Below, in pieces: positions 1 to 59,152 of a DNA stretch of 59,152 nt. How positions within the stretch are numbered: the first letter of the stretch is position 1; each line of letters starts with the position of its first letter. Where the stretch lies: IMG/VR virus record IMGVR_UViG_3300043764_000029, positions 1-59,152 of that record. One strand, 5' to 3'. The position numbers and the translations under genes are program-made. This DNA is from a virus (taxonomy: Duplodnaviria; Caudoviricetes). The notes below the pieces were generated by a model, which saw nothing but the letters and a program-made list of their open reading frames with translations, did not search any database and was not told where the DNA came from.

Positions 1-787
1 CGAAATCAACCACCCACCACCTGGACCACGACGCGGGGATAGGGAACGGGTTGACGAGGTGGACCGCGGGGTCGAAGTCCTCGTAGATGAGGCCTTCGGC
101 GGCGACCCACAGTCCTTTGCGGAGTCGCTGGAAGCGGACGCCGGTGAGGCGTTCGAGTTTGGCGATGTAGGCGCGGCCGCGGGCGGTGAGGATGCCATCG
201 TTGGTGAAGAGGGTGGGGTTGTCCTCGTGGCGGCAGTGGATCATCAGGGTGTCGCCGCGGTCGCATCGCTGTTTGAGCCAGTGGGTGGGTGTGTCGGGGT
301 TGCAGTCGGCGATCAGCTGCTGGAAGGAGACTTTTCCGTTGCGGAGTCGGGTCGTGATGTTCTCCCAGTCGGTGACGGTGAGTTCGGTGGCTTCTTGGGC
401 GTAGACGACGTCGTACTCGGAAGACATGATCTTGGTGGGTTTGTCCATCCCGCCGATGATGATCGCCGACTTGTTGTTCACGTACCGGTACTGCGGCGGC
501 TCCTCCGCGCTGCCGCCGTAGAAGTACACGAGTCCAGCCGCGAGCGCCTCCTTGATCACGTGCTCGCGCCACGTCACCAGCGCCGTCGAGCCCAGCGACT
601 CCCTCGTCTTCCGGACGATCAGCCCGCGCATGCCCGGGTTGACGAGCGCCATCATGTGCAGCTTCTCCAGGCACGCCCGGGACTTCCCGGTGCCGGCCGG
701 GCCACTCAGCAGCACCTCGGCCGCGCGGGTGTGGAACGCCTCGAGTGCTGCGCCGCGCGGCTGGTAGCTGCGGACGGTGTTACTCAC
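1..787 (-). CDS. terL: Terminase large subunit, 5' part (runs off the window; absent from ORF track)
   Basis: Hand translation from GTG 787: VSNTVRSYQPRGAALEAF..LLSGPAGTGKS (Walker A)..SSEYDVVYAQEATE..TTRLRNG..HEDNP..WVAAEGLIYE; colinear with 54027..55346. Confidence 0.93.
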   Translation of the reverse strand, partial: MSNTVRSYQPRGAALEAFHTRAAEVLLSGPAGTGKSRACLEKLHMMALVNPGMRGLIVRKTRESLGSTALVTWREHVIKEALAAGLVYFYGGSAEEPPQYRYVNNKSAIIIGGMDKPTKIMSSEYDVVYAQEATELTVTDWENITTRLRNGKVSFQQLIADCNPDTPTHWLKQRCDRGDTLMIHCRHEDNPTLFTNDGILTARGRAYIAKLERLTGVRFQRLRKGLWVAAEGLIYEDFDPAVHLVNPFPIPASWSRWWVVDF

Positions 788-1002
788 GCTGGGCCATCTC
801 CAGGGGATCCGTTGCGAAGTCGGGTGGTGGTGTTCCCGGGGGCGCGGCGCCGCGCGGCTGGTAACGGCGCAACTCGGCTGCGGTGCTCACCCGCGCCACC
901 AGCGGGGCTTGTGGCGGCACTTCTGCCACCACCAGAGAAGCCGAGCGTCCCGGTGGCAGTAGAACCTGAACCCGTGGGCGGCAAGCCAGCGCCGCAGACC
1001 AA

Positions 1003-1299
1003 TCACCGTTGCTCCTGGCGGTAGTTCTCGTTGGCGGGCGTGCCGTTCCCGGCCGGGATGCCGCGCGCCGCACAGCAGGCCGCACAGCGCGGTGCCCCGA
1101 GTCGGCTGGGCATGCCGGGCATGGACCAGCGGCGCCGCAGGGTGCAGGCGGCGTGCAGGACTGGTCGGGTGCCGTGGTCGATGTGGTCGCGCATCTGCTC
1201 TGGGGCCAGCAGTCCACCATGGATGGCGTGGAGGCGTCGCCACTTGCCGCAGGTCAGCCACCAGTGCCCGTGGTTCTCCGCGATCGGGTGCGAGGTCAC
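1003..1299 (-). CDS. Cys-containing phage hypothetical protein
   Basis: Near-identical copy at 56591..56887; coupled overlaps. Confidence 0.75.
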   Translation of the reverse strand: MTSHPIAENHGHWWLTCGKWRRLHAIHGGLLAPEQMRDHIDHGTRPVLHAACTLRRRWSMPGMPSRLGAPRCAACCAARGIPAGNGTPANENYRQEQR

Positions 1300-1301
1300 C
1301 G

Positions 1302-1591
1302 CTACCTCCCCGCCAGCAGCGGCAGCGCCAGCAGGACCACGGCGGCCACCAGGCCGGCGAAGAAGCCGAACTTCGCGACGCCGGGCGGGATGCCGAACTC
1401 TGGGCGGCCCCAGATCAGGCGGTGCTTGCTCATCGCTGCTGCTCCCATGTGTACCGGCGCCGGTCGGCGGTGTTTCCCCTGATCAGCGCGACTGCGAACC
1501 AGCCCCACCAGGCCCGGAGGATGGTGACGTTGCTGCGGTACCAGCCCGGTCGCTTCTGGAACGGGCCGCTGACCTCGAACTCGACGATCAC
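1302..1591 (-). CDS. Two small coupled ORFs (1430..1591, 53 aa; 1302..1433, 43 aa with TM helix)
   Basis: Conserved in the right copy 56890..57179; GTGA/ATGA overlaps. Confidence 0.6.
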
Positions 1592-1964
1592 GAGGCGCCC
1601 TCGGTCCCGTCGGCGCCGACCGGTCGGAAGACCGTCAGTTCGGCACCGCGCGGCAGCACGAGGAGAGGCACGTCGCCGACTAGGTCCCGCCACCGGGCGC
1701 TCAGTTCGGCTGCCTGCTGCGCCGTCAGGTTGTGGCCGACGGTCAGTGCGAACAGGTCGCCGGGGCGGACTTCGACGCGGCGAAGCTCGCCCGCCTCGAT
1801 GCGCAGTGTCTCGTCGCTCACTGGCCCTCCTCGTCGATGGCGTCGCCCATGGCGCAGCCCGAGCAGCCGCGTCGTCCGCATGTGCAGCAGCCTGGGCAGT
1901 CGCCGAGGCACCAGCCGCCGCAGGGCGTGTGCTGGTAGTCGGCGGGTGGTGGTTCGTCGCTCAC
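1588..1964 (-). CDS. Two small coupled ORFs (1818..1964 Cys-rich; 1588..1821)
   Basis: GTGA overlaps chain them between neighbouring genes. Confidence 0.55.
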
Positions 1965-2347
1965 GGCTGCTGCTCCCATCCGTAGGCCTCGGCGAGCAGC
2001 AGCACCGTCCGACACGGCCAGTCGACCGTCTCGTGGAAGGCGTGGCCGCGCCCGTTGGTCTCCTCTGACGGCCTGCCGCAGGTCGAGCAGTCCCCGCCGT
2101 CGTTGGCGTGCTCGGCGAGGATCTGCCGGTCCGCCGCCACCCGACGCAGAACGGACTCCGGGTCGTGCAGCACGATGTGCTCGGCCGTCGGCGTCTCGGT
2201 CTCCAGCAGGTGCGAAGTCTCGTCGAGCACCCAGGAGTCGCCGAGCTTGTCACCCCGAACCGCCTGCCAGCGGTGGCCGGACGCTTCCCGCGCGATCCGC
2301 TCGATCCGGTCGAGCACCTTCTCCAACCGCGCCGCAATGTCGCTCAC
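1961..2347 (-). CDS. DUF6221-like phage protein
   Basis: HIVLHDPESVLRRVAADRQIL..WPCRTVLLLAEAYG signature. Confidence 0.75.
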   Translation of the reverse strand: MSDIAARLEKVLDRIERIAREASGHRWQAVRGDKLGDSWVLDETSHLLETETPTAEHIVLHDPESVLRRVAADRQILAEHANDGGDCSTCGRPSEETNGRGHAFHETVDWPCRTVLLLAEAYGWEQQP

Positions 2348-3002
2348 GGTCGTTCCTCCCCGTACAGGGCCGCGAGCAGCCGCCGCACGGGCACGGCCTC
2401 GTCCTCGCGGTACTGCCGCGCCACCTTCCGCACGCGCTGCAGCGTGGCCTCGGTCTCCCGCATCCGGGCCAGCTCCGGCATGAACGCCCTGCGCAGGATG
2501 CCGGCGGCGATGCGGCGCTGGTGGTCGCCGGTCGCGTCGATGCAGCGCCGTTCCGGCCAGGGGATGTCCTGGATTGCGGCTTCGATGCGGTCGCGCGCGG
2601 CGCGGTTGCTGCTCGGCAGGATGTGGGGCAGGTCGTTCACTGCTTCACCTTCGGGTCGATCAGGTCGGCGGCCGCCCGGACCGCGTTGCCCTGCAAGATG
2701 GTCTCGTGGTCCAGGGACCCGTGCTTGGCCAGCTCGGCTCTCTCGTACGCGGCCTGCCAGGCGCGCTGCTTCTCGGCGAGCCCGTGCACGAATGCGTCGA
2801 GTTCCTCGGCCGCGTCCTTCAAGTCCTCCGCGAGCGGGCCGCAGTTGTAGTGGCCGCCGCATGTCGAGCCGCCCGCGATCAGCTTGATCAGCTCGTCGCG
2901 CTTGCTCACCACCGGCTCCGCTTCACCCGGGCCGACGTAGATCGCCGTATTCCAGGGCCCGTCACTGCCCAGGAGGGGACCGATGCCCTCGAACCCGCTC
3001 AC
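2344..3002 (-). CDS. Two hypothetical proteins (2637..3002; 2344..2640)
   Basis: 2637..3002 is nearly identical to 57977..58342; GTGA coupling. Confidence 0.65.
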
Positions 3003-3208
3003 CGCTGCTCCCCCGCCCCGCCGGCCAGCCAGCGTTCGACGTCGCTACGCCGGTACCTGATCTGGCCACCCGGCTTCGTGAACGGGATGCCGATCCCCAG
3101 GCACCGGTGGTTCGCGAGCGTCTTACGGCTCAGCTTCGTGAGCGCCGCCGTCTCCGCCGGGGTCAGCCACTCCTCCGAGTCAGCCACCGATACCTCCGCA
3201 GTCATCAA
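2999..3208 (-). CDS. Excisionase/AlpA-like HTH protein
   Basis: WLTPAETAALTKLSRKTLANHR..IPFTKPGGQIRYRRSDVERWL. Confidence 0.8.
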   Translation of the reverse strand: MMTAEVSVADSEEWLTPAETAALTKLSRKTLANHRCLGIGIPFTKPGGQIRYRRSDVERWLAGGAGEQR

Positions 3209-3349
3209 GTGATACTGCGGGAAGTGTGATGACCGCCCGGGACAACTACCGCAGCTGCCCAGCCGCTCACCGACGCGGATTGTCCCGACCGATGTCCAAC
3301 CCGAGCACGAACGCCAGAACCACCGCGACCAGCCACCACACCAGCGCCG

Positions 3350-3850
3350 TCACCGCAGCTGCTCCATGTCCACACCCACCACCTCGTACGTCAGCCCACC
3401 CGAAACCTGCGCCTTCACCGGCTGGTCCAGGCCCAGCAGCTTCCGCCGCGACTCGCTGATCCGCACCAGTCGATCGATCGCCTGCAACACCGGCCCGTCG
3501 TCCGGCAGCGGCACACCGTCCAGCTCGATGACCTTGCCGTTCGACACGGTGATGTGCCGTGCCTCCAGCACCTTCAACGCCGCCTGGTAGAGATGGTCGA
3601 GCCGCTCCAGCTCGAACGCGACGGCAGCGGCAGCCGGCTCGGCAACGATCTCGGAGAGGGCCCGTTGCACTGCGTCGTGGGCCGCGCGAACGTCGTACCC
3701 CATCTCGGCAGCGATCTGCCGGTAGCTCTTGCCTTCGGCTCGGAGCTGGGCGGCCTTGGCGTCGCGCTCGGCGGTCTCGGGAGTGCGGATGAATCGGCCG
3801 CTCGGTCCCCGTGTTGAGTCGGTCTGGCGTTGAGCTGGCTGGTCGTCCAT
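3350..3850 (-). CDS. terS: Putative terminase small subunit
   Basis: N-terminal HTH (GKSYRQIAAEMGY), RRKLLGLDQP motif, position upstream of terL. Confidence 0.75.
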   Translation of the reverse strand: MDDQPAQRQTDSTRGPSGRFIRTPETAERDAKAAQLRAEGKSYRQIAAEMGYDVRAAHDAVQRALSEIVAEPAAAAVAFELERLDHLYQAALKVLEARHITVSNGKVIELDGVPLPDDGPVLQAIDRLVRISESRRKLLGLDQPVKAQVSGGLTYEVVGVDMEQLR

Positions 3851-4024
3851 GCTGCCTCCCCTCGTCGCCCGAGGCTACGGGCCGCATGGGTCAGCCCCCG
3901 GAACCGTCGTCCCGGGGGCTGCGCGTGGACCACCCATCCACAACCGTCACCGCGGTGCCGCCCTCGGGGGAGGTTGGCGGCCCGCAGTGCCTCACGTCGG
4001 AGGGTGGCAGGCGGCCGGGACAGG

Positions 4025-4117
4025 TCAGCGCCGGTTGGAGCGGATGGCGGCGGTTATGGCCCAGATGATGGCGGCCAGGATGGCGAGGGCGATGACGACA
4101 TAGTGCCAGGGTTCCAC
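4025..4117 (-). CDS. 30-aa single-TM protein
   Basis: GAGGAG RBS, GTG start, VEPWHYVVIALAILAAIIWAITAAIRSNRR. Confidence 0.5.
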   Translation of the reverse strand: MEPWHYVVIALAILAAIIWAITAAIRSNRR

Positions 4118-4203
4118 GGTGTCTCCTCTGCGGGATGGGCGGCGCTCATCCTTCCGCATGTGGTGTCACTGTGGCGGGTGGTTCGGGAATGCTGTGGCGG
4201 CGT

Positions 4204-4602
4204 TCAGGCGTCGGGTGCCCACTCGGGCCGGTACTGGGAGTGCCCGTGGAACGGCAGCGCGAGAACTCGCAGTATCCACTCGGCGCGTGAGCGTTCGGGC
4301 TCGTCGCGCCGAATCATGTGTCCGCACTCTGCGATGATGCGCCGTTTGGTGTCGACCTCGGCCAGCACCCTCGCGGGATCGTGGCGGGCGATGTGTCCAG
4401 CGCAGTCGCCATGCATGAAGCCATTTGGGTCAACGGCCACGACGATGTGCCCGGCCCGCACTCCCTCTCCGCCGTCCTCGTCGGCCGACCATTCGGTGTA
4501 GCCGTCGCTGTTGTCGAGGCAGCGGGTTGAGCTCTTGGCACCGAGGGCCCAGCGCTCGTCTTCGTCGAGGCGGGCTCTCAGAAAGTCCACGAGATCCATC
4601 AT
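4204..4602 (-). CDS. DUF6221-like phage protein
   Basis: DLVDFLRARLDEDE..HIARHDPARVLAEVDTKRRI..LRVLALPF..YRPEWAP. Confidence 0.85.
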   Translation of the reverse strand: MMDLVDFLRARLDEDERWALGAKSSTRCLDNSDGYTEWSADEDGGEGVRAGHIVVAVDPNGFMHGDCAGHIARHDPARVLAEVDTKRRIIAECGHMIRRDEPERSRAEWILRVLALPFHGHSQYRPEWAPDA

Positions 4603-5294
4603 CGCTCGGCCTCCTTCAGCACGCTCTGCACAGCCATGAGGCTACGGCCCACCTCGACCGCTATCTTCCTCTGAGACATCCCGTTCTGGCTGAGCTTCCA
4701 GATTCGCGTCTTCTCTTCGTTGCTGAGCTTCGTCTTCTGCAGGCCGCGCTCCGCTCTTGCCTCGCGCTGCCGAGCGGCGCTCCGCTCGTTCTCACACTGC
4801 CGACAGCGATCTCTCGGACGGCCCTTGTCGGTCACGACCGCCCGGTTGTCTCCCTCCTTGGCATGGCCTTTTGCACAGTGGGACTTCCGGGGCGGTCGGT
4901 ACGTTCTGCCACGCGTGACGGCGTCGCGCGTGTTCTCAACGACCGTGCCGGGGTAGAGGTGGGCAGGGTTGACGCATGGCGGGTTGTCGCAGTGGTGGAG
5001 GATCCACAGACCATCTGGGATCGGCCCGTTGGCCTGTTGCCAGGAGTACCGGTGCGCGGGGGTCTTGCCCCAACGTCCGTAGCCCTGCTTGTCTCGCGGT
5101 TCGGTCCAGAGCCAGCATCCGTGTTCGTGGGTCTTGATGACCTTGTCCCAGAACTTCACAGTGAATCGGGGTGCGGTGCCCCGCTCGTCTTTCGGGGTGT
5201 GGCTGAGCCAGCGGCTGTAGCAGCGGGTACACATGCCGCGCGTCAGCTTGTCGGTCCGGCCGCATTGCTCAGTTGAGCAGGTCCGTTCTTCCAT
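4599..5294 (-). CDS. HNH homing endonuclease with C-terminal HTH
   Basis: CWLWT..AHRYSW..ILHHCDNPPCVNPAHLYPGTVVEN; THC-x2-GH-like Zn motif; SQRKIAVEVGRS HTH. Confidence 0.88.
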   Translation of the reverse strand: MEERTCSTEQCGRTDKLTRGMCTRCYSRWLSHTPKDERGTAPRFTVKFWDKVIKTHEHGCWLWTEPRDKQGYGRWGKTPAHRYSWQQANGPIPDGLWILHHCDNPPCVNPAHLYPGTVVENTRDAVTRGRTYRPPRKSHCAKGHAKEGDNRAVVTDKGRPRDRCRQCENERSAARQREARAERGLQKTKLSNEEKTRIWKLSQNGMSQRKIAVEVGRSLMAVQSVLKEAER

Positions 5295-5352
5295 GTCGGC
5301 TCCATCTCGTAGTGGTGGCCGCCCCGGCAGGTGTCGGGGCGGCCGTGTCGGT

Positions 5353-5582
5353 TCAGCGGTCGGCGGGGTGGCAGGTGTGGCCGGGTTCGGCCCACCAGCC
5401 GCAGTTCGGGCAGGTGGACCAGGCGGCGGTAAGGGCCGCGAGCAGGCGGTGGATCACCGGTGTCTCCGGAGGCGGTTGGCGGCGTGGACGGCGGTTTCGA
5501 GGAGCCACGTGAGGCCCCAGTAGCCCGCCACGGCACCCGCGATGATCAGGGTGAGGATGAGCGCGACGACGGCACGATCCAT
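5353..5582 (-). CDS. Two small ORFs (5454..5582, TM, 42 aa; 5353..5457, CPNC, 34 aa)
   Basis: Hand translation; GTGA coupling. Confidence 0.45.
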
Positions 5583-5609
5583 GGCGGACTTCCGGGGTAG
5601 TTGGGGTTC

Positions 5610-5670
5610 CTAGGGCCCGGCTAGGGCTGCTAAGCGGCTAGTGTTTGTGCAGCTCATAGGGCGCTAGGCC
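5610..5670. repeat. Cluster of (C/A)TAGGGC-type 7-mer direct repeats (clt-like)
   Basis: ctagggc 5610 and 5621, ctaagcg 5630, ctagtgt 5638, atagggc 5656, ctaggcc 5664. Confidence 0.6.
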
Positions 5671-6218
5671 GGTTCGGCGAGGGGCTCGGGCCTCTCCTGG
5701 GGGAGGGCCAGCGGCTGGAGGTCGTCGCGGTGGATGCCGGCGCGGTTGCGGCCGTCGAGGTAGAGCTGGGAGCGGACGGGGATGCCGTACGCCTCGTACT
5801 GGCGGCGGAGGGTGGGGGCGTCCCACTCAGTCATGCCTTGGGCGTGGAGTTCCTCGGCGATGTCGGCGAGGTGGACGCCCTTCCGGTCGGCCAGCTTGTA
5901 GCCGAGGAGCCGCATGAACTCGGACCGGACGTGGTCGGGGTCGAGGTTCTCCGGGCGCTTGGCGCTGGGGTGTTCCGTGGCCGGGCCGGCTGGGGCAGCG
6001 GCGGCTCGCCAGGCGGCGATGCACCAGGCGCAGGTTCCGCCGACGAGCCAGAGCGGCGCTTGGTGGGCCAGGTCGAGGACGTACGGCGCGAGCCACGCGG
6101 CGATGCCGACGCGGGCCACGGCGGCGACGGGTCGGCCCTGGGGCACGAAGGCCCGGCCGATGCGCCCAGCGACGATCTGGGAGCCGCTGTAGAGCCGGTT
6201 GGCGGCGCGGGCGGTCAT
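5664..6218 (-). CDS. Membrane protein with TraB-like C-terminal winged-helix domain, no ATPase
   Basis: Two hydrophobic segments, then GVHLADIAEELH..WDAPTLRRQYEAYGIPV..DGRNRAGIHRDDL. Confidence 0.55.
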   Translation of the reverse strand: MTARAANRLYSGSQIVAGRIGRAFVPQGRPVAAVARVGIAAWLAPYVLDLAHQAPLWLVGGTCAWCIAAWRAAAAPAGPATEHPSAKRPENLDPDHVRSEFMRLLGYKLADRKGVHLADIAEELHAQGMTEWDAPTLRRQYEAYGIPVRSQLYLDGRNRAGIHRDDLQPLALPQERPEPLAEPA

Positions 6219-6763
6219 GCTTGGCCGCCGAGGAACACGCCGAGCTGGTTGGCGGCGGGGATGAGGACGGCGGCGGTGAGGCCGGCGGCTCCGGCCGAGA
6301 GGCCGAGGGTGCAGCCGCACCAGACGCCGGAGGCCATCTGGCCCTTGGCGCGCTTGTCGAGGATCTTGCGGAGGATGAGGACAGCGACGACGAGGAGTGC
6401 GGTGACCATGCCGCCGTACTGGGTGAGGGTGGCGGCGGCGTGCCGGGTGACGCCGGTGGTGGTGCCTCCGGAGCCGGCAGCGAGGACCTTGTCCCCTGCG
6501 GCGTTGCTGAAGCCGACGATCTTCCCCGCGATGCTGCCGAGTACGCCGCCGGGGCAGGCGATGGCGAGCATGCCGAGGATGGCGCCTAGCGCGAACGGGG
6601 CGTGGTCGCGGATGTTGAACTTCCCGGTGCCGTGGTGGTGTTCGTGGTCGCCGCCGGGCCGGCCGACCTTCTTCATGGCTGCGGCCCAGACGGCGGGGAG
6701 GAACTGGCGGAGGAGCAGGGCGAGGCCGATGAACAGGCCGCCGAGGGTGATGGTGACGGTCAC
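6215..6763 (-). CDS. Multi-TM membrane protein
   Basis: About 4 hydrophobic segments; GTGA/ATGA coupling. Confidence 0.75.
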   Translation of the reverse strand: MTVTITLGGLFIGLALLLRQFLPAVWAAAMKKVGRPGGDHEHHHGTGKFNIRDHAPFALGAILGMLAIACPGGVLGSIAGKIVGFSNAAGDKVLAAGSGGTTTGVTRHAAATLTQYGGMVTALLVVAVLILRKILDKRAKGQMASGVWCGCTLGLSAGAAGLTAAVLIPAANQLGVFLGGQA

Positions 6764-7205
6764 GGGTGGGCTCCGGTGGTGAAGGTGAGGACCGCGTGGG
6801 CGGCGGCCGGACTGACGGCTAGCGCGGTGACGGGGACGAACAGCGTGGCGCGGGTGGGCCAGCACGGGAGGACCCAGTTGGCGGCGCCGGCCGCGAGGAG
6901 CGCGGCGGCGGTGAGGCCGAGGGGTGCGAGTGGCCCGGCGCTGGTGGACGCGGTGAGTGCGTGGGCCCACGGAATGGCGGCGGTGAGACTGCCGAGGGCG
7001 GCGGTGGCGTTGTAGCCGGGCCGGAGCCGGGCAAGGTCGATCTGGGGCATGGTCAGCTCCAGGTGATGATCAGGCAGATGCAGGTGGCCCAGAGGACGGT
7101 GACGGCGGCGTACCGGATGGTCTGCTGACCGGGTTGGTCGGCGACGCGATAGAGGCCGGCGAGCGCGAGGAGGGCGGCGCACGCGAATGCGGCGATGGCG
7201 GCCAT
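6760..7205 (-). CDS. Two small hydrophobic proteins (7053..7205; 6760..7050)
   Basis: Ala/Leu-rich TM segments, RBS, operon spacing. Confidence 0.65.
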
Positions 7206-7216
7206 GGGGTGTCCCT

Positions 7217-8212
7217 TCAACCTGCGACGCGGCGGCGGGTGCGCTCGACCGTGTCGGGGTTGACGTCGTGTCCGTGGACGCGGCGGACAGCGGCGAGGAC
7301 AGCGTCCGGCTTGTCCAGGCCGGCGCGGACAGCGCGGCGGACAGTGTCCGCGATCGACTTGTCCGTATTGGTGCCGCCGATCGGGAGGATCCGGGCTGAG
7401 CTGGTGTCCTGCTGTCCGGACACGGCGCGGACGGTGTCCGGGTCGGTGTCGAATCCGGCGGTGGTGAGGGCGTCGGCGATGTCCTCGGGGCTGGCGCCGG
7501 GCATGGTGGCGAGTGCCGCGGCGATGGCTGTCCGAATGTCGGCGGACACTGGGGGACGCTGTTTGCCAGGCTTGTCCGGGCCGTCCCCATCGGTGTCCTC
7601 GGGTGCCAGCGGGGCGGGGAGCATGAGCGGCGCGCGGCGGGTGATCTGCCGTTGCATGTCGATCCGGCTGACGGCCACGTCGAAGTCGGCAAGGTCTTCG
7701 GCCTGGCGGAGTTCGCCGTCGCGGCGGATGCGGGCGAGCTTCGCGGCGTGCTCGGCGTCTTCGCGTGCCTGGTCTGCGGCGGCGCGGGCGGTGATGTGCC
7801 GGGCCTGGCGGAGGACGTCGTTGACCTCGTCCTGCTGCTCGGTGGTGAGCGCGGTGGGGTCGGCGGTGAGTTGGGCGTCGACGTGCCAGAAGAGCTCGGC
7901 GGCGAGCGGGGGGACGACGGCGACGATGCCGCCCCACCCGTAGGTGCCGAATCCGTGGACGGCGAGGATGGCGAGGGTTCCGGCGAGGCCGGCGAGCATC
8001 GCGACGCAGGTGAGCTTTGTGCGCTGGGCCCGGTAGGCGAGCATTCCGCCGACCCACAGGCCTTCCGCGCCGGTTCCGGCGGTGATGGCGACGGGGCCGA
8101 CGCCGAGGAGGTCCCAGACGCTGTAGAGGGTCCATGCGGCGCTGGCGGCGGTGAAGATGGCGGCGATGATGCGTGGGGCGTGGTGCTTGAGGGTACGGGT
8201 GCGGCTGACCAT
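7217..8212 (-). CDS. SpdB-like membrane protein (4 TM, coiled coil, C-terminal helical domain)
   Basis: Architecture matches Streptomyces plasmid spread proteins; AGGAG RBS. Confidence 0.6.
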   Translation of the reverse strand: MVSRTRTLKHHAPRIIAAIFTAASAAWTLYSVWDLLGVGPVAITAGTGAEGLWVGGMLAYRAQRTKLTCVAMLAGLAGTLAILAVHGFGTYGWGGIVAVVPPLAAELFWHVDAQLTADPTALTTEQQDEVNDVLRQARHITARAAADQAREDAEHAAKLARIRRDGELRQAEDLADFDVAVSRIDMQRQITRRAPLMLPAPLAPEDTDGDGPDKPGKQRPPVSADIRTAIAAALATMPGASPEDIADALTTAGFDTDPDTVRAVSGQQDTSSARILPIGGTNTDKSIADTVRRAVRAGLDKPDAVLAAVRRVHGHDVNPDTVERTRRRVAG

Positions 8213-8291
8213 GGGAGGTCTGATCTCCTGTGGTTGGGGGCCGGGCCGCGAGTGGAGTCGCGAGCCCGGCTCGTTGGCGTCGGGAAGGCGG

Positions 8292-8684
8292 TCAGCCTTC
8301 GTGGATGAGCTGGCCGTAGTCGTCGCGGGGGCAGTCGCAGCCGCACGCACAGTCCGCGTGGTCGGGGCCGACGCCGTAGCAGTGGCAGCTGCCTTCCCCG
8401 CACGGCTCGCGGTCGTCGTCCTCGAAGTCGTCGTCCTCGTCGATCAGGGCGTTGGCGCAGCGCCCGCCGTCCTCAGCGTCGACGAAGTCCAGGTCACAGC
8501 CAGTGCCACAGTCCTGGCAGCCGTAGCTGTTGCAGCCGTCGACGGCGCAGCCGGAGAAGTAGGCGACTCCACCGCAGTCGGGGCATCCGCGCTCGTCGGG
8601 CACGGTGTGCTCCGAGAACGGGTTGAGGATGCTGGCCTCGGTAGGGCCGCTGGGAAGGTTGACGGTGAACTTGATCTCGCTCAC
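8292..8684 (-). CDS. Cys-rich acidic protein
   Basis: Several CxxC pairs and an Asp/Glu tract. Confidence 0.65.
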   Translation of the reverse strand: MSEIKFTVNLPSGPTEASILNPFSEHTVPDERGCPDCGGVAYFSGCAVDGCNSYGCQDCGTGCDLDFVDAEDGGRCANALIDEDDDFEDDDREPCGEGSCHCYGVGPDHADCACGCDCPRDDYGQLIHEG

Positions 8685-8708
8685 GAAGGTTGCTCCTTGG
8701 GATTGCGG

Positions 8709-9960
8709 TCAGCCGTTGAACTGCGGGCAGCCGTACTGGTGCAAGTCGGCGTTGTCGGGGCAGAGACAGCTGTCGGCGGCCTTGGCGACGAACTCCATGC
8801 CGCTCTTCTCCGCCCACCGGCGGGCACGGCGCTCTTCGTCGGCCGCGCAGTGGGCCGCGAAGTCGACGTAGCCGTAGACGTGGTAGGCGACGGGCCCGAA
8901 CTTGATCTCGGCGGACAGGTTGCCTTCCGCGTCGGCGGAGACTCCGAGGCCGAACCGGTCGGCGAACTCGCGCACGGCGGCGTTGGTGTGCAGCGGGAGC
9001 AGGACCCGCTCGCGGGTCGGGTGCGGGTACTGCGGGTTGGCGTCGAGCCAGTCGGCGAGCTGGCGCAGGGCGTTGGTGAACTCGGCGCGGGCGGTGTCGG
9101 TCACGGGGTCCTCTCAAGGTCGGGCGGTGCACCGGCAGCTGGTCGGCTGAGTGCCTCGGAGGGCGCACGTCGCGGGTACGCGCACCCGGGTGGCGATCAG
9201 GCGAAGCAGGTGAAGTCGAAGGTGACGTCGCCGCCGTTCGCGTCGAGGACCTCGATGTCCCACGCGGCGTCCCGGTCGGCCATCCGCATCACGACGGCGC
9301 CGACGCGCTCGATCCCGCTGGCGGTGAGCTCGCGCTCACGGCGGCCGGACTCGGTCACGTAGCGGAGCTTGTAGGTCGGGGCAAGGCCGAGGTACTTGCC
9401 GGTGAAGTAGCCGGGGATGGCGTCGGCGCACTCCCGCCAGGAGGGGCGGTTGCGGTCGCTGCGGACCTGGGCGACGCCGTGCTCGGGTCCGGTGAGGGTG
9501 TGGGCGGTGTAGGCGACGAGGTGCACGCGCATGGGTGGCTCCTGAGGTCGGGTGGTGCGCGGGTGGGTGGTCGGGAGGTGGCGGCCCTGTCGGGGGCCGG
9601 GGCCGCCGGTCTGTGGGTGCGTCAGGCGGCGAGGGCGAGGCGGGCGGCGACGGTCTTGTACTCGGCCTTGCGGGGCCGGTAGGCGGTCACGATCAGCGCG
9701 ACCTGGGCGGGGGTGAAGGCGCGGGCGTCGCGCATGTGGCGTCCGGCGTGGACGCGGATCTCGCTGCCGGTGATGGCGAGCTTCTTCGCGGCGGTTCGGA
9801 GGGACCCGGCGACGGAGCGGGCCTCGCGGGTGGTGAGGCCCTGGGCGGCGGCGTGGGTGGCGAGGGTGGCGGAGCCGTTGCGGGCGAGGCGGGAGGCGGC
9901 GCGGTTGGTGCGGGCGCGGTCGCGGAGGATCTGGCGGGCCTTGCGGGTGTTGGCGTTCAT
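8709..9960 (-). CDS. Three hypothetical proteins heading the operon (9622..9960; 9197..9532; 8709..9104)
   Basis: Each has a GGAG/GAGG RBS and GC3-rich codons. Confidence 0.7.
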
Positions 9961-10003
9961 CTGATCCTCCGTGGGTGGTGGGCCCGTTGTGGGGCGATGA
10001 CTC

Positions 10004-10090
10004 CATACTTGCATCATCATGATGCAACGTCAAGTGTCATGACATGGATGCATCCTTGCGTTACAATTCCTATGTCTACCAGGGATGCAA
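10004..10090. promoter_or_regulatory. Divergent promoter with palindromic operators
   Basis: TTGCATCAT-C-ATGATGCAA (10009-10027) lies between minus-strand TTGACG and AAGTAT (17-nt spacer); TGTCATGACA 10035, GGATGCATCC 10046. Confidence 0.7.
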
Positions 10091-10113
10091 CTAGGCGTGG
10101 CATCATCGAGGGC

Positions 10114-10401
10114 ATGACGAGTACCGAGAAGAAGCAGGAGGCGGCGCGTGACCAGCTCGCCGAGCTCAGCGCTGCCTACACCGAGGCGGAGACCGCGCTC
10201 GACGCCGCACGCGAGGCGCTGAACGCGGGCATCGTCTCGGTGCTGAAGGCCAAGACTCTCGGCCCTTCCGAGGTCACTCGGATCGTGCCCTACGAGCGGC
10301 AGCACGTCGGCCGCATCGCCAAGGCCGCAGGCGTCCCACCACTGCGCGAACGCACCGTCGTAAGCGCCAAGAAGGCCGCCGGAGGGGACTCCTCCGAGTA
10401 G
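10114..10401 (+). CDS. Small coiled-coil/HTH regulator (Kor-like)
   Basis: LGPSEVTRIVPYERQHVGRIAKAAGVPP; divergent from the operon. Confidence 0.7.
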   Translation: MTSTEKKQEAARDQLAELSAAYTEAETALDAAREALNAGIVSVLKAKTLGPSEVTRIVPYERQHVGRIAKAAGVPPLRERTVVSAKKAAGGDSSE

Positions 10402-10414
10402 GCCCGGAGGAAGC

Positions 10415-10906
10415 ATGGCGAAGAGTCTGGGACGAACTGCCCTGTATCGGCTGTACGACGAGGCCGGGAGTTTGCTGTACGTGGGCATCACGGGGAACCT
10501 TGACGCTCGTTGGGGTCAGCACTCGGTCAAGGCCAAGTGGTGGTCGGAGGTGGCTGAGCGGACCGTCGAGTGGCACGAGACGCGCGCTCTGGCAGAAGCC
10601 GCCGAGCGTGTGGCCATTGCTTCGGAGCGCCCTCGCTGGAATGTCCATCACCAGCGCCCGGCGGCCGCGAGCCTTGGTGGTGAGCCGTTGGCGTGGGACC
10701 GGGCTCAGATCTTCAAGCGGTTCAAAAAGGCGCGAGAGGCTCGCTTGGCCCTGCACGGTACGGTCACCGAGACGGCCGTTGAGGAGCTTCGGAAGGGTGC
10801 CACCCCGCAGAAGCTTGCCGAGTTGACCGGCCTCAGCAGCGAGTTTTTCCGGAAGCTCGCCCGCGAGGCTGGCATTCCTCCGCGAAGGAGCAGTAGCGGC
10901 CGCTGA
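10415..10906 (+). CDS. GIY-YIG nuclease-family domain fused to HTH
   Basis: ALYRLYD..LLYVGIT..R..QH..AE..AI..P.WN, then TPQKLAELTGLS HTH. Confidence 0.8.
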   Translation: MAKSLGRTALYRLYDEAGSLLYVGITGNLDARWGQHSVKAKWWSEVAERTVEWHETRALAEAAERVAIASERPRWNVHHQRPAAASLGGEPLAWDRAQIFKRFKKAREARLALHGTVTETAVEELRKGATPQKLAELTGLSSEFFRKLAREAGIPPRRSSSGR

Positions 10907-10966
10907 CGGCTGCCACTCTCGATGGGCCGCCCGGCGCTCGCCGTGCGGCCCTTCGTGCTGTCCGGG

Positions 10967-11737
10967 TCAGGGTGCTTCTGGGTGCTCGGTGGCGTACCTC
11001 CGCTTGGCGGCTCGGATGACCTCGACGAGCGCGGCCTCGCCGACGCGCCCGAGTGTGCCGGCGCCGCGGACGCGGATGGTGTCGCCGTCGACGGTGACGG
11101 TGTGGCAGGTGTCCACGACCGGCGTCGGCTCGGGGGCGGGCTGCGGGCAGCATTCGGCGCAGGGGCAGCAGAACGGCTGCTCTCGGTAGTTGTGGTAGAC
11201 GACCGGGCCGCCTCCGCAGATGCAGCACGTCTCCGGCTGCGTGCCCGTTCCGTCGAGCAGCCGGAGGATCTCCTCGCCCGCAGCCTGCTCGTTGCCGTCC
11301 CACGCAGGGCCGTCGGCGGCGAGCTTCTGAGCGTAGGCGCGTGCAGCGGCGATGCGGCTTTCGAGAGCGTTCACCTTTGCCCGGTGCCGTTCGTCCGAGC
11401 AGATGAGCGGCGCGCCAGCAGTGTCCTTCCAGGCGGCACGGAGTCGCTCGGCAAATGCGTCGCGGTCGGCGTCGCGCTGCCGCAGTCGGACGAGTTCGGC
11501 CTGGGCGGTCTTGAGCTGACCGCCGAGTTGCTGCACCTGCGCCATGAGCGCGCCCGCGCTCGGATGGGGGAGCCGGCGCTCGGCGGCCCGACGCCGTGCT
11601 GAGTGCCAGGCGGCCCGGAGGCGGTCCTCTTGGCGCGCCCGCTGTCGGTGTACAGCGAGCTCGTCCTCGGCAGACTTCAACGCCTGCCGTGCCTCTTCGA
11701 GTTGCTTGCGGACCTGGTCGTGGTAGTGGTCGGTCAT
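10967..11737 (-). CDS. Coiled-coil/Cys phage hypothetical protein
   Basis: ORF track; coupled to neighbour. Confidence 0.65.
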   Translation of the reverse strand: MTDHYHDQVRKQLEEARQALKSAEDELAVHRQRARQEDRLRAAWHSARRRAAERRLPHPSAGALMAQVQQLGGQLKTAQAELVRLRQRDADRDAFAERLRAAWKDTAGAPLICSDERHRAKVNALESRIAAARAYAQKLAADGPAWDGNEQAAGEEILRLLDGTGTQPETCCICGGGPVVYHNYREQPFCCPCAECCPQPAPEPTPVVDTCHTVTVDGDTIRVRGAGTLGRVGEAALVEVIRAAKRRYATEHPEAP

Positions 11738-12105
11738 CTGGTGGCTCCTGTTCGGGTGTTGAGGATGGCTCGGAGGTCGGCGGCGATGGCCGGCTCGCTG
11801 TTGGCGAGGCGGGCGGCGTAGGTGCGGACGGCGGCGAGTTGGGCTTCGGCTGCGCGGAACATCGCGACGACGAGGCGGGGGCTGGCCATGACGATGTCCT
11901 CGGGGCGGATCTCGCCGAGGTCTAGGGCGAGTTCGACGGCTTCGCCGAGGGTGTGGGCGCCGAGCTTGCGGTAGGCGTTGCTGCGGTGGGTGTTGAGCGT
12001 CTTCCGGGCGCGGCCGGTCTCATGCATCACCGAGGTGATGGTGCGGCCGTTGCCGAGGAGAACGAGGAGGGTGCGCTCGGACGGGGTCAGGAGCCGCCGG
12101 TTCAC
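11734..12105 (-). CDS. LuxR-type HTH regulator
   Basis: LTPSERTLLVLLGNG..KTLNTHRSNAYRKLGA. Confidence 0.8.
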   Translation of the reverse strand: MNRRLLTPSERTLLVLLGNGRTITSVMHETGRARKTLNTHRSNAYRKLGAHTLGEAVELALDLGEIRPEDIVMASPRLVVAMFRAAEAQLAAVRTYAARLANSEPAIAADLRAILNTRTGATR

Positions 12106-12993
12106 TGGCCGAACTCGTCGTTCAGGCGGTCCCACATCCGCTGCCACAGGGCCTGCTCGGCGGCGTCTCGCGTGTACCGCTCGGCCTCCGCCGACACGTC
12201 CCGCTCGTCCTGGCGCCGATCGAGCCGGCGGTCCAGGACGACCGCCGCGCCGAGGATCAGCGCGCAGGCGGCGATCAACACGGCAAGCTGCCACCACGAC
12301 ATCGGCGTCACGACGCCTCCCCACCGGGTCGCGGGTGCGGCCGCAGGTGAACCTCACCGGGCGGCAGCGACTCGTCGATGACGACCGGCAGGTCGGTTAG
12401 TGAGCCGATCTGGCCCAGGGCCCGGGGGAACGCGCTTTGCTGGAAGATCTCGGTCCGCATACGGTGCACCGCCGCAGGGTTCGCGGCGACCTGCTGCACG
12501 GGTTCGGTTCGGACGATGGTCAGGCCAGCGCCCTGGATGGCGGTGACGATCGCGTGCTCCAGACGCAGCTGTTCGGCGAGGAATTCGGCACGGGCTCGGT
12601 CGGCGAGTTCGAGCATGGCGGCCATGGTCGGCGGCTGACTGGTCACTCGGTCACCTCGCCGAGGATCTGCCGTGCCACCGCGAGGGCCCGATCGAGCCCG
12701 ATGTTGATCGGCGCCCACGCAGTGCTGGACACCGTGCTCGCCTCCCACTCCAGCCAGTCGGCGAGGGCGAGCCCAACACCCGGATGCATGAGGGCGATCC
12801 ACTCGGCGTTCGCGCTGTTGCTCGTCGGCTCGTCGACTACGTAGTCGGTGTCGTCGATGCCCGGGTACCGGATGATCCGGTCGCCGCCGTCGAGGCAGAG
12901 CCACGGGCCGGGCGTGATGTCGGGGTCGGTGGCGTGCTCTCGGAGACGCTTCGCAGCGGCGGTGAGGGTCTCGGCGGGCGTCAGGTCGGGCAT
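12102..12993 (-). CDS. Three small proteins (12643..12993 with TPGPW motif; 12308..12646; 12102..12311 TM)
   Basis: GTGA overlaps; ITPGPW..NAEWIALMHP motif. Confidence 0.6.
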
Positions 12994-13108
12994 GTGCTGC
13001 TCCTGGCGGTGAGGGTGGCCGCCGCACGAGACGGCGACCGTGGTTGTCAAGCTCGGTGCGTTAACCGGGCGTTAATCGCCCCCCACGGGGTGGTGGGACG
13101 CTGACGTC

Positions 13109-13437
13109 ATGGCTGATACGGAGCTGGATTCGGTTGCTGTTCTCGCTGCCGCAGTGCTGCGGCATCTCCCTGGGGGTGAGCCTGAGGTCGAGGTGAGTTG
13201 GTTCGACGGCTGGGGGGTTCTGCCGCAGCCGGAGGTGCTGCTGAGGCTTCCTGTGCTACGGGCAGAGGTCTTGGCAGGGGTGCTGGGGCCGGTGGGCGTT
13301 CTGGGTGAGGTGCTGCGGGCCTCGATGTTTGCCCGCGGTCGTGGTCGGTCGTCGGGGGCGTGCACTCGGTCTACATGGACGAGGCGGTGGCGCTGCGGCT
13401 GGCGGCCCTGCTGGACGGGCTGGCCGCCGCACGGTGA
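13109..13437 (+). pseudogene. Counter-oriented inserted gene, probably frameshifted
   Basis: N-terminal frame from ATG 13109; a natural-looking end (VHSVYMDEAVALRLAALLDGLAAAR*) lies in another frame. Confidence 0.4.
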
Positions 13438-13454
13438 CGGCGGCCGGGTGGTGG

Positions 13455-13796
13455 TCAGCGGCGGTCGAGGTCCGACACCCAGGCGGCGCAAACCGCGGAG
13501 ATCTGGATCAGCTCGGCACGCAGCAGCGCCGGGTCGAACTCGGCAAGGGCCTCGTAGACCTCCTCCAGGAGGATTCCGTCCCATGCGGTGCGGCCGTCGC
13601 GGGCGCGGCGTGCGTTGAACTCCTTCCACTGGTCGGCCTTGAAGGCGTACGCGTTCAGCTGCTCTTCGGCGTCCGCCTGCGGGTCGAGGTCGGGGTGGCG
13701 CTGGTCGCCGAACTTCGCGAGCTGCCGGGCGCGTTCGGCGTCGATGGCCTCGGCGAAGTCGCGGACGCCAGGGGTGGAGAACATGGTCGGGTACAT
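13455..13796 (-). CDS. MazG-like NTP pyrophosphohydrolase
   Basis: ERARQLAKFG..ILLEEVYEA..ELIQISAVCAAW. Confidence 0.7.
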   Translation of the reverse strand: MYPTMFSTPGVRDFAEAIDAERARQLAKFGDQRHPDLDPQADAEEQLNAYAFKADQWKEFNARRARDGRTAWDGILLEEVYEALAEFDPALLRAELIQISAVCAAWVSDLDRR

Positions 13797-13848
13797 CGGG
13801 GCTCCTTCAGGTGGGCCGACCGCGCGAGGCGGCCGGGTAGACGGACAG

Positions 13849-14643
13849 TCAGGCGGCTGTGCCGGCCAGTTCCTTCCGGCGCGCGGCCCGGGCGTCCCTG
13901 CAGCGCTGACACGGCGGCACGCCGATGCGGTAGTGGATGCTGTAGCCGGCAGGGGTGCCGCACTCGCCGGTCCAGTCCGGTGCGGCCTGCGGGTCGTCGA
14001 TGGCGCCCTCGTCCCACGCGCCGGGCGGGGCCCAGCCGTTGGATATCGCGTGGTTGCGGGACCGGCTGACCGATGTGGCTGGTACGCCGAGTTCGGCCGG
14101 ATCGGCGAGCCACAGCTCCGTGTACAGGGCGCGCACGGCACGGACGGTGCGCACGAGGACCTGCTCGCGGCGCAGCGTCGAAGCGAAGTTGCTGTCCGTC
14201 AGGCCGAGCCGGGCCGCCAACTGCGACTGCGGCCAGCCCACCGCAACGAGCGCCTGCAGCCGTCGGACCGTGCCCGTCGACGCGACCGGGGTGGCACCCG
14301 GCAGGTTGTCGAAGGTCGGCTCGACGGAGAGGATCGCGGCGGCAGTGGCTGGCCGAATCTGAGTCGGCGGGGGCGTCCCGCGCTCCGGGCGGCCGTGGAG
14401 CAGGTCGCGTACCCGCTTCCGATCGAGGCCGGCGAGGTCAGCGATTGACCGGTCTCCGAAGCCGCAGGCCTTGAGCTGCAAGACGTGCTGCCGAGCCGGT
14501 TCGGCGTCGACGTAGGGCTGCCAGAGGCCGCGGCGCTGCAGTTGCTCGACGTGGTCGCGGTATTGGGCGACGGCCCAGCCGCAGGTGTAGCAGCGGCACC
14601 GGTCAAGCTTGTAGCGGGCGTAGCCGTGCGGGCGGTCGGCCAT
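13849..14643 (-). CDS. Zn-finger/double-HTH phage DNA-binding protein
   Basis: HG..Y..CRC..C N-terminus, two HTH-like segments, C-terminal CGT-GY-H-PCxxC; paralog of 20923..21744. Confidence 0.75.
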   Translation of the reverse strand: MADRPHGYARYKLDRCRCYTCGWAVAQYRDHVEQLQRRGLWQPYVDAEPARQHVLQLKACGFGDRSIADLAGLDRKRVRDLLHGRPERGTPPPTQIRPATAAAILSVEPTFDNLPGATPVASTGTVRRLQALVAVGWPQSQLAARLGLTDSNFASTLRREQVLVRTVRAVRALYTELWLADPAELGVPATSVSRSRNHAISNGWAPPGAWDEGAIDDPQAAPDWTGECGTPAGYSIHYRIGVPPCQRCRDARAARRKELAGTAA

Positions 14644-14655
14644 GGCGGTCTCCTC

Positions 14656-15030
14656 TCAGGCTGCGGGTCGGTGGTTGGCGCGGTACGCGGCCGAGTAGGC
14701 GATCCGCTGCTCGCGGTGCCGCTCGTAGTAGGTGCTCTGGTAGCCGCGGGCCTTCTCCGGGTTCGCGGCCTGCCAGTCGCGGAGGCGCTGGGCGTTGGCC
14801 TCGGAGCAGGCCGGGCACGGCCTGGTCTTGTTGCGGCGGTGGATCTGGTAGCCGGCGTAGGTGCCGCACTTGGAGCGCTCGTACGCCTCGCGGGCCTGGT
14901 TGCAGTCGGAGCAGGGGACTTCGCGAAGGCGGCGGTGTTGGCGCCAGCCCTCGGGGGTGCCGCAGGCGTTGTCGAGGCTGCGAAGGAAGGCGCGCTGCTG
15001 CGGCGTCAGCGGGGTGGAGTAGCGGCCCAC
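14656..15030 (-). CDS. Protein with two CGT-x2-G(W/Y)-x2-H-x6-PC-x2-C repeats
   Basis: CGTPEGWRQH..PCSDC; CGTYAGYQIH..PCPAC. Confidence 0.7.
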   Translation of the reverse strand: MGRYSTPLTPQQRAFLRSLDNACGTPEGWRQHRRLREVPCSDCNQAREAYERSKCGTYAGYQIHRRNKTRPCPACSEANAQRLRDWQAANPEKARGYQSTYYERHREQRIAYSAAYRANHRPAA

Positions 15031-15040
15031 GGCTGGCTCC

Positions 15041-17250
15041 TCAGGGTGTGGTGGTCGGGGCGGAACCGGCGGCGGTGCGGCACTTGGGGCACTGCCAGGT
15101 GTCCATGTGCCCGTGGAGCCAGCCGCGTTCGGCGGCCTTGGTGAAGCGTTCGCTGTTCGGGCAGTGCAGGCCGGAGCAGCGCACCCACTCGTCCGGGTCG
15201 GCGGCGCCCTTGGCGAGGCGGGCGTCTTCGCAGGCGTCTTCTTCTTCGATCGACTGGTGCGGGATCTCGCAGATGGCCCGGGAGGGAAGCGCGGAACCAG
15301 CGGCAACCGCGTCCGCGTAGATCCGCAGGGCGCGAGCTGAGCCGCGGGTGTGCTCGGCGTCCGTCTGGGACTGCTCGTCGTCGAAGCAGTCCTGCTTGCT
15401 GGCGATGTCGTCTAGGACGTCGGCAGCCTTGTGGAAGGCGGCGTGCTGCGCGTTGGCCAGCTCGGCGCGGGTCTGGTCGCGCTGCTCGGTGAGCTTGGCC
15501 AAGACAGGCCGGATGAGCGCAACGCACGTGTTCACCAGCGAGGCCGGTGCAGCGTCGGGCTGCGGCTGATCGGGCCACTCGTACAGGCCGTCGGCGAACA
15601 GGTCGTCGAGGTGCGGTTCCACGTCGATGTCGTCGCGGCGAGCCTGGCGGATCGCGGCGTCACGGCAGCGGGTCATCTCGGCCAGCTCGGCGCGGAGCCG
15701 CTCGACCGTCGGCGAGTGCACGAGGCACACATCGCCGGGGCCGTCGAACGAGCAGCAGCACTTGCCGTTGTCGTCGAAGGACAGCAGCTTCTCCTGCAAC
15801 TCCTCCACGTGCTGCCGCAGCCGGTCCGCTTCGGCGTGCTGGCGCTTGGCCTCCAGCACGGTGGACTCCCACCGCGCCCGGTACGCGGCGGCCTCGCGTT
15901 GGGCGGTCGCGAGTGGGGCGGTGCCGGAGCCGATCTGGTGGACCACCTCGGTGATGCGGCCCATGTCGGCGCCGAGCGCATGGCGGAACGCCATGAGACT
16001 GAGGCGGGCTTCGCGGAGGTCACCGACAGGGTTCGCAGGGCGCTGCCCGGAGCGCAGCCGGTCCAGCTCGGGCTGCACCACGGCGAGCACGGCGTCGCGG
16101 ACGGCGTGGACGCCAGCGGTACCGCCGCAGTCCTGGGTCAGACCGATGGCGCACTCGATCTCGGCGGCGAGTTGCTGGTCGGTGAGCGGGGCGGTCATCG
16201 GGCGTCTCCCTGCTGGCTGAGGGCGTCGGCGAGTTGCTCGTCCGAGGCGTTGTCGAAGGCGTCGTTCCAGTCGACGTAGTCGCCCTGCGCGCGGGCCTCG
16301 GCGTAGCTCTCCCAGCACGGGCCGCACAGCGGGCTCGGGGTGCGGCCCCATTCGGGCTTGGCGGGATGGAGCGTGCGGGGCTGCTTGCAGCGGGCACACG
16401 GGGCGGTAGCGGTCATCGGGCCACCGCCTCGGCCGGCGCGGCGAGGGTGGGGCAGTCGTGGTGGTGGACGACGTGGAGCACACCAACGGCGTAGGGCGGC
16501 CGCTGGCACGCCGGGCACTGCCGGGCGGGGCCGAAGGCCTCGCCGTAGACCTCGGTCCGGATGTCGTAGCGGTCGGGGGCGCTGACCTCGTGCCAGGCAG
16601 TGATCTCAGTCTCGCCTTCGAGCCGCTCGTACCAAGAGCCGTCGTCCTTGACGCTGGTGAGGGCGTCGTCGGCGTCGTCTGCTTCGACCCAGAGCACGTA
16701 GCGCTGGGTGACGTCGATGATGACGGGGTAACGGTCCTGCTCGTACGCCCGGAAGGGGTCGATGCGCTCGGCGTGGTCGCGGAGGCGTTCGGCGAGCTGC
16801 TCGACGGCGTTGCGGTCGAGGCGATCGCCAGGGTTGAGCTCGTGGACCTCGAACAGCTCGGTGAGGTCTTCGTTCAGCAGGGTGTTGGCGCGGGCGATGC
16901 GTTCGGCGATGATGGCGCGGGGGTCGGTGGTCACGTCAGTTCTCCTGGGCGGTGATCGAGCGGGCGGCGTGCAGTCGGTCGCAGATCTCGTGCAGGGTGT
17001 CGAGGTGCCACAGCGGGCCGATCACCGTGCCTGCGGTCTCGGCGGCTTCGGTGAGGACCTGGTCCCGGTAGGCGGCGAGCAGGCGGTCAACCTCGGCGCG
17101 GTTCTCACCGGCTAGCCGCAGCACGGCATACAGCTCGTCGCGGGCGCTGAGGTTCGGCTGGTCGTCGTCGGGCTCGGCGGCCGGCTTGTAGGCGGGCAGG
17201 GCGGTCCCGTCCGCGACGTGCGCGGGGTCGAAGGCGGCGGGGTGGGTCAT
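15041..17250 (-). CDS. Four hypothetical proteins (16936..17250; 16413..16934; 16195..16416; 15041..16198)
   Basis: Coupled minus-strand ORFs with high-GC codon bias. Confidence 0.65.
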
Positions 17251-17327
17251 CGTGGGCTCCTACGGGGTGTCAGGCGGGCGTGTGGCGGGTGGTGTGGGTA
17301 TGCGGCGTGCGGGGCGTCTGCGGACGC

Positions 17328-18220
17328 TCAGGCGGCCTCCGCAGCGGCGTTCCGGGCGGCATGCCGAGCGATGCGGGTCGGCACCTCGAGACCGGCCCTC
17401 TCGAATTCCTCGACGAGGAGCCGGTCGAACTCGGCACGGTGGCTCCCAATCAGCCGGTCGATGGCGCGTTCTCCGGCCGCCGCGCGGGCCTCGGCGCCCG
17501 TGGTTCCTGCGAGGCGAAGGCGCTCCTGCTCGCGTCCCCAGGCGAGGTGGGCTTCGCAGCGGAGCTTCTTCGCCTCGGTGCGGCGGTCGTTGACGAACTG
17601 CTGGACGCGAAGGATTCGCTGCCGCCACTGGTTGGTCTCTTCGCTGTGGTCGCCCTTGCGCGCGGCCAGCTGCTGCTGCAATTCGAGGTTCAGGTTGGCG
17701 AGTGCGCCCAGCCACCGGTCGAGGTTGATCCGATGACGAAGGGCTGCGGCCTGCTGCGGGGTGGCCTGTCCTCGGACTTCGCTGCCGACGATCCTGAGGA
17801 ATTCGCCGTCGTCGAGGGCGGTGACCTGCTGGGTGACGGTCGGGTCTTCGACTGGTGCCGCAGGTGCGGGCTTGCTGGTCAGGTGATACCAGCCGCAAGA
17901 GCATCCGTACGCATGAAGCGCTTTGCCATACCGCGCGGCGGCGAGTTGGGCAGCGGTCTCGGTTGCGAACCGGCTCTTGGCCGGTGTGGGGCAGGTCGGT
18001 TCGGTCATGTCGGCTCCTGTGTGGGTGGTGGTCAGGCGGCCTTGCGGACGATCCACGCGTCGAGGCGGCTGGGGTGGCTTCCCGTGGTCAGCGGGCGGCC
18101 CTTCGGTGTCGTGCACCGGGCGCCCGGCCGGGCGAGGCACGTTGGGACCGGGCACGGGATCGCCCACTCGGGCGGCTTCTCGCGGCCACTGCGGAGACTG
18201 GGCGGCATCGGGGCGCCCAT
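17328..18220 (-). CDS. Two Zn-finger proteins (18032..18220; 17328..18008)
   Basis: CP..C.A.PG..C..H..R and CPTP.K..Y.C.CGWYHLTS motifs. Confidence 0.7.
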
Positions 18221-18963
18221 CAGGCGCTCCGGCGGCGGTCGTGACCGGTCATCGCGACTACGTCGGTCATCTCGGCCAGCCGGCTGACGATCCGTTCGCC
18301 GAGGACGATGTCCAGACCGGGACCGACGAGGTTCCCGTGGTCGTCGCGGGGCGCCGCCGTCGGGTAGTTGCTGGTGAAGATGCTGGGCTTGCAGCCGTTG
18401 TAGCGGCGGTTGATGAGCCTGTACGTCACCTCCTCGACCCACTCGCTGGCCTTGGCGGAGCCCAGGTCGTCGACGAGGAGGATCGGGATGTCGACCAGCC
18501 GGTCGAGTTCGGCCTCGGTGCCACGGGCACTGCCGCCGGGGCGGAGGGCGCCGTACATGTCGGCGGCGGTGGTGGCGATCAGCTCGTACCGGTGGGGTCC
18601 GGCTTCGGCGATCATCCGGAGGGCCGCCCATGCCTGGTGTGTCTTGCCCGTTCCGGTGGTGCCGGTGAGGAGGAGGGAGCGGGCGTTGTCGGGGTCGTGG
18701 GCGACCTGGTGGGCCCAGGCGCCGATGGCGGCGTTGGCGGCGATGGGCTTGGCGTTGAGGTAGCGGCGGGGAACGGCGGTGGTCCAGCGGGCGAGGGCGA
18801 ACTCGGCGCGGGCGCGGCGGTGGTATTCGGGGTGGCCGGGCATGTCGGGTGTGGGCTCGTCCGGTACGGGGCCGCCTTCGGGGAGGGTGAGGCCGCGGCG
18901 GTCGAGGCGGGCCTGAAGGGCGGCCATGGCGGCGGTGGTGTTCATCCTCTGGGGCTCTGGCAT
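18220..18963 (-). CDS. DnaC/IstB-like AAA+ helicase loader
   Basis: GTTGTGKT Walker A, LLVDDLG Walker B, IFTSN, RIVSRLAEM, G.DRR. Confidence 0.92.
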   Translation of the reverse strand: MPEPQRMNTTAAMAALQARLDRRGLTLPEGGPVPDEPTPDMPGHPEYHRRARAEFALARWTTAVPRRYLNAKPIAANAAIGAWAHQVAHDPDNARSLLLTGTTGTGKTHQAWAALRMIAEAGPHRYELIATTAADMYGALRPGGSARGTEAELDRLVDIPILLVDDLGSAKASEWVEEVTYRLINRRYNGCKPSIFTSNYPTAAPRDDHGNLVGPGLDIVLGERIVSRLAEMTDVVAMTGHDRRRSA

Positions 18964-19913
18964 CAGGTCCATCCGTTCTCGTACACGGAGTGGTCGGTCG
19001 GGTTGGTGTAGGGCTGCCAGCCGCCAGCGACGGCGCGGAGCGGCGCCCGGGTGCCGGGGATGGTGTCGGGCTCGTCGTCGTAGCAGCCCTTGTTGAGCCA
19101 GGTCGCCGGGTACTTCGTGAACTTCGGGTCTTCGCTGGCGCGTTCGCGGGCGTAGGCAGTGGCGGCTTCGACGATGCGCTCAGGGTTGGCGCCGCGGTCG
19201 ATGGCTGAGCACCAGGCTTTGCGGGCTTCCTCGCGGGCCTTCTTCTTCGGGTAGACGAGCCAGAAGGCGCCGAAGGCGTCGAGGTGGTGGTCGACCTTCT
19301 GGCGGGAAGGGGTAGCCGTGGCTCCCCCTTCGGCAGGAGAAGAGACTTTGTATGTAGTAGAGGTCTGTTCTTTAGAAGAGGGGGGAGCAGGGGCTACCCC
19401 TTTGACCTTGTAAGGGGTAGCCGTGGCTCCCCCTTCGGCAGCGGTGTCGGGGCTGAAAAACGGCTCCTGATCAGGGACTTCACCGTCGCTGTCGGCCGAT
19501 CCGGAAGGGGTAGCGCCTGCTCCCCCTTGAGTGGAAGGGGTAGCCGTGGCTCCCCCTAGGGGTAGCCCTTGCTCCCCCTTTGACCCGGAAGGGGTAGCGG
19601 TGGCTACCCCTTCGAACTCGGGCACCAGGAACGTCATCCGGATTCCGGGGATCGCGAACAGCGGCCGCCCGTCCTTCCCCTTGCCGATCGGAATCCGGAA
19701 CTCCCAGCCGGCCGCTGCAAGACGCTTCAGTGCGTTGCGGACGACGCTGGTGTCCTTGGCGCCGGTCCACCGGGCGAGGTCTTCAAGCGGGGCTGAGCTC
19801 TTGCGGGTCACCTCGTTGGCGTCGTCCGCGATCTCCAAGGCCACGGCGCGCTGAAGCCCTGTCACCTGCGGGCCCAGTACGTCCCGCAGTTGGCGTCGCA
19901 GCTCGTAGCCCAC
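18963..19913 (-). CDS. Phage replication initiator (lambda O-like architecture)
   Basis: N-terminal wHTH, iteron-encoded middle, C-terminal FWLVYPKK..KYPATWLNKGCYDDE; coupled to loader. Confidence 0.85.
   Translation of the reverse strand: MGYELRRQLRDVLGPQVTGLQRAVALEIADDANEVTRKSSAPLEDLARWTGAKDTSVVRNALKRLAAAGWEFRIPIGKGKDGRPLFAIPGIRMTFLVPEFEGVATATPSGSKGEQGLPLGGATATPSTQGGAGATPSGSADSDGEVPDQEPFFSPDTAAEGGATATPYKVKGVAPAPPSSKEQTSTTYKVSSPAEGGATATPSRQKVDHHLDAFGAFWLVYPKKKAREEARKAWCSAIDRGANPERIVEAATAYARERASEDPKFTKYPATWLNKGCYDDEPDTIPGTRAPLRAVAGGWQPYTNPTDHSVYENGWT
19308..19615. repeat. Iterons and AT-rich tract: putative replication origin
   Basis: About 6 copies of GGGGTAGC-N3-TG(G)CT(C/A)CCCCT (~19308, 19414, 19507, 19537, 19559, 19591), one inverted copy at 19381, AT-rich 19340-19380. 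Confidence 0.8.
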
Positions 19914-20189
19914 GTGCGTCCTTCTCTCGGCTGGTGCGGTCGGTGGTTGGTCGCCCGTGGCGGGAGGCTCGCGGCCAGTCCCGCCACGGGCCGTCAGGGG
20001 CGCGCTGTCAGGCGTCGCTGTGGCGCGGCTTGTTCGCGGCCGCCGCGAGGCCGAGTGCGTCCAGGAGGAGCGCCTGGTCGTCTGCGTCGCGGGACCTGCC
20101 GGCGACGTACCGCCGGGCCGCGTCCCGCTGCTCGGGCGTGGTCGGCGGGATGCGCGTCTCCCACGTGCTGACGTGATCGGTCGCTTCCG

Positions 20190-20483
20190 TCATGCCGCAC
20201 ACTCCTCGGCCTGAGCCCGCCGCTGGCGTCGGTACAACTCGGCGCGCTCCGCCGGGTCGAGGCCGCCACGCACGCCGTACCGGTTCCCCGCCGTTGCGGA
20301 GCCCTCGCGGGCCATCTCCGAGTCGAGACAGACCTCGCGGACCGGGCACCGGGCGCACCACGCCTTTGCAGGTAGGTACGCCAGCTTGGCTGCGGTGCCG
20401 ACGCCCGCCGGATGGAACAGGTCCGGGTCTGCTGTCCGGCAAAGCGCCTGGTCCTCCCACCGATCGCCCCTGCGCGCGCTCAT
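20190..20483 (-). CDS. whiB: WhiB-family Fe-S transcription factor
   Basis: WEDQALC..DPDLF..AKAWCARCPVREVCL..GVRGGL..ER. Confidence 0.92.
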   Translation of the reverse strand: MSARRGDRWEDQALCRTADPDLFHPAGVGTAAKLAYLPAKAWCARCPVREVCLDSEMAREGSATAGNRYGVRGGLDPAERAELYRRQRRAQAEECAA

Positions 20484-20926
20484 GCTGCAGCCTCCGGGGC
20501 ATGCACCCAGCGCGAGACCGTGCGCTCGTGGACCTGAAGGTCCCGGGCGATGTCCTTCTGGTGGTCGCCGAGGTGGTGGTACCGGATTCGGGCCGTCAGC
20601 TTCTGCTCCTCGATCAGCAGCTCCCGGACCCCGCTCGGCGCGGCCCGATGGACGGCGACATCCCGCAGAGTCTCCTGACGGTCCGCAGGCTTGGCAGCCC
20701 GACCGTGCTCGTCCCATGTGAGGTAGCCGAGTGCGGCGACCACCGTGGTGTTGGGGTCGACGAGCCCGGCGAGGACAACGATCAGCGCGTCCCGTTCGGC
20801 CTGGTCAAGCTCGGCGAGGATGTGCGCGACATCGCGGTGATCCCCGTCGCCGTGGACAACGCACGCCAAGCCGGCGGCGATCGGCAGAAGACGCTCCGCG
20901 AGGTCCCCGCGCTCGGTGGCGCTCAC
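20480..20926 (-). CDS. Protein with C-terminal HTH
   Basis: HQKDIARDLQVHERTVSRWV. Confidence 0.7.
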   Translation of the reverse strand: MSATERGDLAERLLPIAAGLACVVHGDGDHRDVAHILAELDQAERDALIVVLAGLVDPNTTVVAALGYLTWDEHGRAAKPADRQETLRDVAVHRAAPSGVRELLIEEQKLTARIRYHHLGDHQKDIARDLQVHERTVSRWVHAPEAAA

Positions 20927-21744
20927 GCAGCCACCTCCGGCACCGCGACGCCGGCCCGCAGGTGCGCGCGGCGGATCGACTCCCACTTGATCGCGAGGCG
21001 CATCTCCACGCCCTCCGACGACAGGCCCTCACGGAGCAACTCGGCGGTGTCCTCGACGATCGCGGCGACGCGCGAGACGTGCAGGCCGTACTTCGGCTCC
21101 TCCGCCGGGTCGTCGATGTCGTCCCACACGGCCGCGGGGTGGAATCCGTGCTGGGCCGCCCACTGCCGCGCACGCGACGCGGCCTTCGGCGACACCCCGT
21201 ACTCCTCGGGCCGCCTGCCGCCCAGCTCCGCGAACACGGCCTCGACCTTCAGCGCCGTTCCCAGAAGCACGAACCGGTCCGTCCGAAACAGCCGGCCAAC
21301 ATTGCTCTGGTGCACCTGCAGCCGTCGCGCCAGGACGACGGCCGGGCATCCGGCGACGGCCATGGCCTGCATACGCCGGCCGGTCCCGACTCCATTGAGC
21401 CGGGAGGCGTTGGCCGGGACAACCTCGTCCGCAACCGCCACGGCGAGGACCCGACGCTCGGTCGCCCGGCGGATGTCGCCGCGCCTGTTGACGATCCGGC
21501 GCAGGACCCGATCGCTGACGTCGGCAGCGGCGCCGATCTCGGCGTCGGTCTTGCTCCTTCGAAGCGCTTCGATGTGCCGTGCGGCGCGGTCGGGCGGGCA
21601 GGTGTCGCCGCGGCCGGTCTGCCGGAAGTAGGTGTTGCGGCGGTTCCGGGCGGCCGCCGCGGTGGTGCACTCGGCGCGGCGGCAGCCGCGCCAGTAGCAG
21701 CGGTGGTCGCCATGCGGGACGGGCTGGAGGGTGGTGCGGGTCAC
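20923..21744 (-). CDS. Zn-finger/HTH phage DNA-binding protein
   Basis: HGDHRCYWRGCRRAEC; GTGRRMQAMAVAG; WDDIDDP; paralog of 13849..14643. Confidence 0.75.
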   Translation of the reverse strand: MTRTTLQPVPHGDHRCYWRGCRRAECTTAAAARNRRNTYFRQTGRGDTCPPDRAARHIEALRRSKTDAEIGAAADVSDRVLRRIVNRRGDIRRATERRVLAVAVADEVVPANASRLNGVGTGRRMQAMAVAGCPAVVLARRLQVHQSNVGRLFRTDRFVLLGTALKVEAVFAELGGRRPEEYGVSPKAASRARQWAAQHGFHPAAVWDDIDDPAEEPKYGLHVSRVAAIVEDTAELLREGLSSEGVEMRLAIKWESIRRAHLRAGVAVPEVAA

Positions 21745-22460
21745 GGGGTGCCTCCCTGGCGTGGGATGAGCGGCCAGTCGCCGTCGACCACGGCGGCTGG
21801 GTCTTTCTGGCGGAGGTGCGTCTGGAGGCTCGCGGCCTGTTCGCGGGCCCAGACGGTTTGCTGCTCGTGCAGCTCCGGCAGGGTGGGCGCCCGCAGCTCC
21901 GGGTACTTGCAGGCGAGTTGGTAGGTGACGCGGGCCGCAGCAATGGCGTCCGCGTCCGCCCGGTGTGCGCCGTTCAGCTCGACCTCGTAGTGCCGGCACA
22001 GTGCGGTGAGGTTGCGGCTGCCGGGCCGGAACTTGTCCACCTGCTTGTCCAAGACGATCGGGTCGAGGACGTACGGCTCGCGGCCAGCCTGCTCGGCGAG
22101 CGACGGCTGGCCGTAGCGGGCCAGTTCGCGGTCGAGCAAGGTCAGGTCGAACCTCGCGTTCATCGCCACGATCGGGCGGCCGGCCTCGATCTCGCGGGCG
22201 AGCAGCCAGGCGATCCGACGGACCATCAGCTCGCCCGGACGGCCGAACTTACGGGCGTACGCGGTGCTGATGCCGTGAATTTTGGTCGCGGCCAGGGGGA
22301 TCTCGATGCCGCCCGCGTCGGAGAGCCAGGTGCGGGTCTCCACCGGCTCGCCGGCCACGCACCACACCAGTGCGGCGGTGACGATCCGATCGTCCTCGAC
22401 GTTGACGCCGGTGGTCTCGGTGTCGAACCCGACCCACTCGGACAGGTACCAGGGAGTCAT
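21741..22460 (-). CDS. DnaQ-like DEDDh 3'-5' exonuclease
   Basis: GFDTETTG, NARFDL, HRADAD. Confidence 0.92.
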   Translation of the reverse strand: MTPWYLSEWVGFDTETTGVNVEDDRIVTAALVWCVAGEPVETRTWLSDAGGIEIPLAATKIHGISTAYARKFGRPGELMVRRIAWLLAREIEAGRPIVAMNARFDLTLLDRELARYGQPSLAEQAGREPYVLDPIVLDKQVDKFRPGSRNLTALCRHYEVELNGAHRADADAIAAARVTYQLACKYPELRAPTLPELHEQQTVWAREQAASLQTHLRQKDPAAVVDGDWPLIPRQGGTP

Positions 22461-22987
22461 TCTCCGTCCCCTGCCGTGAGTTGGGGCAGCGCAATGTCGG
22501 TCAGCTGGCCAGCCCGCCACGCGTCGGCAACGAGCTGCTTGCCGGTCTTCTCGAACCGCACCGAGTGCGAGCGGGCGCGGGTCGCGCGGATCTCGACGCC
22601 GGGCACGTCGTGCACGACGCCGGTCTCCTTGTCGACCCATTGCGGCACTCCGGCGGCGGTGAGCTCGCCGAGGAGAAGCGTGGTGAACGCGGGGCGGACC
22701 TCGGTGGCGACCCGGCGGGTGATGTTGGCCTCGCCAGCGGGGTGGTGGTCGCGGACCCACGCGGTGTACGCCTCGACGTCGGTGACGACGGCGGCGGGGG
22801 ACGGATCGGTCAGGATGATCTTCGCGACGAGGGTTCCGTCAGGGAGCTTCGCGTCGACCTGCCGGACTCCGGCCGAGTCGTCGAGGGCGGCCTGAACGTC
22901 GTCGCGGGCCGTCTTGAGTTCGCCGTCGATCGCGTCGCGAAGTGCCTTGAGGACCGCTTCTCTCGTGGCCGCTTCCTGCATGCTCAT
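22457..22987 (-). CDS. Hypothetical protein of the recombination module
   Basis: Located between the AAA_24 ATPase and the exonuclease. Confidence 0.7.
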   Translation of the reverse strand: MSMQEAATREAVLKALRDAIDGELKTARDDVQAALDDSAGVRQVDAKLPDGTLVAKIILTDPSPAAVVTDVEAYTAWVRDHHPAGEANITRRVATEVRPAFTTLLLGELTAAGVPQWVDKETGVVHDVPGVEIRATRARSHSVRFEKTGKQLVADAWRAGQLTDIALPQLTAGDGE

Positions 22988-23054
22988 GGGTCGTGGTCTC
23001 CTGTGGTGTGCGGGCCGCCCCTGTTTCGGGCAGGGACGGCCCGTGGTGCGTGGG

Positions 23055-24323
23055 TCAGGCGGCGGCGCGGATCATCTCGGCGGCCTCGCGGAGCTGGTCA
23101 ACGGTGGCCTCGGTGGGCTTGACGCCGTACGAGGACTGGAAATCAGCGTCGAGGGTGGCGGCGAAGCCCTTCGCGATGGCGACGGCGCGGAGTTCGTCCA
23201 GCGCAGTGCGCAGGCTCTCGTCGGGCGCGGTGTCAGCGGTCGACGCGCGACCCGAGGGCACCGAGCGGAGCGGATGCACCAGGGCCTGCCGTTCGGCAGC
23301 GATCCGCTCATCCGTTACCCGAGCCGCGTCCTTCTCGACCGCGTGGTAACCGGAGGCAGCAGCCAGAGCCACCTCGTGGTCGGTCGGCTGCTGGCGCGAG
23401 GTCGGAGCGGATGGCCGGGCCTGGGCGGTGCGCAGGGAGCGGCCGCGCTCGATGATGAACTCCCCGAGGGTCGTTGGCGCCGCGGTGACGGGGTGCAAGA
23501 TCGCGCCGCCGAGCATGCGGTGCCGCTCCGCCTTCGCGTGCAGCGCGAGGGCGCCCTGGTAAGTCAGCTCGTCCGCGATGGCCTCGTCCACCAGGTCGGC
23601 GAGCTCCGGCACCTCGGTGCCGTCCTGCAGCCACGCGAGGACCGTGGCCGCCATGTCTGCGCCAGGGCGGTTGACCACCGCGCCGGACAGCTCTGGGCAC
23701 CGGGACTTCGACACGACCAGGGTGTTCTCGAGGTCGAGGTCACCCACGATGTCGAACTCGTACTCGATGCCCTCGCGCTGCTCCGCCTTGGTGCCGATCT
23801 TCTTCGGCTGCTTCTTTCCGCGCGCATCCTCCTCGATGACCCACTCGGACTTCGTGCGCATCGTGACGATGACGTGCCCGGGGTAGGCGAGCAGAGCCTC
23901 GATCATCGCCCGCTCGAACGGCCTCGCGTCCTTCCAGCCGCCCCAGTTGCCGCCGCCACCGGACCGCTTGCCGATGGCGTCGACCAGCTCGAGCATGCCG
24001 CCGGTCCCCATCCAGAAGTGCGACAAGGAGTCGACGATGACGGCGCCGTACCCGGCCGCACCCGCTGCGGCGAGCGCGCTGACCAAGTCGCGGGGGTCGA
24101 ACTTGTGCATCTGGAGCGTGTCGAACGCGAAGCCGTGGCCGGACTTCCCTGCCGCGTACTTCGACGCCGATCCGCGCTCGGTGTCGATGAGGGCGACGCG
24201 GTCGGCCATGGCCGTCGCCATGGCCAGCGCGGTGTAGGTCTTGCCAGCCCCGGACGGACCGGCCAGCGCGATGCGGGCCTTGGCCTGCTCGCGGGTCGCC
24301 GGGGCGAAGGTGAAGGTGCTCAT
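23055..24323 (-). CDS. Sak4/AAA_24-like recombination ATPase
   Basis: GPSGAGKTYTAL, IDTERGS, VIVDSLSHFW, EYEFD. Confidence 0.88.
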   Translation of the reverse strand: MSTFTFAPATREQAKARIALAGPSGAGKTYTALAMATAMADRVALIDTERGSASKYAAGKSGHGFAFDTLQMHKFDPRDLVSALAAAGAAGYGAVIVDSLSHFWMGTGGMLELVDAIGKRSGGGGNWGGWKDARPFERAMIEALLAYPGHVIVTMRTKSEWVIEEDARGKKQPKKIGTKAEQREGIEYEFDIVGDLDLENTLVVSKSRCPELSGAVVNRPGADMAATVLAWLQDGTEVPELADLVDEAIADELTYQGALALHAKAERHRMLGGAILHPVTAAPTTLGEFIIERGRSLRTAQARPSAPTSRQQPTDHEVALAAASGYHAVEKDAARVTDERIAAERQALVHPLRSVPSGRASTADTAPDESLRTALDELRAVAIAKGFAATLDADFQSSYGVKPTEATVDQLREAAEMIRAAA

Positions 24324-24381
24324 CGGGTGGTCTCCGGTGTGGCGGCCGGGGCACGGTCGGCCCCGGCCAGGTGGCGGGTGG

Positions 24382-25676
24382 TCACTTCGCTGCCGCGGTC
24401 TCGCGCGGCTTCGTCTTGCCGGCCTCGATCGCCGCGAGCTCCGTCGCGCCGTAGCCGAGCGCGTGGTTGAGCTGCTGCCGCAGGCCATCGCGGTCGCGGG
24501 TGAGGCGGCCGTTCTCGCGGGTGAGGTCGTCGAGTCGCCTCAGGAGCTCCCGATGCCCGGCGGTCACGGCCTCGCGAGTGGTGACGAGCGCGGCCTCGGC
24601 TGTGTCAGCGCGACGCTGCTCGGCCGTGGCCCGGGCGGCGAGGGCCGCGTTGTCGGCGTTGGCCGCCTTCACGTCATGACGCAGCCGTTTCATCGATGCG
24701 GACAGCTCCGCGAGCGCCTTCTTCGTGATCCACGGCATGTCAGGCCGCCTTTCGCTGGTGGGGGAAGGCGATCCCGACCATGCGGAGCACGGTCTCCGCC
24801 AAGTGCCGGGCCGCGGTCATGCCGTACCGGGCCTGCGTGCCACCGAGGCGGTCCGACATGACCTCGATCAGGGCGTCCTGTGCCGGGCCCGAGGCGTCGT
24901 CGATGGCCAGCAGCTCCTCGGCGATCTCCTCCGGGGCGTCGGCCGACTCGCGGGCGAGCGCCCGGATCAGCGCGGCGAACAGCGGATGAGCGTCGATCGC
25001 GACACCCAGACCGGTCGGGTGCACCCACAGCGGGTACGGGCCCGACACCTCAACCGCCGGACGGGCGAGCATCCCAGCCGCGTCCAGCGCGGCAGCGATC
25101 TCCTCCGGCGTACCCGTGGTGCTGCTGATCAGGATGGCCGCGCGACGGGCGACCGGGTTCTCGATGGTCATCAGATCTGTCCCATCGAGCGCAGGTGGGC
25201 GATCGTCGCCGCGTAGTTGTGCCGGACGTCCTCTGACCAGTCCTGCAGTTCACCGTGCTCGTCGAGCCACTGCTCGAACACCGCGAGCTCGGCCTCGCTG
25301 TACTTCTCCCGCACCGGGAGCGGCTGCGTTTCGACGCTCACGCCGCCACCGCCTCAGCGGCCGGCGCGTACGCCTGCACGTAGACCCGAACCTCGGCGTA
25401 GTCACCCGACGCCATCCGGAACCGCCGCGAGTTGCCCCCGTGCTCGTACGACACGGGCTGCCACTCCTCCAGCTCCAGCGCGGCCACCCACAGGGGGAAC
25501 GCGTCGGCATCGGCGTCGGACAGGTGGACCGTCACCTTGCGGCTCGTCGCCGACAGCGACGTGGCCGGCAGGTGCGGGAACTCCCGGGCCAGCGTCAGCG
25601 CGGCCGTCAACGGGCCTGCGGACGAGCGGATCTGGTGGTCCTGATTGGTGCTGGTGGGGCTAGGCTGAGTGCTCAC
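24382..25676 (-). CDS. Four early hypothetical proteins (25338..25676; 25171..25341; 24740..25171; 24382..24738)
   Basis: Coupled ORFs downstream of xis. Confidence 0.6.
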
Positions 25677-25757
25677 GGCCCCTCCTTTCGCTGTGGGTGG
25701 GGCTGGGGTCGTCCCCTGGGGTCGCAATCCGGGGGCGGCCCGCCCATGTGATGTGGG

Positions 25758-26006
25758 TCAGGCGGCGCGGCCGCGTCGGACGATGCGCGCCGGGACGCGG
25801 AACATCTCGTAGATCGCGGCGAGGTCGTCGTCGGAGAACACCAGCCACTTGCCGGGCCGGCTGTGCGGGAAGCCGCGGTGGTTCGCACCGTCGCGGAGCC
25901 ACCGCTCGCCGACCCTGAGCAGGGCGGCGGCCTCACCCGGGCTGTGGTAGCCGGCCGAAGTCCCCTTCTTGGGGGGCTTGGTGGGAGTGACGGACAGGGC
26001 TGCCAT
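25758..26006 (-). CDS. xis: Excisionase-like HTH protein
   Basis: YHSPGEAAALLRVGERWLR..FPHSRPG..LVFS; follows cro. Confidence 0.65.
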   Translation of the reverse strand: MAALSVTPTKPPKKGTSAGYHSPGEAAALLRVGERWLRDGANHRGFPHSRPGKWLVFSDDDLAAIYEMFRVPARIVRRGRAA

Positions 26007-26007
26007 G

Positions 26008-26256
26008 TCAGGTAGTCCTCTGCTGTGGTTGGTCCTCGCCAGGAGCGAGGAGCTGCTGATCGGTCGCGCCGAGGACTTCGCGGAGAGCGCCGTAGACGCT
26101 CGCCCGGACGCGGCGACGTGATCCGGTCTCGATCCGGCTGAGGTAGTTCGCGCTGATGCCGACCTGGATGGCCAAATCGCGCATGTCAGTACCGGAGAGC
26201 TTGCGGATCCTGCGGATCGCCGCCCCGTCTACCTCGACTGTGGATCGTTGGGGCAT
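26008..26256 (-). CDS. Cro-like XRE HTH protein
   Basis: IRRIRKLSG..DLAIQVGISANYLSRIETG; divergent from repressor. Confidence 0.85.
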   Translation of the reverse strand: MPQRSTVEVDGAAIRRIRKLSGTDMRDLAIQVGISANYLSRIETGSRRRVRASVYGALREVLGATDQQLLAPGEDQPQQRTT

Positions 26257-26259
26257 GCG

Positions 26260-26395
26260 TAGAACGTAGCAGCTTCTCGTAGCTTTGCCTAGCAGCTTCT
26301 CGTAGTTTCTGGCGCGAGCTAGCAGGATCTAGCATCGGCATATGCCAGGTTGTAGCGAGAAATCGGACAGGTTGGGAGTCTCCTAGCAGTGACTG
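26260..26395. promoter_or_regulatory. Lysis/lysogeny switch with operator repeats
   Basis: TAGCAGCTTCTCGTAG at 26267 and 26290; CTAGCA(G) at 26319, 26329, 26383. Confidence 0.7.
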
Positions 26396-26418
26396 GGTGG
26401 TCCTGCGATGATGTGGGA

Positions 26419-26841
26419 ATGCCAAGGAATGCTGAGGACCTGCGACGACTCGGCGGAGCCGTCACCACGCGCCGCACCCAGTTGAAGCTGTCCAAGGACG
26501 AGTGCGCCCGACGCGCGAGCATGTCGAACACCACGTGGACGCGCGTTGAAGACGGTCTCGGCGTCCGCGATACGACCTACTCGCGCGTGGACGACGTCCT
26601 CGGCTGGCCGACCAAGACGTGCGAGCAGATCCTCGACGACCCCGACTTCCACCCCTTCCCCTCCGAGAAGGCGGCCGGCGCGAGGTACTCAAACCCGCCG
26701 GTCGACGAGGCCGCACTGCGCCAGGCGATCCAGAACGCCACGATCGCGACCGTGCCCGACCTGACGGGCGCCCAGATCATGGCGTTGCAGGAGCGTGCGA
26801 TCGAGGAGCTACGTAAGCGCGGCAAGCTGCCCGGCGCGTAG
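26419..26841 (+). CDS. Immunity repressor (XRE HTH)
   Basis: VTTRRTQLKLSKDECARRASMSNTTWTRVEDG; lies between cro and int. Confidence 0.8.
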   Translation: MPRNAEDLRRLGGAVTTRRTQLKLSKDECARRASMSNTTWTRVEDGLGVRDTTYSRVDDVLGWPTKTCEQILDDPDFHPFPSEKAAGARYSNPPVDEAALRQAIQNATIATVPDLTGAQIMALQERAIEELRKRGKLPGA

Positions 26842-26990
26842 ACGGCGCACGCGGTTCACAACCAGCTTCCGCCGTGGCCTAATCGTTACCTGGGGTTCGA
26901 TTGGTCCCGCGCGCTTTGTGGGTCACACGTGGTCATTTTGTGGAAGGCTTAACAGCCTTGGGGGTGCCATCCTCTCCGCGAGGTGGGCCA

Positions 26991-27209
26991 ATGCACGTCT
27001 TGCACGTCTGCCATTTTGTTGACCTCGGGCCAGCCTTCATCGGCTGGGCCGCCGACGTTGAAGGGGCGGTCACCTGCATCGTCACGCCGCGCGTGCACGA
27101 TGACGAAGCCGTTCGGAACCAAGCCCGCGAACTCCTCCACCGCGCCGGAGCCGACCCGGAGCCCTGCTCCTCTGCCTGCCCCAACGCCCTTCCCCCACGG
27201 GAGGGCTGA
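26991..27209 (+). CDS. 72-aa protein translationally coupled to the integrase
   Basis: GAGGTG RBS; TGATG overlap with int. Confidence 0.6.
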   Translation: MHVLHVCHFVDLGPAFIGWAADVEGAVTCIVTPRVHDDEAVRNQARELLHRAGADPEPCSSACPNALPPREG

Positions 27210-28459
27210 TGGGATGGTCAGAGAAGCGCGGCGGCACCTGGCGCGCACGATTCAAGCTGCCCGACGGGACCTACGGCTCCGAGCCGGGCTTCCTCACGAA
27301 GGCACAGGCTGACGCCCACTGGCAGGCGCAGGAGACCGACGTCCGGCGAGGAGACTTTTTCGACCCGAGCGCCGGCGAGCTGATGACCTTCCAGGAGTGG
27401 GCCGAGCAGTGGCTCCAGACGGTCGACCTCGCGCCGGACAGCGAGTACAACTACGCCAAGCGCATCCGGCGACTGAACAAGCAGTGGGGTAATGTCCCCC
27501 TCTCCCGCATCACCACGACGGCGTACCTCGCCTGGGAGAAGACCGTTCGCTCGGAGTTGTCGTTCAACTACTCGACCCAGTTGCTGCAACTCTTCCGAAT
27601 GATCATCGCGGATGCGGTGGCCCACCAGCCTCCCCTGCTCAAGGCATCGCCCGTTCCCGCTCTCAATCGGCGGCGGGGCCGCTACACAGCGCCGCCACCG
27701 AGTGAGATTGTCAGCGTCACCGCCGAGCAGGTTGAGGAACTGGCCGAGAACGCCCGCGCCGTCTGGGGCCTGACCGGCTACGTCTTCGTGCTCACCAAGG
27801 CCTACTGTGGGCTGAGGCAGGGTGAGATGTACGGCCTGCGCAGGGAGTGGTGCTACCCGAACTGGCCCAAGTCGGACCCGGGTTGGGCTGAGAACCCCGG
27901 CGGACGGACGGCCGAGCGCAAGCGCGTGAAGGCCGCAGCCGAGCGGTACGCCAAGATGCCGGCGCTCCGCGTGCAGTGGCAGCACCAGTACGTGAAGCCG
28001 CGCGAGGGCGGCAAGCGCGTGCCCACGCTCGTGCTGCCCAAGTACGGATCGATGCGCGACCTGGTGCTTCCGCCGTTCCTGGCAGACCTCCTGGTTCAGC
28101 TCCTGGACTCGCACGACAGCGAGTGGGTCTTCCCCGCGATGGGTGGCGGCCCGCTGCTGACCACCGACTTCTCCACCCACGTCTGGATGCCGATCGTGCG
28201 TGGTGCCGACGAGCGCACTCGACGGGTTCGGCGCCCCAAGATCGAGCCGGTGGAGGGGCTGGAGGACGCTGTGCCGCACTGGCTCCGCCATGCTATGAAG
28301 CGGTGGGTCGACGAGGACGGGCATTCGCGTGTTGCCGTGGAGACCCGAATGGGACACCGGCTGCAGGGCGTTGAGGGTGTGTACGCTGGCGTCACGCCGA
28401 CGATGGAGCTACGGATCGCCGAGTCGCTCCAGGAGCGATGGGAGAAGGCCAGAAGTTGA
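27209..28459 (+). CDS. int: Tyrosine integrase
   Basis: Arm-binding N-terminus; GLRQGE (R), HWLRH, MGH, GVY catalytic residues. Confidence 0.95.
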   Translation: MGWSEKRGGTWRARFKLPDGTYGSEPGFLTKAQADAHWQAQETDVRRGDFFDPSAGELMTFQEWAEQWLQTVDLAPDSEYNYAKRIRRLNKQWGNVPLSRITTTAYLAWEKTVRSELSFNYSTQLLQLFRMIIADAVAHQPPLLKASPVPALNRRRGRYTAPPPSEIVSVTAEQVEELAENARAVWGLTGYVFVLTKAYCGLRQGEMYGLRREWCYPNWPKSDPGWAENPGGRTAERKRVKAAAERYAKMPALRVQWQHQYVKPREGGKRVPTLVLPKYGSMRDLVLPPFLADLLVQLLDSHDSEWVFPAMGGGPLLTTDFSTHVWMPIVRGADERTRRVRRPKIEPVEGLEDAVPHWLRHAMKRWVDEDGHSRVAVETRMGHRLQGVEGVYAGVTPTMELRIAESLQERWEKARS

Positions 28460-28697
28460 TCTCCCACTTCTCTCCCACTTGATCTTCCAAAGGGGAGTCA
28501 CCCGCAGGTCAGAGGCCTGCCGGTGACTCCCCTTTAGGAATCGACCACATTACCCAGCAACAATTGAAGCTGCGATGTTCTGGCAGGTGAAGTGCACTGG
28601 CCTGCATGTATGTCCCCGAGGGACTTGGGCGAATCTAGCAGGAGCTGGCACAAGCTAGCAGCTTCCCCTGAAGATCATCTCCCATCGTCTCCCATTT
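28460..28697. other. attP-like junction with paired arm-type sites on both sides of an AT-richer core
   Basis: TCTCCCACTT x2 (28460, 28471); TCTCCCATCG/TCTCCCATTT (28678, 28688), all in the same orientation. Confidence 0.7.
28489..28535 (+). terminator. Inverted repeat after int
   Basis: AAAGGGGAGTCACC..GGTGACTCCCCTTT. Confidence 0.7.
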
Positions 28698-28982
28698 GGG
28701 CACGAAGAGCCGGAGCCGAGTCGTCTCGCACTTGGGGGTGCCTGAACCGACTCGACCCCGGCCGTCTCGCTGCGGGGGCCCATGTCGCCCCGCCGAGCCC
28801 GCCCGCCGACGGGAGCTTCATTACCCAGGAATCGAACATATGATCCCGCCATCTGCGTTTAGGCACAACAGTGCTTACATGCAGGTGGCGGACCGTTCGA
28901 GCAAGTGGAGCGTACCCACTTGCTTCGAGATGCACCTATATGGGTGCGGACTTTTTCCGCAGGTCAGACCAGCGTTGTTTGG

Positions 28983-29225
28983 ATGCCCGCCAAGATCCAC
29001 CTGCCGCCGGAGCTCGCCGCCGACCGACAGCGAGACGGTGCCCGCATCCGTCGCCTACGCCGCGACCGCGGATGGACCCAGGAGAACCTTGCCGAGCGAA
29101 GCGGGCTCGACCGCAACACGATCAGCCGCATGGAGACCGGCACCCGCGGGCTACCGATCACCGCCTACTACCTCGTCGCCCACAGCCTCGGCGTCCCGCT
29201 GTGGCGACTCTTCCGGGACGAGTGA
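28983..29225 (+). CDS. Small XRE HTH regulator
   Basis: IRRLRRDRGWTQENLAERSGLDRNTISRMETG. Confidence 0.88.
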   Translation: MPAKIHLPPELAADRQRDGARIRRLRRDRGWTQENLAERSGLDRNTISRMETGTRGLPITAYYLVAHSLGVPLWRLFRDE

Positions 29226-29229
29226 TGAA

Positions 29230-29267
29230 GCCGTCCGGGCCCCCGTGGGGGCGCGGGCCCGGACGGC
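29230..29267. terminator. Hairpin between convergent genes
   Basis: GCCGTCCGGGCCC..GGGCCCGGACGGC. Confidence 0.7.
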
Positions 29268-29270
29268 GCT

Positions 29271-30060
29271 CTAGGGCGATGCGGGCAGGCGGCCTCGCGC
29301 ACCGGCAGACTTCCGGAGAGCCTTCGTCAGGGCCTGGGCAGTGACGAGGTTGACTCGCCCGAGGTTGATCAGCGGTGTGCCGCCCACGGTGCTCGCCAGG
29401 TCGACGCCGACGGACGGCAGGAGGACGCCTACAGCACTCAGGGCTTGCTCCAGGTCGGCGAGAACTGCGTCCGCCTGGGCCCAAGGGTCTTCAACGCTCA
29501 TCGCTAGGCCCACCGAATCAGCATCTCGGTCTCGTGCGCGCGATGTCCCACCTGCAGCGGCGCGGTCCACCGGCCATCGCGCTCGAGAACCGCGCGGATA
29601 CCCGGCTCGGCAGCCGGCGCCAGAGCCCGCATTGTGGAGTGCCACGCCGGGAGCCACGCCTCAACATCGGCGACTTGGCGTAGGGCGTCCATCGCGTTCG
29701 CCAGCGTCGGATACGTCGCGGCCGGCATCACGTCACCGCTGATCGACGCCTCCACCCGTGCGGTCACTGGGCCGCTCCCAGGTGCTCCGTGCAGACGGCA
29801 ATGTCGTAGTCCCGAACGATGTCCTCGCCATCCGGAACGCTGATCATGCCAGCGGGGTATAGGGGTTGCTCCCGGGTTCCGCAGACGTGGCATCGGTCGG
29901 AAAACAGCAAGAGCAGGGCAGTGTCGTTGGCTGATGCCGTGATCGGTCCGGAGTAGCCGAGATGGCCGGATGCGGCTTGCGCGAGTGTGCTGCGTCGCTC
30001 GCGGTCGGCGGGCGTGCGCCGGATGGGGACAGAGTGTGGCTGACCAGGCCTCATGATCAT
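29271..30060 (-). CDS. Three small proteins (29764..30060; 29504..29767; 29271..29501)
   Basis: Coupled ORFs downstream of the large XRE gene. Confidence 0.6.
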
Positions 30061-30159
30061 TCCTCGTGGTTGTCGAAGCACCGACAGTGACGAGTCTGAC
30101 CAAGAACAAGGGCCGGAAGTATCACACCTTGGTGATAGTTCCGGCCCTTCGAGGATCTG

Positions 30160-31344
30160 TCACATGCCAACCCAATGTGCCAGGTTGGACAGTGTCCCAG
30201 GCGTTGCCCGCTTTGCAGCCACAAGCCCCGAGACGGTCTCTCGCACCGTCGGGTGATACCTCATCTGCTGCGGCGCCATCTCCCGGGCCCGCCAGAGATT
30301 CCGCAGCGATGCCTCGGTCTGTCCGATCCACAGCTGGGCACGCGCGACCTCGGCAATGTGCGCCGACGCACGCGACCGCGCCCACGACTCCGGAATCACC
30401 ATCCGCCCGGCAACCGCCACGGCCTCCGCGTACTTGTCCATCTCGGCGAAGGTGCTGACCTCGTGCGCTGCGACGTTCAACGGCCCGAACGACAGCCAGT
30501 AGACCTGCTCGGCAGGGCCCGTCAGTTCAGCGATCCGGCGGGCCTCGTCAATGTGCCCAGCCGCGGCATCGCCATCCCCGGACCGGGCCTGAATAACCGC
30601 CCCACCCAGGTGCAGCTGCCCGGACACCACGTCACGCAGTCGGCCAGAGTCGGCCTGCTCCAGAGTGCTCAGCCCCACGGCCACGAGCCTCTGACCGGTC
30701 CGGTACTGGCTGGAGCGGAGATAGACGAGGGACCGAAGGTACTGGCGAACGGCAGAGAGGACTGGATCGGCAGCGCGCTGAGCCGCCCACTCCATCCGGT
30801 CGAGCGCGACGACGCACAGGTCGGGGTATCCGAGCTTCGAGGTGACATCGTAGGCCGTACGGTAGGTGGAGGCGAGCGTGCGCCAGGCGTCTGCGGTCGG
30901 CTGCGCATGTGCCGCCGTGGTGGCCTCCGCGATCAGCGACGGCAGCTTGGACGCGACCAGCTTGAGGTTGGTCGCACGAACCTCGGCGCACAGATGCTCG
31001 GCCTCTGCGGCAATGACGCGGAGCGGGCGTGGGCTGATCTCAGGATCCGCGCCGAGGTCATACAGGTCGAGGGCCTCGCGGATCGGCTGGATGAGGATGT
31101 CCAGCTCGTCCTGGCGGAGTTCAGTGAGGTACGGCTGCCCGGTAAGGTCCACAGTCTGGACGGCCAGAGTGCGCGCAATAGCCCCGATCACCGCAGGACT
31201 GGCAGGCTTTGCCCCGATCTCGATCTTAGTGAGAAGGCTGTAGGACACGCGTGCGCGCTCGGCGAGAGCGCGTTGCGTGAGATGGCGCAGCTTGCGGTAG
31301 TGCGCGATCCGTGCGCCGGTGTGCTCGGCCGAGTGCTGGGGCAT
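30160..31344 (-). CDS. Large XRE-family regulator with helical (TPR-like) C-terminal domain
   Basis: GARIAHYRKLRHLTQRALAERARVSYSLLTKIE; helical repeats; FGPLNV..APQQMRYHP. Confidence 0.85.
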   Translation of the reverse strand: MPQHSAEHTGARIAHYRKLRHLTQRALAERARVSYSLLTKIEIGAKPASPAVIGAIARTLAVQTVDLTGQPYLTELRQDELDILIQPIREALDLYDLGADPEISPRPLRVIAAEAEHLCAEVRATNLKLVASKLPSLIAEATTAAHAQPTADAWRTLASTYRTAYDVTSKLGYPDLCVVALDRMEWAAQRAADPVLSAVRQYLRSLVYLRSSQYRTGQRLVAVGLSTLEQADSGRLRDVVSGQLHLGGAVIQARSGDGDAAAGHIDEARRIAELTGPAEQVYWLSFGPLNVAAHEVSTFAEMDKYAEAVAVAGRMVIPESWARSRASAHIAEVARAQLWIGQTEASLRNLWRAREMAPQQMRYHPTVRETVSGLVAAKRATPGTLSNLAHWVGM

Positions 31345-31460
31345 ACTGGACTCCGTTCCTTGCGACCACTTGGAACGGTACCCCTTCGTGGGGTCGAAGC
31401 ACACGAGAGGGGTCCGGCATCGGGCCCCTCTCGTGCGTTTCGTCCGTGGGATCATGAGGT

Positions 31461-31637
31461 GTGCCCGAGTTTCCTTGTGACCTACTGGAGTTGCAGGACG
31501 CGTTGCTGCGCGCTGAGGCGGCATACCGGGAACAGGTCGGGGTGCTGTACGGGCATCCGGTGATGGTGCAGGCGCGCGCGGACGGGACCATTGCGGATGT
31601 GTCAGCCCGGTTGCGCGCGGCAGCCAAGACGGCCTGA
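31461..31637 (+). CDS. 58-aa hypothetical protein
   Basis: Hand translation MPEFPCDLLELQDALLRAEAAY..; below ORF-track cutoff. Confidence 0.5.
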   Translation: MPEFPCDLLELQDALLRAEAAYREQVGVLYGHPVMVQARADGTIADVSARLRAAAKTA

Positions 31638-31717
31638 CACGGTCTCACCAACCGGGTATCACCCACGCCCCACGCGCGGTACCGTCACATCCTGGCCACA
31701 ACCCGGGAGGCGACGCC

Positions 31718-32095
31718 ATGCGCGCCCGAACAGCCACCCTGTTAGCCCTCGTACCACTCGCCGCAGGCTGCCGTGTCTTCCCGGCGCCCACAGTGGTCGG
31801 TACCGCCAACGCCACCACCCTGGTCAACCCAACCCAGTACGGCGACGCCCAGCTCTTATCCTGCGGACCAGGCGCCACCGCCCAGGTCACCATCACCAAC
31901 CACGGCCCCACGACGGCCAACTACACCATCACCGTCGCGTACCGTTCCGACGACGGCCGCGTCGCCACCCGCGGCGTCCTCGAGGTCAGCCGACTCGCTG
32001 CCGGCCAGACCGCATCGTCACCAGCCCCCGGGGCCCCGATGGAGAACGTCCTCACCTGCGCCCTCGAGGACGTCCAGCGCCATCCGGCTGGCTGA
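31718..32095 (+). CDS. Lipoprotein
   Basis: Signal peptide with lipobox LAAG|C; beta-rich domain; terminator hairpin ~32105-32137. Confidence 0.8.
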   Translation: MRARTATLLALVPLAAGCRVFPAPTVVGTANATTLVNPTQYGDAQLLSCGPGATAQVTITNHGPTTANYTITVAYRSDDGRVATRGVLEVSRLAAGQTASSPAPGAPMENVLTCALEDVQRHPAG

Positions 32096-32142
32096 GACAC
32101 GACGACGCCCCGCCCTCCCATAGGAGAACGGGGCGTCAGCGC

Positions 32143-32427
32143 TCAGTGCTGGTACAGGGCGACGACGCCAGCGACCCCAGCGGCCGCGGCCGCGAGGACA
32201 CCGATCGTTGGCCATGGCCAGCGCCCCGCCTCGAGGTGTCGGAGCCGGCTCTCGTGGTCGTCAAGTCGGCTGTCGACCTCGCGATTGGTGTTCCCGAGAG
32301 CGTCCAGCTTCTGCTCGATCTTCGCCTCGAACCGGATGAGGCCGTCAGCCACTCGGCGGAACTCCTGATACATCTGGGCCTGTGTGATGACCACCCCACC
32401 GTCGTCGCCCCCGAGGGGCGTGCTCAC
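32143..32427 (-). CDS. Lysis-cassette membrane protein (coiled coil plus C-terminal TM)
   Basis: DDHESRLRHLEAGRWP followed by a TM helix. Confidence 0.7.
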   Translation of the reverse strand: MSTPLGGDDGGVVITQAQMYQEFRRVADGLIRFEAKIEQKLDALGNTNREVDSRLDDHESRLRHLEAGRWPWPTIGVLAAAAAGVAGVVALYQH

Positions 32428-32780
32428 GGTGCGGCCGGCGGAACGGTGCCGTTCGAGGCCGCCGGAGGCACGATCGGGGTCACGGTGGCCGGGGCGGCGC
32501 CCGGAGCCGGGACGTTCGACTGCACGAAGTTCATGAGGTGGAGCCGGTCCGCGAGACTCGCCCAGGGCACCACCGGCGCGAACTGCCGGTACACCGCCTC
32601 CGCCGCGCCCACCGCGACGGACAGCAGCACCTTCCGGTCGAGGTGATCGGTGCCGAGCGCCGCGAGCTGCGACACGAACGCGAACACGAACAGGCGGAGC
32701 ACCCGGGCGGCCTGCTGGCGCACGTGCGCGCTCCCGAGGTCCTTCTTGAGCTGGTCGACGATGAACATGTGATCTCCCAT
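32424..32780 (-). CDS. Putative holin
   Basis: Two hydrophobic segments; downstream of endolysin. Confidence 0.6.
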   Translation of the reverse strand: MGDHMFIVDQLKKDLGSAHVRQQAARVLRLFVFAFVSQLAALGTDHLDRKVLLSVAVGAAEAVYRQFAPVVPWASLADRLHLMNFVQSNVPAPGAAPATVTPIVPPAASNGTVPPAAP

Positions 32781-33037
32781 CAGGCGCGCAGGGCGCGGTC
32801 GTAGGCGCGGAGCTGGTTGAACTCCTCGTCGGAGCCGAACGCGATCTCGTAATCGCAGGCCGGCGAGCCCCACAGGGTCCACTCGGCGGCGGTGATCTGG
32901 CGGACGAACCCGGTGGGCCAGATACCGAAGACCTCGGTGCCTTCACCCTGCTGAGGGTCGCCCTTGACGAGGATGAGTCCCTCCGGCTTCGGGTGGCTCG
33001 GCGCGCTCGCGGGAGCCGGGGTAGCGGTGGTGCTCAT
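32780..33037 (-). CDS. 85-aa protein, possible endolysin partner or wall-binding subunit
   Basis: Starts 2 nt after the lysin stop; Pro/Ala linker-like N-terminus. Confidence 0.55.
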   Translation of the reverse strand: MSTTATPAPASAPSHPKPEGLILVKGDPQQGEGTEVFGIWPTGFVRQITAAEWTLWGSPACDYEIAFGSDEEFNQLRAYDRALRA

Positions 33038-33039
33038 GG

Positions 33040-33675
33040 TCAGACTCCGATCGCTCGGTACGCCCGCGGCCGGTGGTGGCGCGGGGACGGGTTGGGGATG
33101 GGCGCGGCCGGGCTGATCCCGGGCATCCACTGCCCGTAGTCAGCGGTCATGGCCGTGTTGCGGTCGCAATCGACGCCGTTGATAGTGATCGAGCCCTCCT
33201 GGCGCAGGTGCGCGTGGACGTCCCAGACACCGCCGGACCACGCATCCGTCTGCCAGTACCAGGACACGAGCCCCGAAGCGGACCCGCCCTGGATGACCCG
33301 TAGGCCGCCGTACACACCGCTGCGCGCCGGACCGAGGACCGACGCCCAGCCCGCGGCGTACGGCTCGACGCTGGCCCAGTCGGTGTCCGTGTCCACGGCG
33401 AAGTAGATCGGCCGCGAGTCGGGCATGCCGGCGGCAACGGCCTGCGCGTACGCCAGCTGCGCGTCCGCGACGCCAGCAGCGTGCCCGGCGAGGGGCCGCT
33501 GCGCGCTGTCCTCGAAGACGCAGGCCGACCAGACGCCGTGCGCGGCATTGTCGTCCGCCTCGGCCCTCGTGATGTCCTTGCTGCTGTCGTGCCCCAGGTA
33601 CCGGGCCGCGCCCTGGACGCCCGCAGCCTGAAGGGCCGCGCCGCCTGGGTGCGACCACGCGTAGTCGACGATCAC
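33040..33675 (-). CDS. Endolysin, DUF1906 (Rv2525c-like) glycoside hydrolase
   Basis: DYAW..ARYL..VFE..G.ADA..PIYFAVD..GVYGG..WQT.AWS. Confidence 0.88.
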   Translation of the reverse strand: MIVDYAWSHPGGAALQAAGVQGAARYLGHDSSKDITRAEADDNAAHGVWSACVFEDSAQRPLAGHAAGVADAQLAYAQAVAAGMPDSRPIYFAVDTDTDWASVEPYAAGWASVLGPARSGVYGGLRVIQGGSASGLVSWYWQTDAWSGGVWDVHAHLRQEGSITINGVDCDRNTAMTADYGQWMPGISPAAPIPNPSPRHHRPRAYRAIGV

Positions 33676-33815
33676 GGCGTCTCCTTCAGTTGGTGTAGCT
33701 GGGTGATGTGGCGGCGGATCAGGACGTGATGGGCGGCGGCCAGCGGCACCCACAGGACGTTGGCGGCCAGGTTCGGCCAGATCTGGCCCCACGCACCCCA
33801 CAGCCACCCGCTCAT
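33672..33815 (-). CDS. 47-aa Trp-rich membrane peptide
   Basis: ATGA/GTGA overlaps on both sides. Confidence 0.55.
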   Translation of the reverse strand: MSGWLWGAWGQIWPNLAANVLWVPLAAAHHVLIRRHITQLHQLKETP

Positions 33816-34276
33816 GACGCTGCCTCGTCCGACCGGTCCGGCGGCTGCACGCCCAGGTGCATCCCGATGGCCCGGTTCCAGGCGAGCGACTCCTCGTTGA
33901 CCTCGAAGTCGTGCTCAGCTCGGACCCGGTCGTGCTCGCCCTGCCGGTTCTGGCTCATGAGGATGATCGGCGTGGCGTACGCCGCCTCAGCTGACATGAA
34001 CAGGTTCAAAAATACGAATGGGAACGGATCCCACTGCGCCTGAGTGATCATCAGGACGACGGCGTCCTGCGGGCTGTGCGCGGCGCCCACGACCTGGAGC
34101 AGGGCGATGATGGCCTGCGTGTTGACGAACATCCAGATCGCCATGAGCACGGTCTGGATGATGATGAACTTCCAGGAGCCGACGAACGACGCGACCGCGT
34201 CCGCGACCCGGTCGCCGAACGTCCGGTCGTCGTGCCGGGCGATGTTCGCCGGGTGCCGGTGCATCTCGTCCATCAC
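33812..34276 (-). CDS. DUF1003 membrane protein
   Basis: GDRVADAVASFVGSWKF..DPFPFVFLNL..A.P.ILMSQNRQ..DR. Confidence 0.88.
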   Translation of the reverse strand: MMDEMHRHPANIARHDDRTFGDRVADAVASFVGSWKFIIIQTVLMAIWMFVNTQAIIALLQVVGAAHSPQDAVVLMITQAQWDPFPFVFLNLFMSAEAAYATPIILMSQNRQGEHDRVRAEHDFEVNEESLAWNRAIGMHLGVQPPDRSDEAAS

Positions 34277-34812
34277 GCCGCCTTCCTGGCCGCAGCGGCG
34301 AGCATGTGCGCGTGGATCGCGTCGACCCGGGCGAGCGCCTCGGCGGCCATGACCTCGTCGCGGATTATGGTGAGCTCGTTGTCCTGGAGCTCCTCGCCAC
34401 TGTGGCTCAGATTGGTGGAGCCGCTGACCCGGTAGACGCCGTCGATCACCATCAGCTTCATGTGCTGAATGGCACCCTTCTCGGACCGGCCGATCGCGAT
34501 GCTGGACGCGGGGTACGACTCCCGGGCGAGGATCTCGCGCTCGTGTACCGCGCCAGCCTGGCTGGAGTCGAGGGTGAGCTGCACCTCGATGTCGGGGTCG
34601 GTGAGCTTCTGCTTGATGACGTCGGCGAGTTCGTCGTCGTCGAAGCCGTACATCGCGATGCTGAGGCTGCTGGACGCCGAGCGGACGAGAGCGAGCAGCG
34701 CGCCGTGGACGTCGTCCACTGGGGAGAAGAACGAGCGGACGTTGCCCGGGTAGCCGGGCGGGAAGCCGCCGCGCTTGTGCGCATCGAGGGCGGTCAGGTC
34801 GGTGATGGCCAT
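34273..34812 (-). CDS. Single-HKD phospholipase D/Nuc superfamily protein
   Basis: HMKLMVID, SGSTNLS, DNEL; SLSIAMYGF. Confidence 0.88.
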   Translation of the reverse strand: MAITDLTALDAHKRGGFPPGYPGNVRSFFSPVDDVHGALLALVRSASSSLSIAMYGFDDDELADVIKQKLTDPDIEVQLTLDSSQAGAVHEREILARESYPASSIAIGRSEKGAIQHMKLMVIDGVYRVSGSTNLSHSGEELQDNELTIIRDEVMAAEALARVDAIHAHMLAAAARKAA

Positions 34813-34903
34813 CCGGAACTCCGTGGAACCAGTGGGACGACAGTGCGATACGGCCACCATGGTGATCAGCCCGCCGGACAAGCCCCCGGCCAGCGCTCTT
34901 GCG

Positions 34904-35419
34904 CTAGTTGGTTCGCGTCAGCCGGATCCACGACCCCGCATACACCGTCGTCGCCGTCGCACTGCTCGCGTTCTGAGCCCACATCAGCTGGATGTTCCCG
35001 GCAGTCGACGACACGGTGACGTAACCGCGCGGCGTCGCCGCATTGTGCGCACCACCAGTGCCATACGTGCCCGCGGTCAAGACGTTGCCGCTCAGGTTGG
35101 TGTTCGACGCGTACTTCTGCGAGGTGTCGTTCGACGCGTTACCGAGCGGCCCCCAGCGGAGCGTGGCACTGGCCGGCAGCGACCAGTCGAACTTGATGTC
35201 GCCCGTGCCCGGACCGAACTGGCCGTCGTAGTCGATGAACCCGTCCAGCAGGTACGTGCCGTTGGCCACCACGGGCAGCGTGAGCTCAAGGTCGTTGACC
35301 AGTGTCGTCGACGACGTCACGGACTGGTTCACGGTTTTCGTGACCGTCACCGGCAGCATCGAGTTCAGCAGCGCCGCGGTGATCCGCTGACCGGCCGCTA
35401 TCGACGGAAACGTCGCCAT
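34904..35419 (-). CDS. Minor tail protein
   Basis: AGQRITAALLN start; beta-rich; position. Confidence 0.75.
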   Translation of the reverse strand: MATFPSIAAGQRITAALLNSMLPVTVTKTVNQSVTSSTTLVNDLELTLPVVANGTYLLDGFIDYDGQFGPGTGDIKFDWSLPASATLRWGPLGNASNDTSQKYASNTNLSGNVLTAGTYGTGGAHNAATPRGYVTVSSTAGNIQLMWAQNASSATATTVYAGSWIRLTRTN

Positions 35420-35431
35420 CAGATCCTCCTC

Positions 35432-38170
35432 CTACAGCGCCGCGATGGCAGGCTGGAACAGCCGCACGTCAGTGCCGACCGTCTGGGGCTTCACAACGCC
35501 GTTGACCGAGCGAATGACGCTCATCGTCTGCGGCGATACCGACGACACCGACGCGGACGGCACCAGACGAAGACCCCACGCGTACCAGCTGTTAGCGGCG
35601 GCTGGCGTGCCGCCGTGCCGGCCCCGCATGACGGCCCGCGACGCCGACGCCGGCGCTGTGAGCGTCTGCTGGATGAACGTCCACACGCCCGCGGGCACGG
35701 ACGTGGCCGAGCCCAGACCGCTGCTCAGGAACGTGCCGCTGGCGTCGTACCAGTCGACTCCCGGCCGCAGGTCGGACCAGCCGTTAGGGCTGTACGCCCA
35801 CATGCACGCGATGTAGGTGGCCGTCGGCGTCACCGTGCCGACCCCGGTCAAGTTCCCGCGGACACCACCCGATGCCGACACTCCGTCCGGAACGATGAGG
35901 ATCGACGCCGACGCCCCGTAGGCCATGTTCACGATGACCGTGTTGTAGCTGATCGTGCTGCTCTGCGCGTTCCAGCCCGTCAGATCACCGGTGGTGAGGA
36001 ACGCATTCGGGGAACTGAGCACGGTGCCGACCGCGAGGACGGTCACCCGCTCCCCGCCGACCACCAGATCGAACGGGAACTGGGACAGGTCGGTTGTCCA
36101 TGTCGGGCCGCTGGTCGTCGTACTGACGCTCAGCGTGGTGTCCGTCGCGAGGGCACCCGAAGCGAGCTGGCTGCCGTCTGTGTCGGCGCGCCCGTAGAAC
36201 GGGTCATCGGCCACCGCGACCCGGTACGGGGATTCGGGCGCGCCGGTGTACGTGATGACGTGCTGGAAGTGGTCGATCGTCTCGGACGTCCCAAGCGCGA
36301 TCTGGCTGATCCCGTCCGGCGGAAGCCACGCCGGCGTGCTACTCACCGTGATCCGGTCACCCAACCGCACGGCAAGGGCCTGCTGCCGCAACGCCGGGTT
36401 GCTAACGAACGGGGCGCGGGCGAGGTTCAGCGTGATCTGCGGGTACCGGGGTTCGTCGACCGTGCCGAGGTGAAGCCGCCACCCGGCCTGGTCCGAAAGG
36501 CCACTGTCGGAGTCGATGTTCACGGTCTTCGCGTCAGGGTACGGGCCGACGCCTGCGGGAGGATTCAGGATCGACAGCGTCCCCATGGGCAGCTCGGTGG
36601 TGTCCTGGGCGCCACCCGGCCGGGTCACCGTGATCTCGTTACGGGTATACCGGTCGTCGTCGATCGGCTTCGGTGCGGCGGCGAGATGCCCCGCCGAGTA
36701 CGACAACGCGAGCGCAGGCGCCTGGTTCTCCAGGGTCTGCCGGATTCGGTAGCCGAGGCCGATCTGGTCCAGAAGCTCGTACTCGATGCCCATGTCGGCG
36801 GTGACACACTCGGCAAGGACGGTTGACAGGCTTGCGGTGGGCTGGACTCCCATAGCCACGGAAGCAAATTCAGCGCCGATCCGCTCATAGTTGATCCCGT
36901 ACGAGAAGCACATCCGGATGAACCGATAGTCCGCGTTCTCCGAGATCGCGCCTTGCAGGACCGTTGTGTCGTCGTCGTTGCCGAAAGCATCGATCGCCAT
37001 GGACTGGACCCGAATATGACCGAACGCTGTTCCGGCCGCGTCTCCATTGGGGGAAATGGCCACACCGGAGAAGATTCCTGCCTGCTTTCCCGTAGCGGTT
37101 CCGAACGCGTCGTACGCAGTTGTCGGGGTGCCCGTGGCCCCGCTAGTCAGCAAGAATATTCCAGCGTTCACAGACGTGTCCGCGCCGGACTGTGTGATCT
37201 GAAGCGTTACCTGTCCCAGGACACCGTTAATATTCGACGCGAAGGCGGATAGGCTGAAAACGTTCGCGTTGTGCGAGTCGTATCCGATGATTCCGATAGA
37301 TCCGCCGCTTGATGTCGAATAGTAGATGTCCCATCGCTTGACATCACCCGTCGCGGCGACGGAACACAGCACCGTGTTGTTGGTCAGGCCGCCAGCCGGA
37401 ATCACGACAAGGAATACTACCTCACTGCCGATGGGGGCAGCATAAAACGGAACTGACCCACGGAAAGCACTTCCTGAGGTCATCGCAGCAATCGGCGCGG
37501 AACCGGCAAACCCGCTGAAACTTGCCAGCGAGGGCTTACCGGAAATCGTCATCGGCGAGCCCGAAGGAAACCCTGAAGCGATGATCGTCGCGTTCGTCGA
37601 GTCCTCACACGGCCAGTACGCGACCACCGTCGCTATGACCAGCGTCTGACCCACGATTGCCGCACGCAGAGGAGACAGGCTGGGCTGCGTACCCTGACCG
37701 AGCCGCCGCAGAATGCCAGCAGCCTCGATCTCCACCCACACATCCGTACCGGTGGCGTCCCAGTCCTGCGGCCACGCCGTGACCTCGCCCCAGAACCGAT
37801 AGGACTTGGCGGTCCCCGACGGAACGGACACCCGGAGTGGCTGGTTACGGGTCAGCTGACCGTAGTACGGACCCAGTGGGTTCCGCGGCGAGAACTGGCC
37901 GTTGCGATTGTTCAGCTGGAACGCGCAGCGCCCCGGGTTGGTCTGAGCACTCTCGTCCGGCTGACCCCGGTTGATGACGACCTTCCCGCCGCCGTCGCGG
38001 GTCATCACGTACGACGTGATGTCCACCCACACGCCGCCGACGAACAACTCGACCTGCAGCGGGCCGCCACTCGGCATGTCGCCGGCACCCGACGGCGGCG
38101 CAGCGAACGGAACGGGCACGCTCCGGGTTCGGAACGGCCGTGCAGCCAGCTGTGCCGCAACGTTGCCCAT
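35432..38170 (-). CDS. Large minor tail (hub/receptor-binding) protein
   Basis: WVDITSYV..LNNRNGQFSPRNP, AYWPCED, C-terminal CBM-like domain. Confidence 0.85.
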   Translation of the reverse strand: MGNVAAQLAARPFRTRSVPVPFAAPPSGAGDMPSGGPLQVELFVGGVWVDITSYVMTRDGGGKVVINRGQPDESAQTNPGRCAFQLNNRNGQFSPRNPLGPYYGQLTRNQPLRVSVPSGTAKSYRFWGEVTAWPQDWDATGTDVWVEIEAAGILRRLGQGTQPSLSPLRAAIVGQTLVIATVVAYWPCEDSTNATIIASGFPSGSPMTISGKPSLASFSGFAGSAPIAAMTSGSAFRGSVPFYAAPIGSEVVFLVVIPAGGLTNNTVLCSVAATGDVKRWDIYYSTSSGGSIGIIGYDSHNANVFSLSAFASNINGVLGQVTLQITQSGADTSVNAGIFLLTSGATGTPTTAYDAFGTATGKQAGIFSGVAISPNGDAAGTAFGHIRVQSMAIDAFGNDDDTTVLQGAISENADYRFIRMCFSYGINYERIGAEFASVAMGVQPTASLSTVLAECVTADMGIEYELLDQIGLGYRIRQTLENQAPALALSYSAGHLAAAPKPIDDDRYTRNEITVTRPGGAQDTTELPMGTLSILNPPAGVGPYPDAKTVNIDSDSGLSDQAGWRLHLGTVDEPRYPQITLNLARAPFVSNPALRQQALAVRLGDRITVSSTPAWLPPDGISQIALGTSETIDHFQHVITYTGAPESPYRVAVADDPFYGRADTDGSQLASGALATDTTLSVSTTTSGPTWTTDLSQFPFDLVVGGERVTVLAVGTVLSSPNAFLTTGDLTGWNAQSSTISYNTVIVNMAYGASASILIVPDGVSASGGVRGNLTGVGTVTPTATYIACMWAYSPNGWSDLRPGVDWYDASGTFLSSGLGSATSVPAGVWTFIQQTLTAPASASRAVMRGRHGGTPAAANSWYAWGLRLVPSASVSSVSPQTMSVIRSVNGVVKPQTVGTDVRLFQPAIAAL

Positions 38171-38214
38171 ACGACGCCTATCCCGACTCCCTGGCAGTCA
38201 ACGTGATCTGACGG

Positions 38215-38727
38215 CTACTCGTTGAAGACGACCCAGCACAGCATGTTGACCGCAGCCGCGAACGTGGCCCGCACCCGCAGGAACTTGCTGATCGCGATGA
38301 CGGGCTGCTCGTCCGGCAGGAACTGGTACTCGTACGTCATCGCCTCGGCGCCAGCCGTCGGCGGGATCAGAACCTCGTCGAAGACACGGACCGCAGTCGG
38401 GGTTCCCTCAGCCGTGGCCGTGTAGCCCGTGGCGGAGCTACCGAGGGTCAGAAGCGAGTTCGGGGCGTTCGGGTCGAGCTGCTGCACACCGGACGCGATA
38501 TGCCCCGTCACGGTGGCGGCCACATCGGTCTGGATCAGTTCGACCTGACCACCCGTCGAACCGGGCACGGCGTCCAAGGTGTACCCCCACGAGACGACCT
38601 GGATCATGCGGCTCGCTGGCGTCGCAAGCTGCAGCATCGTCTTGATGACCGTGCCCGTGGTGACCTTTGCCAGCGCTGCCGTGGTCGGCATCGGGCCGTT
38701 GTACACCTTGAAGCGATGGATGCTCAC
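38215..38727 (-). CDS. Virion structural protein
   Basis: Follows the tape measure; beta-rich. Confidence 0.7.
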   Translation of the reverse strand: MSIHRFKVYNGPMPTTAALAKVTTGTVIKTMLQLATPASRMIQVVSWGYTLDAVPGSTGGQVELIQTDVAATVTGHIASGVQQLDPNAPNSLLTLGSSATGYTATAEGTPTAVRVFDEVLIPPTAGAEAMTYEYQFLPDEQPVIAISKFLRVRATFAAAVNMLCWVVFNE

Positions 38728-38746
38728 AGCTGCAAGTCCTTCCCTC

Positions 38747-38968
38747 TCAGCCCTGCCCGAGGACGGTCTGCACGTTGCCGCCCTGCACCCCGATGTTCTT
38801 CCGCAGCCACGACATGATTCGCCGCCACGTCGTCATCAGCCCTGCCCGAGGACGGTCTGCACGTTGCCGCCCTGCACCCCGATGTTCTTCCGCAGCCACG
38901 ACATGATTCGCCGCCACGTCGTCATCAGCCCTGCCCGAGGACGGTCTGCACGTTGCCGCCCTGCACCC
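38747..38968. repeat. 89-bp tandem repeat (2 identical units plus 44 bp in the TMP 3' end)
   Basis: Units start at 38747, 38836 and 38925. Confidence 0.95.
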
Positions 38969-41573
38969 GGATCGTCTTGCGCAGCAGCTGCAGCAGAAGC
39001 TCATCCATGGCGCTGCCACCAGAGTTGATCTCCAGCTGCACCTTCACCGCGCCCTGGTCGGCAGAGGCCGCCATCGAGCGGGACTGCCCCGACGGAATCA
39101 CCGTGCTGCCCGACGGCAACCGCACCAACTCCGGGCCCTGCTCACCGACCCACACCATCCCCGACCGCGGGCCGCCGCCAGCCGCGCCGATGATCCCGCC
39201 GTGCGCGAAACCGTGCTGGTACGAGTCGCCGTTGGAGCCCACCTCGGTGTGGACATTGACGAACTTGGTGGTCACGGTCACCGTGCGGTCCGGGATCGTC
39301 AGGATCGCGTCGGCAAGATCCTTCGCCTGTTGCTCGTTGAGGCCCATCTTCTCGGCCAAGGAGACGAGGTTGTCCCGGCCGGTCTCATAGATCTTGTTGA
39401 CCTTGTCCCAGGACTCGCCGTTGTTGAGGGCCGCCTCCGCTGCGTTGTCCGTCTTCGCCGCGAGATCAGACAGCGCCTTCTCGTTACCGCGGGCCTTCTC
39501 GTTCGACAGGTCGAGCTCGCCGTTCACCATGTGCAGTGACCGGCCGTTCTCGCCCAGCGCCTTCGTGCCGTCGTCGATCGCCGCATACAGCCCGGCCATG
39601 CCGTCCAGGGCCTTCCGGTTGGCGTCGTTCAGGTCGATGATCGCTTCCTTCAGGCCCTTCGCGGTCTGCTCCTGGTCGCCGAGCTTCGCGGTGGTGTCGA
39701 CGGCCTGCTGCCCGAGCGCGCCCATGCTGTCGGCGGCGACCTTCTGCTCCAGCGCGGTGCCCTGCAGCGCGTTGTTGTACTTGCTCAGCTCTCCTGCCAG
39801 TTCGGCAGGGTCCTTGCCCTGCTTCACCAGGGCTTCCTGAAGGCGCTGGAGCGCGGCGGCGGCGAGGTCGGCGTGGCCGCCCTGGACCATGCCCGCCAGG
39901 CTCTGGTCAAGACCGTCAATGTCGGCTTTCGCCTTGTTCATGCTGTTCGACTGCTGAGTGCCCAACGTGAAGATCTTGTTCATCACGTCGTTGAACTCGT
40001 CCATGCCAGCGGACTTGCCAGCCACCCGGTCCACGGCATACCCGAGCTGGTCCAGGTTCGTCCCGAAGGTCTTCCCCGCCTCGCCAGCGACCTGACCGGA
40101 CTTCGCCAACTGCATCAGCGATGTCGTCAACTGGTCGATGTCCGGGCCGTTGTCCTGGTTCGCCGAGGAGAGCTGGCTGAGCATCATGATGAACAGGCCG
40201 ATGCCCGTGGCGCCGACCGCCAGCTTCGCCTTCGTGCCCAGTGCCGAGAACGCGGCCCCGAGAGTGTCCAGGCCTCCACCAGCCGCAACGTTCGCCGCCT
40301 GCACCTCGAAGATCCTCAGCTTGTAGGCTGTCATAGCCTCGCTCGCGGCCTTGAAGCCCGTCACCAGACCCTCGATCAGCGCCACGACCTTGCTGATCGC
40401 CGCGAAGCCGGCAAGCGCGGTCACCAGCAGTCCGGTCACCTGGAGGACCTCGACGGTGGCCTGCTTGTGGTCGAGGAGCGCCTTGACGACCTTCTGGACG
40501 TACGGGATCAGCTTCTCGCCCAGGCTGATCATCAGGGCGTCCAGCGACGCCTGCAGCTGCTTCGTCTGGAACGCGAACGTCTGCTGAGTCTTCTCCCACG
40601 CGTCGCCGAAGCCGTTCGCGCCGGCCTCCAGTGCGGGGTACTTCGACTCCAGCCGGTCCATCTGCGACAGCAGCACGTTGAGCCCGGCGCCCGCTTTCCG
40701 TCCGAAGGCCTGGGTGATCACTTCACCCTGCTGGTCCGCCGTGATGCCCGCCTTCGTCATCCGGCCGCTGAGGTCCTCGAGGGCGAGCTTCAGGCCGCCC
40801 TTCTGCATGTCGTCGGCGAGAGTGCTCTGCGTCAGCCCGAGACGCTTCAGGGCGTCCGCGCCGGATGCGACGGGCTGCGCGAGCGCCTGTACGGACATGC
40901 GGAGCTGCGTGCCGGCCGCCGCGCCCCGGATGTTGTTGTCGCCAAAGACCGCCAAGCCAGCTCCGACGTCGGCGATCGACAGGCCGAAGCCCTTGACCGT
41001 GGCGACCATGCCGGACCCGAACGCCTTCGCCAGGTCCTGCATCTGCATGTCGCCGACACCAACGGTGGCGTTGAGAACGCCCATCGCCTGGGACATGTTC
41101 TCCACGCCGGGGATGCCCGAGGCCACGGCGGCGGTCAGTGCGTTGGTGACGTCCACGAGGTTCGCGTGGCCGACCGCCGCGCCCTCCGCCGCGATCTTCG
41201 TGGTGTCCAGCGCCTTCGCGCTCGTGATGCCCATCGACTCGAAGTTCGACTCGACATGGAACAGCGACTCCGCCAGCGAATCCGGGCTGAACCCGACCTG
41301 GCCAGCGAGGTCGAGCACGCCCTTCGACAACCCAGCGATCTTGTCCTGTGAGACGCCCGCCTGCGTGTTGAGCAGCGCCATCTTCGAGTCGAAGTCGCTG
41401 GCCATGCGGATCGACTCGCCGAGGAACCCGACCATCGCGACGCCCGCCAGCGCCGCCGTCTTGTTGACCTTCGACATGGTGGACTCCATCGCGGAGGCGC
41501 CTTCCTTCGCCTCCGCGAACGCCGGGCCGGTGAGGTTCTTGGCCGTCACCAAGATCTCAACAAGATCAGGCAT
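38925..41573 (-). CDS. Tail tape measure protein
   Basis: 882 aa helical; TP901-type core; FAHGGII..VWVGEQGPELV. Confidence 0.93.
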   Translation of the reverse strand: MPDLVEILVTAKNLTGPAFAEAKEGASAMESTMSKVNKTAALAGVAMVGFLGESIRMASDFDSKMALLNTQAGVSQDKIAGLSKGVLDLAGQVGFSPDSLAESLFHVESNFESMGITSAKALDTTKIAAEGAAVGHANLVDVTNALTAAVASGIPGVENMSQAMGVLNATVGVGDMQMQDLAKAFGSGMVATVKGFGLSIADVGAGLAVFGDNNIRGAAAGTQLRMSVQALAQPVASGADALKRLGLTQSTLADDMQKGGLKLALEDLSGRMTKAGITADQQGEVITQAFGRKAGAGLNVLLSQMDRLESKYPALEAGANGFGDAWEKTQQTFAFQTKQLQASLDALMISLGEKLIPYVQKVVKALLDHKQATVEVLQVTGLLVTALAGFAAISKVVALIEGLVTGFKAASEAMTAYKLRIFEVQAANVAAGGGLDTLGAAFSALGTKAKLAVGATGIGLFIMMLSQLSSANQDNGPDIDQLTTSLMQLAKSGQVAGEAGKTFGTNLDQLGYAVDRVAGKSAGMDEFNDVMNKIFTLGTQQSNSMNKAKADIDGLDQSLAGMVQGGHADLAAAALQRLQEALVKQGKDPAELAGELSKYNNALQGTALEQKVAADSMGALGQQAVDTTAKLGDQEQTAKGLKEAIIDLNDANRKALDGMAGLYAAIDDGTKALGENGRSLHMVNGELDLSNEKARGNEKALSDLAAKTDNAAEAALNNGESWDKVNKIYETGRDNLVSLAEKMGLNEQQAKDLADAILTIPDRTVTVTTKFVNVHTEVGSNGDSYQHGFAHGGIIGAAGGGPRSGMVWVGEQGPELVRLPSGSTVIPSGQSRSMAASADQGAVKVQLEINSGGSAMDELLLQLLRKTIRVQGGNVQTVLGQG

Positions 41574-42119
41574 CCCGGTCTCCCCTCCCACCCAGCTCGG
41601 TGATCGTCAGCAGGCGCAGCATCTCCGCCGGCTCCGCCAGCACCTCCGACGGCAACTTGTGCCAGCGGTCGCACAGGCGGATCACCAGTTCGGCGTGCTC
41701 TAGCTCGCGAGGCTTTCTGACGGGACGTCCATCGGAATCGACGCCTCCAGCGACGGCTGCCCATCGCTGGAGGTCTGCCGCAAAGGGCCGCGGACCCCGG
41801 CGATCGCGTCCGTCCACACGTCGATGATCTTCACGGTGAAGTCGAGGTCCTGAGAATGGAGACCGTCCAGCGTCGGCGGGATCGGCTGGCCGGTGTCCTC
41901 GTCCTCTGCGTTCCACTCGATCAGCGCGCCAGCGAGGAGCTCCAGCATCCGGCCGGTGGCATCCTCGGCACCATCGCCGCCCGCCCTGCTAGTCGCCTGC
42001 GCGGCCCGCAGCTCGATGAACTGGCCCGTGTTCAGGGACCGGGCCACTACCTCCAGCCCGTCCCAGTCAGTGCCCTGGAACGACAGCTTGAAGATCTTCC
42101 GCTTGACCTTGTAACCCAT
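41566..42119 (-). CDS. Tail assembly chaperone (41700..42119) with -1 frameshift extension to 41566
   Basis: In-frame slippery C CCT TTG (41781-41787); -1 frame encodes LCDRWHKLPSEV.. Confidence 0.8.
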
Positions 42120-42129
42120 TAGATCTCCC

Positions 42130-42546
42130 CTAGGACCACGTAGGAACGACGCCGTTTGCGAGCACGCCGGGCGCGGACCAGGTCAGCTCGCCGGCCGCGG
42201 CGCGGGTCAGCGAGTAGTCGGTGAAAAGGCACGTCGGCGCCAACGTCTTGCCGTTGGTGACGATCGTGACCAGGCGGTTGACCGAGGTGCTGGGAACGGT
42301 CTTCAGGACGTCGTGCTGGCGGTTGGTCGCCGGGTTGAAGACGCCGTTCAGGGTCATGGAGAAGTCCGCGAGCAGCAGCAGCCGCTCGATCGCGGACTTG
42401 TCGATGCCCGTCACGTCCTGCACCGCCCTGGGGGTGGCGAACTGGAAGTTGGTGACGTCGTTGCGGATGTCCTGCTGCGCGTTGGACGCATCGTCGACGC
42501 TTAGCGTCGACCAGCCCAATCCGGTGACCTTGGAAATTGGACTCAC
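42130..42546 (-). CDS. Major tail/tube protein
   Basis: QDVTGIDKSAIERLLLLADFS; directly upstream of chaperone. Confidence 0.7.
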   Translation of the reverse strand: MSPISKVTGLGWSTLSVDDASNAQQDIRNDVTNFQFATPRAVQDVTGIDKSAIERLLLLADFSMTLNGVFNPATNRQHDVLKTVPSTSVNRLVTIVTNGKTLAPTCLFTDYSLTRAAAGELTWSAPGVLANGVVPTWS

Positions 42547-43348
42547 TCCCTTCTAAGTTGAGCCGCGTTCGGCTCACGAATCCACTTCGCGATGGTGGCC
42601 CGCTCGTTGGCGAGCGATGCGAAGACCTTGCGGGTGCCATCGGCACAGTCCCATTCCTTGCGGAACTGGACGGTGTGAGTGAGGGACCACTCGTCGGACG
42701 TGAGCTTGGCGATGTGGGTCTCGGCGCCGCCGTCGACCAGGGCGCGCAGCCAGTCGCTGGGGTCCACCAGCGTCAGGTGAAAGCCCTGCGCCCCCAGGAA
42801 TCGGAGGATGGCGTTGCCGTTGTCCTCTTCATAGACGAGGGGAGGTGTGCCGAAGGTGAAGTCGGCGCAGTCGTCGGTGGCGTCACGGCCGTCGATCTCC
42901 AGGCGCATGTTCATGGTTAGCCACGCTCCCTGTCGTCTGCGAGAGCCCCGAGGTGGCCCTGCATGTCCTCGACCCAGTCGGCGGCGTTGGCGTGCAGCCG
43001 TCGGCGGCCGGTCGGGTTGCCACGCCAGTCCCCGTCCCGGACCACGTACAGCTCGGGCCGGGTCTTGTGCTGGGCGAAGCACCTTTGCCGGGAGCCGAAG
43101 CGGAATACGGTCAGACCTTCGCCGGTGCGCTGCTCCTTGAAGGTCCGCCCGGATTGGTGCCGGATGTAGTGCGCCTGCTGCTGGCCGAGATCGGTGGACT
43201 CGTCGATGGTCGACTCCCAGCCGTGCGCCCACGCCTCGCATCCGACCTGCTCGCACGCGGCCACCACGGTGCGGTCCTGCGGCGACGTGATGCTGTACGT
43301 CTGGTAGGCGCCGACCGCGAGCGCCGGCTGAATCCGGAAGGCATCCAT
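42543..43348 (-). CDS. Two hypothetical proteins (42917..43348; 42543..42914)
   Basis: ORFs within the tail operon. Confidence 0.65.
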
Positions 43349-44217
43349 CAGAAGCTCACCCCCGCGATCTGGTTGCGGACGATGGTGAGCGCGAACGTCA
43401 CCGCGGTGAAGCCGCCGGTGGTGACCGTGACCGCCCGCACGAACCGGCGGATCGCCGCGGTGTTGGCGGTGGCGATCCGCTGCGTCGTAAGCGCGGCCGT
43501 GGTCTGTGCGAACGTCAGTCCGGGCACGTCCGCGAAGTTGACCTCGTCCGCCGAGTCCTGGATCTTCACGGTGACGTCCGTGCCGGTGAACGCCGTCACC
43601 TGCAGGTATGCCTGGGCGCCGAATGCTGACGGTGCCGCGCCGTCGACGAACGGGCCGTTCGTCGACGCGCTGTCGCTGCGGAGGCCTGGGGTGAGCTGGA
43701 CGCCCCACTCGAGGCCGTAGCCGTCGGCATCGAGGCCGCAGATGAAGGTGAACGACCCGTCAGCGCCCCTCGTGCCGTTGTAGTCGAGCTGCTTGGCGAT
43801 CATTTCGGCGGCCGGATTGCCGAGCGCTGTGCCGCGCCGGTAGCTGGCCTGCACGTCCGCCGTGGGCAGCGAGGACAGGACGGGGTGGGAGTTCGTCGGG
43901 TTGAAGTACGACGTGAAGTCGAGCGCACCGTCGCGCTTTCCGCCGAGCCGCTCGTGTGCGCTCTCGTTGATCGCAGTCACGTCGAGCACCGCCACGGTGC
44001 CGCTGATCTTCTGCAGCGAGTTGATATCGCCGCTGAGGTCGTAACCGCCCAAGTAGAAGTTGTCGCCGAGACCGCTCTGCTTGCCCTTTGGCGACGGTGG
44101 CGCCGGGACGGCCGGAGTGTCCGGGCCGTCCGGCCGACCTGGCTGCGGGAGGAACCAGAACGCCGCCGGGGAGACGAACCCTGGTGGCATCCCGTCCATG
44201 ACGCCTGCTGCGCTCAT
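43348..44217 (-). CDS. Tail-tube-like structural protein
   Basis: KQSGLGDNFY..DVTAINESAHERL resembles 42130..42546. Confidence 0.65.
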   Translation of the reverse strand: MSAAGVMDGMPPGFVSPAAFWFLPQPGRPDGPDTPAVPAPPSPKGKQSGLGDNFYLGGYDLSGDINSLQKISGTVAVLDVTAINESAHERLGGKRDGALDFTSYFNPTNSHPVLSSLPTADVQASYRRGTALGNPAAEMIAKQLDYNGTRGADGSFTFICGLDADGYGLEWGVQLTPGLRSDSASTNGPFVDGAAPSAFGAQAYLQVTAFTGTDVTVKIQDSADEVNFADVPGLTFAQTTAALTTQRIATANTAAIRRFVRAVTVTTGGFTAVTFALTIVRNQIAGVSF

Positions 44218-44245
44218 GCTGCTCCCTTCCTCACGTTAGTGGTCA

Positions 44246-45096
44246 TCAGGCCTGGGCCCAGAGGTCGTTGACGATGGCCGGCAGGACGATGGTGACGACG
44301 CGGTACGTCTTGCCTGCCTGGGTCAGGTAGCCAGCCTGCGCACTGAGCGGCGTTCCGGTCTGGCCGAGCAGGTCGATGTTGCGAACGTTGCCGCCGAGCT
44401 CGAAGTCCCCGCTGTACGCGGTCATCAGCACATCGACTGCGGCGACGAGGTTCGGGTCGATCGCGTCTTCGGGCTGCTGGACGAAGCTGCTGTAGAGGCG
44501 CGCGTTGAACGTCAGCAGCCCGGAGCTGATGGCGAGCCCGGAAGCCGATGGAACGGGACGGATGCCTTGGAACCAGGCCACGTAGCTCAGGCCGTTCCCG
44601 GGCGGGCTCTTCGGTTCATGACCCATGACCCGGTCGAACAGGCCGGTGGCTGCGGCGTGGGAGGTGATGCCGTCGAGGATGCCCGTGATGTTGATCGCCA
44701 TCACAGCTCCTTGATCGCGCGGTCAAGGTGGGCGGCGACGATGGCCTTCATCTTCTGGGCCATGCGGTTCCGGACGATCCGGAAGGTGTGGTAGCCCTCG
44801 AAGCGCGTAACCGGGGCGTTCCGGGAGCCGGTGCCTTCGAGCCACGGCCCGTAGATCACGTTGGTGTCGTTGACGCTCCACGTCTCGGCATCGACCCGCT
44901 GGGCTCGGATTTGCGACTCGTAGTAGCCGGTGGGGTGCTGGAGCACCTGGTCGAGCTGCATGAGGACCTCGTGCATGGTGTACGAGGCGCCCTCGGCCAC
45001 AGCACCGGCGAGGAGCTTCTCCACAATCGGCTCGGCATAGCCCTCGACGAGGGGCCCCTGCTTGTGGACCCTCAGGATCAGCGGGGAGTCAGCCAT
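44246..45096 (-). CDS. Tail terminator-like (44246..44704) and HK97 gp10-like (44701..45096) neck proteins
   Basis: YGPWLEGTG motif; synteny. Confidence 0.65.
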
Positions 45097-45097
45097 C

Positions 45098-46165
45098 TCA
45101 GATCACCCGCCGCCTGTTCTTGCGCCCGTACGTGGTTTCGGCCTCGTCCCACAGGTCCGCAAGCGACGTGCCGAGGTGGGCGACCGTTGATGCGCCTTCG
45201 CCCTGCGGGTCGGTGTAGCCGCCGGTCTCCTGCAGCAGCCGGTTCGTCGCCTCGGCGATGGCCAGGTCCCGGATCAGCGACGGCACGCGGTGGATGCTGG
45301 CCGGCGCCGCGTTGGAGTGCGTGGCCGCGGTGGTGCCGAGCTGGCCGCGCTGCACCGTCAGCGTCCGGAACGCGTAGATCGTCGTGCCGGTGGAGTGCGT
45401 GGCCAGCACGGTGCCGTCCCACGCCCGCTTCACGGTGAGGGCGTTGCCGGTGATGTCGACGATGAGCATCCGCTCGGAGTCGATCTGGATGACCTCGTCG
45501 ATGTGGACCTGCGTGCCGTCACTCGCGCCGATCGTGACGTCGTTCAGGGAGGCCGTGGTCGCGCCGGTCAGGTTCGTCTGCCCGGTGCTGACGCTCGACC
45601 GGTTGGAGACGAGCATCCGCTCGGAGTCGACGATCAGGAGGTCGCCGACGCCGATGAGGCTGCCGTCGGAGACGGTCACGGTGCCCACCGTGGTCGAGCT
45701 GACCGCAGCCGCGAGCTGCCCGGCCGGGTCCGTGGCCGTCCAGAAGCCGAATGTCCCCGTGATGGCGACGTCCCGCTGCGGCGTCGAACCCACGCCGAAG
45801 CTGTAGGACTGGTCACGGCGGAGCTCCATGTACGTGTACGGCGGCCCGGAGTTGACCGGCTCGAAGTTGCACGCGCTGAGCGGGATCGTGGTGCCGCCCG
45901 AGGTGACCGACGTCGGGATCGCCGCCAGCTCCCACTGGTCGAACCACAGCCGCCACGGGTAGGCGTACTGGAAGTTCGGCCAGTCGAAGTACCGGGTGGT
46001 GTCGTTCGGGTAGAAGACGCGGTGCAGGTGGCCCTCGATGTTGCGGGCAGCGGACTGGATCGCCCTGTCCACCTGCCAGTTGTTGCGCGCCGTCTCCTTC
46101 ATGTCGATGGCGCGCTTCACTTCCTCACGGCTGCAGTAGCAAGGGGTCGTCAGGGCCGTGGCCAT
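45098..46165 (-). CDS. Head-tail adaptor with inserted beta repeats
   Basis: YCSREEVK..IEG.L.R.FYP; two DSERML repeats. Confidence 0.7.
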   Translation of the reverse strand: MATALTTPCYCSREEVKRAIDMKETARNNWQVDRAIQSAARNIEGHLHRVFYPNDTTRYFDWPNFQYAYPWRLWFDQWELAAIPTSVTSGGTTIPLSACNFEPVNSGPPYTYMELRRDQSYSFGVGSTPQRDVAITGTFGFWTATDPAGQLAAAVSSTTVGTVTVSDGSLIGVGDLLIVDSERMLVSNRSSVSTGQTNLTGATTASLNDVTIGASDGTQVHIDEVIQIDSERMLIVDITGNALTVKRAWDGTVLATHSTGTTIYAFRTLTVQRGQLGTTAATHSNAAPASIHRVPSLIRDLAIAEATNRLLQETGGYTDPQGEGASTVAHLGTSLADLWDEAETTYGRKNRRRVI

Positions 46166-46710
46166 GCGACCTCCCACGCCTCGTCAGCGGCCGCGAGCAG
46201 CCCGCACGGTGCCGGCCGCCACTCGCCCCACGTCCACACACCGTGCCCGTCGACGGTGAGGGCGTGCCGCTCGGCCAGGTCCACGCCGAGGACGACACCC
46301 GTCTCCAGCACCGTGGCCGGCCGGGCGTCGAGCAGCTGAACCCCGGCTAGGCCGTACTCGGCGGCGGCCTCGATGCTCTCCCACAGCCCGGCGCCAGCGT
46401 CCTCGTGGCTGGCGGTGCGCCAGTAGAGCTCGAGCACGTCCTCGCCACTCACCGCCCGCCCGGTGAGCCGCAGGGACGCCGCCAGGGCCTCGGCAGCGCA
46501 GCACGCGACGTCGGCGTTGGGCGTCCACTTCGCGGGCTTGGCGTGCTGCTGCTGGCGGGCCACGGCGTGGACGTGCTGGGCGTGGGCGCCGCCCTGCTGG
46601 AACTTCTTCCACGCCGCAGCCTGCGCCGCCGACATCGGCCGGTGCTTGCCCGTGCCCGCATGCTTGGCGGCACGGGCGTGCTTCTGCCGGTGACCGTGCT
46701 GTCCCTTCAC
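46150..46710 (-). CDS. Possible papain-like Cys peptidase with basic N-terminus
   Basis: NADVACCAAEALA..RHALTVDGHGVWTWG. Confidence 0.45.
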   Translation of the reverse strand: MKGQHGHRQKHARAAKHAGTGKHRPMSAAQAAAWKKFQQGGAHAQHVHAVARQQQHAKPAKWTPNADVACCAAEALAASLRLTGRAVSGEDVLELYWRTASHEDAGAGLWESIEAAAEYGLAGVQLLDARPATVLETGVVLGVDLAERHALTVDGHGVWTWGEWRPAPCGLLAAADEAWEVAWPRP

Positions 46711-46758
46711 TGCTCCACCTCCCTCGTTGGCTCGCTGTCAGCTGCCGTCAGGCCGGGA

Positions 46759-49306
46759 TCAGCCCAGGGTCTCGGCGTAGAAGTCCTCGACGGTCAGGGT
46801 GTTCGAGGCCGAGTTGGTGCCCCACTGGGCGCCGATGGTCAGCGCGTTCGCGGTGGTGGTGTTGATCGTGATCGGCTGAGTCTGGGTCGACGGCAGCCAG
46901 ATCGGCGTCATCGCGCTGAGCGAGGTGCCCAGGTTGACCTTGCCGTTGCACCACACCGAGCCAGTCGCGCCGACCGACTTCACGAGGATGTCGAGCTCGA
47001 TGTCGAACGGCCACGAGGTCGCGCCGGTCGTGGTCGTGGTCGCGCCGGTCGCGGCCAGCGCGGTGCCGGCCACGCCGCCGTAGTAGATGCCGAGCAGCAG
47101 CGTTGGCGTGGCGGTGTTGGAGAAAATCCCGTAACCCTTGACCCGCAGGCGCTGGCCCACGAACAGGGAGTTCGCGGCGATCGTGATCTGCGGGGTCGGG
47201 GAAACGTCGGTGAGGGTGGTCGACGACGCGTACGCGGAGCCCGCGCCGACGCCGACCACGTTGCTGCCCGGGAGAAGGCTGCGCCAGAACTGTGCCATGT
47301 CTCGCTCCTACGCGAATCGTTGACGAACGGGGTTACGGAAGTCCGCTGTAGCTGCCGGGGCCTTCGGCGACCCCGTCGAACAAGCCCGCGGGCGGTTCCG
47401 GGCGGACCCAGTCACGCGGGTACTGCCAGCCGTCGAACCGGCAGAACCAGATGCCCGCCTCGCTCGGCGGACCGGGCAGCAGCGGCTCGCCGTCGAGCGG
47501 GCACGCCGTCGGAGGGCCGACAACGTTGGGGTCACGCTCGAACTCGGCGCGGGCCTGCCGCCGGATGTCGAGCAACTGGTACCAGGACACGGCGTCACCG
47601 CCCGTACAGCGAGAGCGAGACGCCGGTGAAGGATGGGCTTCCGGTGCCGGTGACGACCCATCGGATACGGCCCACGTCGGTCAGCTGATAGCTCGCCGAG
47701 AGGTTGCCGTACACGGTGCCGCTGGTGTTCAGGACGGCGCCGCTGATCGAGGTTGAGTTGCTGACCAGGACCCAGTTCCCGAAGTAGTCCTTCACATCGA
47801 TGAAGATGGCCAGGCCGGGCGTGCTGCCGGTCGGGGCGTTGGCCGCGTTGACGACGAGCAGGCCGTTGGTGATCCGGGAGAAGTCGATCGTTCCGGCCGT
47901 GGACCCGGTGAGCAAGTTAAGGGTGTTCGAGGTGACGGTGTCCGAGTTGCTGTTCAGCGTCAGGCTGCTGGCGCGGAACAGCTCGGTCGAGATGGTCTCC
48001 CGGGCGTAGGTCACGACGCACCTCCGGCGGCCTTGCGGGCGCTGGCCCGCTTGCTGGCCGTGGCGGCCTTGGCGGGCTGCTCCGTGGCCGCGACGGGCTC
48101 GGCGGTCGGCTGGTCGGTCAGCACCTCGACCGGAACGGCTGGCTCGGCAGCCGCGAAGTCGACGGGCTCGGGCTCCGGTTCGGCGGTGACGTCGACGAGG
48201 GACACCTCGGCGTCCGGCGCCACATAGCCCGGGTCGCCAGGCTGCGCCGCAGCGTTGGACGGCCCACCAGCCACCGTGATCCTCGGCATCTTCGACTCCC
48301 TCTCGACTCGGTCGGCGAACAGCGGCGCGGTGGCCCGGCACTGCGGGCAGCGGAACAGCCCCACCGCGAAGCGGGTGCTGCAGTCCGGGCACACCTCGAC
48401 TGACACGTCAGGCCGCCGCGACCTGAGCTGCGTTGTCCCACGGGATGTAGGCCAGGTCCCACTTCACCGATCCGGTGTTCGTCGCCGAGGTGGTGATCGT
48501 GAGCGAGCCGACCGGGACGAGCCACGCCGACGTCATGACGTCCTGCACGCCGCCGCCGGTGCCGAGGTCGGTCACCAGCGCCGAAGCCGCCGCGGACGGG
48601 AGGCTGAAGTGCGTGCCGACCGCCGCGTTGATGATCGAACCGGCGGCGCACAGGTCGACCGCCGAGCCGACCGTCGGCGCCGTGGAGACCTTCAGCGTGC
48701 ACGCCTGGTTCTGGATCGCGGTGGTGACCTCGCCGATCAGCGCGATCAGCAGGATGCGGCCGCCCGTGATCGTGAAGATGTTGCCGGTTGCTGTCGCTGG
48801 CAGGGTGTTGGTGGCACGGCTGAGCTGGTTGCCGAGCGCGAGCTGCCGGACGTCCTTGTTCTGGAGGAGCGAAGCCATCGCTACGCCCCCAGGATTTCGA
48901 GGTTGGCCGGCTTCCTCTGGACGGTGAGGTCGTGGAGGATCGCCGTGACCAGGCCGGACGCGCCGACGCTGACCTTCAGGTAGGCGTTCGGGTCGGCGAT
49001 CCAGCTGGTCAGGACCTCGAACGCGGTGGTGTAGCCCGAGCTGGCCTGGACGACCGCGTTGGACAGGGACTGGGTCTGCTTGGTCCAGGCGTGCGTGGCG
49101 TTGGTGTCCGCGCGCTGGTAGTAGTGGTTGATCAGGTTGCCCGGGGTGGCGTACGAGCCGCCGAACGTCGACGCGACGGTCAGCGTGAACGTGTCGTTGC
49201 CGGTGCACACGAACGTCACCGCGCTGGCTCCGCGGAACTTGAAGGCGTTGCCGGCCGCGATCGGGACGACGTCGAGCAGCCGCCCGAGTCCTTCCATGCC
49301 TGCCAT
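46759..49306 (-). CDS. Six head-associated ORFs (48881..49306; 48408..48878; 48011..48406; 47595..48014; 47333..47590; 46759..47298)
   Basis: Coupled ORFs after the capsid gene; several beta-rich, decoration-like. Confidence 0.7.
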
Positions 49307-49362
49307 CTGCTGTTCCTCTCCTTGTGACTGGGGTTGTTAGCGGGGCGTCACTGCCGCTTGGA

Positions 49363-50763
49363 TCAGCGGGAAGCGAGCTGGACGACCGGCGACAGCAGGT
49401 TGCTGCTGCCGTTGTGCGGGGTGATCGCGGACTGCAGCCACGGGCGGCCGTCGACGCGCTCGATCACGCGGTACGCGGTCTTGTCGTTGGCGAACTTGTA
49501 GTGCTCGCTGGAGCTGGACTCCATCCGCATGCGGTCGCCGATGAGGTAGTACGACAGGTCGACGAAGGTGATGTCGCCGGTGGTGCCGAGCGGGCCCGGC
49601 TTCTCCGTGAAGTACACCGGCCGGCCCAGGATCGTGACCGGCGGGGTGTCCATGCCGCCCTGGCCGCCGGCCATGTTGCCGATCCAGATCGGGCCACCGC
49701 CGGTGCCCACGGACAGGGCCATGGTGGCGAGCTGCGGGAACGTGTCGATGCTCGCGATCCAGACCGCACGGCCGAGGCTGGTCGGCAGCATCTGGGCGTA
49801 CATCTTGACCAGGTTCTCCCAGAGGATCGTCTTGGTCAGCTGCCCGGACTCGATGGCGACCTGGACGCTGCACGGGGAGTTGATGAAGCCGAGCGGCTCG
49901 CCGACGCCGGTGCCGGTCATGAAGGCGACGTCCTCGAACCAGCTGATGGCCTTCGGGAAGGTGCCGGAGAAGAAGCCCTCGAACGCGGGGGCGTCCATGA
50001 GGAGCTCGTTGGGGACCTCGGCGTACGCGGTCAACTTCTTGGCGTCGAGGACGACGCGGCCGAAGCTGGCCTGGGACTCCGTCAGGGCTGCGCCTTCCTC
50101 GGCCCAGTAGCCGACGACGCCACCGAGGATGCTGCTGGCGTGCGAGGTGTCGTCGATCATCGGGATCGGCACCCGCAGGCTGGACATGGGGATGACGGTG
50201 GCGCGCGGCCGCACGACCGCGGTCTCCAGGGCGACCTGCAGGATCTCGGACCTCAACTCCTCCGGGATCAGGAAGCCACCGTCGCCCGGGACCTCGGAGC
50301 CGTAGGAGTTCTGGATCTCCATGAGCCTGTCCAGCTTGGGCTGGAGCTCGCGGTGGTCCTTCAGCCGGTCCGCGCGGTACCAGGTCGCCCGGAAGTACTC
50401 GGACGCGTCCTCGAAGATGCCGTCGGCGGCCGCGCCCGGTGCGCGCCGGTTGTAGAGGCTCTTGCGGGCGGCGGACGGCAGGCCCTGAATCTGCGGGCCC
50501 ATGTTGCTGGCGCGCTTGCCCGCGAGGTCGACGGGCGGCTTGGCGTCGGAGCCGTTCTGCTTCAGGTACTCGGCGAGGACGAGCTGCATCTGCTCCCGCG
50601 CCTGGGCGTTGATCTCGCCCTTGTTGGCCTTGTCGACGGCCTGGGCGTAGCCCTCGATGAACTCGCCGAGGCTCTCCTTGGAGGCCCACAGCTCCTTCAT
50701 CTTCTCGCCGTCGTTGAGGACCTCGGCCAGACCCGCCGGGGAGTCCGGAATGGTGATCGTCAC
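49363..50763 (-). CDS. HK97-fold major capsid protein
   Basis: DGGFLIPEE, WAEEG, KKLTAYAEVPNELLMD, GTGVGEPLG, ERVDGRP. Confidence 0.95.
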   Translation of the reverse strand: MTITIPDSPAGLAEVLNDGEKMKELWASKESLGEFIEGYAQAVDKANKGEINAQAREQMQLVLAEYLKQNGSDAKPPVDLAGKRASNMGPQIQGLPSAARKSLYNRRAPGAAADGIFEDASEYFRATWYRADRLKDHRELQPKLDRLMEIQNSYGSEVPGDGGFLIPEELRSEILQVALETAVVRPRATVIPMSSLRVPIPMIDDTSHASSILGGVVGYWAEEGAALTESQASFGRVVLDAKKLTAYAEVPNELLMDAPAFEGFFSGTFPKAISWFEDVAFMTGTGVGEPLGFINSPCSVQVAIESGQLTKTILWENLVKMYAQMLPTSLGRAVWIASIDTFPQLATMALSVGTGGGPIWIGNMAGGQGGMDTPPVTILGRPVYFTEKPGPLGTTGDITFVDLSYYLIGDRMRMESSSSEHYKFANDKTAYRVIERVDGRPWLQSAITPHNGSSNLLSPVVQLASR

Positions 50764-52070
50764 TGCGCCTCCTCGGCGTGGTTGTGCAGCCACGCCGGGG
50801 CCGGCGCGCTGTGGTCGTGGAGCCAGCCGGGGATCCCGGCATGGTTGTCGGTGCCGCCGTCGTCGTCGCCTTGGTGGGCGTCGTCGAGGTGCGCCTGCAG
50901 GTGCTTGCGGACGCCCGCCTTGTCGGCCTCGGGGATCTTGGAGCCCTCGAGGCGGGCGAGGCCGTTACGGCACGCTGCGACGTTCGCCGCGCCACCCTTC
51001 GTGCGGTGATGGGGGAAGCGGTAACTCGCCTTCTTGTCGTCGGCGTCGCCGTCGGGGTCGTCGGCGGTGCCGTCGTCCGCTGCCGAGTCCTCCCACGCGT
51101 GGCAGTAGCGCAGAACGGTGGCGTCGTTCGGCATCGCGGCGACTGCGGCCGGGCCGTCCCACGGCTCGTCCACCGTGGCGGTGTGGTGGACCGGTAGTGC
51201 CTCGTTGGTCAGCGGCATCGACTCGACGCCCAACACCCGCCCTGGCGCCCGGTTCTCAGTGGCGTGGGCGTGGTGGTGGTCGGCGTCCCCGTCGTGGGTG
51301 TGCTCGTGCTCGTGGCTGCCATCACCGCCCTGGTCGCCGAACGCCGGGTGCGCGTGCGTGTGGGTGCCGGTGAACGGGCCGTGCCCGGCCTGGTCGGCGT
51401 TGTGCAGGCGCGGGGCGTGCGCGTACAGGCTCAGGTCGAAGCGTGCTGCTGCGGCGAGCGCGTCCTGCGCCGGACGCTCCGCGAGCTTGTGCGCGAGGCC
51501 GGCGGCCACGGCCTCGTCGGCGTTGTACCAGGTCTCCTGCTGCATCGCGTCGCGCCAGCCGTCCGCGCGGCCGGTCTGGTCGGCGTAGATGCCCGCGATG
51601 TTGTCGGAGACCTTGTCAAGGAGCTCGGCGGTCTCGCGCATGTCCGACGCGTTGCCCATACACAGGCCACTGGCGTCGTGAATCATCATCATCGCGCCGG
51701 GGCAGATCAGCCGCTGCGTCCCGGCCATGGCGATGAACGACGCTGCGGAGGCGGCGATGCCGTCCACGATCGTGGTGACCTTGCCGGGCCGCTGCGCCAG
51801 CGAGTTGTAGATCGCCAATCCGTCGAAGACGTCCCCGCCAGGCGAGTTGATGTGGACCTCGATGTCGCCGTTGATGGACGCCAGCTCGTTGACGAAGTCC
51901 ACCGCGGTCACGCCGCTGGCGAACCAGCCGCCGCCGCCGATCTCGTCATAGATGTCGACGCGAGTCGGGCCGCCGGCGTCATTGCGGAGCACTCGGTACC
52001 AGCTGCTCTTCGGCTGCTGGACGAGGTTGGTGATGCGCTGCGCCGAGCGCCGCATCGCGTCACGGTTCAC
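50760..52070 (-). CDS. ClpP-type head maturation protease with His-rich linker and C-terminal extension
   Basis: HINSPGGDVFDG, GIAASAAS, MMIHDA, ETWYNADEA. Confidence 0.93.
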   Translation of the reverse strand: MNRDAMRRSAQRITNLVQQPKSSWYRVLRNDAGGPTRVDIYDEIGGGGWFASGVTAVDFVNELASINGDIEVHINSPGGDVFDGLAIYNSLAQRPGKVTTIVDGIAASAASFIAMAGTQRLICPGAMMMIHDASGLCMGNASDMRETAELLDKVSDNIAGIYADQTGRADGWRDAMQQETWYNADEAVAAGLAHKLAERPAQDALAAAARFDLSLYAHAPRLHNADQAGHGPFTGTHTHAHPAFGDQGGDGSHEHEHTHDGDADHHHAHATENRAPGRVLGVESMPLTNEALPVHHTATVDEPWDGPAAVAAMPNDATVLRYCHAWEDSAADDGTADDPDGDADDKKASYRFPHHRTKGGAANVAACRNGLARLEGSKIPEADKAGVRKHLQAHLDDAHQGDDDGGTDNHAGIPGWLHDHSAPAPAWLHNHAEEAQ

Positions 52071-52332
52071 CGGGCCACCGCCTCGGAGGGCATCGCCGCG
52101 GCGCCGACCAGGAGCAGGCCGGACATCTGCCCGGCGGAGGTGTTGATGGCCTGAGCCCACGCGTGCGCATCGTCTCGGGACAGGAACACGGTCATCGTCG
52201 TCGAGCCGGTGCGGACGGTCAGCGCCATGCGCTGCCCGCGCGGGGTGTCGACCAGCGCGGTGGTGATCTGCGCCGGGGTCTCGCCGAGGAGTTGGTTGCC
52301 CGGGTCGAACGGCGGAGGCTGCGGTGGGGTCG

Positions 52333-53703
52333 TCATCGGGCACCCGCCCGGTTCCACGTGGGCAGCTGCTGAGCCATCAGCGCCTCCAAGTTGGCGTCGT
52401 CGTCCTGCCCCGGTTCGGGCGCGGCTGGTGCCGCGGGCACCCACGCCGGCGGCAGCGCCGGGGCCTGAGTCGCCTGCTCCACCACGCCCATGTCCGGGAG
52501 GCCCACTGTCTCCAGCACGTCGGACGGGTCGTAGCCCGCGCCGACGAGCCACAGGGCGGCCTGAGCCTTCGACTTGAGCTCCAGCGCGTCGGCCTCACGG
52601 TTGCCGGTGACCGGGTCGTCGTGGTCGAGTTCGACGCCTTCACCGGTGGAGCCGAACAGCGGCAAATAGCTGCAGTTGAGGGTGTCGCGCCACCGGTCGA
52701 GCCGGTCCGCGATCAGGAACGACTCGAAGTGCTCCTGTGCGGTCTGGGCGTTGGCCCTGTTGACGTCGTCCGAGGTGCCGAGGATGGACTTGTGCATGGC
52801 GAACGCTTCGCGGATGACGTCCCGGGAGACGCCGCGAAGGCCCGCGAAGTCCATGTCCCTGATCGTGTGGGCGTTCGGCACCCACACCATGCCCTGCTCA
52901 AGAATGGCGACGCGGTGCGCTGCGCCGACACCGCGGTGGGACTCGCGCCAGCGGTTGGTGAACTCGTTCCACTCGTCATCGCTGAGCCGCTTGTCGACCT
53001 GGATCACACCGCCAGGGGTCGCGGAGTTGAGGAAGAAGTTCCTGTTCCACTGCGCGCTGTATTTGCTGGCGTCGACGTCGACGAGGATCGACTGGACCGG
53101 CCCGAGCCCGTGGTAGATGTCGAACGGGTTCGGATACTTGATCTGGATGACCTCGTCGGGCTCCAGCGGCACCGACTCGCCGTTCGGGCCCTGGTAGATG
53201 TAGCCGTTCAGGAACCGCTCACGGCCCGGAACCGGGAACATGCGGTCCGGGCGGGCCGGCCACAACGCCATGGGGAACGTCGCGCGGCCATCGCGCTGCA
53301 CGATGATGTAGCCCTCGCCGGTGAGGTCGAGGTACGTCTGTGAGAGTTCGCGCAGCTGAAAGCCCGACATGAACGGGTTCGGCTTGTTCCACAGCGAGAT
53401 GGCCCAGTGCTTGATGACCTCGACGCGCTGATCGCTGCCCTTGTCGCCTGTGGTGTAGCGGCGGCGGCCGTCCTGCGGCTGCTGCCGGTACAGGTGCCAG
53501 CCCTGCTTGGCGGTCTGCCGGGCAAGCATGCTGACGATCGAGTAGACCGTGCCGGAGCTGCTGTAGGCGCGCATGTAGCTGCCCGGGTCCGATCCGGCGT
53601 TCCCCGATCCGATCGAGGCATAGCCGGGCGCGGAGTAGGCAATGGGCGGCTCGGCCGAGGCCCCGCCAGCCTTGCCGAGGATTGCTCCGATGAGGCTGCT
53701 CAC
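52333..53703 (-). CDS. Portal protein (HK97-type)
   Basis: PNPFMS..LDLTGEGY..GLGPV..FFLNSATPGG. Confidence 0.93.
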   Translation of the reverse strand: MSSLIGAILGKAGGASAEPPIAYSAPGYASIGSGNAGSDPGSYMRAYSSSGTVYSIVSMLARQTAKQGWHLYRQQPQDGRRRYTTGDKGSDQRVEVIKHWAISLWNKPNPFMSGFQLRELSQTYLDLTGEGYIIVQRDGRATFPMALWPARPDRMFPVPGRERFLNGYIYQGPNGESVPLEPDEVIQIKYPNPFDIYHGLGPVQSILVDVDASKYSAQWNRNFFLNSATPGGVIQVDKRLSDDEWNEFTNRWRESHRGVGAAHRVAILEQGMVWVPNAHTIRDMDFAGLRGVSRDVIREAFAMHKSILGTSDDVNRANAQTAQEHFESFLIADRLDRWRDTLNCSYLPLFGSTGEGVELDHDDPVTGNREADALELKSKAQAALWLVGAGYDPSDVLETVGLPDMGVVEQATQAPALPPAWVPAAPAAPEPGQDDDANLEALMAQQLPTWNRAGAR

Positions 53704-53981
53704 GAACGCATCCGGTCTGAGCCCGGGACGCCGGGCACCTTCTGCTCAAGCTTCCAGTCGAGGACCAGCACGGACAGGCCGGTGACGATCCATCCGACGA
53801 CCGTGTTCGCGGTGAACGCGCCTGTGTCGATGCAGCCGAGGCCGGCCGCTGTGAGAACGCTGCCGGAGAGGCGCGCGGCGGTGGCCTTGGCGTGGTCGGC
53901 GGCGCGGCGGGCGAGCAGCACGACAGCGCCCGGGATGCGGGCCCGTCGGGATGCCGGGATCTCGCCGATCACTGCCGTCAT
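53700..53981 (-). CDS. Small 2-TM protein between terL and portal
   Basis: Hydrophobic; coupled to portal. Confidence 0.65.
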   Translation of the reverse strand: MTAVIGEIPASRRARIPGAVVLLARRAADHAKATAARLSGSVLTAAGLGCIDTGAFTANTVVGWIVTGLSVLVLDWKLEQKVPGVPGSDRMRS

Positions 53982-54026
53982 GGCGTTGACGGTACGAATC
54001 AACCCCGACCCGACCCCGGGGCGTGA

Positions 54027-55346
54027 TCAGTACAGGATGCGGATCCGGGGCCGGCCGCCGAGATCCCGCTCGGCGACCATGTAGCGCAGGGCGTCCATCC
54101 CGTGATCGTCTTGCTTGACGGGCGCTTCCTTCGGCTGCTTGCCGGGCTGCGCATCCCACACGTACCCGGTGATCTCCTCGACCGTGGAACACGGCTTCTT
54201 GGCGTCCGCCAGCTCCGGGTCACGCTTCACGAGAGCGTCGCGGCAGATGAACAGCCGCGGCTTGCCGTCGCCAGCAGCCCGGAGCCGGGCCTGCACGGCT
54301 TGGATGCCGTCGCTGACCGTCTTGTGGGCCGGGCTGGTACCCATGCCGAGGTGGCGTTCCAGGGTGGCGCGGTCCTCGGCGTCGTGGTCGCAGATGACCG
54401 CGCGCGGCTTCGGCTCGATCCACTGCCCGTTGGGGGCGACGATGCTGAGGATGTCCTTGGCGTGGTCCTCGACCAGGCGCTTGGACTGGTAGATCTCCCT
54501 GGTCAGGTAGAGGCGCCCGTCCCCGTCCTCCGCCCAGCACTGGAGCACAAGCGGGTTGGAGTACCCGAAGTCGATCGACCACCACCTTGACCACCCTGGC
54601 TGCACAACGGACCGGTCAACGAGGTGCACGGTCGGATCCCAGCCCTCGTAGATCAGCCCCTCGGCGGCAACCCACCGGCCCCAGCGCATCCGCTCATACC
54701 GGGCCCCCACCAGGCTGTCGAGGCGTGCGAGGTACGACTTCCCGTACTCGGTCCACTCCCCGTCCTGGTACATGCGGGGGTTGTCCTCGTGCTTGCTGTA
54801 CAGGATCTGGCAGCGGCCGGCGTCGGCGCGGAGCTTCAGGTGATGGGTTGGAGGGCCGGGATTGGTGGCCATGATCAGGCGCTGGCGGCTGAGAACTCCG
54901 TTCCTGAGGCGCGTAACGATGGTGTCCAGATCCTCTTCCGTAACTTCAATTGCTTCGTCAACAAACGCCAGGTCAAACTCGGTGCTCAACAGTCGACTTG
55001 CCCGGTCGAGGCCGCCAATCACGATGACGGAGCCGTTGGAGTACCGGAAGCTGGCCGGCTCCTGCGCCGATCCGCCGTAGAAGTGGAGCAGGCCCGCCTG
55101 AATCGCCTCCTTAGCGACCTTCTCCCGGAACGTGACCAGGGTGGATGCGGTAAGCGAGGCATGCGTCTTGCGCACGATGAGGACGCGCACTTTGGGCTTC
55201 GAAAGGCACGAGAGATGGACGTACATCAACGCGCCCACCGATTTCCCCGTTCCCGCCGCACCCGAGATCAGCAGCTCGTTAGCCGTCGACTGGAAGAGTT
55301 CCTGCACGGCTCCACGAGGCTCATACCGAACCACGGTGTTAGTCAC
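54027..55346 (-). CDS. terL: Terminase large subunit
   Basis: GAAGTGKS, FVDEA, IDFGYSNP, DDHGMDALRY. Confidence 0.95.
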   Translation of the reverse strand: MTNTVVRYEPRGAVQELFQSTANELLISGAAGTGKSVGALMYVHLSCLSKPKVRVLIVRKTHASLTASTLVTFREKVAKEAIQAGLLHFYGGSAQEPASFRYSNGSVIVIGGLDRASRLLSTEFDLAFVDEAIEVTEEDLDTIVTRLRNGVLSRQRLIMATNPGPPTHHLKLRADAGRCQILYSKHEDNPRMYQDGEWTEYGKSYLARLDSLVGARYERMRWGRWVAAEGLIYEGWDPTVHLVDRSVVQPGWSRWWSIDFGYSNPLVLQCWAEDGDGRLYLTREIYQSKRLVEDHAKDILSIVAPNGQWIEPKPRAVICDHDAEDRATLERHLGMGTSPAHKTVSDGIQAVQARLRAAGDGKPRLFICRDALVKRDPELADAKKPCSTVEEITGYVWDAQPGKQPKEAPVKQDDHGMDALRYMVAERDLGGRPRIRILY

Positions 55347-56091
55347 GATGACGCTCCAGATAGGCCGCTGCCGCACGTAGGCGTTCAGGCTCGTCCTGGA
55401 ACTTGCCTATGCCCTGGTTGCACGACCCACACAACAGGCCCCTCAGGCACCGCCCGCACGACTTGCCCGGGTCAGGGCAGCATGCATGGTCGTGATCTAC
55501 AGCCAGCATTCGCCCTGAGGCGCACTGTCTGCCACAGATGGCACACCCGCCAGCCTGCGCTTCGAGCATGGCTCGATACCCGGCAGGGGTGAGCCCGTAG
55601 CTCCTCAGTCGGGCCTTGTTTCGGTTGCAGTCCTTGCACTGGTACGAAAGCTTGTCGGGGTGTCTGTTGTTCGCACCGAAGGCGGGTTCGGGAATCCATG
55701 CGAGGCAGGAGCGGCATAGCTTCCTCCCCTGGCCGTCCCGTTCGAGGTGCGACCGCCATGCCCGGATCTGGGTCAATGGCTGGCCATCGACCCTCTGTCG
55801 GTTGTGTGTTTCGCACAGGCCGTGTGCTGCCACGTATCGATCACAGGTGGCGAAGGTGCATACGCTTCGGCTCTTCACGATGGTCCTTGACGGGTCGCCG
55901 TGGATGGTCCAGCGCCGGTAGTGCATGTCGCACCAGCCGCGCTTGAGTGCCGGTTTCTCGCAGGCTTCGACGGCGCAGCGAGGACGCCCCGTTCCCTCGT
56001 TGCGTTGCCACTGGTTGTAGTGCGTGCCGCACATTCCGCGGGCCCGGTGCGGCCGTTCGCATTCGGGCATGTCACAGGTACGCTGCGCCAT
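55339..56091 (-). CDS. Endonuclease VII-family homing endonuclease
   Basis: Three C-x4-C..C..H repeats; YGLT..QAGGCAIC..LAVDHDH..RGLLCGSCNQGIG. Confidence 0.9.
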   Translation of the reverse strand: MAQRTCDMPECERPHRARGMCGTHYNQWQRNEGTGRPRCAVEACEKPALKRGWCDMHYRRWTIHGDPSRTIVKSRSVCTFATCDRYVAAHGLCETHNRQRVDGQPLTQIRAWRSHLERDGQGRKLCRSCLAWIPEPAFGANNRHPDKLSYQCKDCNRNKARLRSYGLTPAGYRAMLEAQAGGCAICGRQCASGRMLAVDHDHACCPDPGKSCGRCLRGLLCGSCNQGIGKFQDEPERLRAAAAYLERHRD

Positions 56092-56121
56092 GGGGTTGCC
56101 TCTCATCCAGGTGCCTCCGCG

Positions 56122-56170
56122 CCCCGGGACGGTTGCCTCCGTCGCCGGGGTCTTTGCACTGATCATTCTA
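56122..56170 (-). promoter_or_regulatory. Promoter (-10 TAGAAT) and leader hairpin of the EndoVII gene
   Basis: TAGAAT 56165-56170; CCCCGG-GACGG..CCGTC-CCGGGG stem. Confidence 0.5.
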
Positions 56171-56399
56171 CCGTTCATGCAGCTCAACTCGCCTGTATTG
56201 CTGGCTAGTTAGCCCTTATCGCACAGGGATGCTGGGTGCGATTCCGTCGGCATCTGGCGAAGCTTGACTCTTCTCATTGCCGGGTCGGGTCGTGATGAGC
56301 GAGTCGACCAGGGAATCCGTTGCGAAGTCAGGCGGTGGTGTTCTCGGTCCCGCTGCTGCCGGTGTCGTACTCGTGCGACATGATCTTGGCGGGTTTGTC

Positions 56400-56594
56400 T
56401 CAGAGGACGTACGGCTCGCAGGCGAGCAGCTCGTGTCCGCGCTCCTGGTATCAGCGGTCCAGCGCGGTCGCCATGGCCTCGCGAAGCTCCTGGTCCACGT
56501 CGTCGGTGTACATCTGCTCACCGTCCTTCTCGGGCAGGTGCCCGGAGTCGCGGGTGGTGAAGGAGATCTCGAGGTGGTGATGCTCGCGGCTCAC
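56400..56594 (-). pseudogene. Small ORF with internal TGA (likely Trp-to-stop)
   Basis: ..ALDR*YQERGHELLACEPYVL*. Confidence 0.4.
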
Positions 56595-58342
56595 GGCTGC
56601 TCCTGGCGGTAGTTCTCGTTGGCGGGTGTGCCGTTGCCTGCGGGGATGCCGAGCGCCCTGCAGCACGCGGCACAGCGGGGTGCGCTGACGCGACTGAACA
56701 TGCCGGGCATGGACCAGCGGCGGCGCAGGGTGCAAGCGGCGCGCAGAACCGGTCGAGTGCCGTGGTCGATGTGGTCGCGCATCTGGTCGGCGGTCAGCAC
56801 CGTGCCGGTGATGGCGTGGAGGCGACGCCACTTGCCGCAGGTCAGCCACCAGTGGCCATGGTTCTCAGCGATCGGGTGCGAGGTCACGGCTACCTCCCGG
56901 CCAGCAGCGGGAGCGCGAGCAGGACCACGGCGGTGACCAGGCCGGCGAAGAAGCCGAACTTCGCGACACGGGGCGGGATGCCGAACTCCGGGCGGCCCCA
57001 GATCAGTCGGCGCTTGCTCATCGCTGCTGCTCCCATGTGTACCGGCGCCGGTCGGCGGTGTTTCCCCTGATCAGCGCGACTGCGAACCAGCCCCACCAGG
57101 CCCGGAGGATGGTGACGTTGCTGCGGTACCAGCCCGGTCGCTTCTGGAACGGGCCGCTGACCTCGAACTCGACGATCACGAGGCGGCCTCCGCCTGCTCC
57201 AGCCGTCGGATCGCCTTGTCCAGCTCCTTGCGGAACTTCCGCGCGTCCGCCAGCACTTCCTCGCGGCTGCCGTAGCCGATCACCCACGCGTCGCACGAGT
57301 GAGGCAGCGAGAGAGCCCACTCACCTTCACCGGCCCACGTGCTCGATGGGGATTCCCCGTCGACCGGTTCGCCGACGGGCTCGGCATCCCAGGAGTCCTG
57401 CCCCGGGCGCTTCAACCAGAACGTCACCGCTGTTCCTCCGTCCATCCGTAGGCTTGGGCGAGCAGCAGCACTGTCTGGCAAGGCCACGGCACACCGACCC
57501 GCTCGACCACCGTCCTGCACTCCACGGTCTCGATCTCCTGGCCGTCAGCACAGCGCACGCACTCGGGCTGCCGCTGGTCGCCGTCGCTGGCGTGCTCGGC
57601 GAGGATCTGTCGGTCCAACGCCACCCGGCGCAGCACGGCCTCGGTCGATCCCGCACCCATGAGGTGCCCAGCAGCCTTGTACTCCTCGGCGTGCACGCCA
57701 ACGTCTTCTGCTGCCCTTGCGTCAGCCGCAGCCTCGTCCAGGGCCTGCTGCAGGAACGCCACGGCCGGATGCCCGCTCACCGCTGCTCTCCGTTGTGGTC
57801 GGGACTGTTGTGGGCGCGGGCCACGAAGCGCAGCACGGTGTTGATGGCCCCGACGTCGGACGCGGTGAGCATGTGTCCGGCACGTCCGATGCCTTCGGTG
57901 CTGTCGAGGTGCCGCGCGGCGAGGATCACGATCTCGCTGGGGCGTTCGACGAGGATTCGGCGGGGATGGGTGTCGTTCACTGCTTCACCTCCGGGTCGAT
58001 CAGGTCGGCGGCCGCCCGGACCGCGTTGCCCTGCAAGGTGGTCTCGTGGTCGACCGAGCCGTACTTGATGAACTCGGCGGCTTTCCGCGCTTCCGACCAG
58101 GCGCGCTGCTTCTGGGCGAGCTCGTGCACGAACGCGTCGAGCTCCTCGGCGGCGTCCTTCAAGTCCTCGGGCAGCGGGCCGCAGTTGTAGTGGCCGCCGC
58201 ATGTCGAGCCGCCTGCGATCAGCTTGATCAGCTCGTCGCGCTTGCTCACCACCGGCTCCGCTTCGCCCGGTCCGACGTAGATCGCCGTATTCCAGGGCCC
58301 GTTACTGCCCAGCAGGGGACCGATGCCCTCGAACCCGCTCAC
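56591..58342 (-). CDS. Small-gene array paralleling 1003..3002 (includes DUF6221-like 57424..57780)
   Basis: Blocks near-identical to the left copy alternate with unrelated genes. Confidence 0.7.
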
Positions 58343-58707
58343 CGCTGCTCCCCCGCGCTTGCGCCGCACTCGTTGCAGGTGAAGCCGTAGGCAGGAGCTC
58401 CGTAACACGCATTGCAGGCCGGGGCGGCGAGGAGTTGGACAGGCTCGACGCCGAGGACTTCGGCAAGAGCCACCAAGTCGTCGGCGTCGACGCGACGCTC
58501 ACCCTGTTCGATGCGCCGGAGACCAAGCACCGGAATGGGGCGACCGATCACGGCCAAACGTCGGGAGAGCGCCACGTAGGTCATCACCCGCATGGCGCGA
58601 AGGCGTCGAATGTTCTCGGCGACCATCGTTCCTGTAGGGCCGAGCGTGCTGATCTGAGTGTCTGCCACATCGAAAGGATGCGGATCGGCTCGGACAACTA
58701 CCGCCAC
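58339..58707 (-). CDS. XRE HTH with C-terminal Zn ribbon
   Basis: ENIRRLR..LRRIEQGERRVDADDLVALA; CNAC..CNEC. Confidence 0.75.
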   Translation of the reverse strand: MAVVVRADPHPFDVADTQISTLGPTGTMVAENIRRLRAMRVMTYVALSRRLAVIGRPIPVLGLRRIEQGERRVDADDLVALAEVLGVEPVQLLAAPACNACYGAPAYGFTCNECGASAGEQR

Positions 58708-58800
58708 CGGTCGCCGCTCACCGACGCGGGTTGTCCCGGCCGATGTCCAGGCCCAGCACGAACGCCCCGACCACCGCGAGCACCCACCACATCGCGTCCG

Positions 58801-59152
58801 TCACCGCAGCTGCTCCATGTCCACACCAACCACCTCGTACGTCAGCCCGCCCGAAACCTGCGCCTTCACCGGCTGGTCCAGGCCCAGCAGCTTCCGCCGC
58901 GACTCGCTGATCCGCACCAGCCGGTCGATCGCCTGCAGGACCGGTCCGTCGTCCGGAAGCGGCACACCGTCGAGCTCGATGACCCTGCCGTTCGACACGG
59001 TGATGTGCTGCGCCTCCAGCACCGCCAACGCCGCCTGGTAGAGATGGTCGAGCCGCTCCAGCTCGAACGCGACGGCAGCGGCAGCCGGCTCGGCAACGAT
59101 CTCGGAGAGGGCCCGTTGCACTGCGTCGTGGGCCGCGCGAACGTCGTACCCC
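58801..59152 (-). CDS. terS: Terminase small subunit, 3' part (5' end outside window)
   Basis: Almost identical to 3350..3701. Confidence 0.75.
   Translation of the reverse strand, partial: GYDVRAAHDAVQRALSEIVAEPAAAAVAFELERLDHLYQAALAVLEAQHITVSNGRVIELDGVPLPDDGPVLQAIDRLVRISESRRKLLGLDQPVKAQVSGGLTYEVVGVDMEQLR

Follow-up and report, generated by a model that had tools for sequence, protein, structure and literature searches.

An SpdB-family membrane protein module in a temperate tailed phage of Streptomyces-like hosts

Layout of the operon and its flanking signals

The window analysed here, a stretch of 59,152 nt, is the complete record of a temperate tailed phage from soil with Streptomyces-like hosts and encodes terminase, portal, protease, capsid, tape measure and integrase. 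Genes re-called from the sequence form an 11-gene minus-strand operon (g1-g11) within positions 5353-10906 (Table 1). All the re-called genes have a GC3 of 0.86-0.97 and most of them carry a GGAG-like upstream site. Stop and start codons overlap (GTGA or ATGA) at g7/g8, g8/g9 and g10/g11, and the spacing between g5, g6 and g7 is 2-11 nt. By a Kyte-Doolittle scan, four soluble proteins are followed by consecutive membrane proteins from g5 to g10; the run itself agrees with the original prediction, which had counted five such proteins where we find six. Its order of two small hydrophobic proteins (g6, g7) and then a 4-TM protein (g8) was also recovered, with two, two and four hydrophobic segments respectively. 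Flanked by the replication genes on one side and the packaging genes on the other, the module comes late in the order of transcription, directly ahead of the genes for HNH and terminase. Among the soluble proteins, g1 gave a weak Pfam match to the IS481 leucine-zipper/HTH family (0.0034, below the cut-off), and g4 shares 75% identity over 65 aa with an ORF of the viral contig L007. The same contig holds a counterpart of g11 (64% identity over 33 aa) in an unchanged relative position.

Table 1. Genes and putative signals of the minus-strand operon and the divergent unit
Feature	Position	Strand	Description
g1	9622-9960	-	112 aa, soluble, basic; first operon gene; phrog_10890, 2.9e-24
g2	9197-9532	-	111 aa, soluble; no family match
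g3	8709-9104	-	131 aa, soluble; no family match
g4	8292-8684	-	130 aa, cysteine-rich, acidic; no family match
g5	7217-8212	-	331 aa; N-terminal multi-TM domain, charged helical stretch, C-terminal HTH-like domain
g6	7053-7205	-	50 aa, two hydrophobic segments (Kyte-Doolittle)
g7	6760-7050	-	96 aa, two hydrophobic segments (Kyte-Doolittle)
g8	6215-6763	-	182 aa, 4-TM, glycine-rich; phrog_16379, 1.5e-24
g9	5664-6218	-	184 aa; two N-terminal TM helices, linker, winged helix at residues 94-166
g10	5454-5582	-	42 aa, single-TM peptide (one segment, Kyte-Doolittle)
g11	5353-5457	-	34 aa, CxxC...C..H motif
terminator-like hairpin	5317-5344	-	10-bp all-GC stem, no U tract, 3' of g11
divergent promoter/operator-like region	10009-10067	.	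consensus matches, putative
minus-strand promoter-like site	10040-10013	-	sigma-70 consensus match
plus-strand promoter-like site	10039-10067	+	sigma-70 consensus match
palindrome	10009-10027		perfect, 9+9; overlaps the -10 of the minus-strand promoter-like site
further GGATGCAWC-type copies	10046-10055; 10083-10091		operator-like motif
gR1	10114-10401	+	95 aa, first gene of divergent unit; phrog_34713 (unknown function), 4.4e-16
gR2	10415-10906	+	163 aa, second gene of divergent unit; N-terminal GIY-YIG, C-terminal HTH-like tail

The start of the operon is marked by the sole sigma-70-like promoter pair within 7.3 kb, as two such sites were found in 4500-11800 against 0.2 expected, and these stand back to back at 10013-10067. 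The operator-like motif occurs three times in the whole window against 0.99 expected; 9 of 100 shuffles reach three, so this count is not significant alone. The two nearest relatives have no promoter of their own upstream of the module, and the palindrome-overlapped promoter is, as judged from the sequence, a local feature of the present phage rather than one conserved with the module. At the other end, the putative terminator hairpin after g11 has a folding energy of -27.4 kcal/mol (z = -3.41; 0 of 200 shuffles fold equally well).

The divergent unit was expected to encode a regulator of the operon. The operon, the promoter-like pair and the palindrome stood up to analysis; the identity of the regulator did not, as the unit encodes a small protein of no recognised family and a GIY-YIG-like protein. 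The first of these, gR1, has no Pfam match and is a possible regulator. The second, gR2, is by its family matches a GIY-YIG endonuclease-like protein: it matches Pfam GIY-YIG above the cut-off (1.1e-6) and two PHROG 'endonuclease' families (9.6e-20 and 9.3e-17), its residues 10-99 match 180 actinophage records annotated as GIY-YIG endonuclease (tblastn), and its tail gave a weak MerR-like HTH match.

The SpdB-family protein g5 and its partners

The original prediction had called g5 SpdB-like; its assignment to the SpdB family is supported by a chain of profile matches leading to pIJ101 SpdB, a homologue on plasmid pSAM1 and language-model matches to the SpdB_N and HTH_SpdB_C families. Direct pairwise BLASTP between g5 and pIJ101 SpdB is weak (2e-4, 31% identity over 100 aa). 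A profile built from 23 g5 relatives matched 275 proteins at E<=0.001; among the ten of these that were looked up, one is the UniRef entry 'Protein spdB' and the other named ones are 'hypothetical'. The protein P0048 bridges the two, being matched by the g5 profile at 1.4e-25 and by pIJ101 SpdB at 2.6e-12 (its best match), and pIJ101 SpdB matches 23/183 proteins of the collected set at E<0.001. An HMM of 180 sequences recovered pIJ101 SpdB at 3.1e-10 and the pSAM1 ORF at 3.9e-51, and hhalign of A1 against pIJ101 SpdB gave a probability of 64% (E 6.7e-5, 123 columns). In the Atlas language-model comparison, the three clusters nearest to g5 carry the Pfam 38 families PF27080 (SpdB_N) and PF27079 (HTH_SpdB_C) at scores of 0.90-0.91 with 193-198 shared features; as a lead from the language model, the families are present in 54-88% of the members of these nearest clusters, through which g5 is linked to them.

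The hydrophobicity profile of g5 has two strong segments (Kyte-Doolittle) and two weaker ones seen by eye, which in the alignment fall on the TM region of pIJ101 SpdB. Pfam DUF2637 (PF10935) has no match anywhere in the window, g5 included, at E<=10, and is matched by 2/147 g5-profile hits. The SpdB2 homologue reported for phiC31 was not recovered by the g5-family profiles. The dN/dS of g5 is 0.57, which is moderately low only and is uninformative against the distant relative L007; its C-terminal domain is swapped even between close relatives.

The partners of g5 differ in how firmly they are called. The match of g6 to the viral contig L005 is restricted to its last 24 aa, and it is the weakest gene call because its dN/dS is 1.36 over 43 codons. 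The identity of g7 is 82% in L005 and 59% in L007, with a dN/dS of 0.34. For g8 (dN/dS 0.19) we found 30 homologues, so far in phages only, and its family HMM matches the C-terminal part of VWB gp25 (1.8e-19) and Kromp gp84 (6.3e-13). No plasmid relatives of g6, g7 or g8 were detected, in the case of g8 by family HMM either.

The claim that a TM-plus-winged-helix protein is encoded was upheld for g9 by its AF2 model and structural neighbours. Kyte-Doolittle finds one segment in it; the AF2 model has two helices at 30-73 and a domain of H-b-H-H-b-b topology (pLDDT about 85); winged helices make up nearly all of its structural neighbours. The g9 family HMM matches VWB gp26 (1.8e-21) and Kromp gp85 (4.8e-16), and also gave 14 plasmid matches confined to the C-domain. 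In the three loci inspected of these 14, the C-domain lies each time in the last gene of a GntR-divergent, DUF2637-containing plasmid operon.

Relatives in plasmids and phages

Both pIJ101 SpdB and pSVH1 SpdB2 are spread proteins of Streptomyces plasmids, which move through the mycelium by means of such genes. With these proteins g5 shares a homologous multi-TM domain at the N-terminus, then a helical region, and an HTH-type domain at the C-terminal end. According to Thoma et al. 2015 (PMC4447253), SpdB2 of pSVH1 is an oligomeric, pore-forming membrane protein that binds dsDNA non-specifically and also peptidoglycan and is needed for spreading and pock formation. The same source describes spd genes as often lying several to an operon with overlapping stop/start codons, and the phage operon of small membrane proteins has this arrangement too. 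It differs from the plasmid systems in being phage-encoded and in having no relatives of TraB, GntR Kor/TraR, SpdA or KilB. The window has no PF01580 (FtsK/TraB motor) match at E<=1, and neither pIJ101 Tra nor the TraB-like protein of pSAM1 has a match in 14 phage loci. A GntR-type Kor repressor is absent from the window, and a pIJ101 KorA query matches nothing in the phage loci. The clt search, which covered the pSVH1-type TRS word GACCCGGA alone (other plasmids use other words), found 9 copies against 5.4 expected, unclustered, with 8/100 shuffles reaching 9. The tra and kor parts of the proposed kor-regulated tra/spd operon are thus not supported, as there is no TraB/FtsK protein and no GntR-type Kor, and the broader similarity to plasmid Spd, Tra and Kor proteins holds for g5 (SpdB) and the C-domain of g9, with none for g6, g7 and g8.

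The best plasmid relative of g5 is WP_053143206 of Streptomyces ambofaciens plasmid pSAM1, with 31.6% identity across 209 aa and an E value of 5e-20 from a search of a small database. It sits in a GntR-divergent operon whose last product is a TraB-like conjugative transfer protein, so pSAM1 supplies its own translocase; the pSAM1 genes downstream of it have no similarity to g6-g9. Operons near the ends of three linear Streptomyces plasmids (NZ_CP109504, NZ_CP108618, NZ_CP109056) encode a DUF2637/SpdB2-type protein and, 2-4 genes downstream, a TM-plus-winged-helix protein with a g9-like C-domain. The similarity to g9 is confined to its winged-helix half, and g8 has no relative in these operons. 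All three operons have a divergent GntR gene, which is not in the phage, and a WhiB gene is present in two of them.

The closest arrangements are those of the phages VWB (gp24-gp25-gp26) and Kromp (gp82-gp85), which share the order of an SpdB/DUF2637-type membrane protein, a g8-like protein and a g9-like TM-plus-winged-helix protein; Thoma et al. 2015 name VWB among phages carrying an SpdB2 homologue. The first gene of both matches DUF2637 (Kromp gp82, 1.2e-8; VWB gp24, 3.6e-38), whereas g5 has no such match, and VWB gp25 is longer than g8 and is g8-like in its C-terminal part alone. The present operon is set further apart by g6 and g7, which separate g8 from the first gene, and by a promoter of its own. 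As in VWB gp24-26, SpdB-like, g8-like and g9-like genes thus occur together in a phage with virion genes. Fourteen loci from viruses or prophages carry an SpdB-family gene; directly downstream of it lies a g8-like gene in 9/14, a g9-like gene in 10/14, both in 5/14 and at least one in 14/14. In 7/14 of the loci TerL or portal is no more than 10 kb away, and the module often stands just upstream of the terminase.

Genes common to plasmid spd operons that come here without TraB, Kor or clt (as far as the pSVH1-type word goes) might be taken for a decaying, functionless remnant of a captured plasmid or AICE. Against this, every frame is intact with coding-type GC3, VWB, Kromp and other viral contigs retain the gene order with protein identities of 37-81%, and the dN/dS values of g8 and g7 are low. 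The survey of prophages with intact virion genes found the module kept in intact phages and prophages, and for this reason we do not regard it as decaying; a remnant, disfavoured already, is hardly credible.

Candidate roles of the module in the phage

We are about half convinced that the locus is a phage-borne Spd-type membrane module which aids the passage of phage dsDNA between hyphal compartments. The SpdB-family protein g5 would be made together with the small hydrophobic g6, g7 and g10, the 4-TM g8 and the membrane-anchored winged-helix g9. These proteins may form an assembly in the host membrane, with the hyphal cross-walls as the probable site, and would there help phage double-stranded DNA to cross into the next compartment, so that one infection or induction event could reach more cytoplasm than that of a single compartment. 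Plasmid spreading requires TraB, and TraB in the recipient restores the spreading of a traB-deleted plasmid (PMC5133688). Since no motor is encoded in the module, the driving force for the DNA would have to come from a host FtsK-like protein or from the TraB of a resident plasmid or AICE.

The local promoter invites another reading, in which membrane proteins made by the prophage block the DNA entry of superinfecting phages, or stop conjugative plasmids and AICEs from transferring and spreading their DNA; poisoning of Spd/TraB complexes would be one way. A sigma-70-like promoter with a palindrome, set apart from the long early operon, and a run of small membrane proteins would suit such exclusion or defence, and an SpdB paralogue could plausibly disturb plasmid Spd complexes, which are described as multiprotein assemblies (PMC4447253). 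However, the two nearest relatives have no such promoter before the module, and DUF2637/SpdB-like genes also occur in Streptomyces phages of roughly 130 kb and in the 14.8-kb phage Mulchroom. The roughly 130-kb phages are presumably lytic, and if so, functions exercised only in the lysogen are not expected there. We consider exclusion unlikely.

The membrane activity of SpdB2, which gave T7 lysozyme access to the wall in E. coli, together with the late place of the module in the transcription order, would also accord with a helper that permeabilises the membrane for lysis or access to peptidoglycan, g5 being holin- or pinholin-like. This seems improbable, as a separate lysis region with an endolysin (33040-33807) lies beside the tail genes, and a holin role leaves the HTH domain of g5 and the winged helix of g9 unexplained. 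Those two domains, which pair membrane anchors with DNA-binding-type folds, might instead tether phage DNA to the membrane to serve replication, partition, packaging or genome entry, a role with no link to movement between compartments, and the place of the module between replication and packaging genes is consistent with this. Set against it is the host range of the family: Kromp gp82 matches 91 phage records, every one of them from a Streptomyces phage, although phages of Mycobacterium or Gordonia are far more numerous in the same collection. A mycelium-specific role fits this better than a general role does, but exchange of genes with Streptomyces plasmids may equally lie behind such a distribution. 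Tethering, too, has in our view a low probability.

Passage of phage DNA between compartments by the module, the reading we favour, is not new as an idea, since virion-free movement of this kind was proposed by Thoma et al. 2015 (PMC4447253), who reported SpdB2 homologues in actinophages and suggested that these spread phage DNA. Spread-type genes have already been noted in a few phages, and the present module adds another case.

Operon anatomy and the SpdB-family protein

The operon anatomy claimed in the original prediction is real. Eleven genes (g1-g11), for which starts, stops, GC3 and ribosome-binding sites were checked, follow one another on the minus strand. Just two sigma-70-like promoter matches were found in 7.3 kb (0.2 expected), placed back to back, and a perfect palindrome with related words close by shares sequence with the -10 of the promoter on the minus strand; the whole-window count of the operator-like word is by itself not significant. 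The products of g1-g4 are soluble and without useful family match, g1 matching phrog_10890 and g4 being cysteine-rich. The run of consecutive membrane proteins was borne out, but it numbers six (g5-g10) and not five, with two strong and two weaker hydrophobic segments in g5, two each in g6 and g7, four in g8, one or two in g9 and one in g10. Genes overlap at the junctions g7/g8, g8/g9 and g10/g11, and g11 is followed on its 3' side by a 10-bp all-GC hairpin (z = -3.4) and then by an HNH endonuclease gene. Region-wide megablast against GenBank phages gave no match, and NCBIfam gave no useful match among the 10 proteins scanned.

Coordinates of the operon, its divergent unit and other features of the phage
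Feature	Position	Strand	Basis
Operon g1-g11	9960-5353	minus
g5, SpdB-like protein	7217-8212	minus
g6, small hydrophobic protein	7053-7205	minus
g7, small hydrophobic protein	6760-7050	minus
g8, 4-TM protein	6215-6763	minus
g9, TM and winged helix	5664-6218	minus
Promoter pair	10013-10067
Palindrome	10009-10027
gR1	10114-10401	plus
gR2, GIY-YIG/HTH	10415-10906	plus
Terminase large subunit	54027-55376		PHROG scan
Truncated terminase gene	2-787
Portal, head protease, major head protein			PHROG scan
Tape measure	38925-41591	minus	PHROG scan
Tandem 89-bp units	38747-39013
Endolysin	33040-33807		PHROG scan
Tyrosine-type integrase	27209-28459		PHROG scan
HNH-type endonuclease gene	4599-5294
HNH-type endonuclease gene	55339-56187
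Endonuclease-like ORF	20480-20986
Collinear end copies	1-3701 and 55041-59152

The regulation proposed for the operon fared less well. Promoter and palindrome are present here, but since no promoter-like site lies in the roughly 7 kb upstream of the module in its two nearest viral relatives (L005 and L007), self-regulation is at most a feature of this phage. The supposed divergent regulator is a unit of two genes with a putative regulatory role. The first, gR1, matched only phrog_34713 (unknown function) and no Pfam family. The second, gR2, scores above the Pfam cut-off for a GIY-YIG domain, has 'endonuclease' PHROG matches and matches 180 actinophage records annotated as GIY-YIG endonuclease; its tail is HTH-like with a weak MerR match, and no relatives were found in viral contigs. 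Neither gene is GntR-like and the phage has no GntR gene, so control of the Kor type is not supported.

Judged by its sequence, g5 is an SpdB-family protein, and the similarity to SpdB suggested in the original prediction is real, as HMM, profile chain, hhalign and Atlas clusters concur. The local copies of Pfam, PHROG and NCBIfam held nothing decisive for g5, and DUF2637 did not match. In the ESM Atlas g5 adjoins clusters carrying SpdB_N and HTH_SpdB_C, both new in Pfam (score 0.90-0.91). Searched against 1.8 billion proteins, a profile of 23 g5 relatives (A1) retrieved 275 at E<=0.001, and one of ten matches looked up in UniRef bears the name 'Protein spdB'. The SpdB of plasmid pIJ101, taken from the plasmid record, was compared with 183 proteins and matched 23 at E<0.001. 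P0048 came first (2.6e-12) and was itself matched by the g5 profile at 1.4e-25; the six other pIJ101 proteins matched none of the 183. A 180-sequence HMM found pIJ101 SpdB (3.1e-10), an ORF of plasmid pSAM1 (3.9e-51) and gp82 of the Streptomyces phage Kromp (6.6e-10), hhalign of A1 with pIJ101 SpdB gave a probability of 64% (E 6.7e-5) over the TM region, and tblastn of g5 against phages recovered the C-terminus of Kromp gp82 only. The pSAM1 relative lies in a GntR-divergent operon with a TraB-like protein at its end. Just downstream of this TraB-like gene, the same plasmid, which holds the closest plasmid relative of g5, carries a gene annotated 'terminase family protein' (NZ_CP012383, 16655-18181), a hint that phage and plasmid genes have mixed there.

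The part conserved across g5 relatives is the N-terminal membrane domain, the C-terminal domain being swapped even between close relatives. Among 147 profile matches the C-terminal domains were assorted HTH types, with DUF2637 in two and T5orf172/MUG113 in five (P0063, P0074, P0099 and P0120 among the examples). We take T5orf172 and MUG113 to be members of the GIY-YIG clan. A GIY-YIG/HTH gene, gR2, also stands at the operon head in this phage, and in phage Mulchroom (10508-12287) the gene immediately before that of the DUF2637-type membrane protein encodes a GIY-YIG endonuclease; comparing gR2 directly with Mulchroom gp14 gave no similarity. SpdB-type membrane domains recur together with GIY-YIG-type domains. 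Since such a domain is joined to SpdB_N in these five relatives and lies beside a DUF2637-type gene in Mulchroom, gR2 may, on the rather improbable gate reading given at the end, work as a partner.

Partner genes in phages and plasmids

In 2015 Thoma et al. drew attention to SpdB2-like genes of actinophages, citing the phiC31 (1999) and VWB (2005) genome papers (PMC4447253); the central idea of the original prediction is already in print. Our literature search, with most subscription journals lying outside it, returned no experimental test of phage SpdB2-like genes and no description of the g8-type and g9-type genes that accompany them. The recurring partner genes are one of the new points here. 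Our survey took in 14 loci with an SpdB-family match, from viral contigs, prophages and phages (L001, L005-L009 and L012-L019), and directly downstream of the SpdB-family gene found a g8-like gene in 9/14, a g9-like gene in 10/14, both in 5/14 and neither in none, so that all 14 have at least one; the contig L005 ends just after its g8 homologue. A terminase or portal gene followed within 10 kb downstream in seven of the 14, and in this phage, too, the module precedes the packaging genes by a few kb. Given this conservation in phages, the module is unlikely to be a dead or decaying plasmid remnant. With the packaging genes nearby, a rival explanation of what the module does is that it tethers DNA to the membrane, for replication or for packaging.

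The same partners occur in cultured Streptomyces phages. VWB gp24 is a DUF2637 protein (3.6e-38), as is the N-terminus of Kromp gp82; the g8 HMM matched Kromp gp84 and, within VWB gp25, the C-terminal part, and the g9 HMM matched VWB gp26 and Kromp gp85 at full length. More distant DUF2637-type genes were present in 91 phage records, all of Streptomyces phages, ranging from phages of about 130 kb (e.g. LukeCage gp33) to the 14.8-kb Mulchroom, and the two inspected, LukeCage and Mulchroom, had no g8 or g9 partners. The DUF2637/SpdB-like 'membrane protein' (11331-12287) of Mulchroom (OQ784832) is among only 19 protein-coding genes annotated there, suggesting that the SpdB-like gene is of importance even where the genome is minimal; the phage's host field names phage MulchMansion, which can be read as marking a satellite phage. 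An SpdB2 homologue is also reported for phiC31 by Thoma et al. 2015 (PMC4447253), and was not located with the 180-sequence HMM (best E 0.57) or DUF2637 (no match).

The AF2 model of g9, built with 15 homologues, has a C-terminal H-b-H-H-b-b domain (pLDDT about 85) after two membrane helices. Foldseek (best E 0.035, no row at E<=0.001) and a VIA-wide search (best Z 7.6, 'middling') returned nearly all winged-helix domains, which supports assignment of the modelled domain to the winged-helix fold class and to nothing narrower; FtsK gamma and TraB winged helices are absent among the 50 rows listed by the latter, which is uninformative. A g9 type common to the phage module and to plasmid spd-type operons is a further new result. 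The C-domain matched 14 Streptomyces plasmids, and in all three inspected the g9-type gene closes an operon that has a GntR gene divergent to it and encodes a DUF2637 protein 2-4 genes farther upstream. The plasmid protein shares the TM-linker-winged-helix layout of g9, with similarity confined to the winged-helix half. Prophage-encoded exclusion of phages or plasmids is another rival explanation of the module.

For g8 the picture is restricted to phages: its HMM gave no match in five plasmid loci (L003, L004, L021, L024 and L025), the search against plasmids gave none, and neither did tblastn against phages. The g8 AF2 model had a mean pLDDT of 55.6, too low for a useful structure comparison, and the predicted complex of g8 and g9 scored 0.00, which is no evidence either way. 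Relatives of g6 and g7 were confined to the closest viral contigs. Against L005, dN/dS was 0.19 for g8, 0.34 for g7 and 0.57 for g5, and 1.36 for g6 over 43 codons only; against the distant L007 it was about 1 for g5, g8 and g9, values that are uninformative because a GC3 of about 90% constrains synonymous sites and divergence is high.

Phage record and host

The 59,152-bp IMG/VR virus record has a completeness rating of 100% and a G+C content of about 70%, with nearly all genes of the window on the minus strand; by PHROG scans, the early arm encodes a replication initiator and a DnaC-like loader and also holds WhiB-like genes. From the close homologues of the region's proteins, which occur in Kitasatospora and Streptomyces genomes and in soil metagenomes, we infer a mycelial member of the Streptomycetaceae as the host. 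A look-up of sequencing runs returned four, all of soil metagenome DNA and none of RNA; one of them may be where the record came from.

The record ends are collinear, diverged copies of one region, offset by about 55.4 kb, with patches at 91-93% identity and others at about 70%, and the second, truncated terminase gene has 51% protein identity to the terminase large subunit. On these two grounds the record covers more than one genome unit. It resembles two related phages joined together, or an assembly that ran round a circle into a variant, and its duplicated ends do not look like a clean terminal repeat. Three tandem 89-bp units, two identical and the third 74% identical, occupy the 3' end of the minus-strand tape-measure gene and the sequence immediately downstream; the repeat may have expanded in the phage or have arisen in assembly. 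The phage has at least four nuclease-type genes, namely gR2, an endonuclease-like ORF and two HNH-type genes on either side of the packaging region, one with HNH and HTH and the other with HNH and endonuclease VII.

Possible role of the module

To our knowledge, little is understood of how phages handle a host that is multicellular and septated. Plasmids cope with such a host through Spd proteins together with TraB. One report states that plasmid Spd function requires TraB, which can act in trans (PMC5133688), and another describes SpdB2 as a pore-forming protein that binds both DNA and peptidoglycan and that spreading requires (PMC4447253). A permeabilising role in lysis is a further rival explanation; a holin reading as the main explanation was rejected because a separate endolysin region exists.

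The plasmid-type spread/transfer operon that had been proposed holds in its spd-type parts, but not in its transfer part. The phage has no FtsK/TraB domain, the pSVH1 TRS word is neither enriched nor clustered in the window, and with GntR missing as well the term overstates the case. No relative of pIJ101 Tra or the pSAM1 TraB-like protein occurred in any of the 14 surveyed loci. The absence of the motor, the Kor repressor and pSVH1-type clt repeats is likewise new, that of the motor being consistent across loci.

The reading we favour, whose chances we consider evenly balanced, is that the module products would assemble in the membrane and help phage DNA cross hyphal cross-walls, the pump being supplied by the host or a plasmid. 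It is drawn from the SpdB homology and published SpdB2 properties, two membrane-tethered DNA-binding-type domains and restriction to phages of mycelial hosts. A bolder and rather improbable version is that the SpdB-like pore, the 4-TM protein and the membrane-anchored winged helix form a motor-less DNA gate through which naked phage genomes would pass the cross-walls, driven by a recruited pump that is either an FtsK-like protein of the host or a TraB encoded by a resident plasmid or AICE. As VWB has been cultured on S. venezuelae and Kromp on S. lividans, the question is directly testable. We know of no bacteriophage for which virion-free spread has been shown so far; if the gate exists, Streptomyces phages would spread within the mycelium without virions.

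Follow-up and report, generated by a model that had tools for sequence, protein, structure and literature searches.

The window analyzed here is the whole 59,152-nt stretch of the virus record IMGVR_UViG_3300043764_000029 (Duplodnaviria; Caudoviricetes), and terL sequence is found at both of its ends. At the right end, terL is preceded by a free-standing EndoVII-type endonuclease gene and its leader, as follows.

54027..54818, minus strand: terL 3' part, GC3 0.916
54819..55346, minus strand: terL codons 1-176, the cassette-linked part, GC3 0.767
54897..54917, minus strand: VTRLRNG codons GTT ACG CGC CTC AGG AAC GGA, with a rare AGG Arg codon
55339..56091, minus strand: free-standing EndoVII-type endonuclease gene, 250 aa (Pfam Endonuclease_7, PHROG endonuclease VII)
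56092..56120, minus strand: Shine-Dalgarno region just before the nuclease start codon, able to form a small second hairpin
56121..56150, minus strand: leader hairpin 1, 6 + 5 bp with one bulged C, whose inner stem covaries
56165..56187, minus strand: conserved 23-nt box ending in a -10-like TAGAAT, found once in the window

The nuclease matched Pfam Endonuclease_7 (PF02945; E 2.9e-22) over residues 193-278 of the long ORF, at its C-terminal end, and PHROG endonuclease VII families matched it as well. A start at TTG 56187 was considered and replaced by ATG 56091. Three N-terminal Cys/His repeats are followed by a C-terminal CX2C-DHDH-R-CX2C-N catalytic domain, which occupies the last ~85 of 250 residues, and the translation carries CAIC, VDHDH, the Arg in GRCLRG, and CGSCN, the Endo VII-motif (DHHRN) signature. 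In this respect, the protein resembles the F-CphI or "DHHRN" family, which has CX2-4C, DHDH, R, CX2C, and N at the C terminus and in which the authors separate an "endonuclease clade" with the motif at the C terminus from resolvases with the motif at the N terminus (Fang et al. 2018, PMC6083498). The likeness concerns the motif; the N terminus with its three Cys/His repeats differs, and, unlike in that family, there is no group I intron here. The nuclease gene is the sole EndoVII match of the whole record, PF01844 (HNH) had no match anywhere in the record, and there are no tRNAs in the window. The nuclease stop overlaps the terL GTG start by 8 nt in a different frame; the nuclease gene stands apart, with a ribosome-binding site and a stop of its own, and is neither fused in frame with nor placed inside a host gene.

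Of 58 distinct terL loci, 12 have the nuclease gene immediately upstream of terL, 43 lack it, and 3 are of unknown status. Nuclease-positive rows were scattered over lineages in a quick tree, in which three positive/negative sister pairs were seen (WR/L045, L008/L007, and L015/L014), and L007 and L008, which differ in the presence of the nuclease, have 94% identity starting at the first terL codon. To be present in some close relatives and absent from others at a single locus is characteristic of homing genes. In most relatives, the cassette sits cleanly between a putative small terminase gene and terL. Nuclease homologues were found in 671 phage records, where their position varies, and none of five nuclease-less relatives (97-100% complete) had a PF02945 or PF01844 match. 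The initial annotation had treated the gene as a mobile element, and its scattered, dispensable presence in the 58 loci and its varied positions bear this out. These comparisons show the predicted EndoVII gene to be a self-contained, dispensable, sporadically distributed, homing-type nuclease cassette.

The right terL had been described as AT-richer up to the RLRNG motif and as recoded at the motif, and both descriptions are correct. GC3 is 0.767 over codons 1-176 and 0.916 after them (Fisher p 2e-5), with the deepest dip (0.57-0.67) at codons 121-170, and the motif reads GTT ACG CGC CTC AGG AAC versus ACG ACC CGA CTC CGC AAC. A compositional break had been expected near 54900; the best GC3 change-point lies at 54842, 55 nt past the motif. 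Comparison with L045 revealed a sharp recombination breakpoint at 54819, 78 nt past RLRNG: codons 1-176 are 57-90% identical per 30-codon window, and differences number 8-21 per 50 nt as far as 54819 but none from there to 54711, the first 107 nt of the terL 3' part being identical in the two. From 54422, identity between terL and the L-type contig L002 is 82-87%. The GC3 of the nuclease gene (0.745) is close to that of the terL 5' part. These data show that the right terL is, on the basis of composition and alignment, a mosaic in which the nuclease gene and codons 1-176 appear as one compositional unit. The proposal that the nuclease travels with the terL 5' part fits this locus, where composition matches and the 3' boundary falls at 54819-54842 (55-78 nt past the motif), but not L007/L008 and L010/L021, which are without such a pattern. 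In L010 versus L021, the terL 5' parts are 83% alike and the 3' parts are 72% alike.

The AGG codon is not a constant of the nuclease subfamily, as had been suggested: L089, with a 66% identical nuclease, has CGG, and just 3 of 11 nuclease-positive rows have AGG or AGA. The motif itself is nearly invariant in DNA sequence throughout the family. A GC3 dip in this position is also seen in the nuclease-free phages L026-L028. When 1653 terL pairs were scanned blind, two of three independent sharp breakpoints were near the motif, at most 85 nt away: one lies at -33 to -45 nt and the other at +82 nt, counted from its end, and the 5' side is divergent in both. L026 differs from L025 by a patch of 21 synonymous and 0 nonsynonymous changes ending 24 nt before the motif, and no sampled nuclease-positive allele was closest to the L026/L028 patch as a donor.

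Upstream of the cassette, from ~56195 on, similarity to other cassettes gives way to the following features.

56266..56297, minus strand: relic 2, ITTRPGNEK, a second copy of the terL motif region (left terL 329-359, 27/32)
56308..56352, minus strand: relic 1b, ENTTA*LRNG (56316-56345) plus an 8-nt shared junction, in the same frame as relic 1a
56364..56399, minus strand: relic 1a, DKPAKIMSHEYD, a remnant of L-like terL codons ~115-126 (left terL 410-445, 32/36)
56451..56594, minus strand: small ORF, 47 codons with a premature stop, homologous to the 64-aa ORF directly preceding L029 terL
56591..56887, minus strand: gene X, 98 aa, of no family (left copy at 1003-1299)

The left end of the window holds a second arrangement of the same kind.

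2..787, minus strand: left terL, 5' 262 codons, running off the record
800..863, minus strand: left scar copy, RRYQPRGAA (~847-863, a terL N-terminus remnant) joined to NTTTRLRNG (800-839)

Three fragments matching the left terL had been noted upstream of the nuclease, and all were reproduced when window positions 1-6000 were compared with 52000-59152 by blastn: 56364-56399 with 410-445 (32/36, E 1e-7), 56316-56345 with 335-364 (25/30), and 56266-56297 with 329-359 (27/32), the last containing a 14/14 run at 56284-56297. In local alignments against the left terL, the three pieces scored 24, 15, and 15, whereas the top score of 500 dinucleotide-preserving shuffles of 56188-56590 was 14 and 0/500 reached 15. 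The count was revised, since relics 1a and 1b, colinear and in the same frame, together make up a single fragment from which a net 27 nt has been deleted internally; there are therefore two units, the ITTR piece being a second copy. The match of 56316-56345 to the left terL is real, but the best partner of this piece (as 56308-56347) is left 800-839 (36/40), a copy of relic 1b located 12 nt upstream of the left terL start, and relic 1b matches L002 at 41/45. As had been claimed of the relics, terL homology in relic 1b ends at RLRNG, right after AACGGA, and the next 8 nt at the scar junction are of non-terL sequence. Relic 1a is closer to the terL of relatives; the best of 63 terL 5' queries was L002 and not the adjacent terL. 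Decay has been heavy, with ~100 nt recognizable versus roughly 456 nt expected. By these alignments, the upstream fragments are what is left of codons 1 to ~152 of an older, L-like terL.

The sequence YQERGHELLA... (56400-56447) was rejected as a terL N terminus; it is the tail of the small ORF, homologous to L029:3296-3490, and this former tail runs on to the original stop at 56400-56402. L029 has the presumed ancestral order, the small ORF and then terL. Gene X is the last gene common to the right end, the left copy, and L002, at ~91% DNA identity.

The left scar ends 12 nt before the left terL start, and the nuclease gene is absent there. The left terL protein is 51% identical to the right one and 98.9% identical to that of L002, an independent contig that carries the same scar directly before its own terL, also without a nuclease gene. 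The initial annotation held that repeated invasions leave such relics. Only a single lineage has them, and because the same scar is present at both window ends and in L002, we ascribe it to one old event. Among relatives, the scar was found in L002 and no further: 10 other terL-linked cassettes have no convincing relic upstream of them, and neither do 34 further leader-bearing cassettes, where matches were low-complexity or out of frame and one weak match (27% over 91 aa, E 3e-4) was repeated in the homologous loci L170, L187, and L193. A tblastn search of 63 loci returned the known scar and six unrelated-looking matches only. At the DNA level, where the search was noisy (18 real matches versus 1 control match at ≥34 bits), nothing other than the known scar was colinear with terL beside a cassette. 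Among viral contigs, the relic pattern was found in the contig of L002 only, and it was found nowhere in metagenome contigs. The locus architecture is not an assembly artefact, since a single unitig (2067 nt, depth 127) of X1, probably the run of origin, covers 54789-56855 with 0 differences. Identical or near-identical pieces were also present in two other soil-metagenome studies, and R-type and L-type phages co-occur in the same soil metagenome runs. With its two different ends, the record may be a wrap-around of two strains living together or a pair of prophages in tandem.

Several features of the locus are shared with known mobile nucleases. Liu et al. reportedly described SegG in 2003, and separate work is said to have described SegF, as cases of T4 intronless homing. 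In intronless homing by free-standing phage endonucleases (T4 SegF, SegG, and MobE; PMC2790892, PMC2988022), as here, a stand-alone nuclease gene lies between two genes and is present or absent among close relatives, the inferred cut being some hundreds of base pairs from the insertion; there the flank of a neighboring essential gene is co-inherited with the nuclease, as may be the case here. The nuclease here is of the EndoVII type as opposed to GIY-YIG or classical HNH, the phage is a temperate actinophage, and a displaced 5' fragment remains, whereas classical homing is not known to leave a duplicate of the target gene. A closer parallel for the duplicate is found in the mORF hybrid genes of fungal mitochondria (Allomyces atp6; Glomus atp6, atp9, cox2, and nad3), which have a mobile endonuclease ORF that supplies a foreign end, now part of the working host gene, and a displaced native end kept as an unexpressed duplicate that is closer to the genes of relatives than to the insert (Beaudet et al. 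2013, PMC3630166). The relic here likewise is a displaced native end that is nearer to relatives' genes than the inserted copy is. The present case is a mirror image, with the 5' end replaced and the relic upstream instead of the 3' end replaced and the relic downstream; in addition, the nuclease is a separate gene, the genome is that of a phage and not an organelle, and the relic is heavily decayed. Nuclease genes have also been placed at the boundaries of phage genetic exchange, and that work describes homing genes beside essential genes and at the edges of recombinant segments, as here, in ICP1 and other phages and with other nuclease families (Barth et al. 2023, PMC10448857); relics of a target gene are apparently not part of that description.

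We suggest that the locus may be the scar of ectopic homing, that is, of a one-sided, illegitimate repair of a break near RLRNG, and we put the chances of this reading at about even. A resident terL would have suffered a double-strand break near RLRNG, and a nuclease-carrying phage would have served as the template for its repair. Homology would have been available on the terL side only, because in this lineage some ten additional genes appear to separate the small terminase gene from terL. The 3' end would have been resolved by homologous recombination, copying would have continued across the 5' part of the donor terL and on through the nuclease gene, and end joining with the broken 5' half of the resident gene would have closed the gap. 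The hybrid terL would then have taken over, with the displaced 5' half decaying by deletions independently in two lineages. The L-type phage would perhaps once have had the nuclease and lost it when the DNA between two CTGG words was deleted; this is the weakest step, and the 7-nt match CCTGGAG may simply be the ribosome-binding site of terL. The cassette-linked terL 5' part may have been exchanged again later; the relic is L-type-like, but the 3' part beside the breakpoint is L045-like, and we therefore assume several successive events. We infer the break site near RLRNG only from where the homologies end. The need for several events speaks against ectopic homing. So do the boundary between L007 and L008, which is clean at the start of terL without a divergent 5' part, the greater likeness of L010 and L021 in the terL 5' part, the single origin of the scar, the lack of relics at the other cassettes, the few nuclease-positive rows with AGG or AGA, and the GC3 dips of the nuclease-free L026-L028.

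The L007/L008 pair, in which the cassette differs and terL is unchanged, would fit ordinary module shuffling, in which an illegitimate recombination that had nothing to do with the nuclease joined a foreign terL-plus-head module to a resident terL broken by chance after RLRNG, and the cassette arrived later at its usual position before terL. Breakpoints would then cluster near the motif because it is the most conserved DNA stretch, where crossovers between diverged alleles can start, and its near-invariance across the family favors crossovers there; L-type phages carry the scar without a nuclease gene, and relics are absent from every other cassette examined. Shuffling is a possible but less than probable account, since it leaves aside the unusual GC3 common to the nuclease gene and the terL 5' part, the sharpness of the break, the purely synonymous patches that end at the motif, and a scar junction that is of the end-joining type (8 nt of non-terL sequence after AACGGA) and not a homologous crossover. 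The absence of relics from the 10 other terL-linked and 34 further cassettes speaks against the decoy or guide role that the initial annotation offered for the untranslated terL copies. As target-site mimics, these copies would bind the nuclease as an autorepression operator or a decoy, and it is true that two copies of the motif region are kept and that the relic region is identical in runs of three studies. I-TevI autorepression acts at the enzyme's own promoter. The relics here lie ~80-210 nt upstream of the promoter-like box and do not overlap it, the L-type phage retains relic 1b with no nuclease gene to regulate, and relic identity between lineages (~90%) equals that of the neighboring DNA and therefore gives no sign of extra constraint. 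A functional role of this kind is unsupported, and we consider it very improbable.

A packaging role for the EndoVII protein is still harder to credit. Kala et al. in 2014 are said to have described HNH proteins beside terminase genes as a packaging component. PMC12724721 likewise links such proteins to packaging, and a nuclease needed by the terminase, like the HNH protein gp74 of HK97, would be an accessory and not a selfish gene. Such a function would suit a gene that, in the terL family studied, is always directly beside terL with overlapping stop and start. It is extremely unlikely given the 43 of 58 loci without the gene, the lack of EndoVII and HNH matches in all five near-complete relatives where a packaging component should be present, the differing gene content of L007 and L008 above near-identical downstream DNA, and the occurrence of the same leader-plus-nuclease cassette before unrelated genes elsewhere.

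More tentatively, and with less confidence than in the ectopic homing scar itself, the stretch of terL from Walker B to RLRNG might be a standing battleground in soil actinophages. Small nucleases of EndoVII, HNH-like, and GIY-YIG-like types, a large guild with a single conserved structured leader in common, would attack this stretch in rivals, and nuclease-carrying and nuclease-free phages would both respond by purely synonymous recoding. Where flanking homology is missing, half a gene would be copied and the old half left as a scar. The leader could then act as a cis-regulatory RNA of a new kind, setting the timing of nuclease expression or holding it down.

Phage genomes are mosaic, and this locus offers a concrete case of what may set the joints. 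Here a homing-type nuclease seems to have carried one half of an essential packaging gene from phage to phage, leaving a datable scar, and it possibly drove the silent recoding of a conserved ATPase segment. The scar of such a sloppy invasion looks like a known kind of event that is apparently undescribed for phages; a literature search, limited in scope, found neither terL relics beside a phage homing endonuclease nor a description of the leader. Should the cut site be confirmed, terL alleles and their scars would offer a way of following nuclease-driven exchange among the phages of soil.

Leader identity between cassettes is 84-87% even where the encoded proteins share only 35-41%. It matched no Rfam family (cmscan of 55300-57000 with E up to 5 gave one chance-level hammerhead elsewhere), and a scan of 55300-56700 for sigma-70-type promoters found none, the spacing from TTGAGC to TAGAAT in the box being only 11 nt. 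The presence of the leader before unrelated nuclease genes provides a handle for finding cassettes and for studying how phages restrain such enzymes. The leader hairpin shows strong covariation and is found before many different nuclease genes in actinophages.

The virus record (features below) is classed as linear and 100% complete, and its DNA was also found in soil-metagenome runs. Almost all genes lie on the minus strand, with the head-tail module extending leftwards from terL.

2..787, minus strand, left terL
800..863, left copy of the scar
27209-28456, integrase
54027..55346, minus strand, right terL
55339..56091, minus strand, EndoVII-type nuclease gene
56092-56187, minus strand, leader (23-nt box ending TAGAAT, 11-bp hairpin and small Shine-Dalgarno hairpin)
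56266..56297, minus strand, relic 2
56308..56352, minus strand, relic 1b
56364..56399, minus strand, relic 1a
56400-56594, minus strand, small ORF after gene X, with a premature stop (DR* where the related locus L029 has TW...)
1..59,152, whole virus record

The initial annotation had reported three terL-matching fragments upstream of the EndoVII-type gene, and blastn reproduced all of them at scores that were not reached in 500 shuffles. Read in one frame on the minus strand, relics 1a and 1b give DKPAKIMSHEYD, six unrelated codons and then ENTTA*LRNG. Since the frame is shared and the two peptides (DKPAKIMSHEYD and the RLRNG part) are 15 codons apart in left terL, these relics are one colinear fragment with a net internal loss of 27 nt. 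Within relic 1b, terL homology ends directly after AACGGA (Asn-Gly), and the following 8 nt are non-terL. A second copy of the motif region, relic 2 (ITTRPGNEK; 27/32 matches with a 14/14 core), lies 18 nt beyond ENTTA*LRNG. Relic 1a starts immediately past the original stop of the small ORF, in the same frame; this stop and the final 16 codons of the ORF are still readable. In L029 the small ORF is followed by terL, and this arrangement is likely the original order.

The record carries a second copy of the scar at its left end, where 800-839 matches 56308-56347 at 36 of 40 positions and reads NTTTRLRNG. It is preceded by RRYQPRGAA, a remnant of the terL N terminus, and left terL starts 12 nt downstream. 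L002, a complete relative, carries the same scar in a single frame (RQHQPRGVAPVTGPENTTARLCNGFPGDGPA*). Combining the window, left and L002 versions, the ancestral scar is reconstructed as a start, a DKP segment and an RLRNG segment, corresponding to codons 1 to ~152 of an older terL that different deletions have since shortened. Repeated invasions as the source of the relics were not supported, as the scar is one old event common to both window ends and L002. The relic arrangement was seen in L002 and at the left end, and none of the other nuclease cassettes examined had a convincing relic. A search with the scar pattern returned no other viral contig and no metagenome contig.

The two ends of the record, 1-3701 and 54566-59152, are diverged copies that are ~91% identical and carry different terL alleles; blastn aligned 1003-1602 with 56591-57190 at 91% identity and gave more blocks at 91-93%. 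The left and right terL proteins share only 51% identity, and left terL is 98.9% identical to that of L002, whose record of 54,145 bases has terminal repeats. The repeat period of the window is ~55.6 kb, and the record runs ~3.6-5 kb beyond one genome length. R-type and L-type (left-like terL) phages were found in the same metagenome runs at very unequal depths. Together, the diverged ends, the L002-like left terL and this co-occurrence at unequal depth suggest that no single genome carries both terL genes and that wrap-around assembly has joined two co-occurring strains, each with its own allele. Two prophages in tandem are a possible alternative. The right-hand architecture is solid: a single unitig of depth 127 spans 54789-56855 with 0 differences, and the matching pieces in two further studies show either full or 98% identity to it.

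The nuclease gene starts at ATG 56091. Its product has an EndoVII domain at the C terminus (PF02945, E = 2.9e-22; PHROGs agree) and three Cys/His repeats at the N terminus. The EndoVII domain carries the CX2C, DHDH, R, CX2C, N signature by which Fang et al. define their homing-endonuclease family (PMC6083498). A nuclease-type gene lies directly 5' of terL in 12 of 58 distinct terL loci (absent from 43, unknown for 3), and its stop overlaps the terL GTG. A quick tree placed the positive loci at approximately seven positions, including three positive/negative sister pairs. Their usual order is small terminase, leader, nuclease and terL; in nuclease-free loci, a putative small terminase gene abuts terL. 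Five nuclease-free relatives, 97-100% complete, contain no EndoVII or HNH match, indicating that the nuclease is dispensable for packaging. Homologues of the nuclease are spread over many genome positions in 671 phage records. Judged by sequence, the gene fits the profile of a free-standing homing endonuclease; variable presence is also the criterion applied in a Skunavirus study (PMC12724721).

A 166-aa helix-turn-helix protein (3350-3850 and 58801-59152, minus strand) is probably the small terminase, since it is encoded directly 5' of terL in nuclease-free relatives. Its best PHROG, phrog_645 (E = 3e-27), is labelled "RNase E," which looks misleading. In this phage, ~ten small genes lie between its gene and terL.

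The right terL is a mosaic. Its GC3 was 0.767 in codons 1-176 and 0.916 in the rest of the gene (p = 2e-5), with a minimum of 0.57-0.67 at codons 121-170, and that of the nuclease gene was 0.745. The gene is thus AT-richer up to the motif region, as first noticed, and a GC3 scan confirmed a compositional break, with the best change-point at 54842, 55 nt past the motif. Compared with the nuclease-free relative L045, almost every codon differs down to 54819; the next 107 nt are identical, followed by 6 differences in 169 nt. Given the matching GC3 and this sharp identity step, the nuclease gene and the 5' part of terL look like one imported unit, the far edge of which lies 78 nt beyond the RLRNG codons (54897-54917).

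When 1653 terL pairs were scanned blindly for sharp identity steps, three independent events emerged, at +82 (this locus), -33 to -45 (the L023-L028 group) and +717 (distant) nt relative to the motif end. Two of the three breakpoints are near one 170-nt stretch of the 1.3-kb gene (p ~0.05, a rough estimate), which is suggestive rather than proof. Over the terL Walker B segment, an 87-nt patch in L025 (3813-3899) differs from L026 and L028 (also L022 and L027) by 21 synonymous and 0 non-synonymous changes, where the background is 3-6 per 100 nt. The edge of this patch is the identity step of the L025/L026 pair. Many of the changes are to T-ending codons, and the patch ends 24 nt before the SRLRNG codons. 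All of these phages are without the nuclease gene, and no donor of the patch was found among the sampled alleles.

Several results count against the mechanism first proposed. The GC3 dip of the window's right terL has counterparts at the corresponding position in L013 and also in the nuclease-free L026-L028, and the L026 patch does not stem from any nuclease-positive allele in the sample. The reported recoding of the motif stood in part: the rare codon AGG or AGA at the second Arg of RLRNG was confined to nuclease-positive rows (3 of 11, compared with 0 of 40 nuclease-free rows), but L089, with a nuclease 66% identical, has CGG. L007 and L008 differ in cassette presence, yet they are 94% identical from the first terL codon.

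The relics, the mobility of the nuclease, the terL mosaic and its breakpoint are established. The role of this nuclease in making the break, and the position of the break, we infer from sequence. The likeliest reading is that one-sided repair produced the scar. For the cassette of most relatives, small terminase and terL both offer homology, so that it can home cleanly. This lineage has ~ten extra genes between the two, which would leave a break in terL with homologous sequence on its downstream side alone. Repair would then copy the donor terL 5' part and nuclease gene, and end joining would link the copy to the 5' half of the resident gene. This predicts exactly the order seen: a resident 5' half that stops at the break, a stretch of junk at the junction, the cassette and the hybrid terL. 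Later exchanges may have swapped the cassette-linked terL 5' part again, which would explain why the relic is L-like but the present terL is not. The L-type may itself be a deletion derivative without the nuclease. The sequence after its scar, CCCTGGAG...CGTGAGT, is alignable with the 3' end of the nuclease gene, ...CTGGAGCG.CA.CGTGA, and two CTGG words could have given the L-type by seamless deletion. Since CTGGAG is also the terL ribosome-binding site, we consider descent from a nuclease-bearing form about an even call.

This scheme is like the intronless homing of the T4 Seg/Mob enzymes, and the EndoVII-type catalytic domain is as in F-CphI. For the displaced gene half, the closest parallel is fungal mitochondrial mORF hybrids, in which the endonuclease ORF supplies a foreign 3' end and its native counterpart remains, unexpressed (PMC3630166). 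Compared with these hybrids, the arrangement here is a mirror image and the nuclease has a gene of its own. No phage case of a displaced gene half beside a homing endonuclease was found in the literature searched.

The leader may be a more novel item than the terL scar. It is more conserved than the protein downstream of it and is also present at related loci L008, L012, L013, L015, L017-L021, L030, L089-L091, L095, L105, L149-L228 and L001. Among 15 sequences, 99.4% of hairpin cells pair, and at the three inner pairs there are 16 compensatory double changes but not one single change; neither a shuffle (0/500) nor a slid register approached the pairing score. The leader pattern matches more than 120 viral contigs, a lower bound. 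Across 80 of the matched loci there are 61 distinct inner sequences, of which 52 form an inner stem of at least 4 bp using many different complementary 4-mers. No Rfam match was found. The genes behind the leader are different small nucleases, which appear from their N termini to be EndoVII, HNH-like and GIY-YIG-like, and the genes that follow them include terL and protease-like ones among others. The part of the leader with the hairpin and Shine-Dalgarno sequence also stands before an HNH gene of Gordonia phage Asapag (L001) that is otherwise dissimilar.

One contig (L013:7209-7238, 7482-7715; L193:9958-9992) has two leader and EndoVII cassettes, one preceding terL and the other a prohead protease-like gene starting MPFDPS...; the latter arrangement recurs in L170, L174 and L187. 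In L170, L187 and L193, the region 5' of this second type of cassette weakly resembles residues 81-165 of the downstream protease-like gene (27% identity across 91 aa; E = 3e-4, for a very small search space), either a chance match or the trace of an ancient relic. By eye, among the leader loci inspected, the word GNTAC recurs ~10-15 nt after the start codon regardless of the protein encoded.
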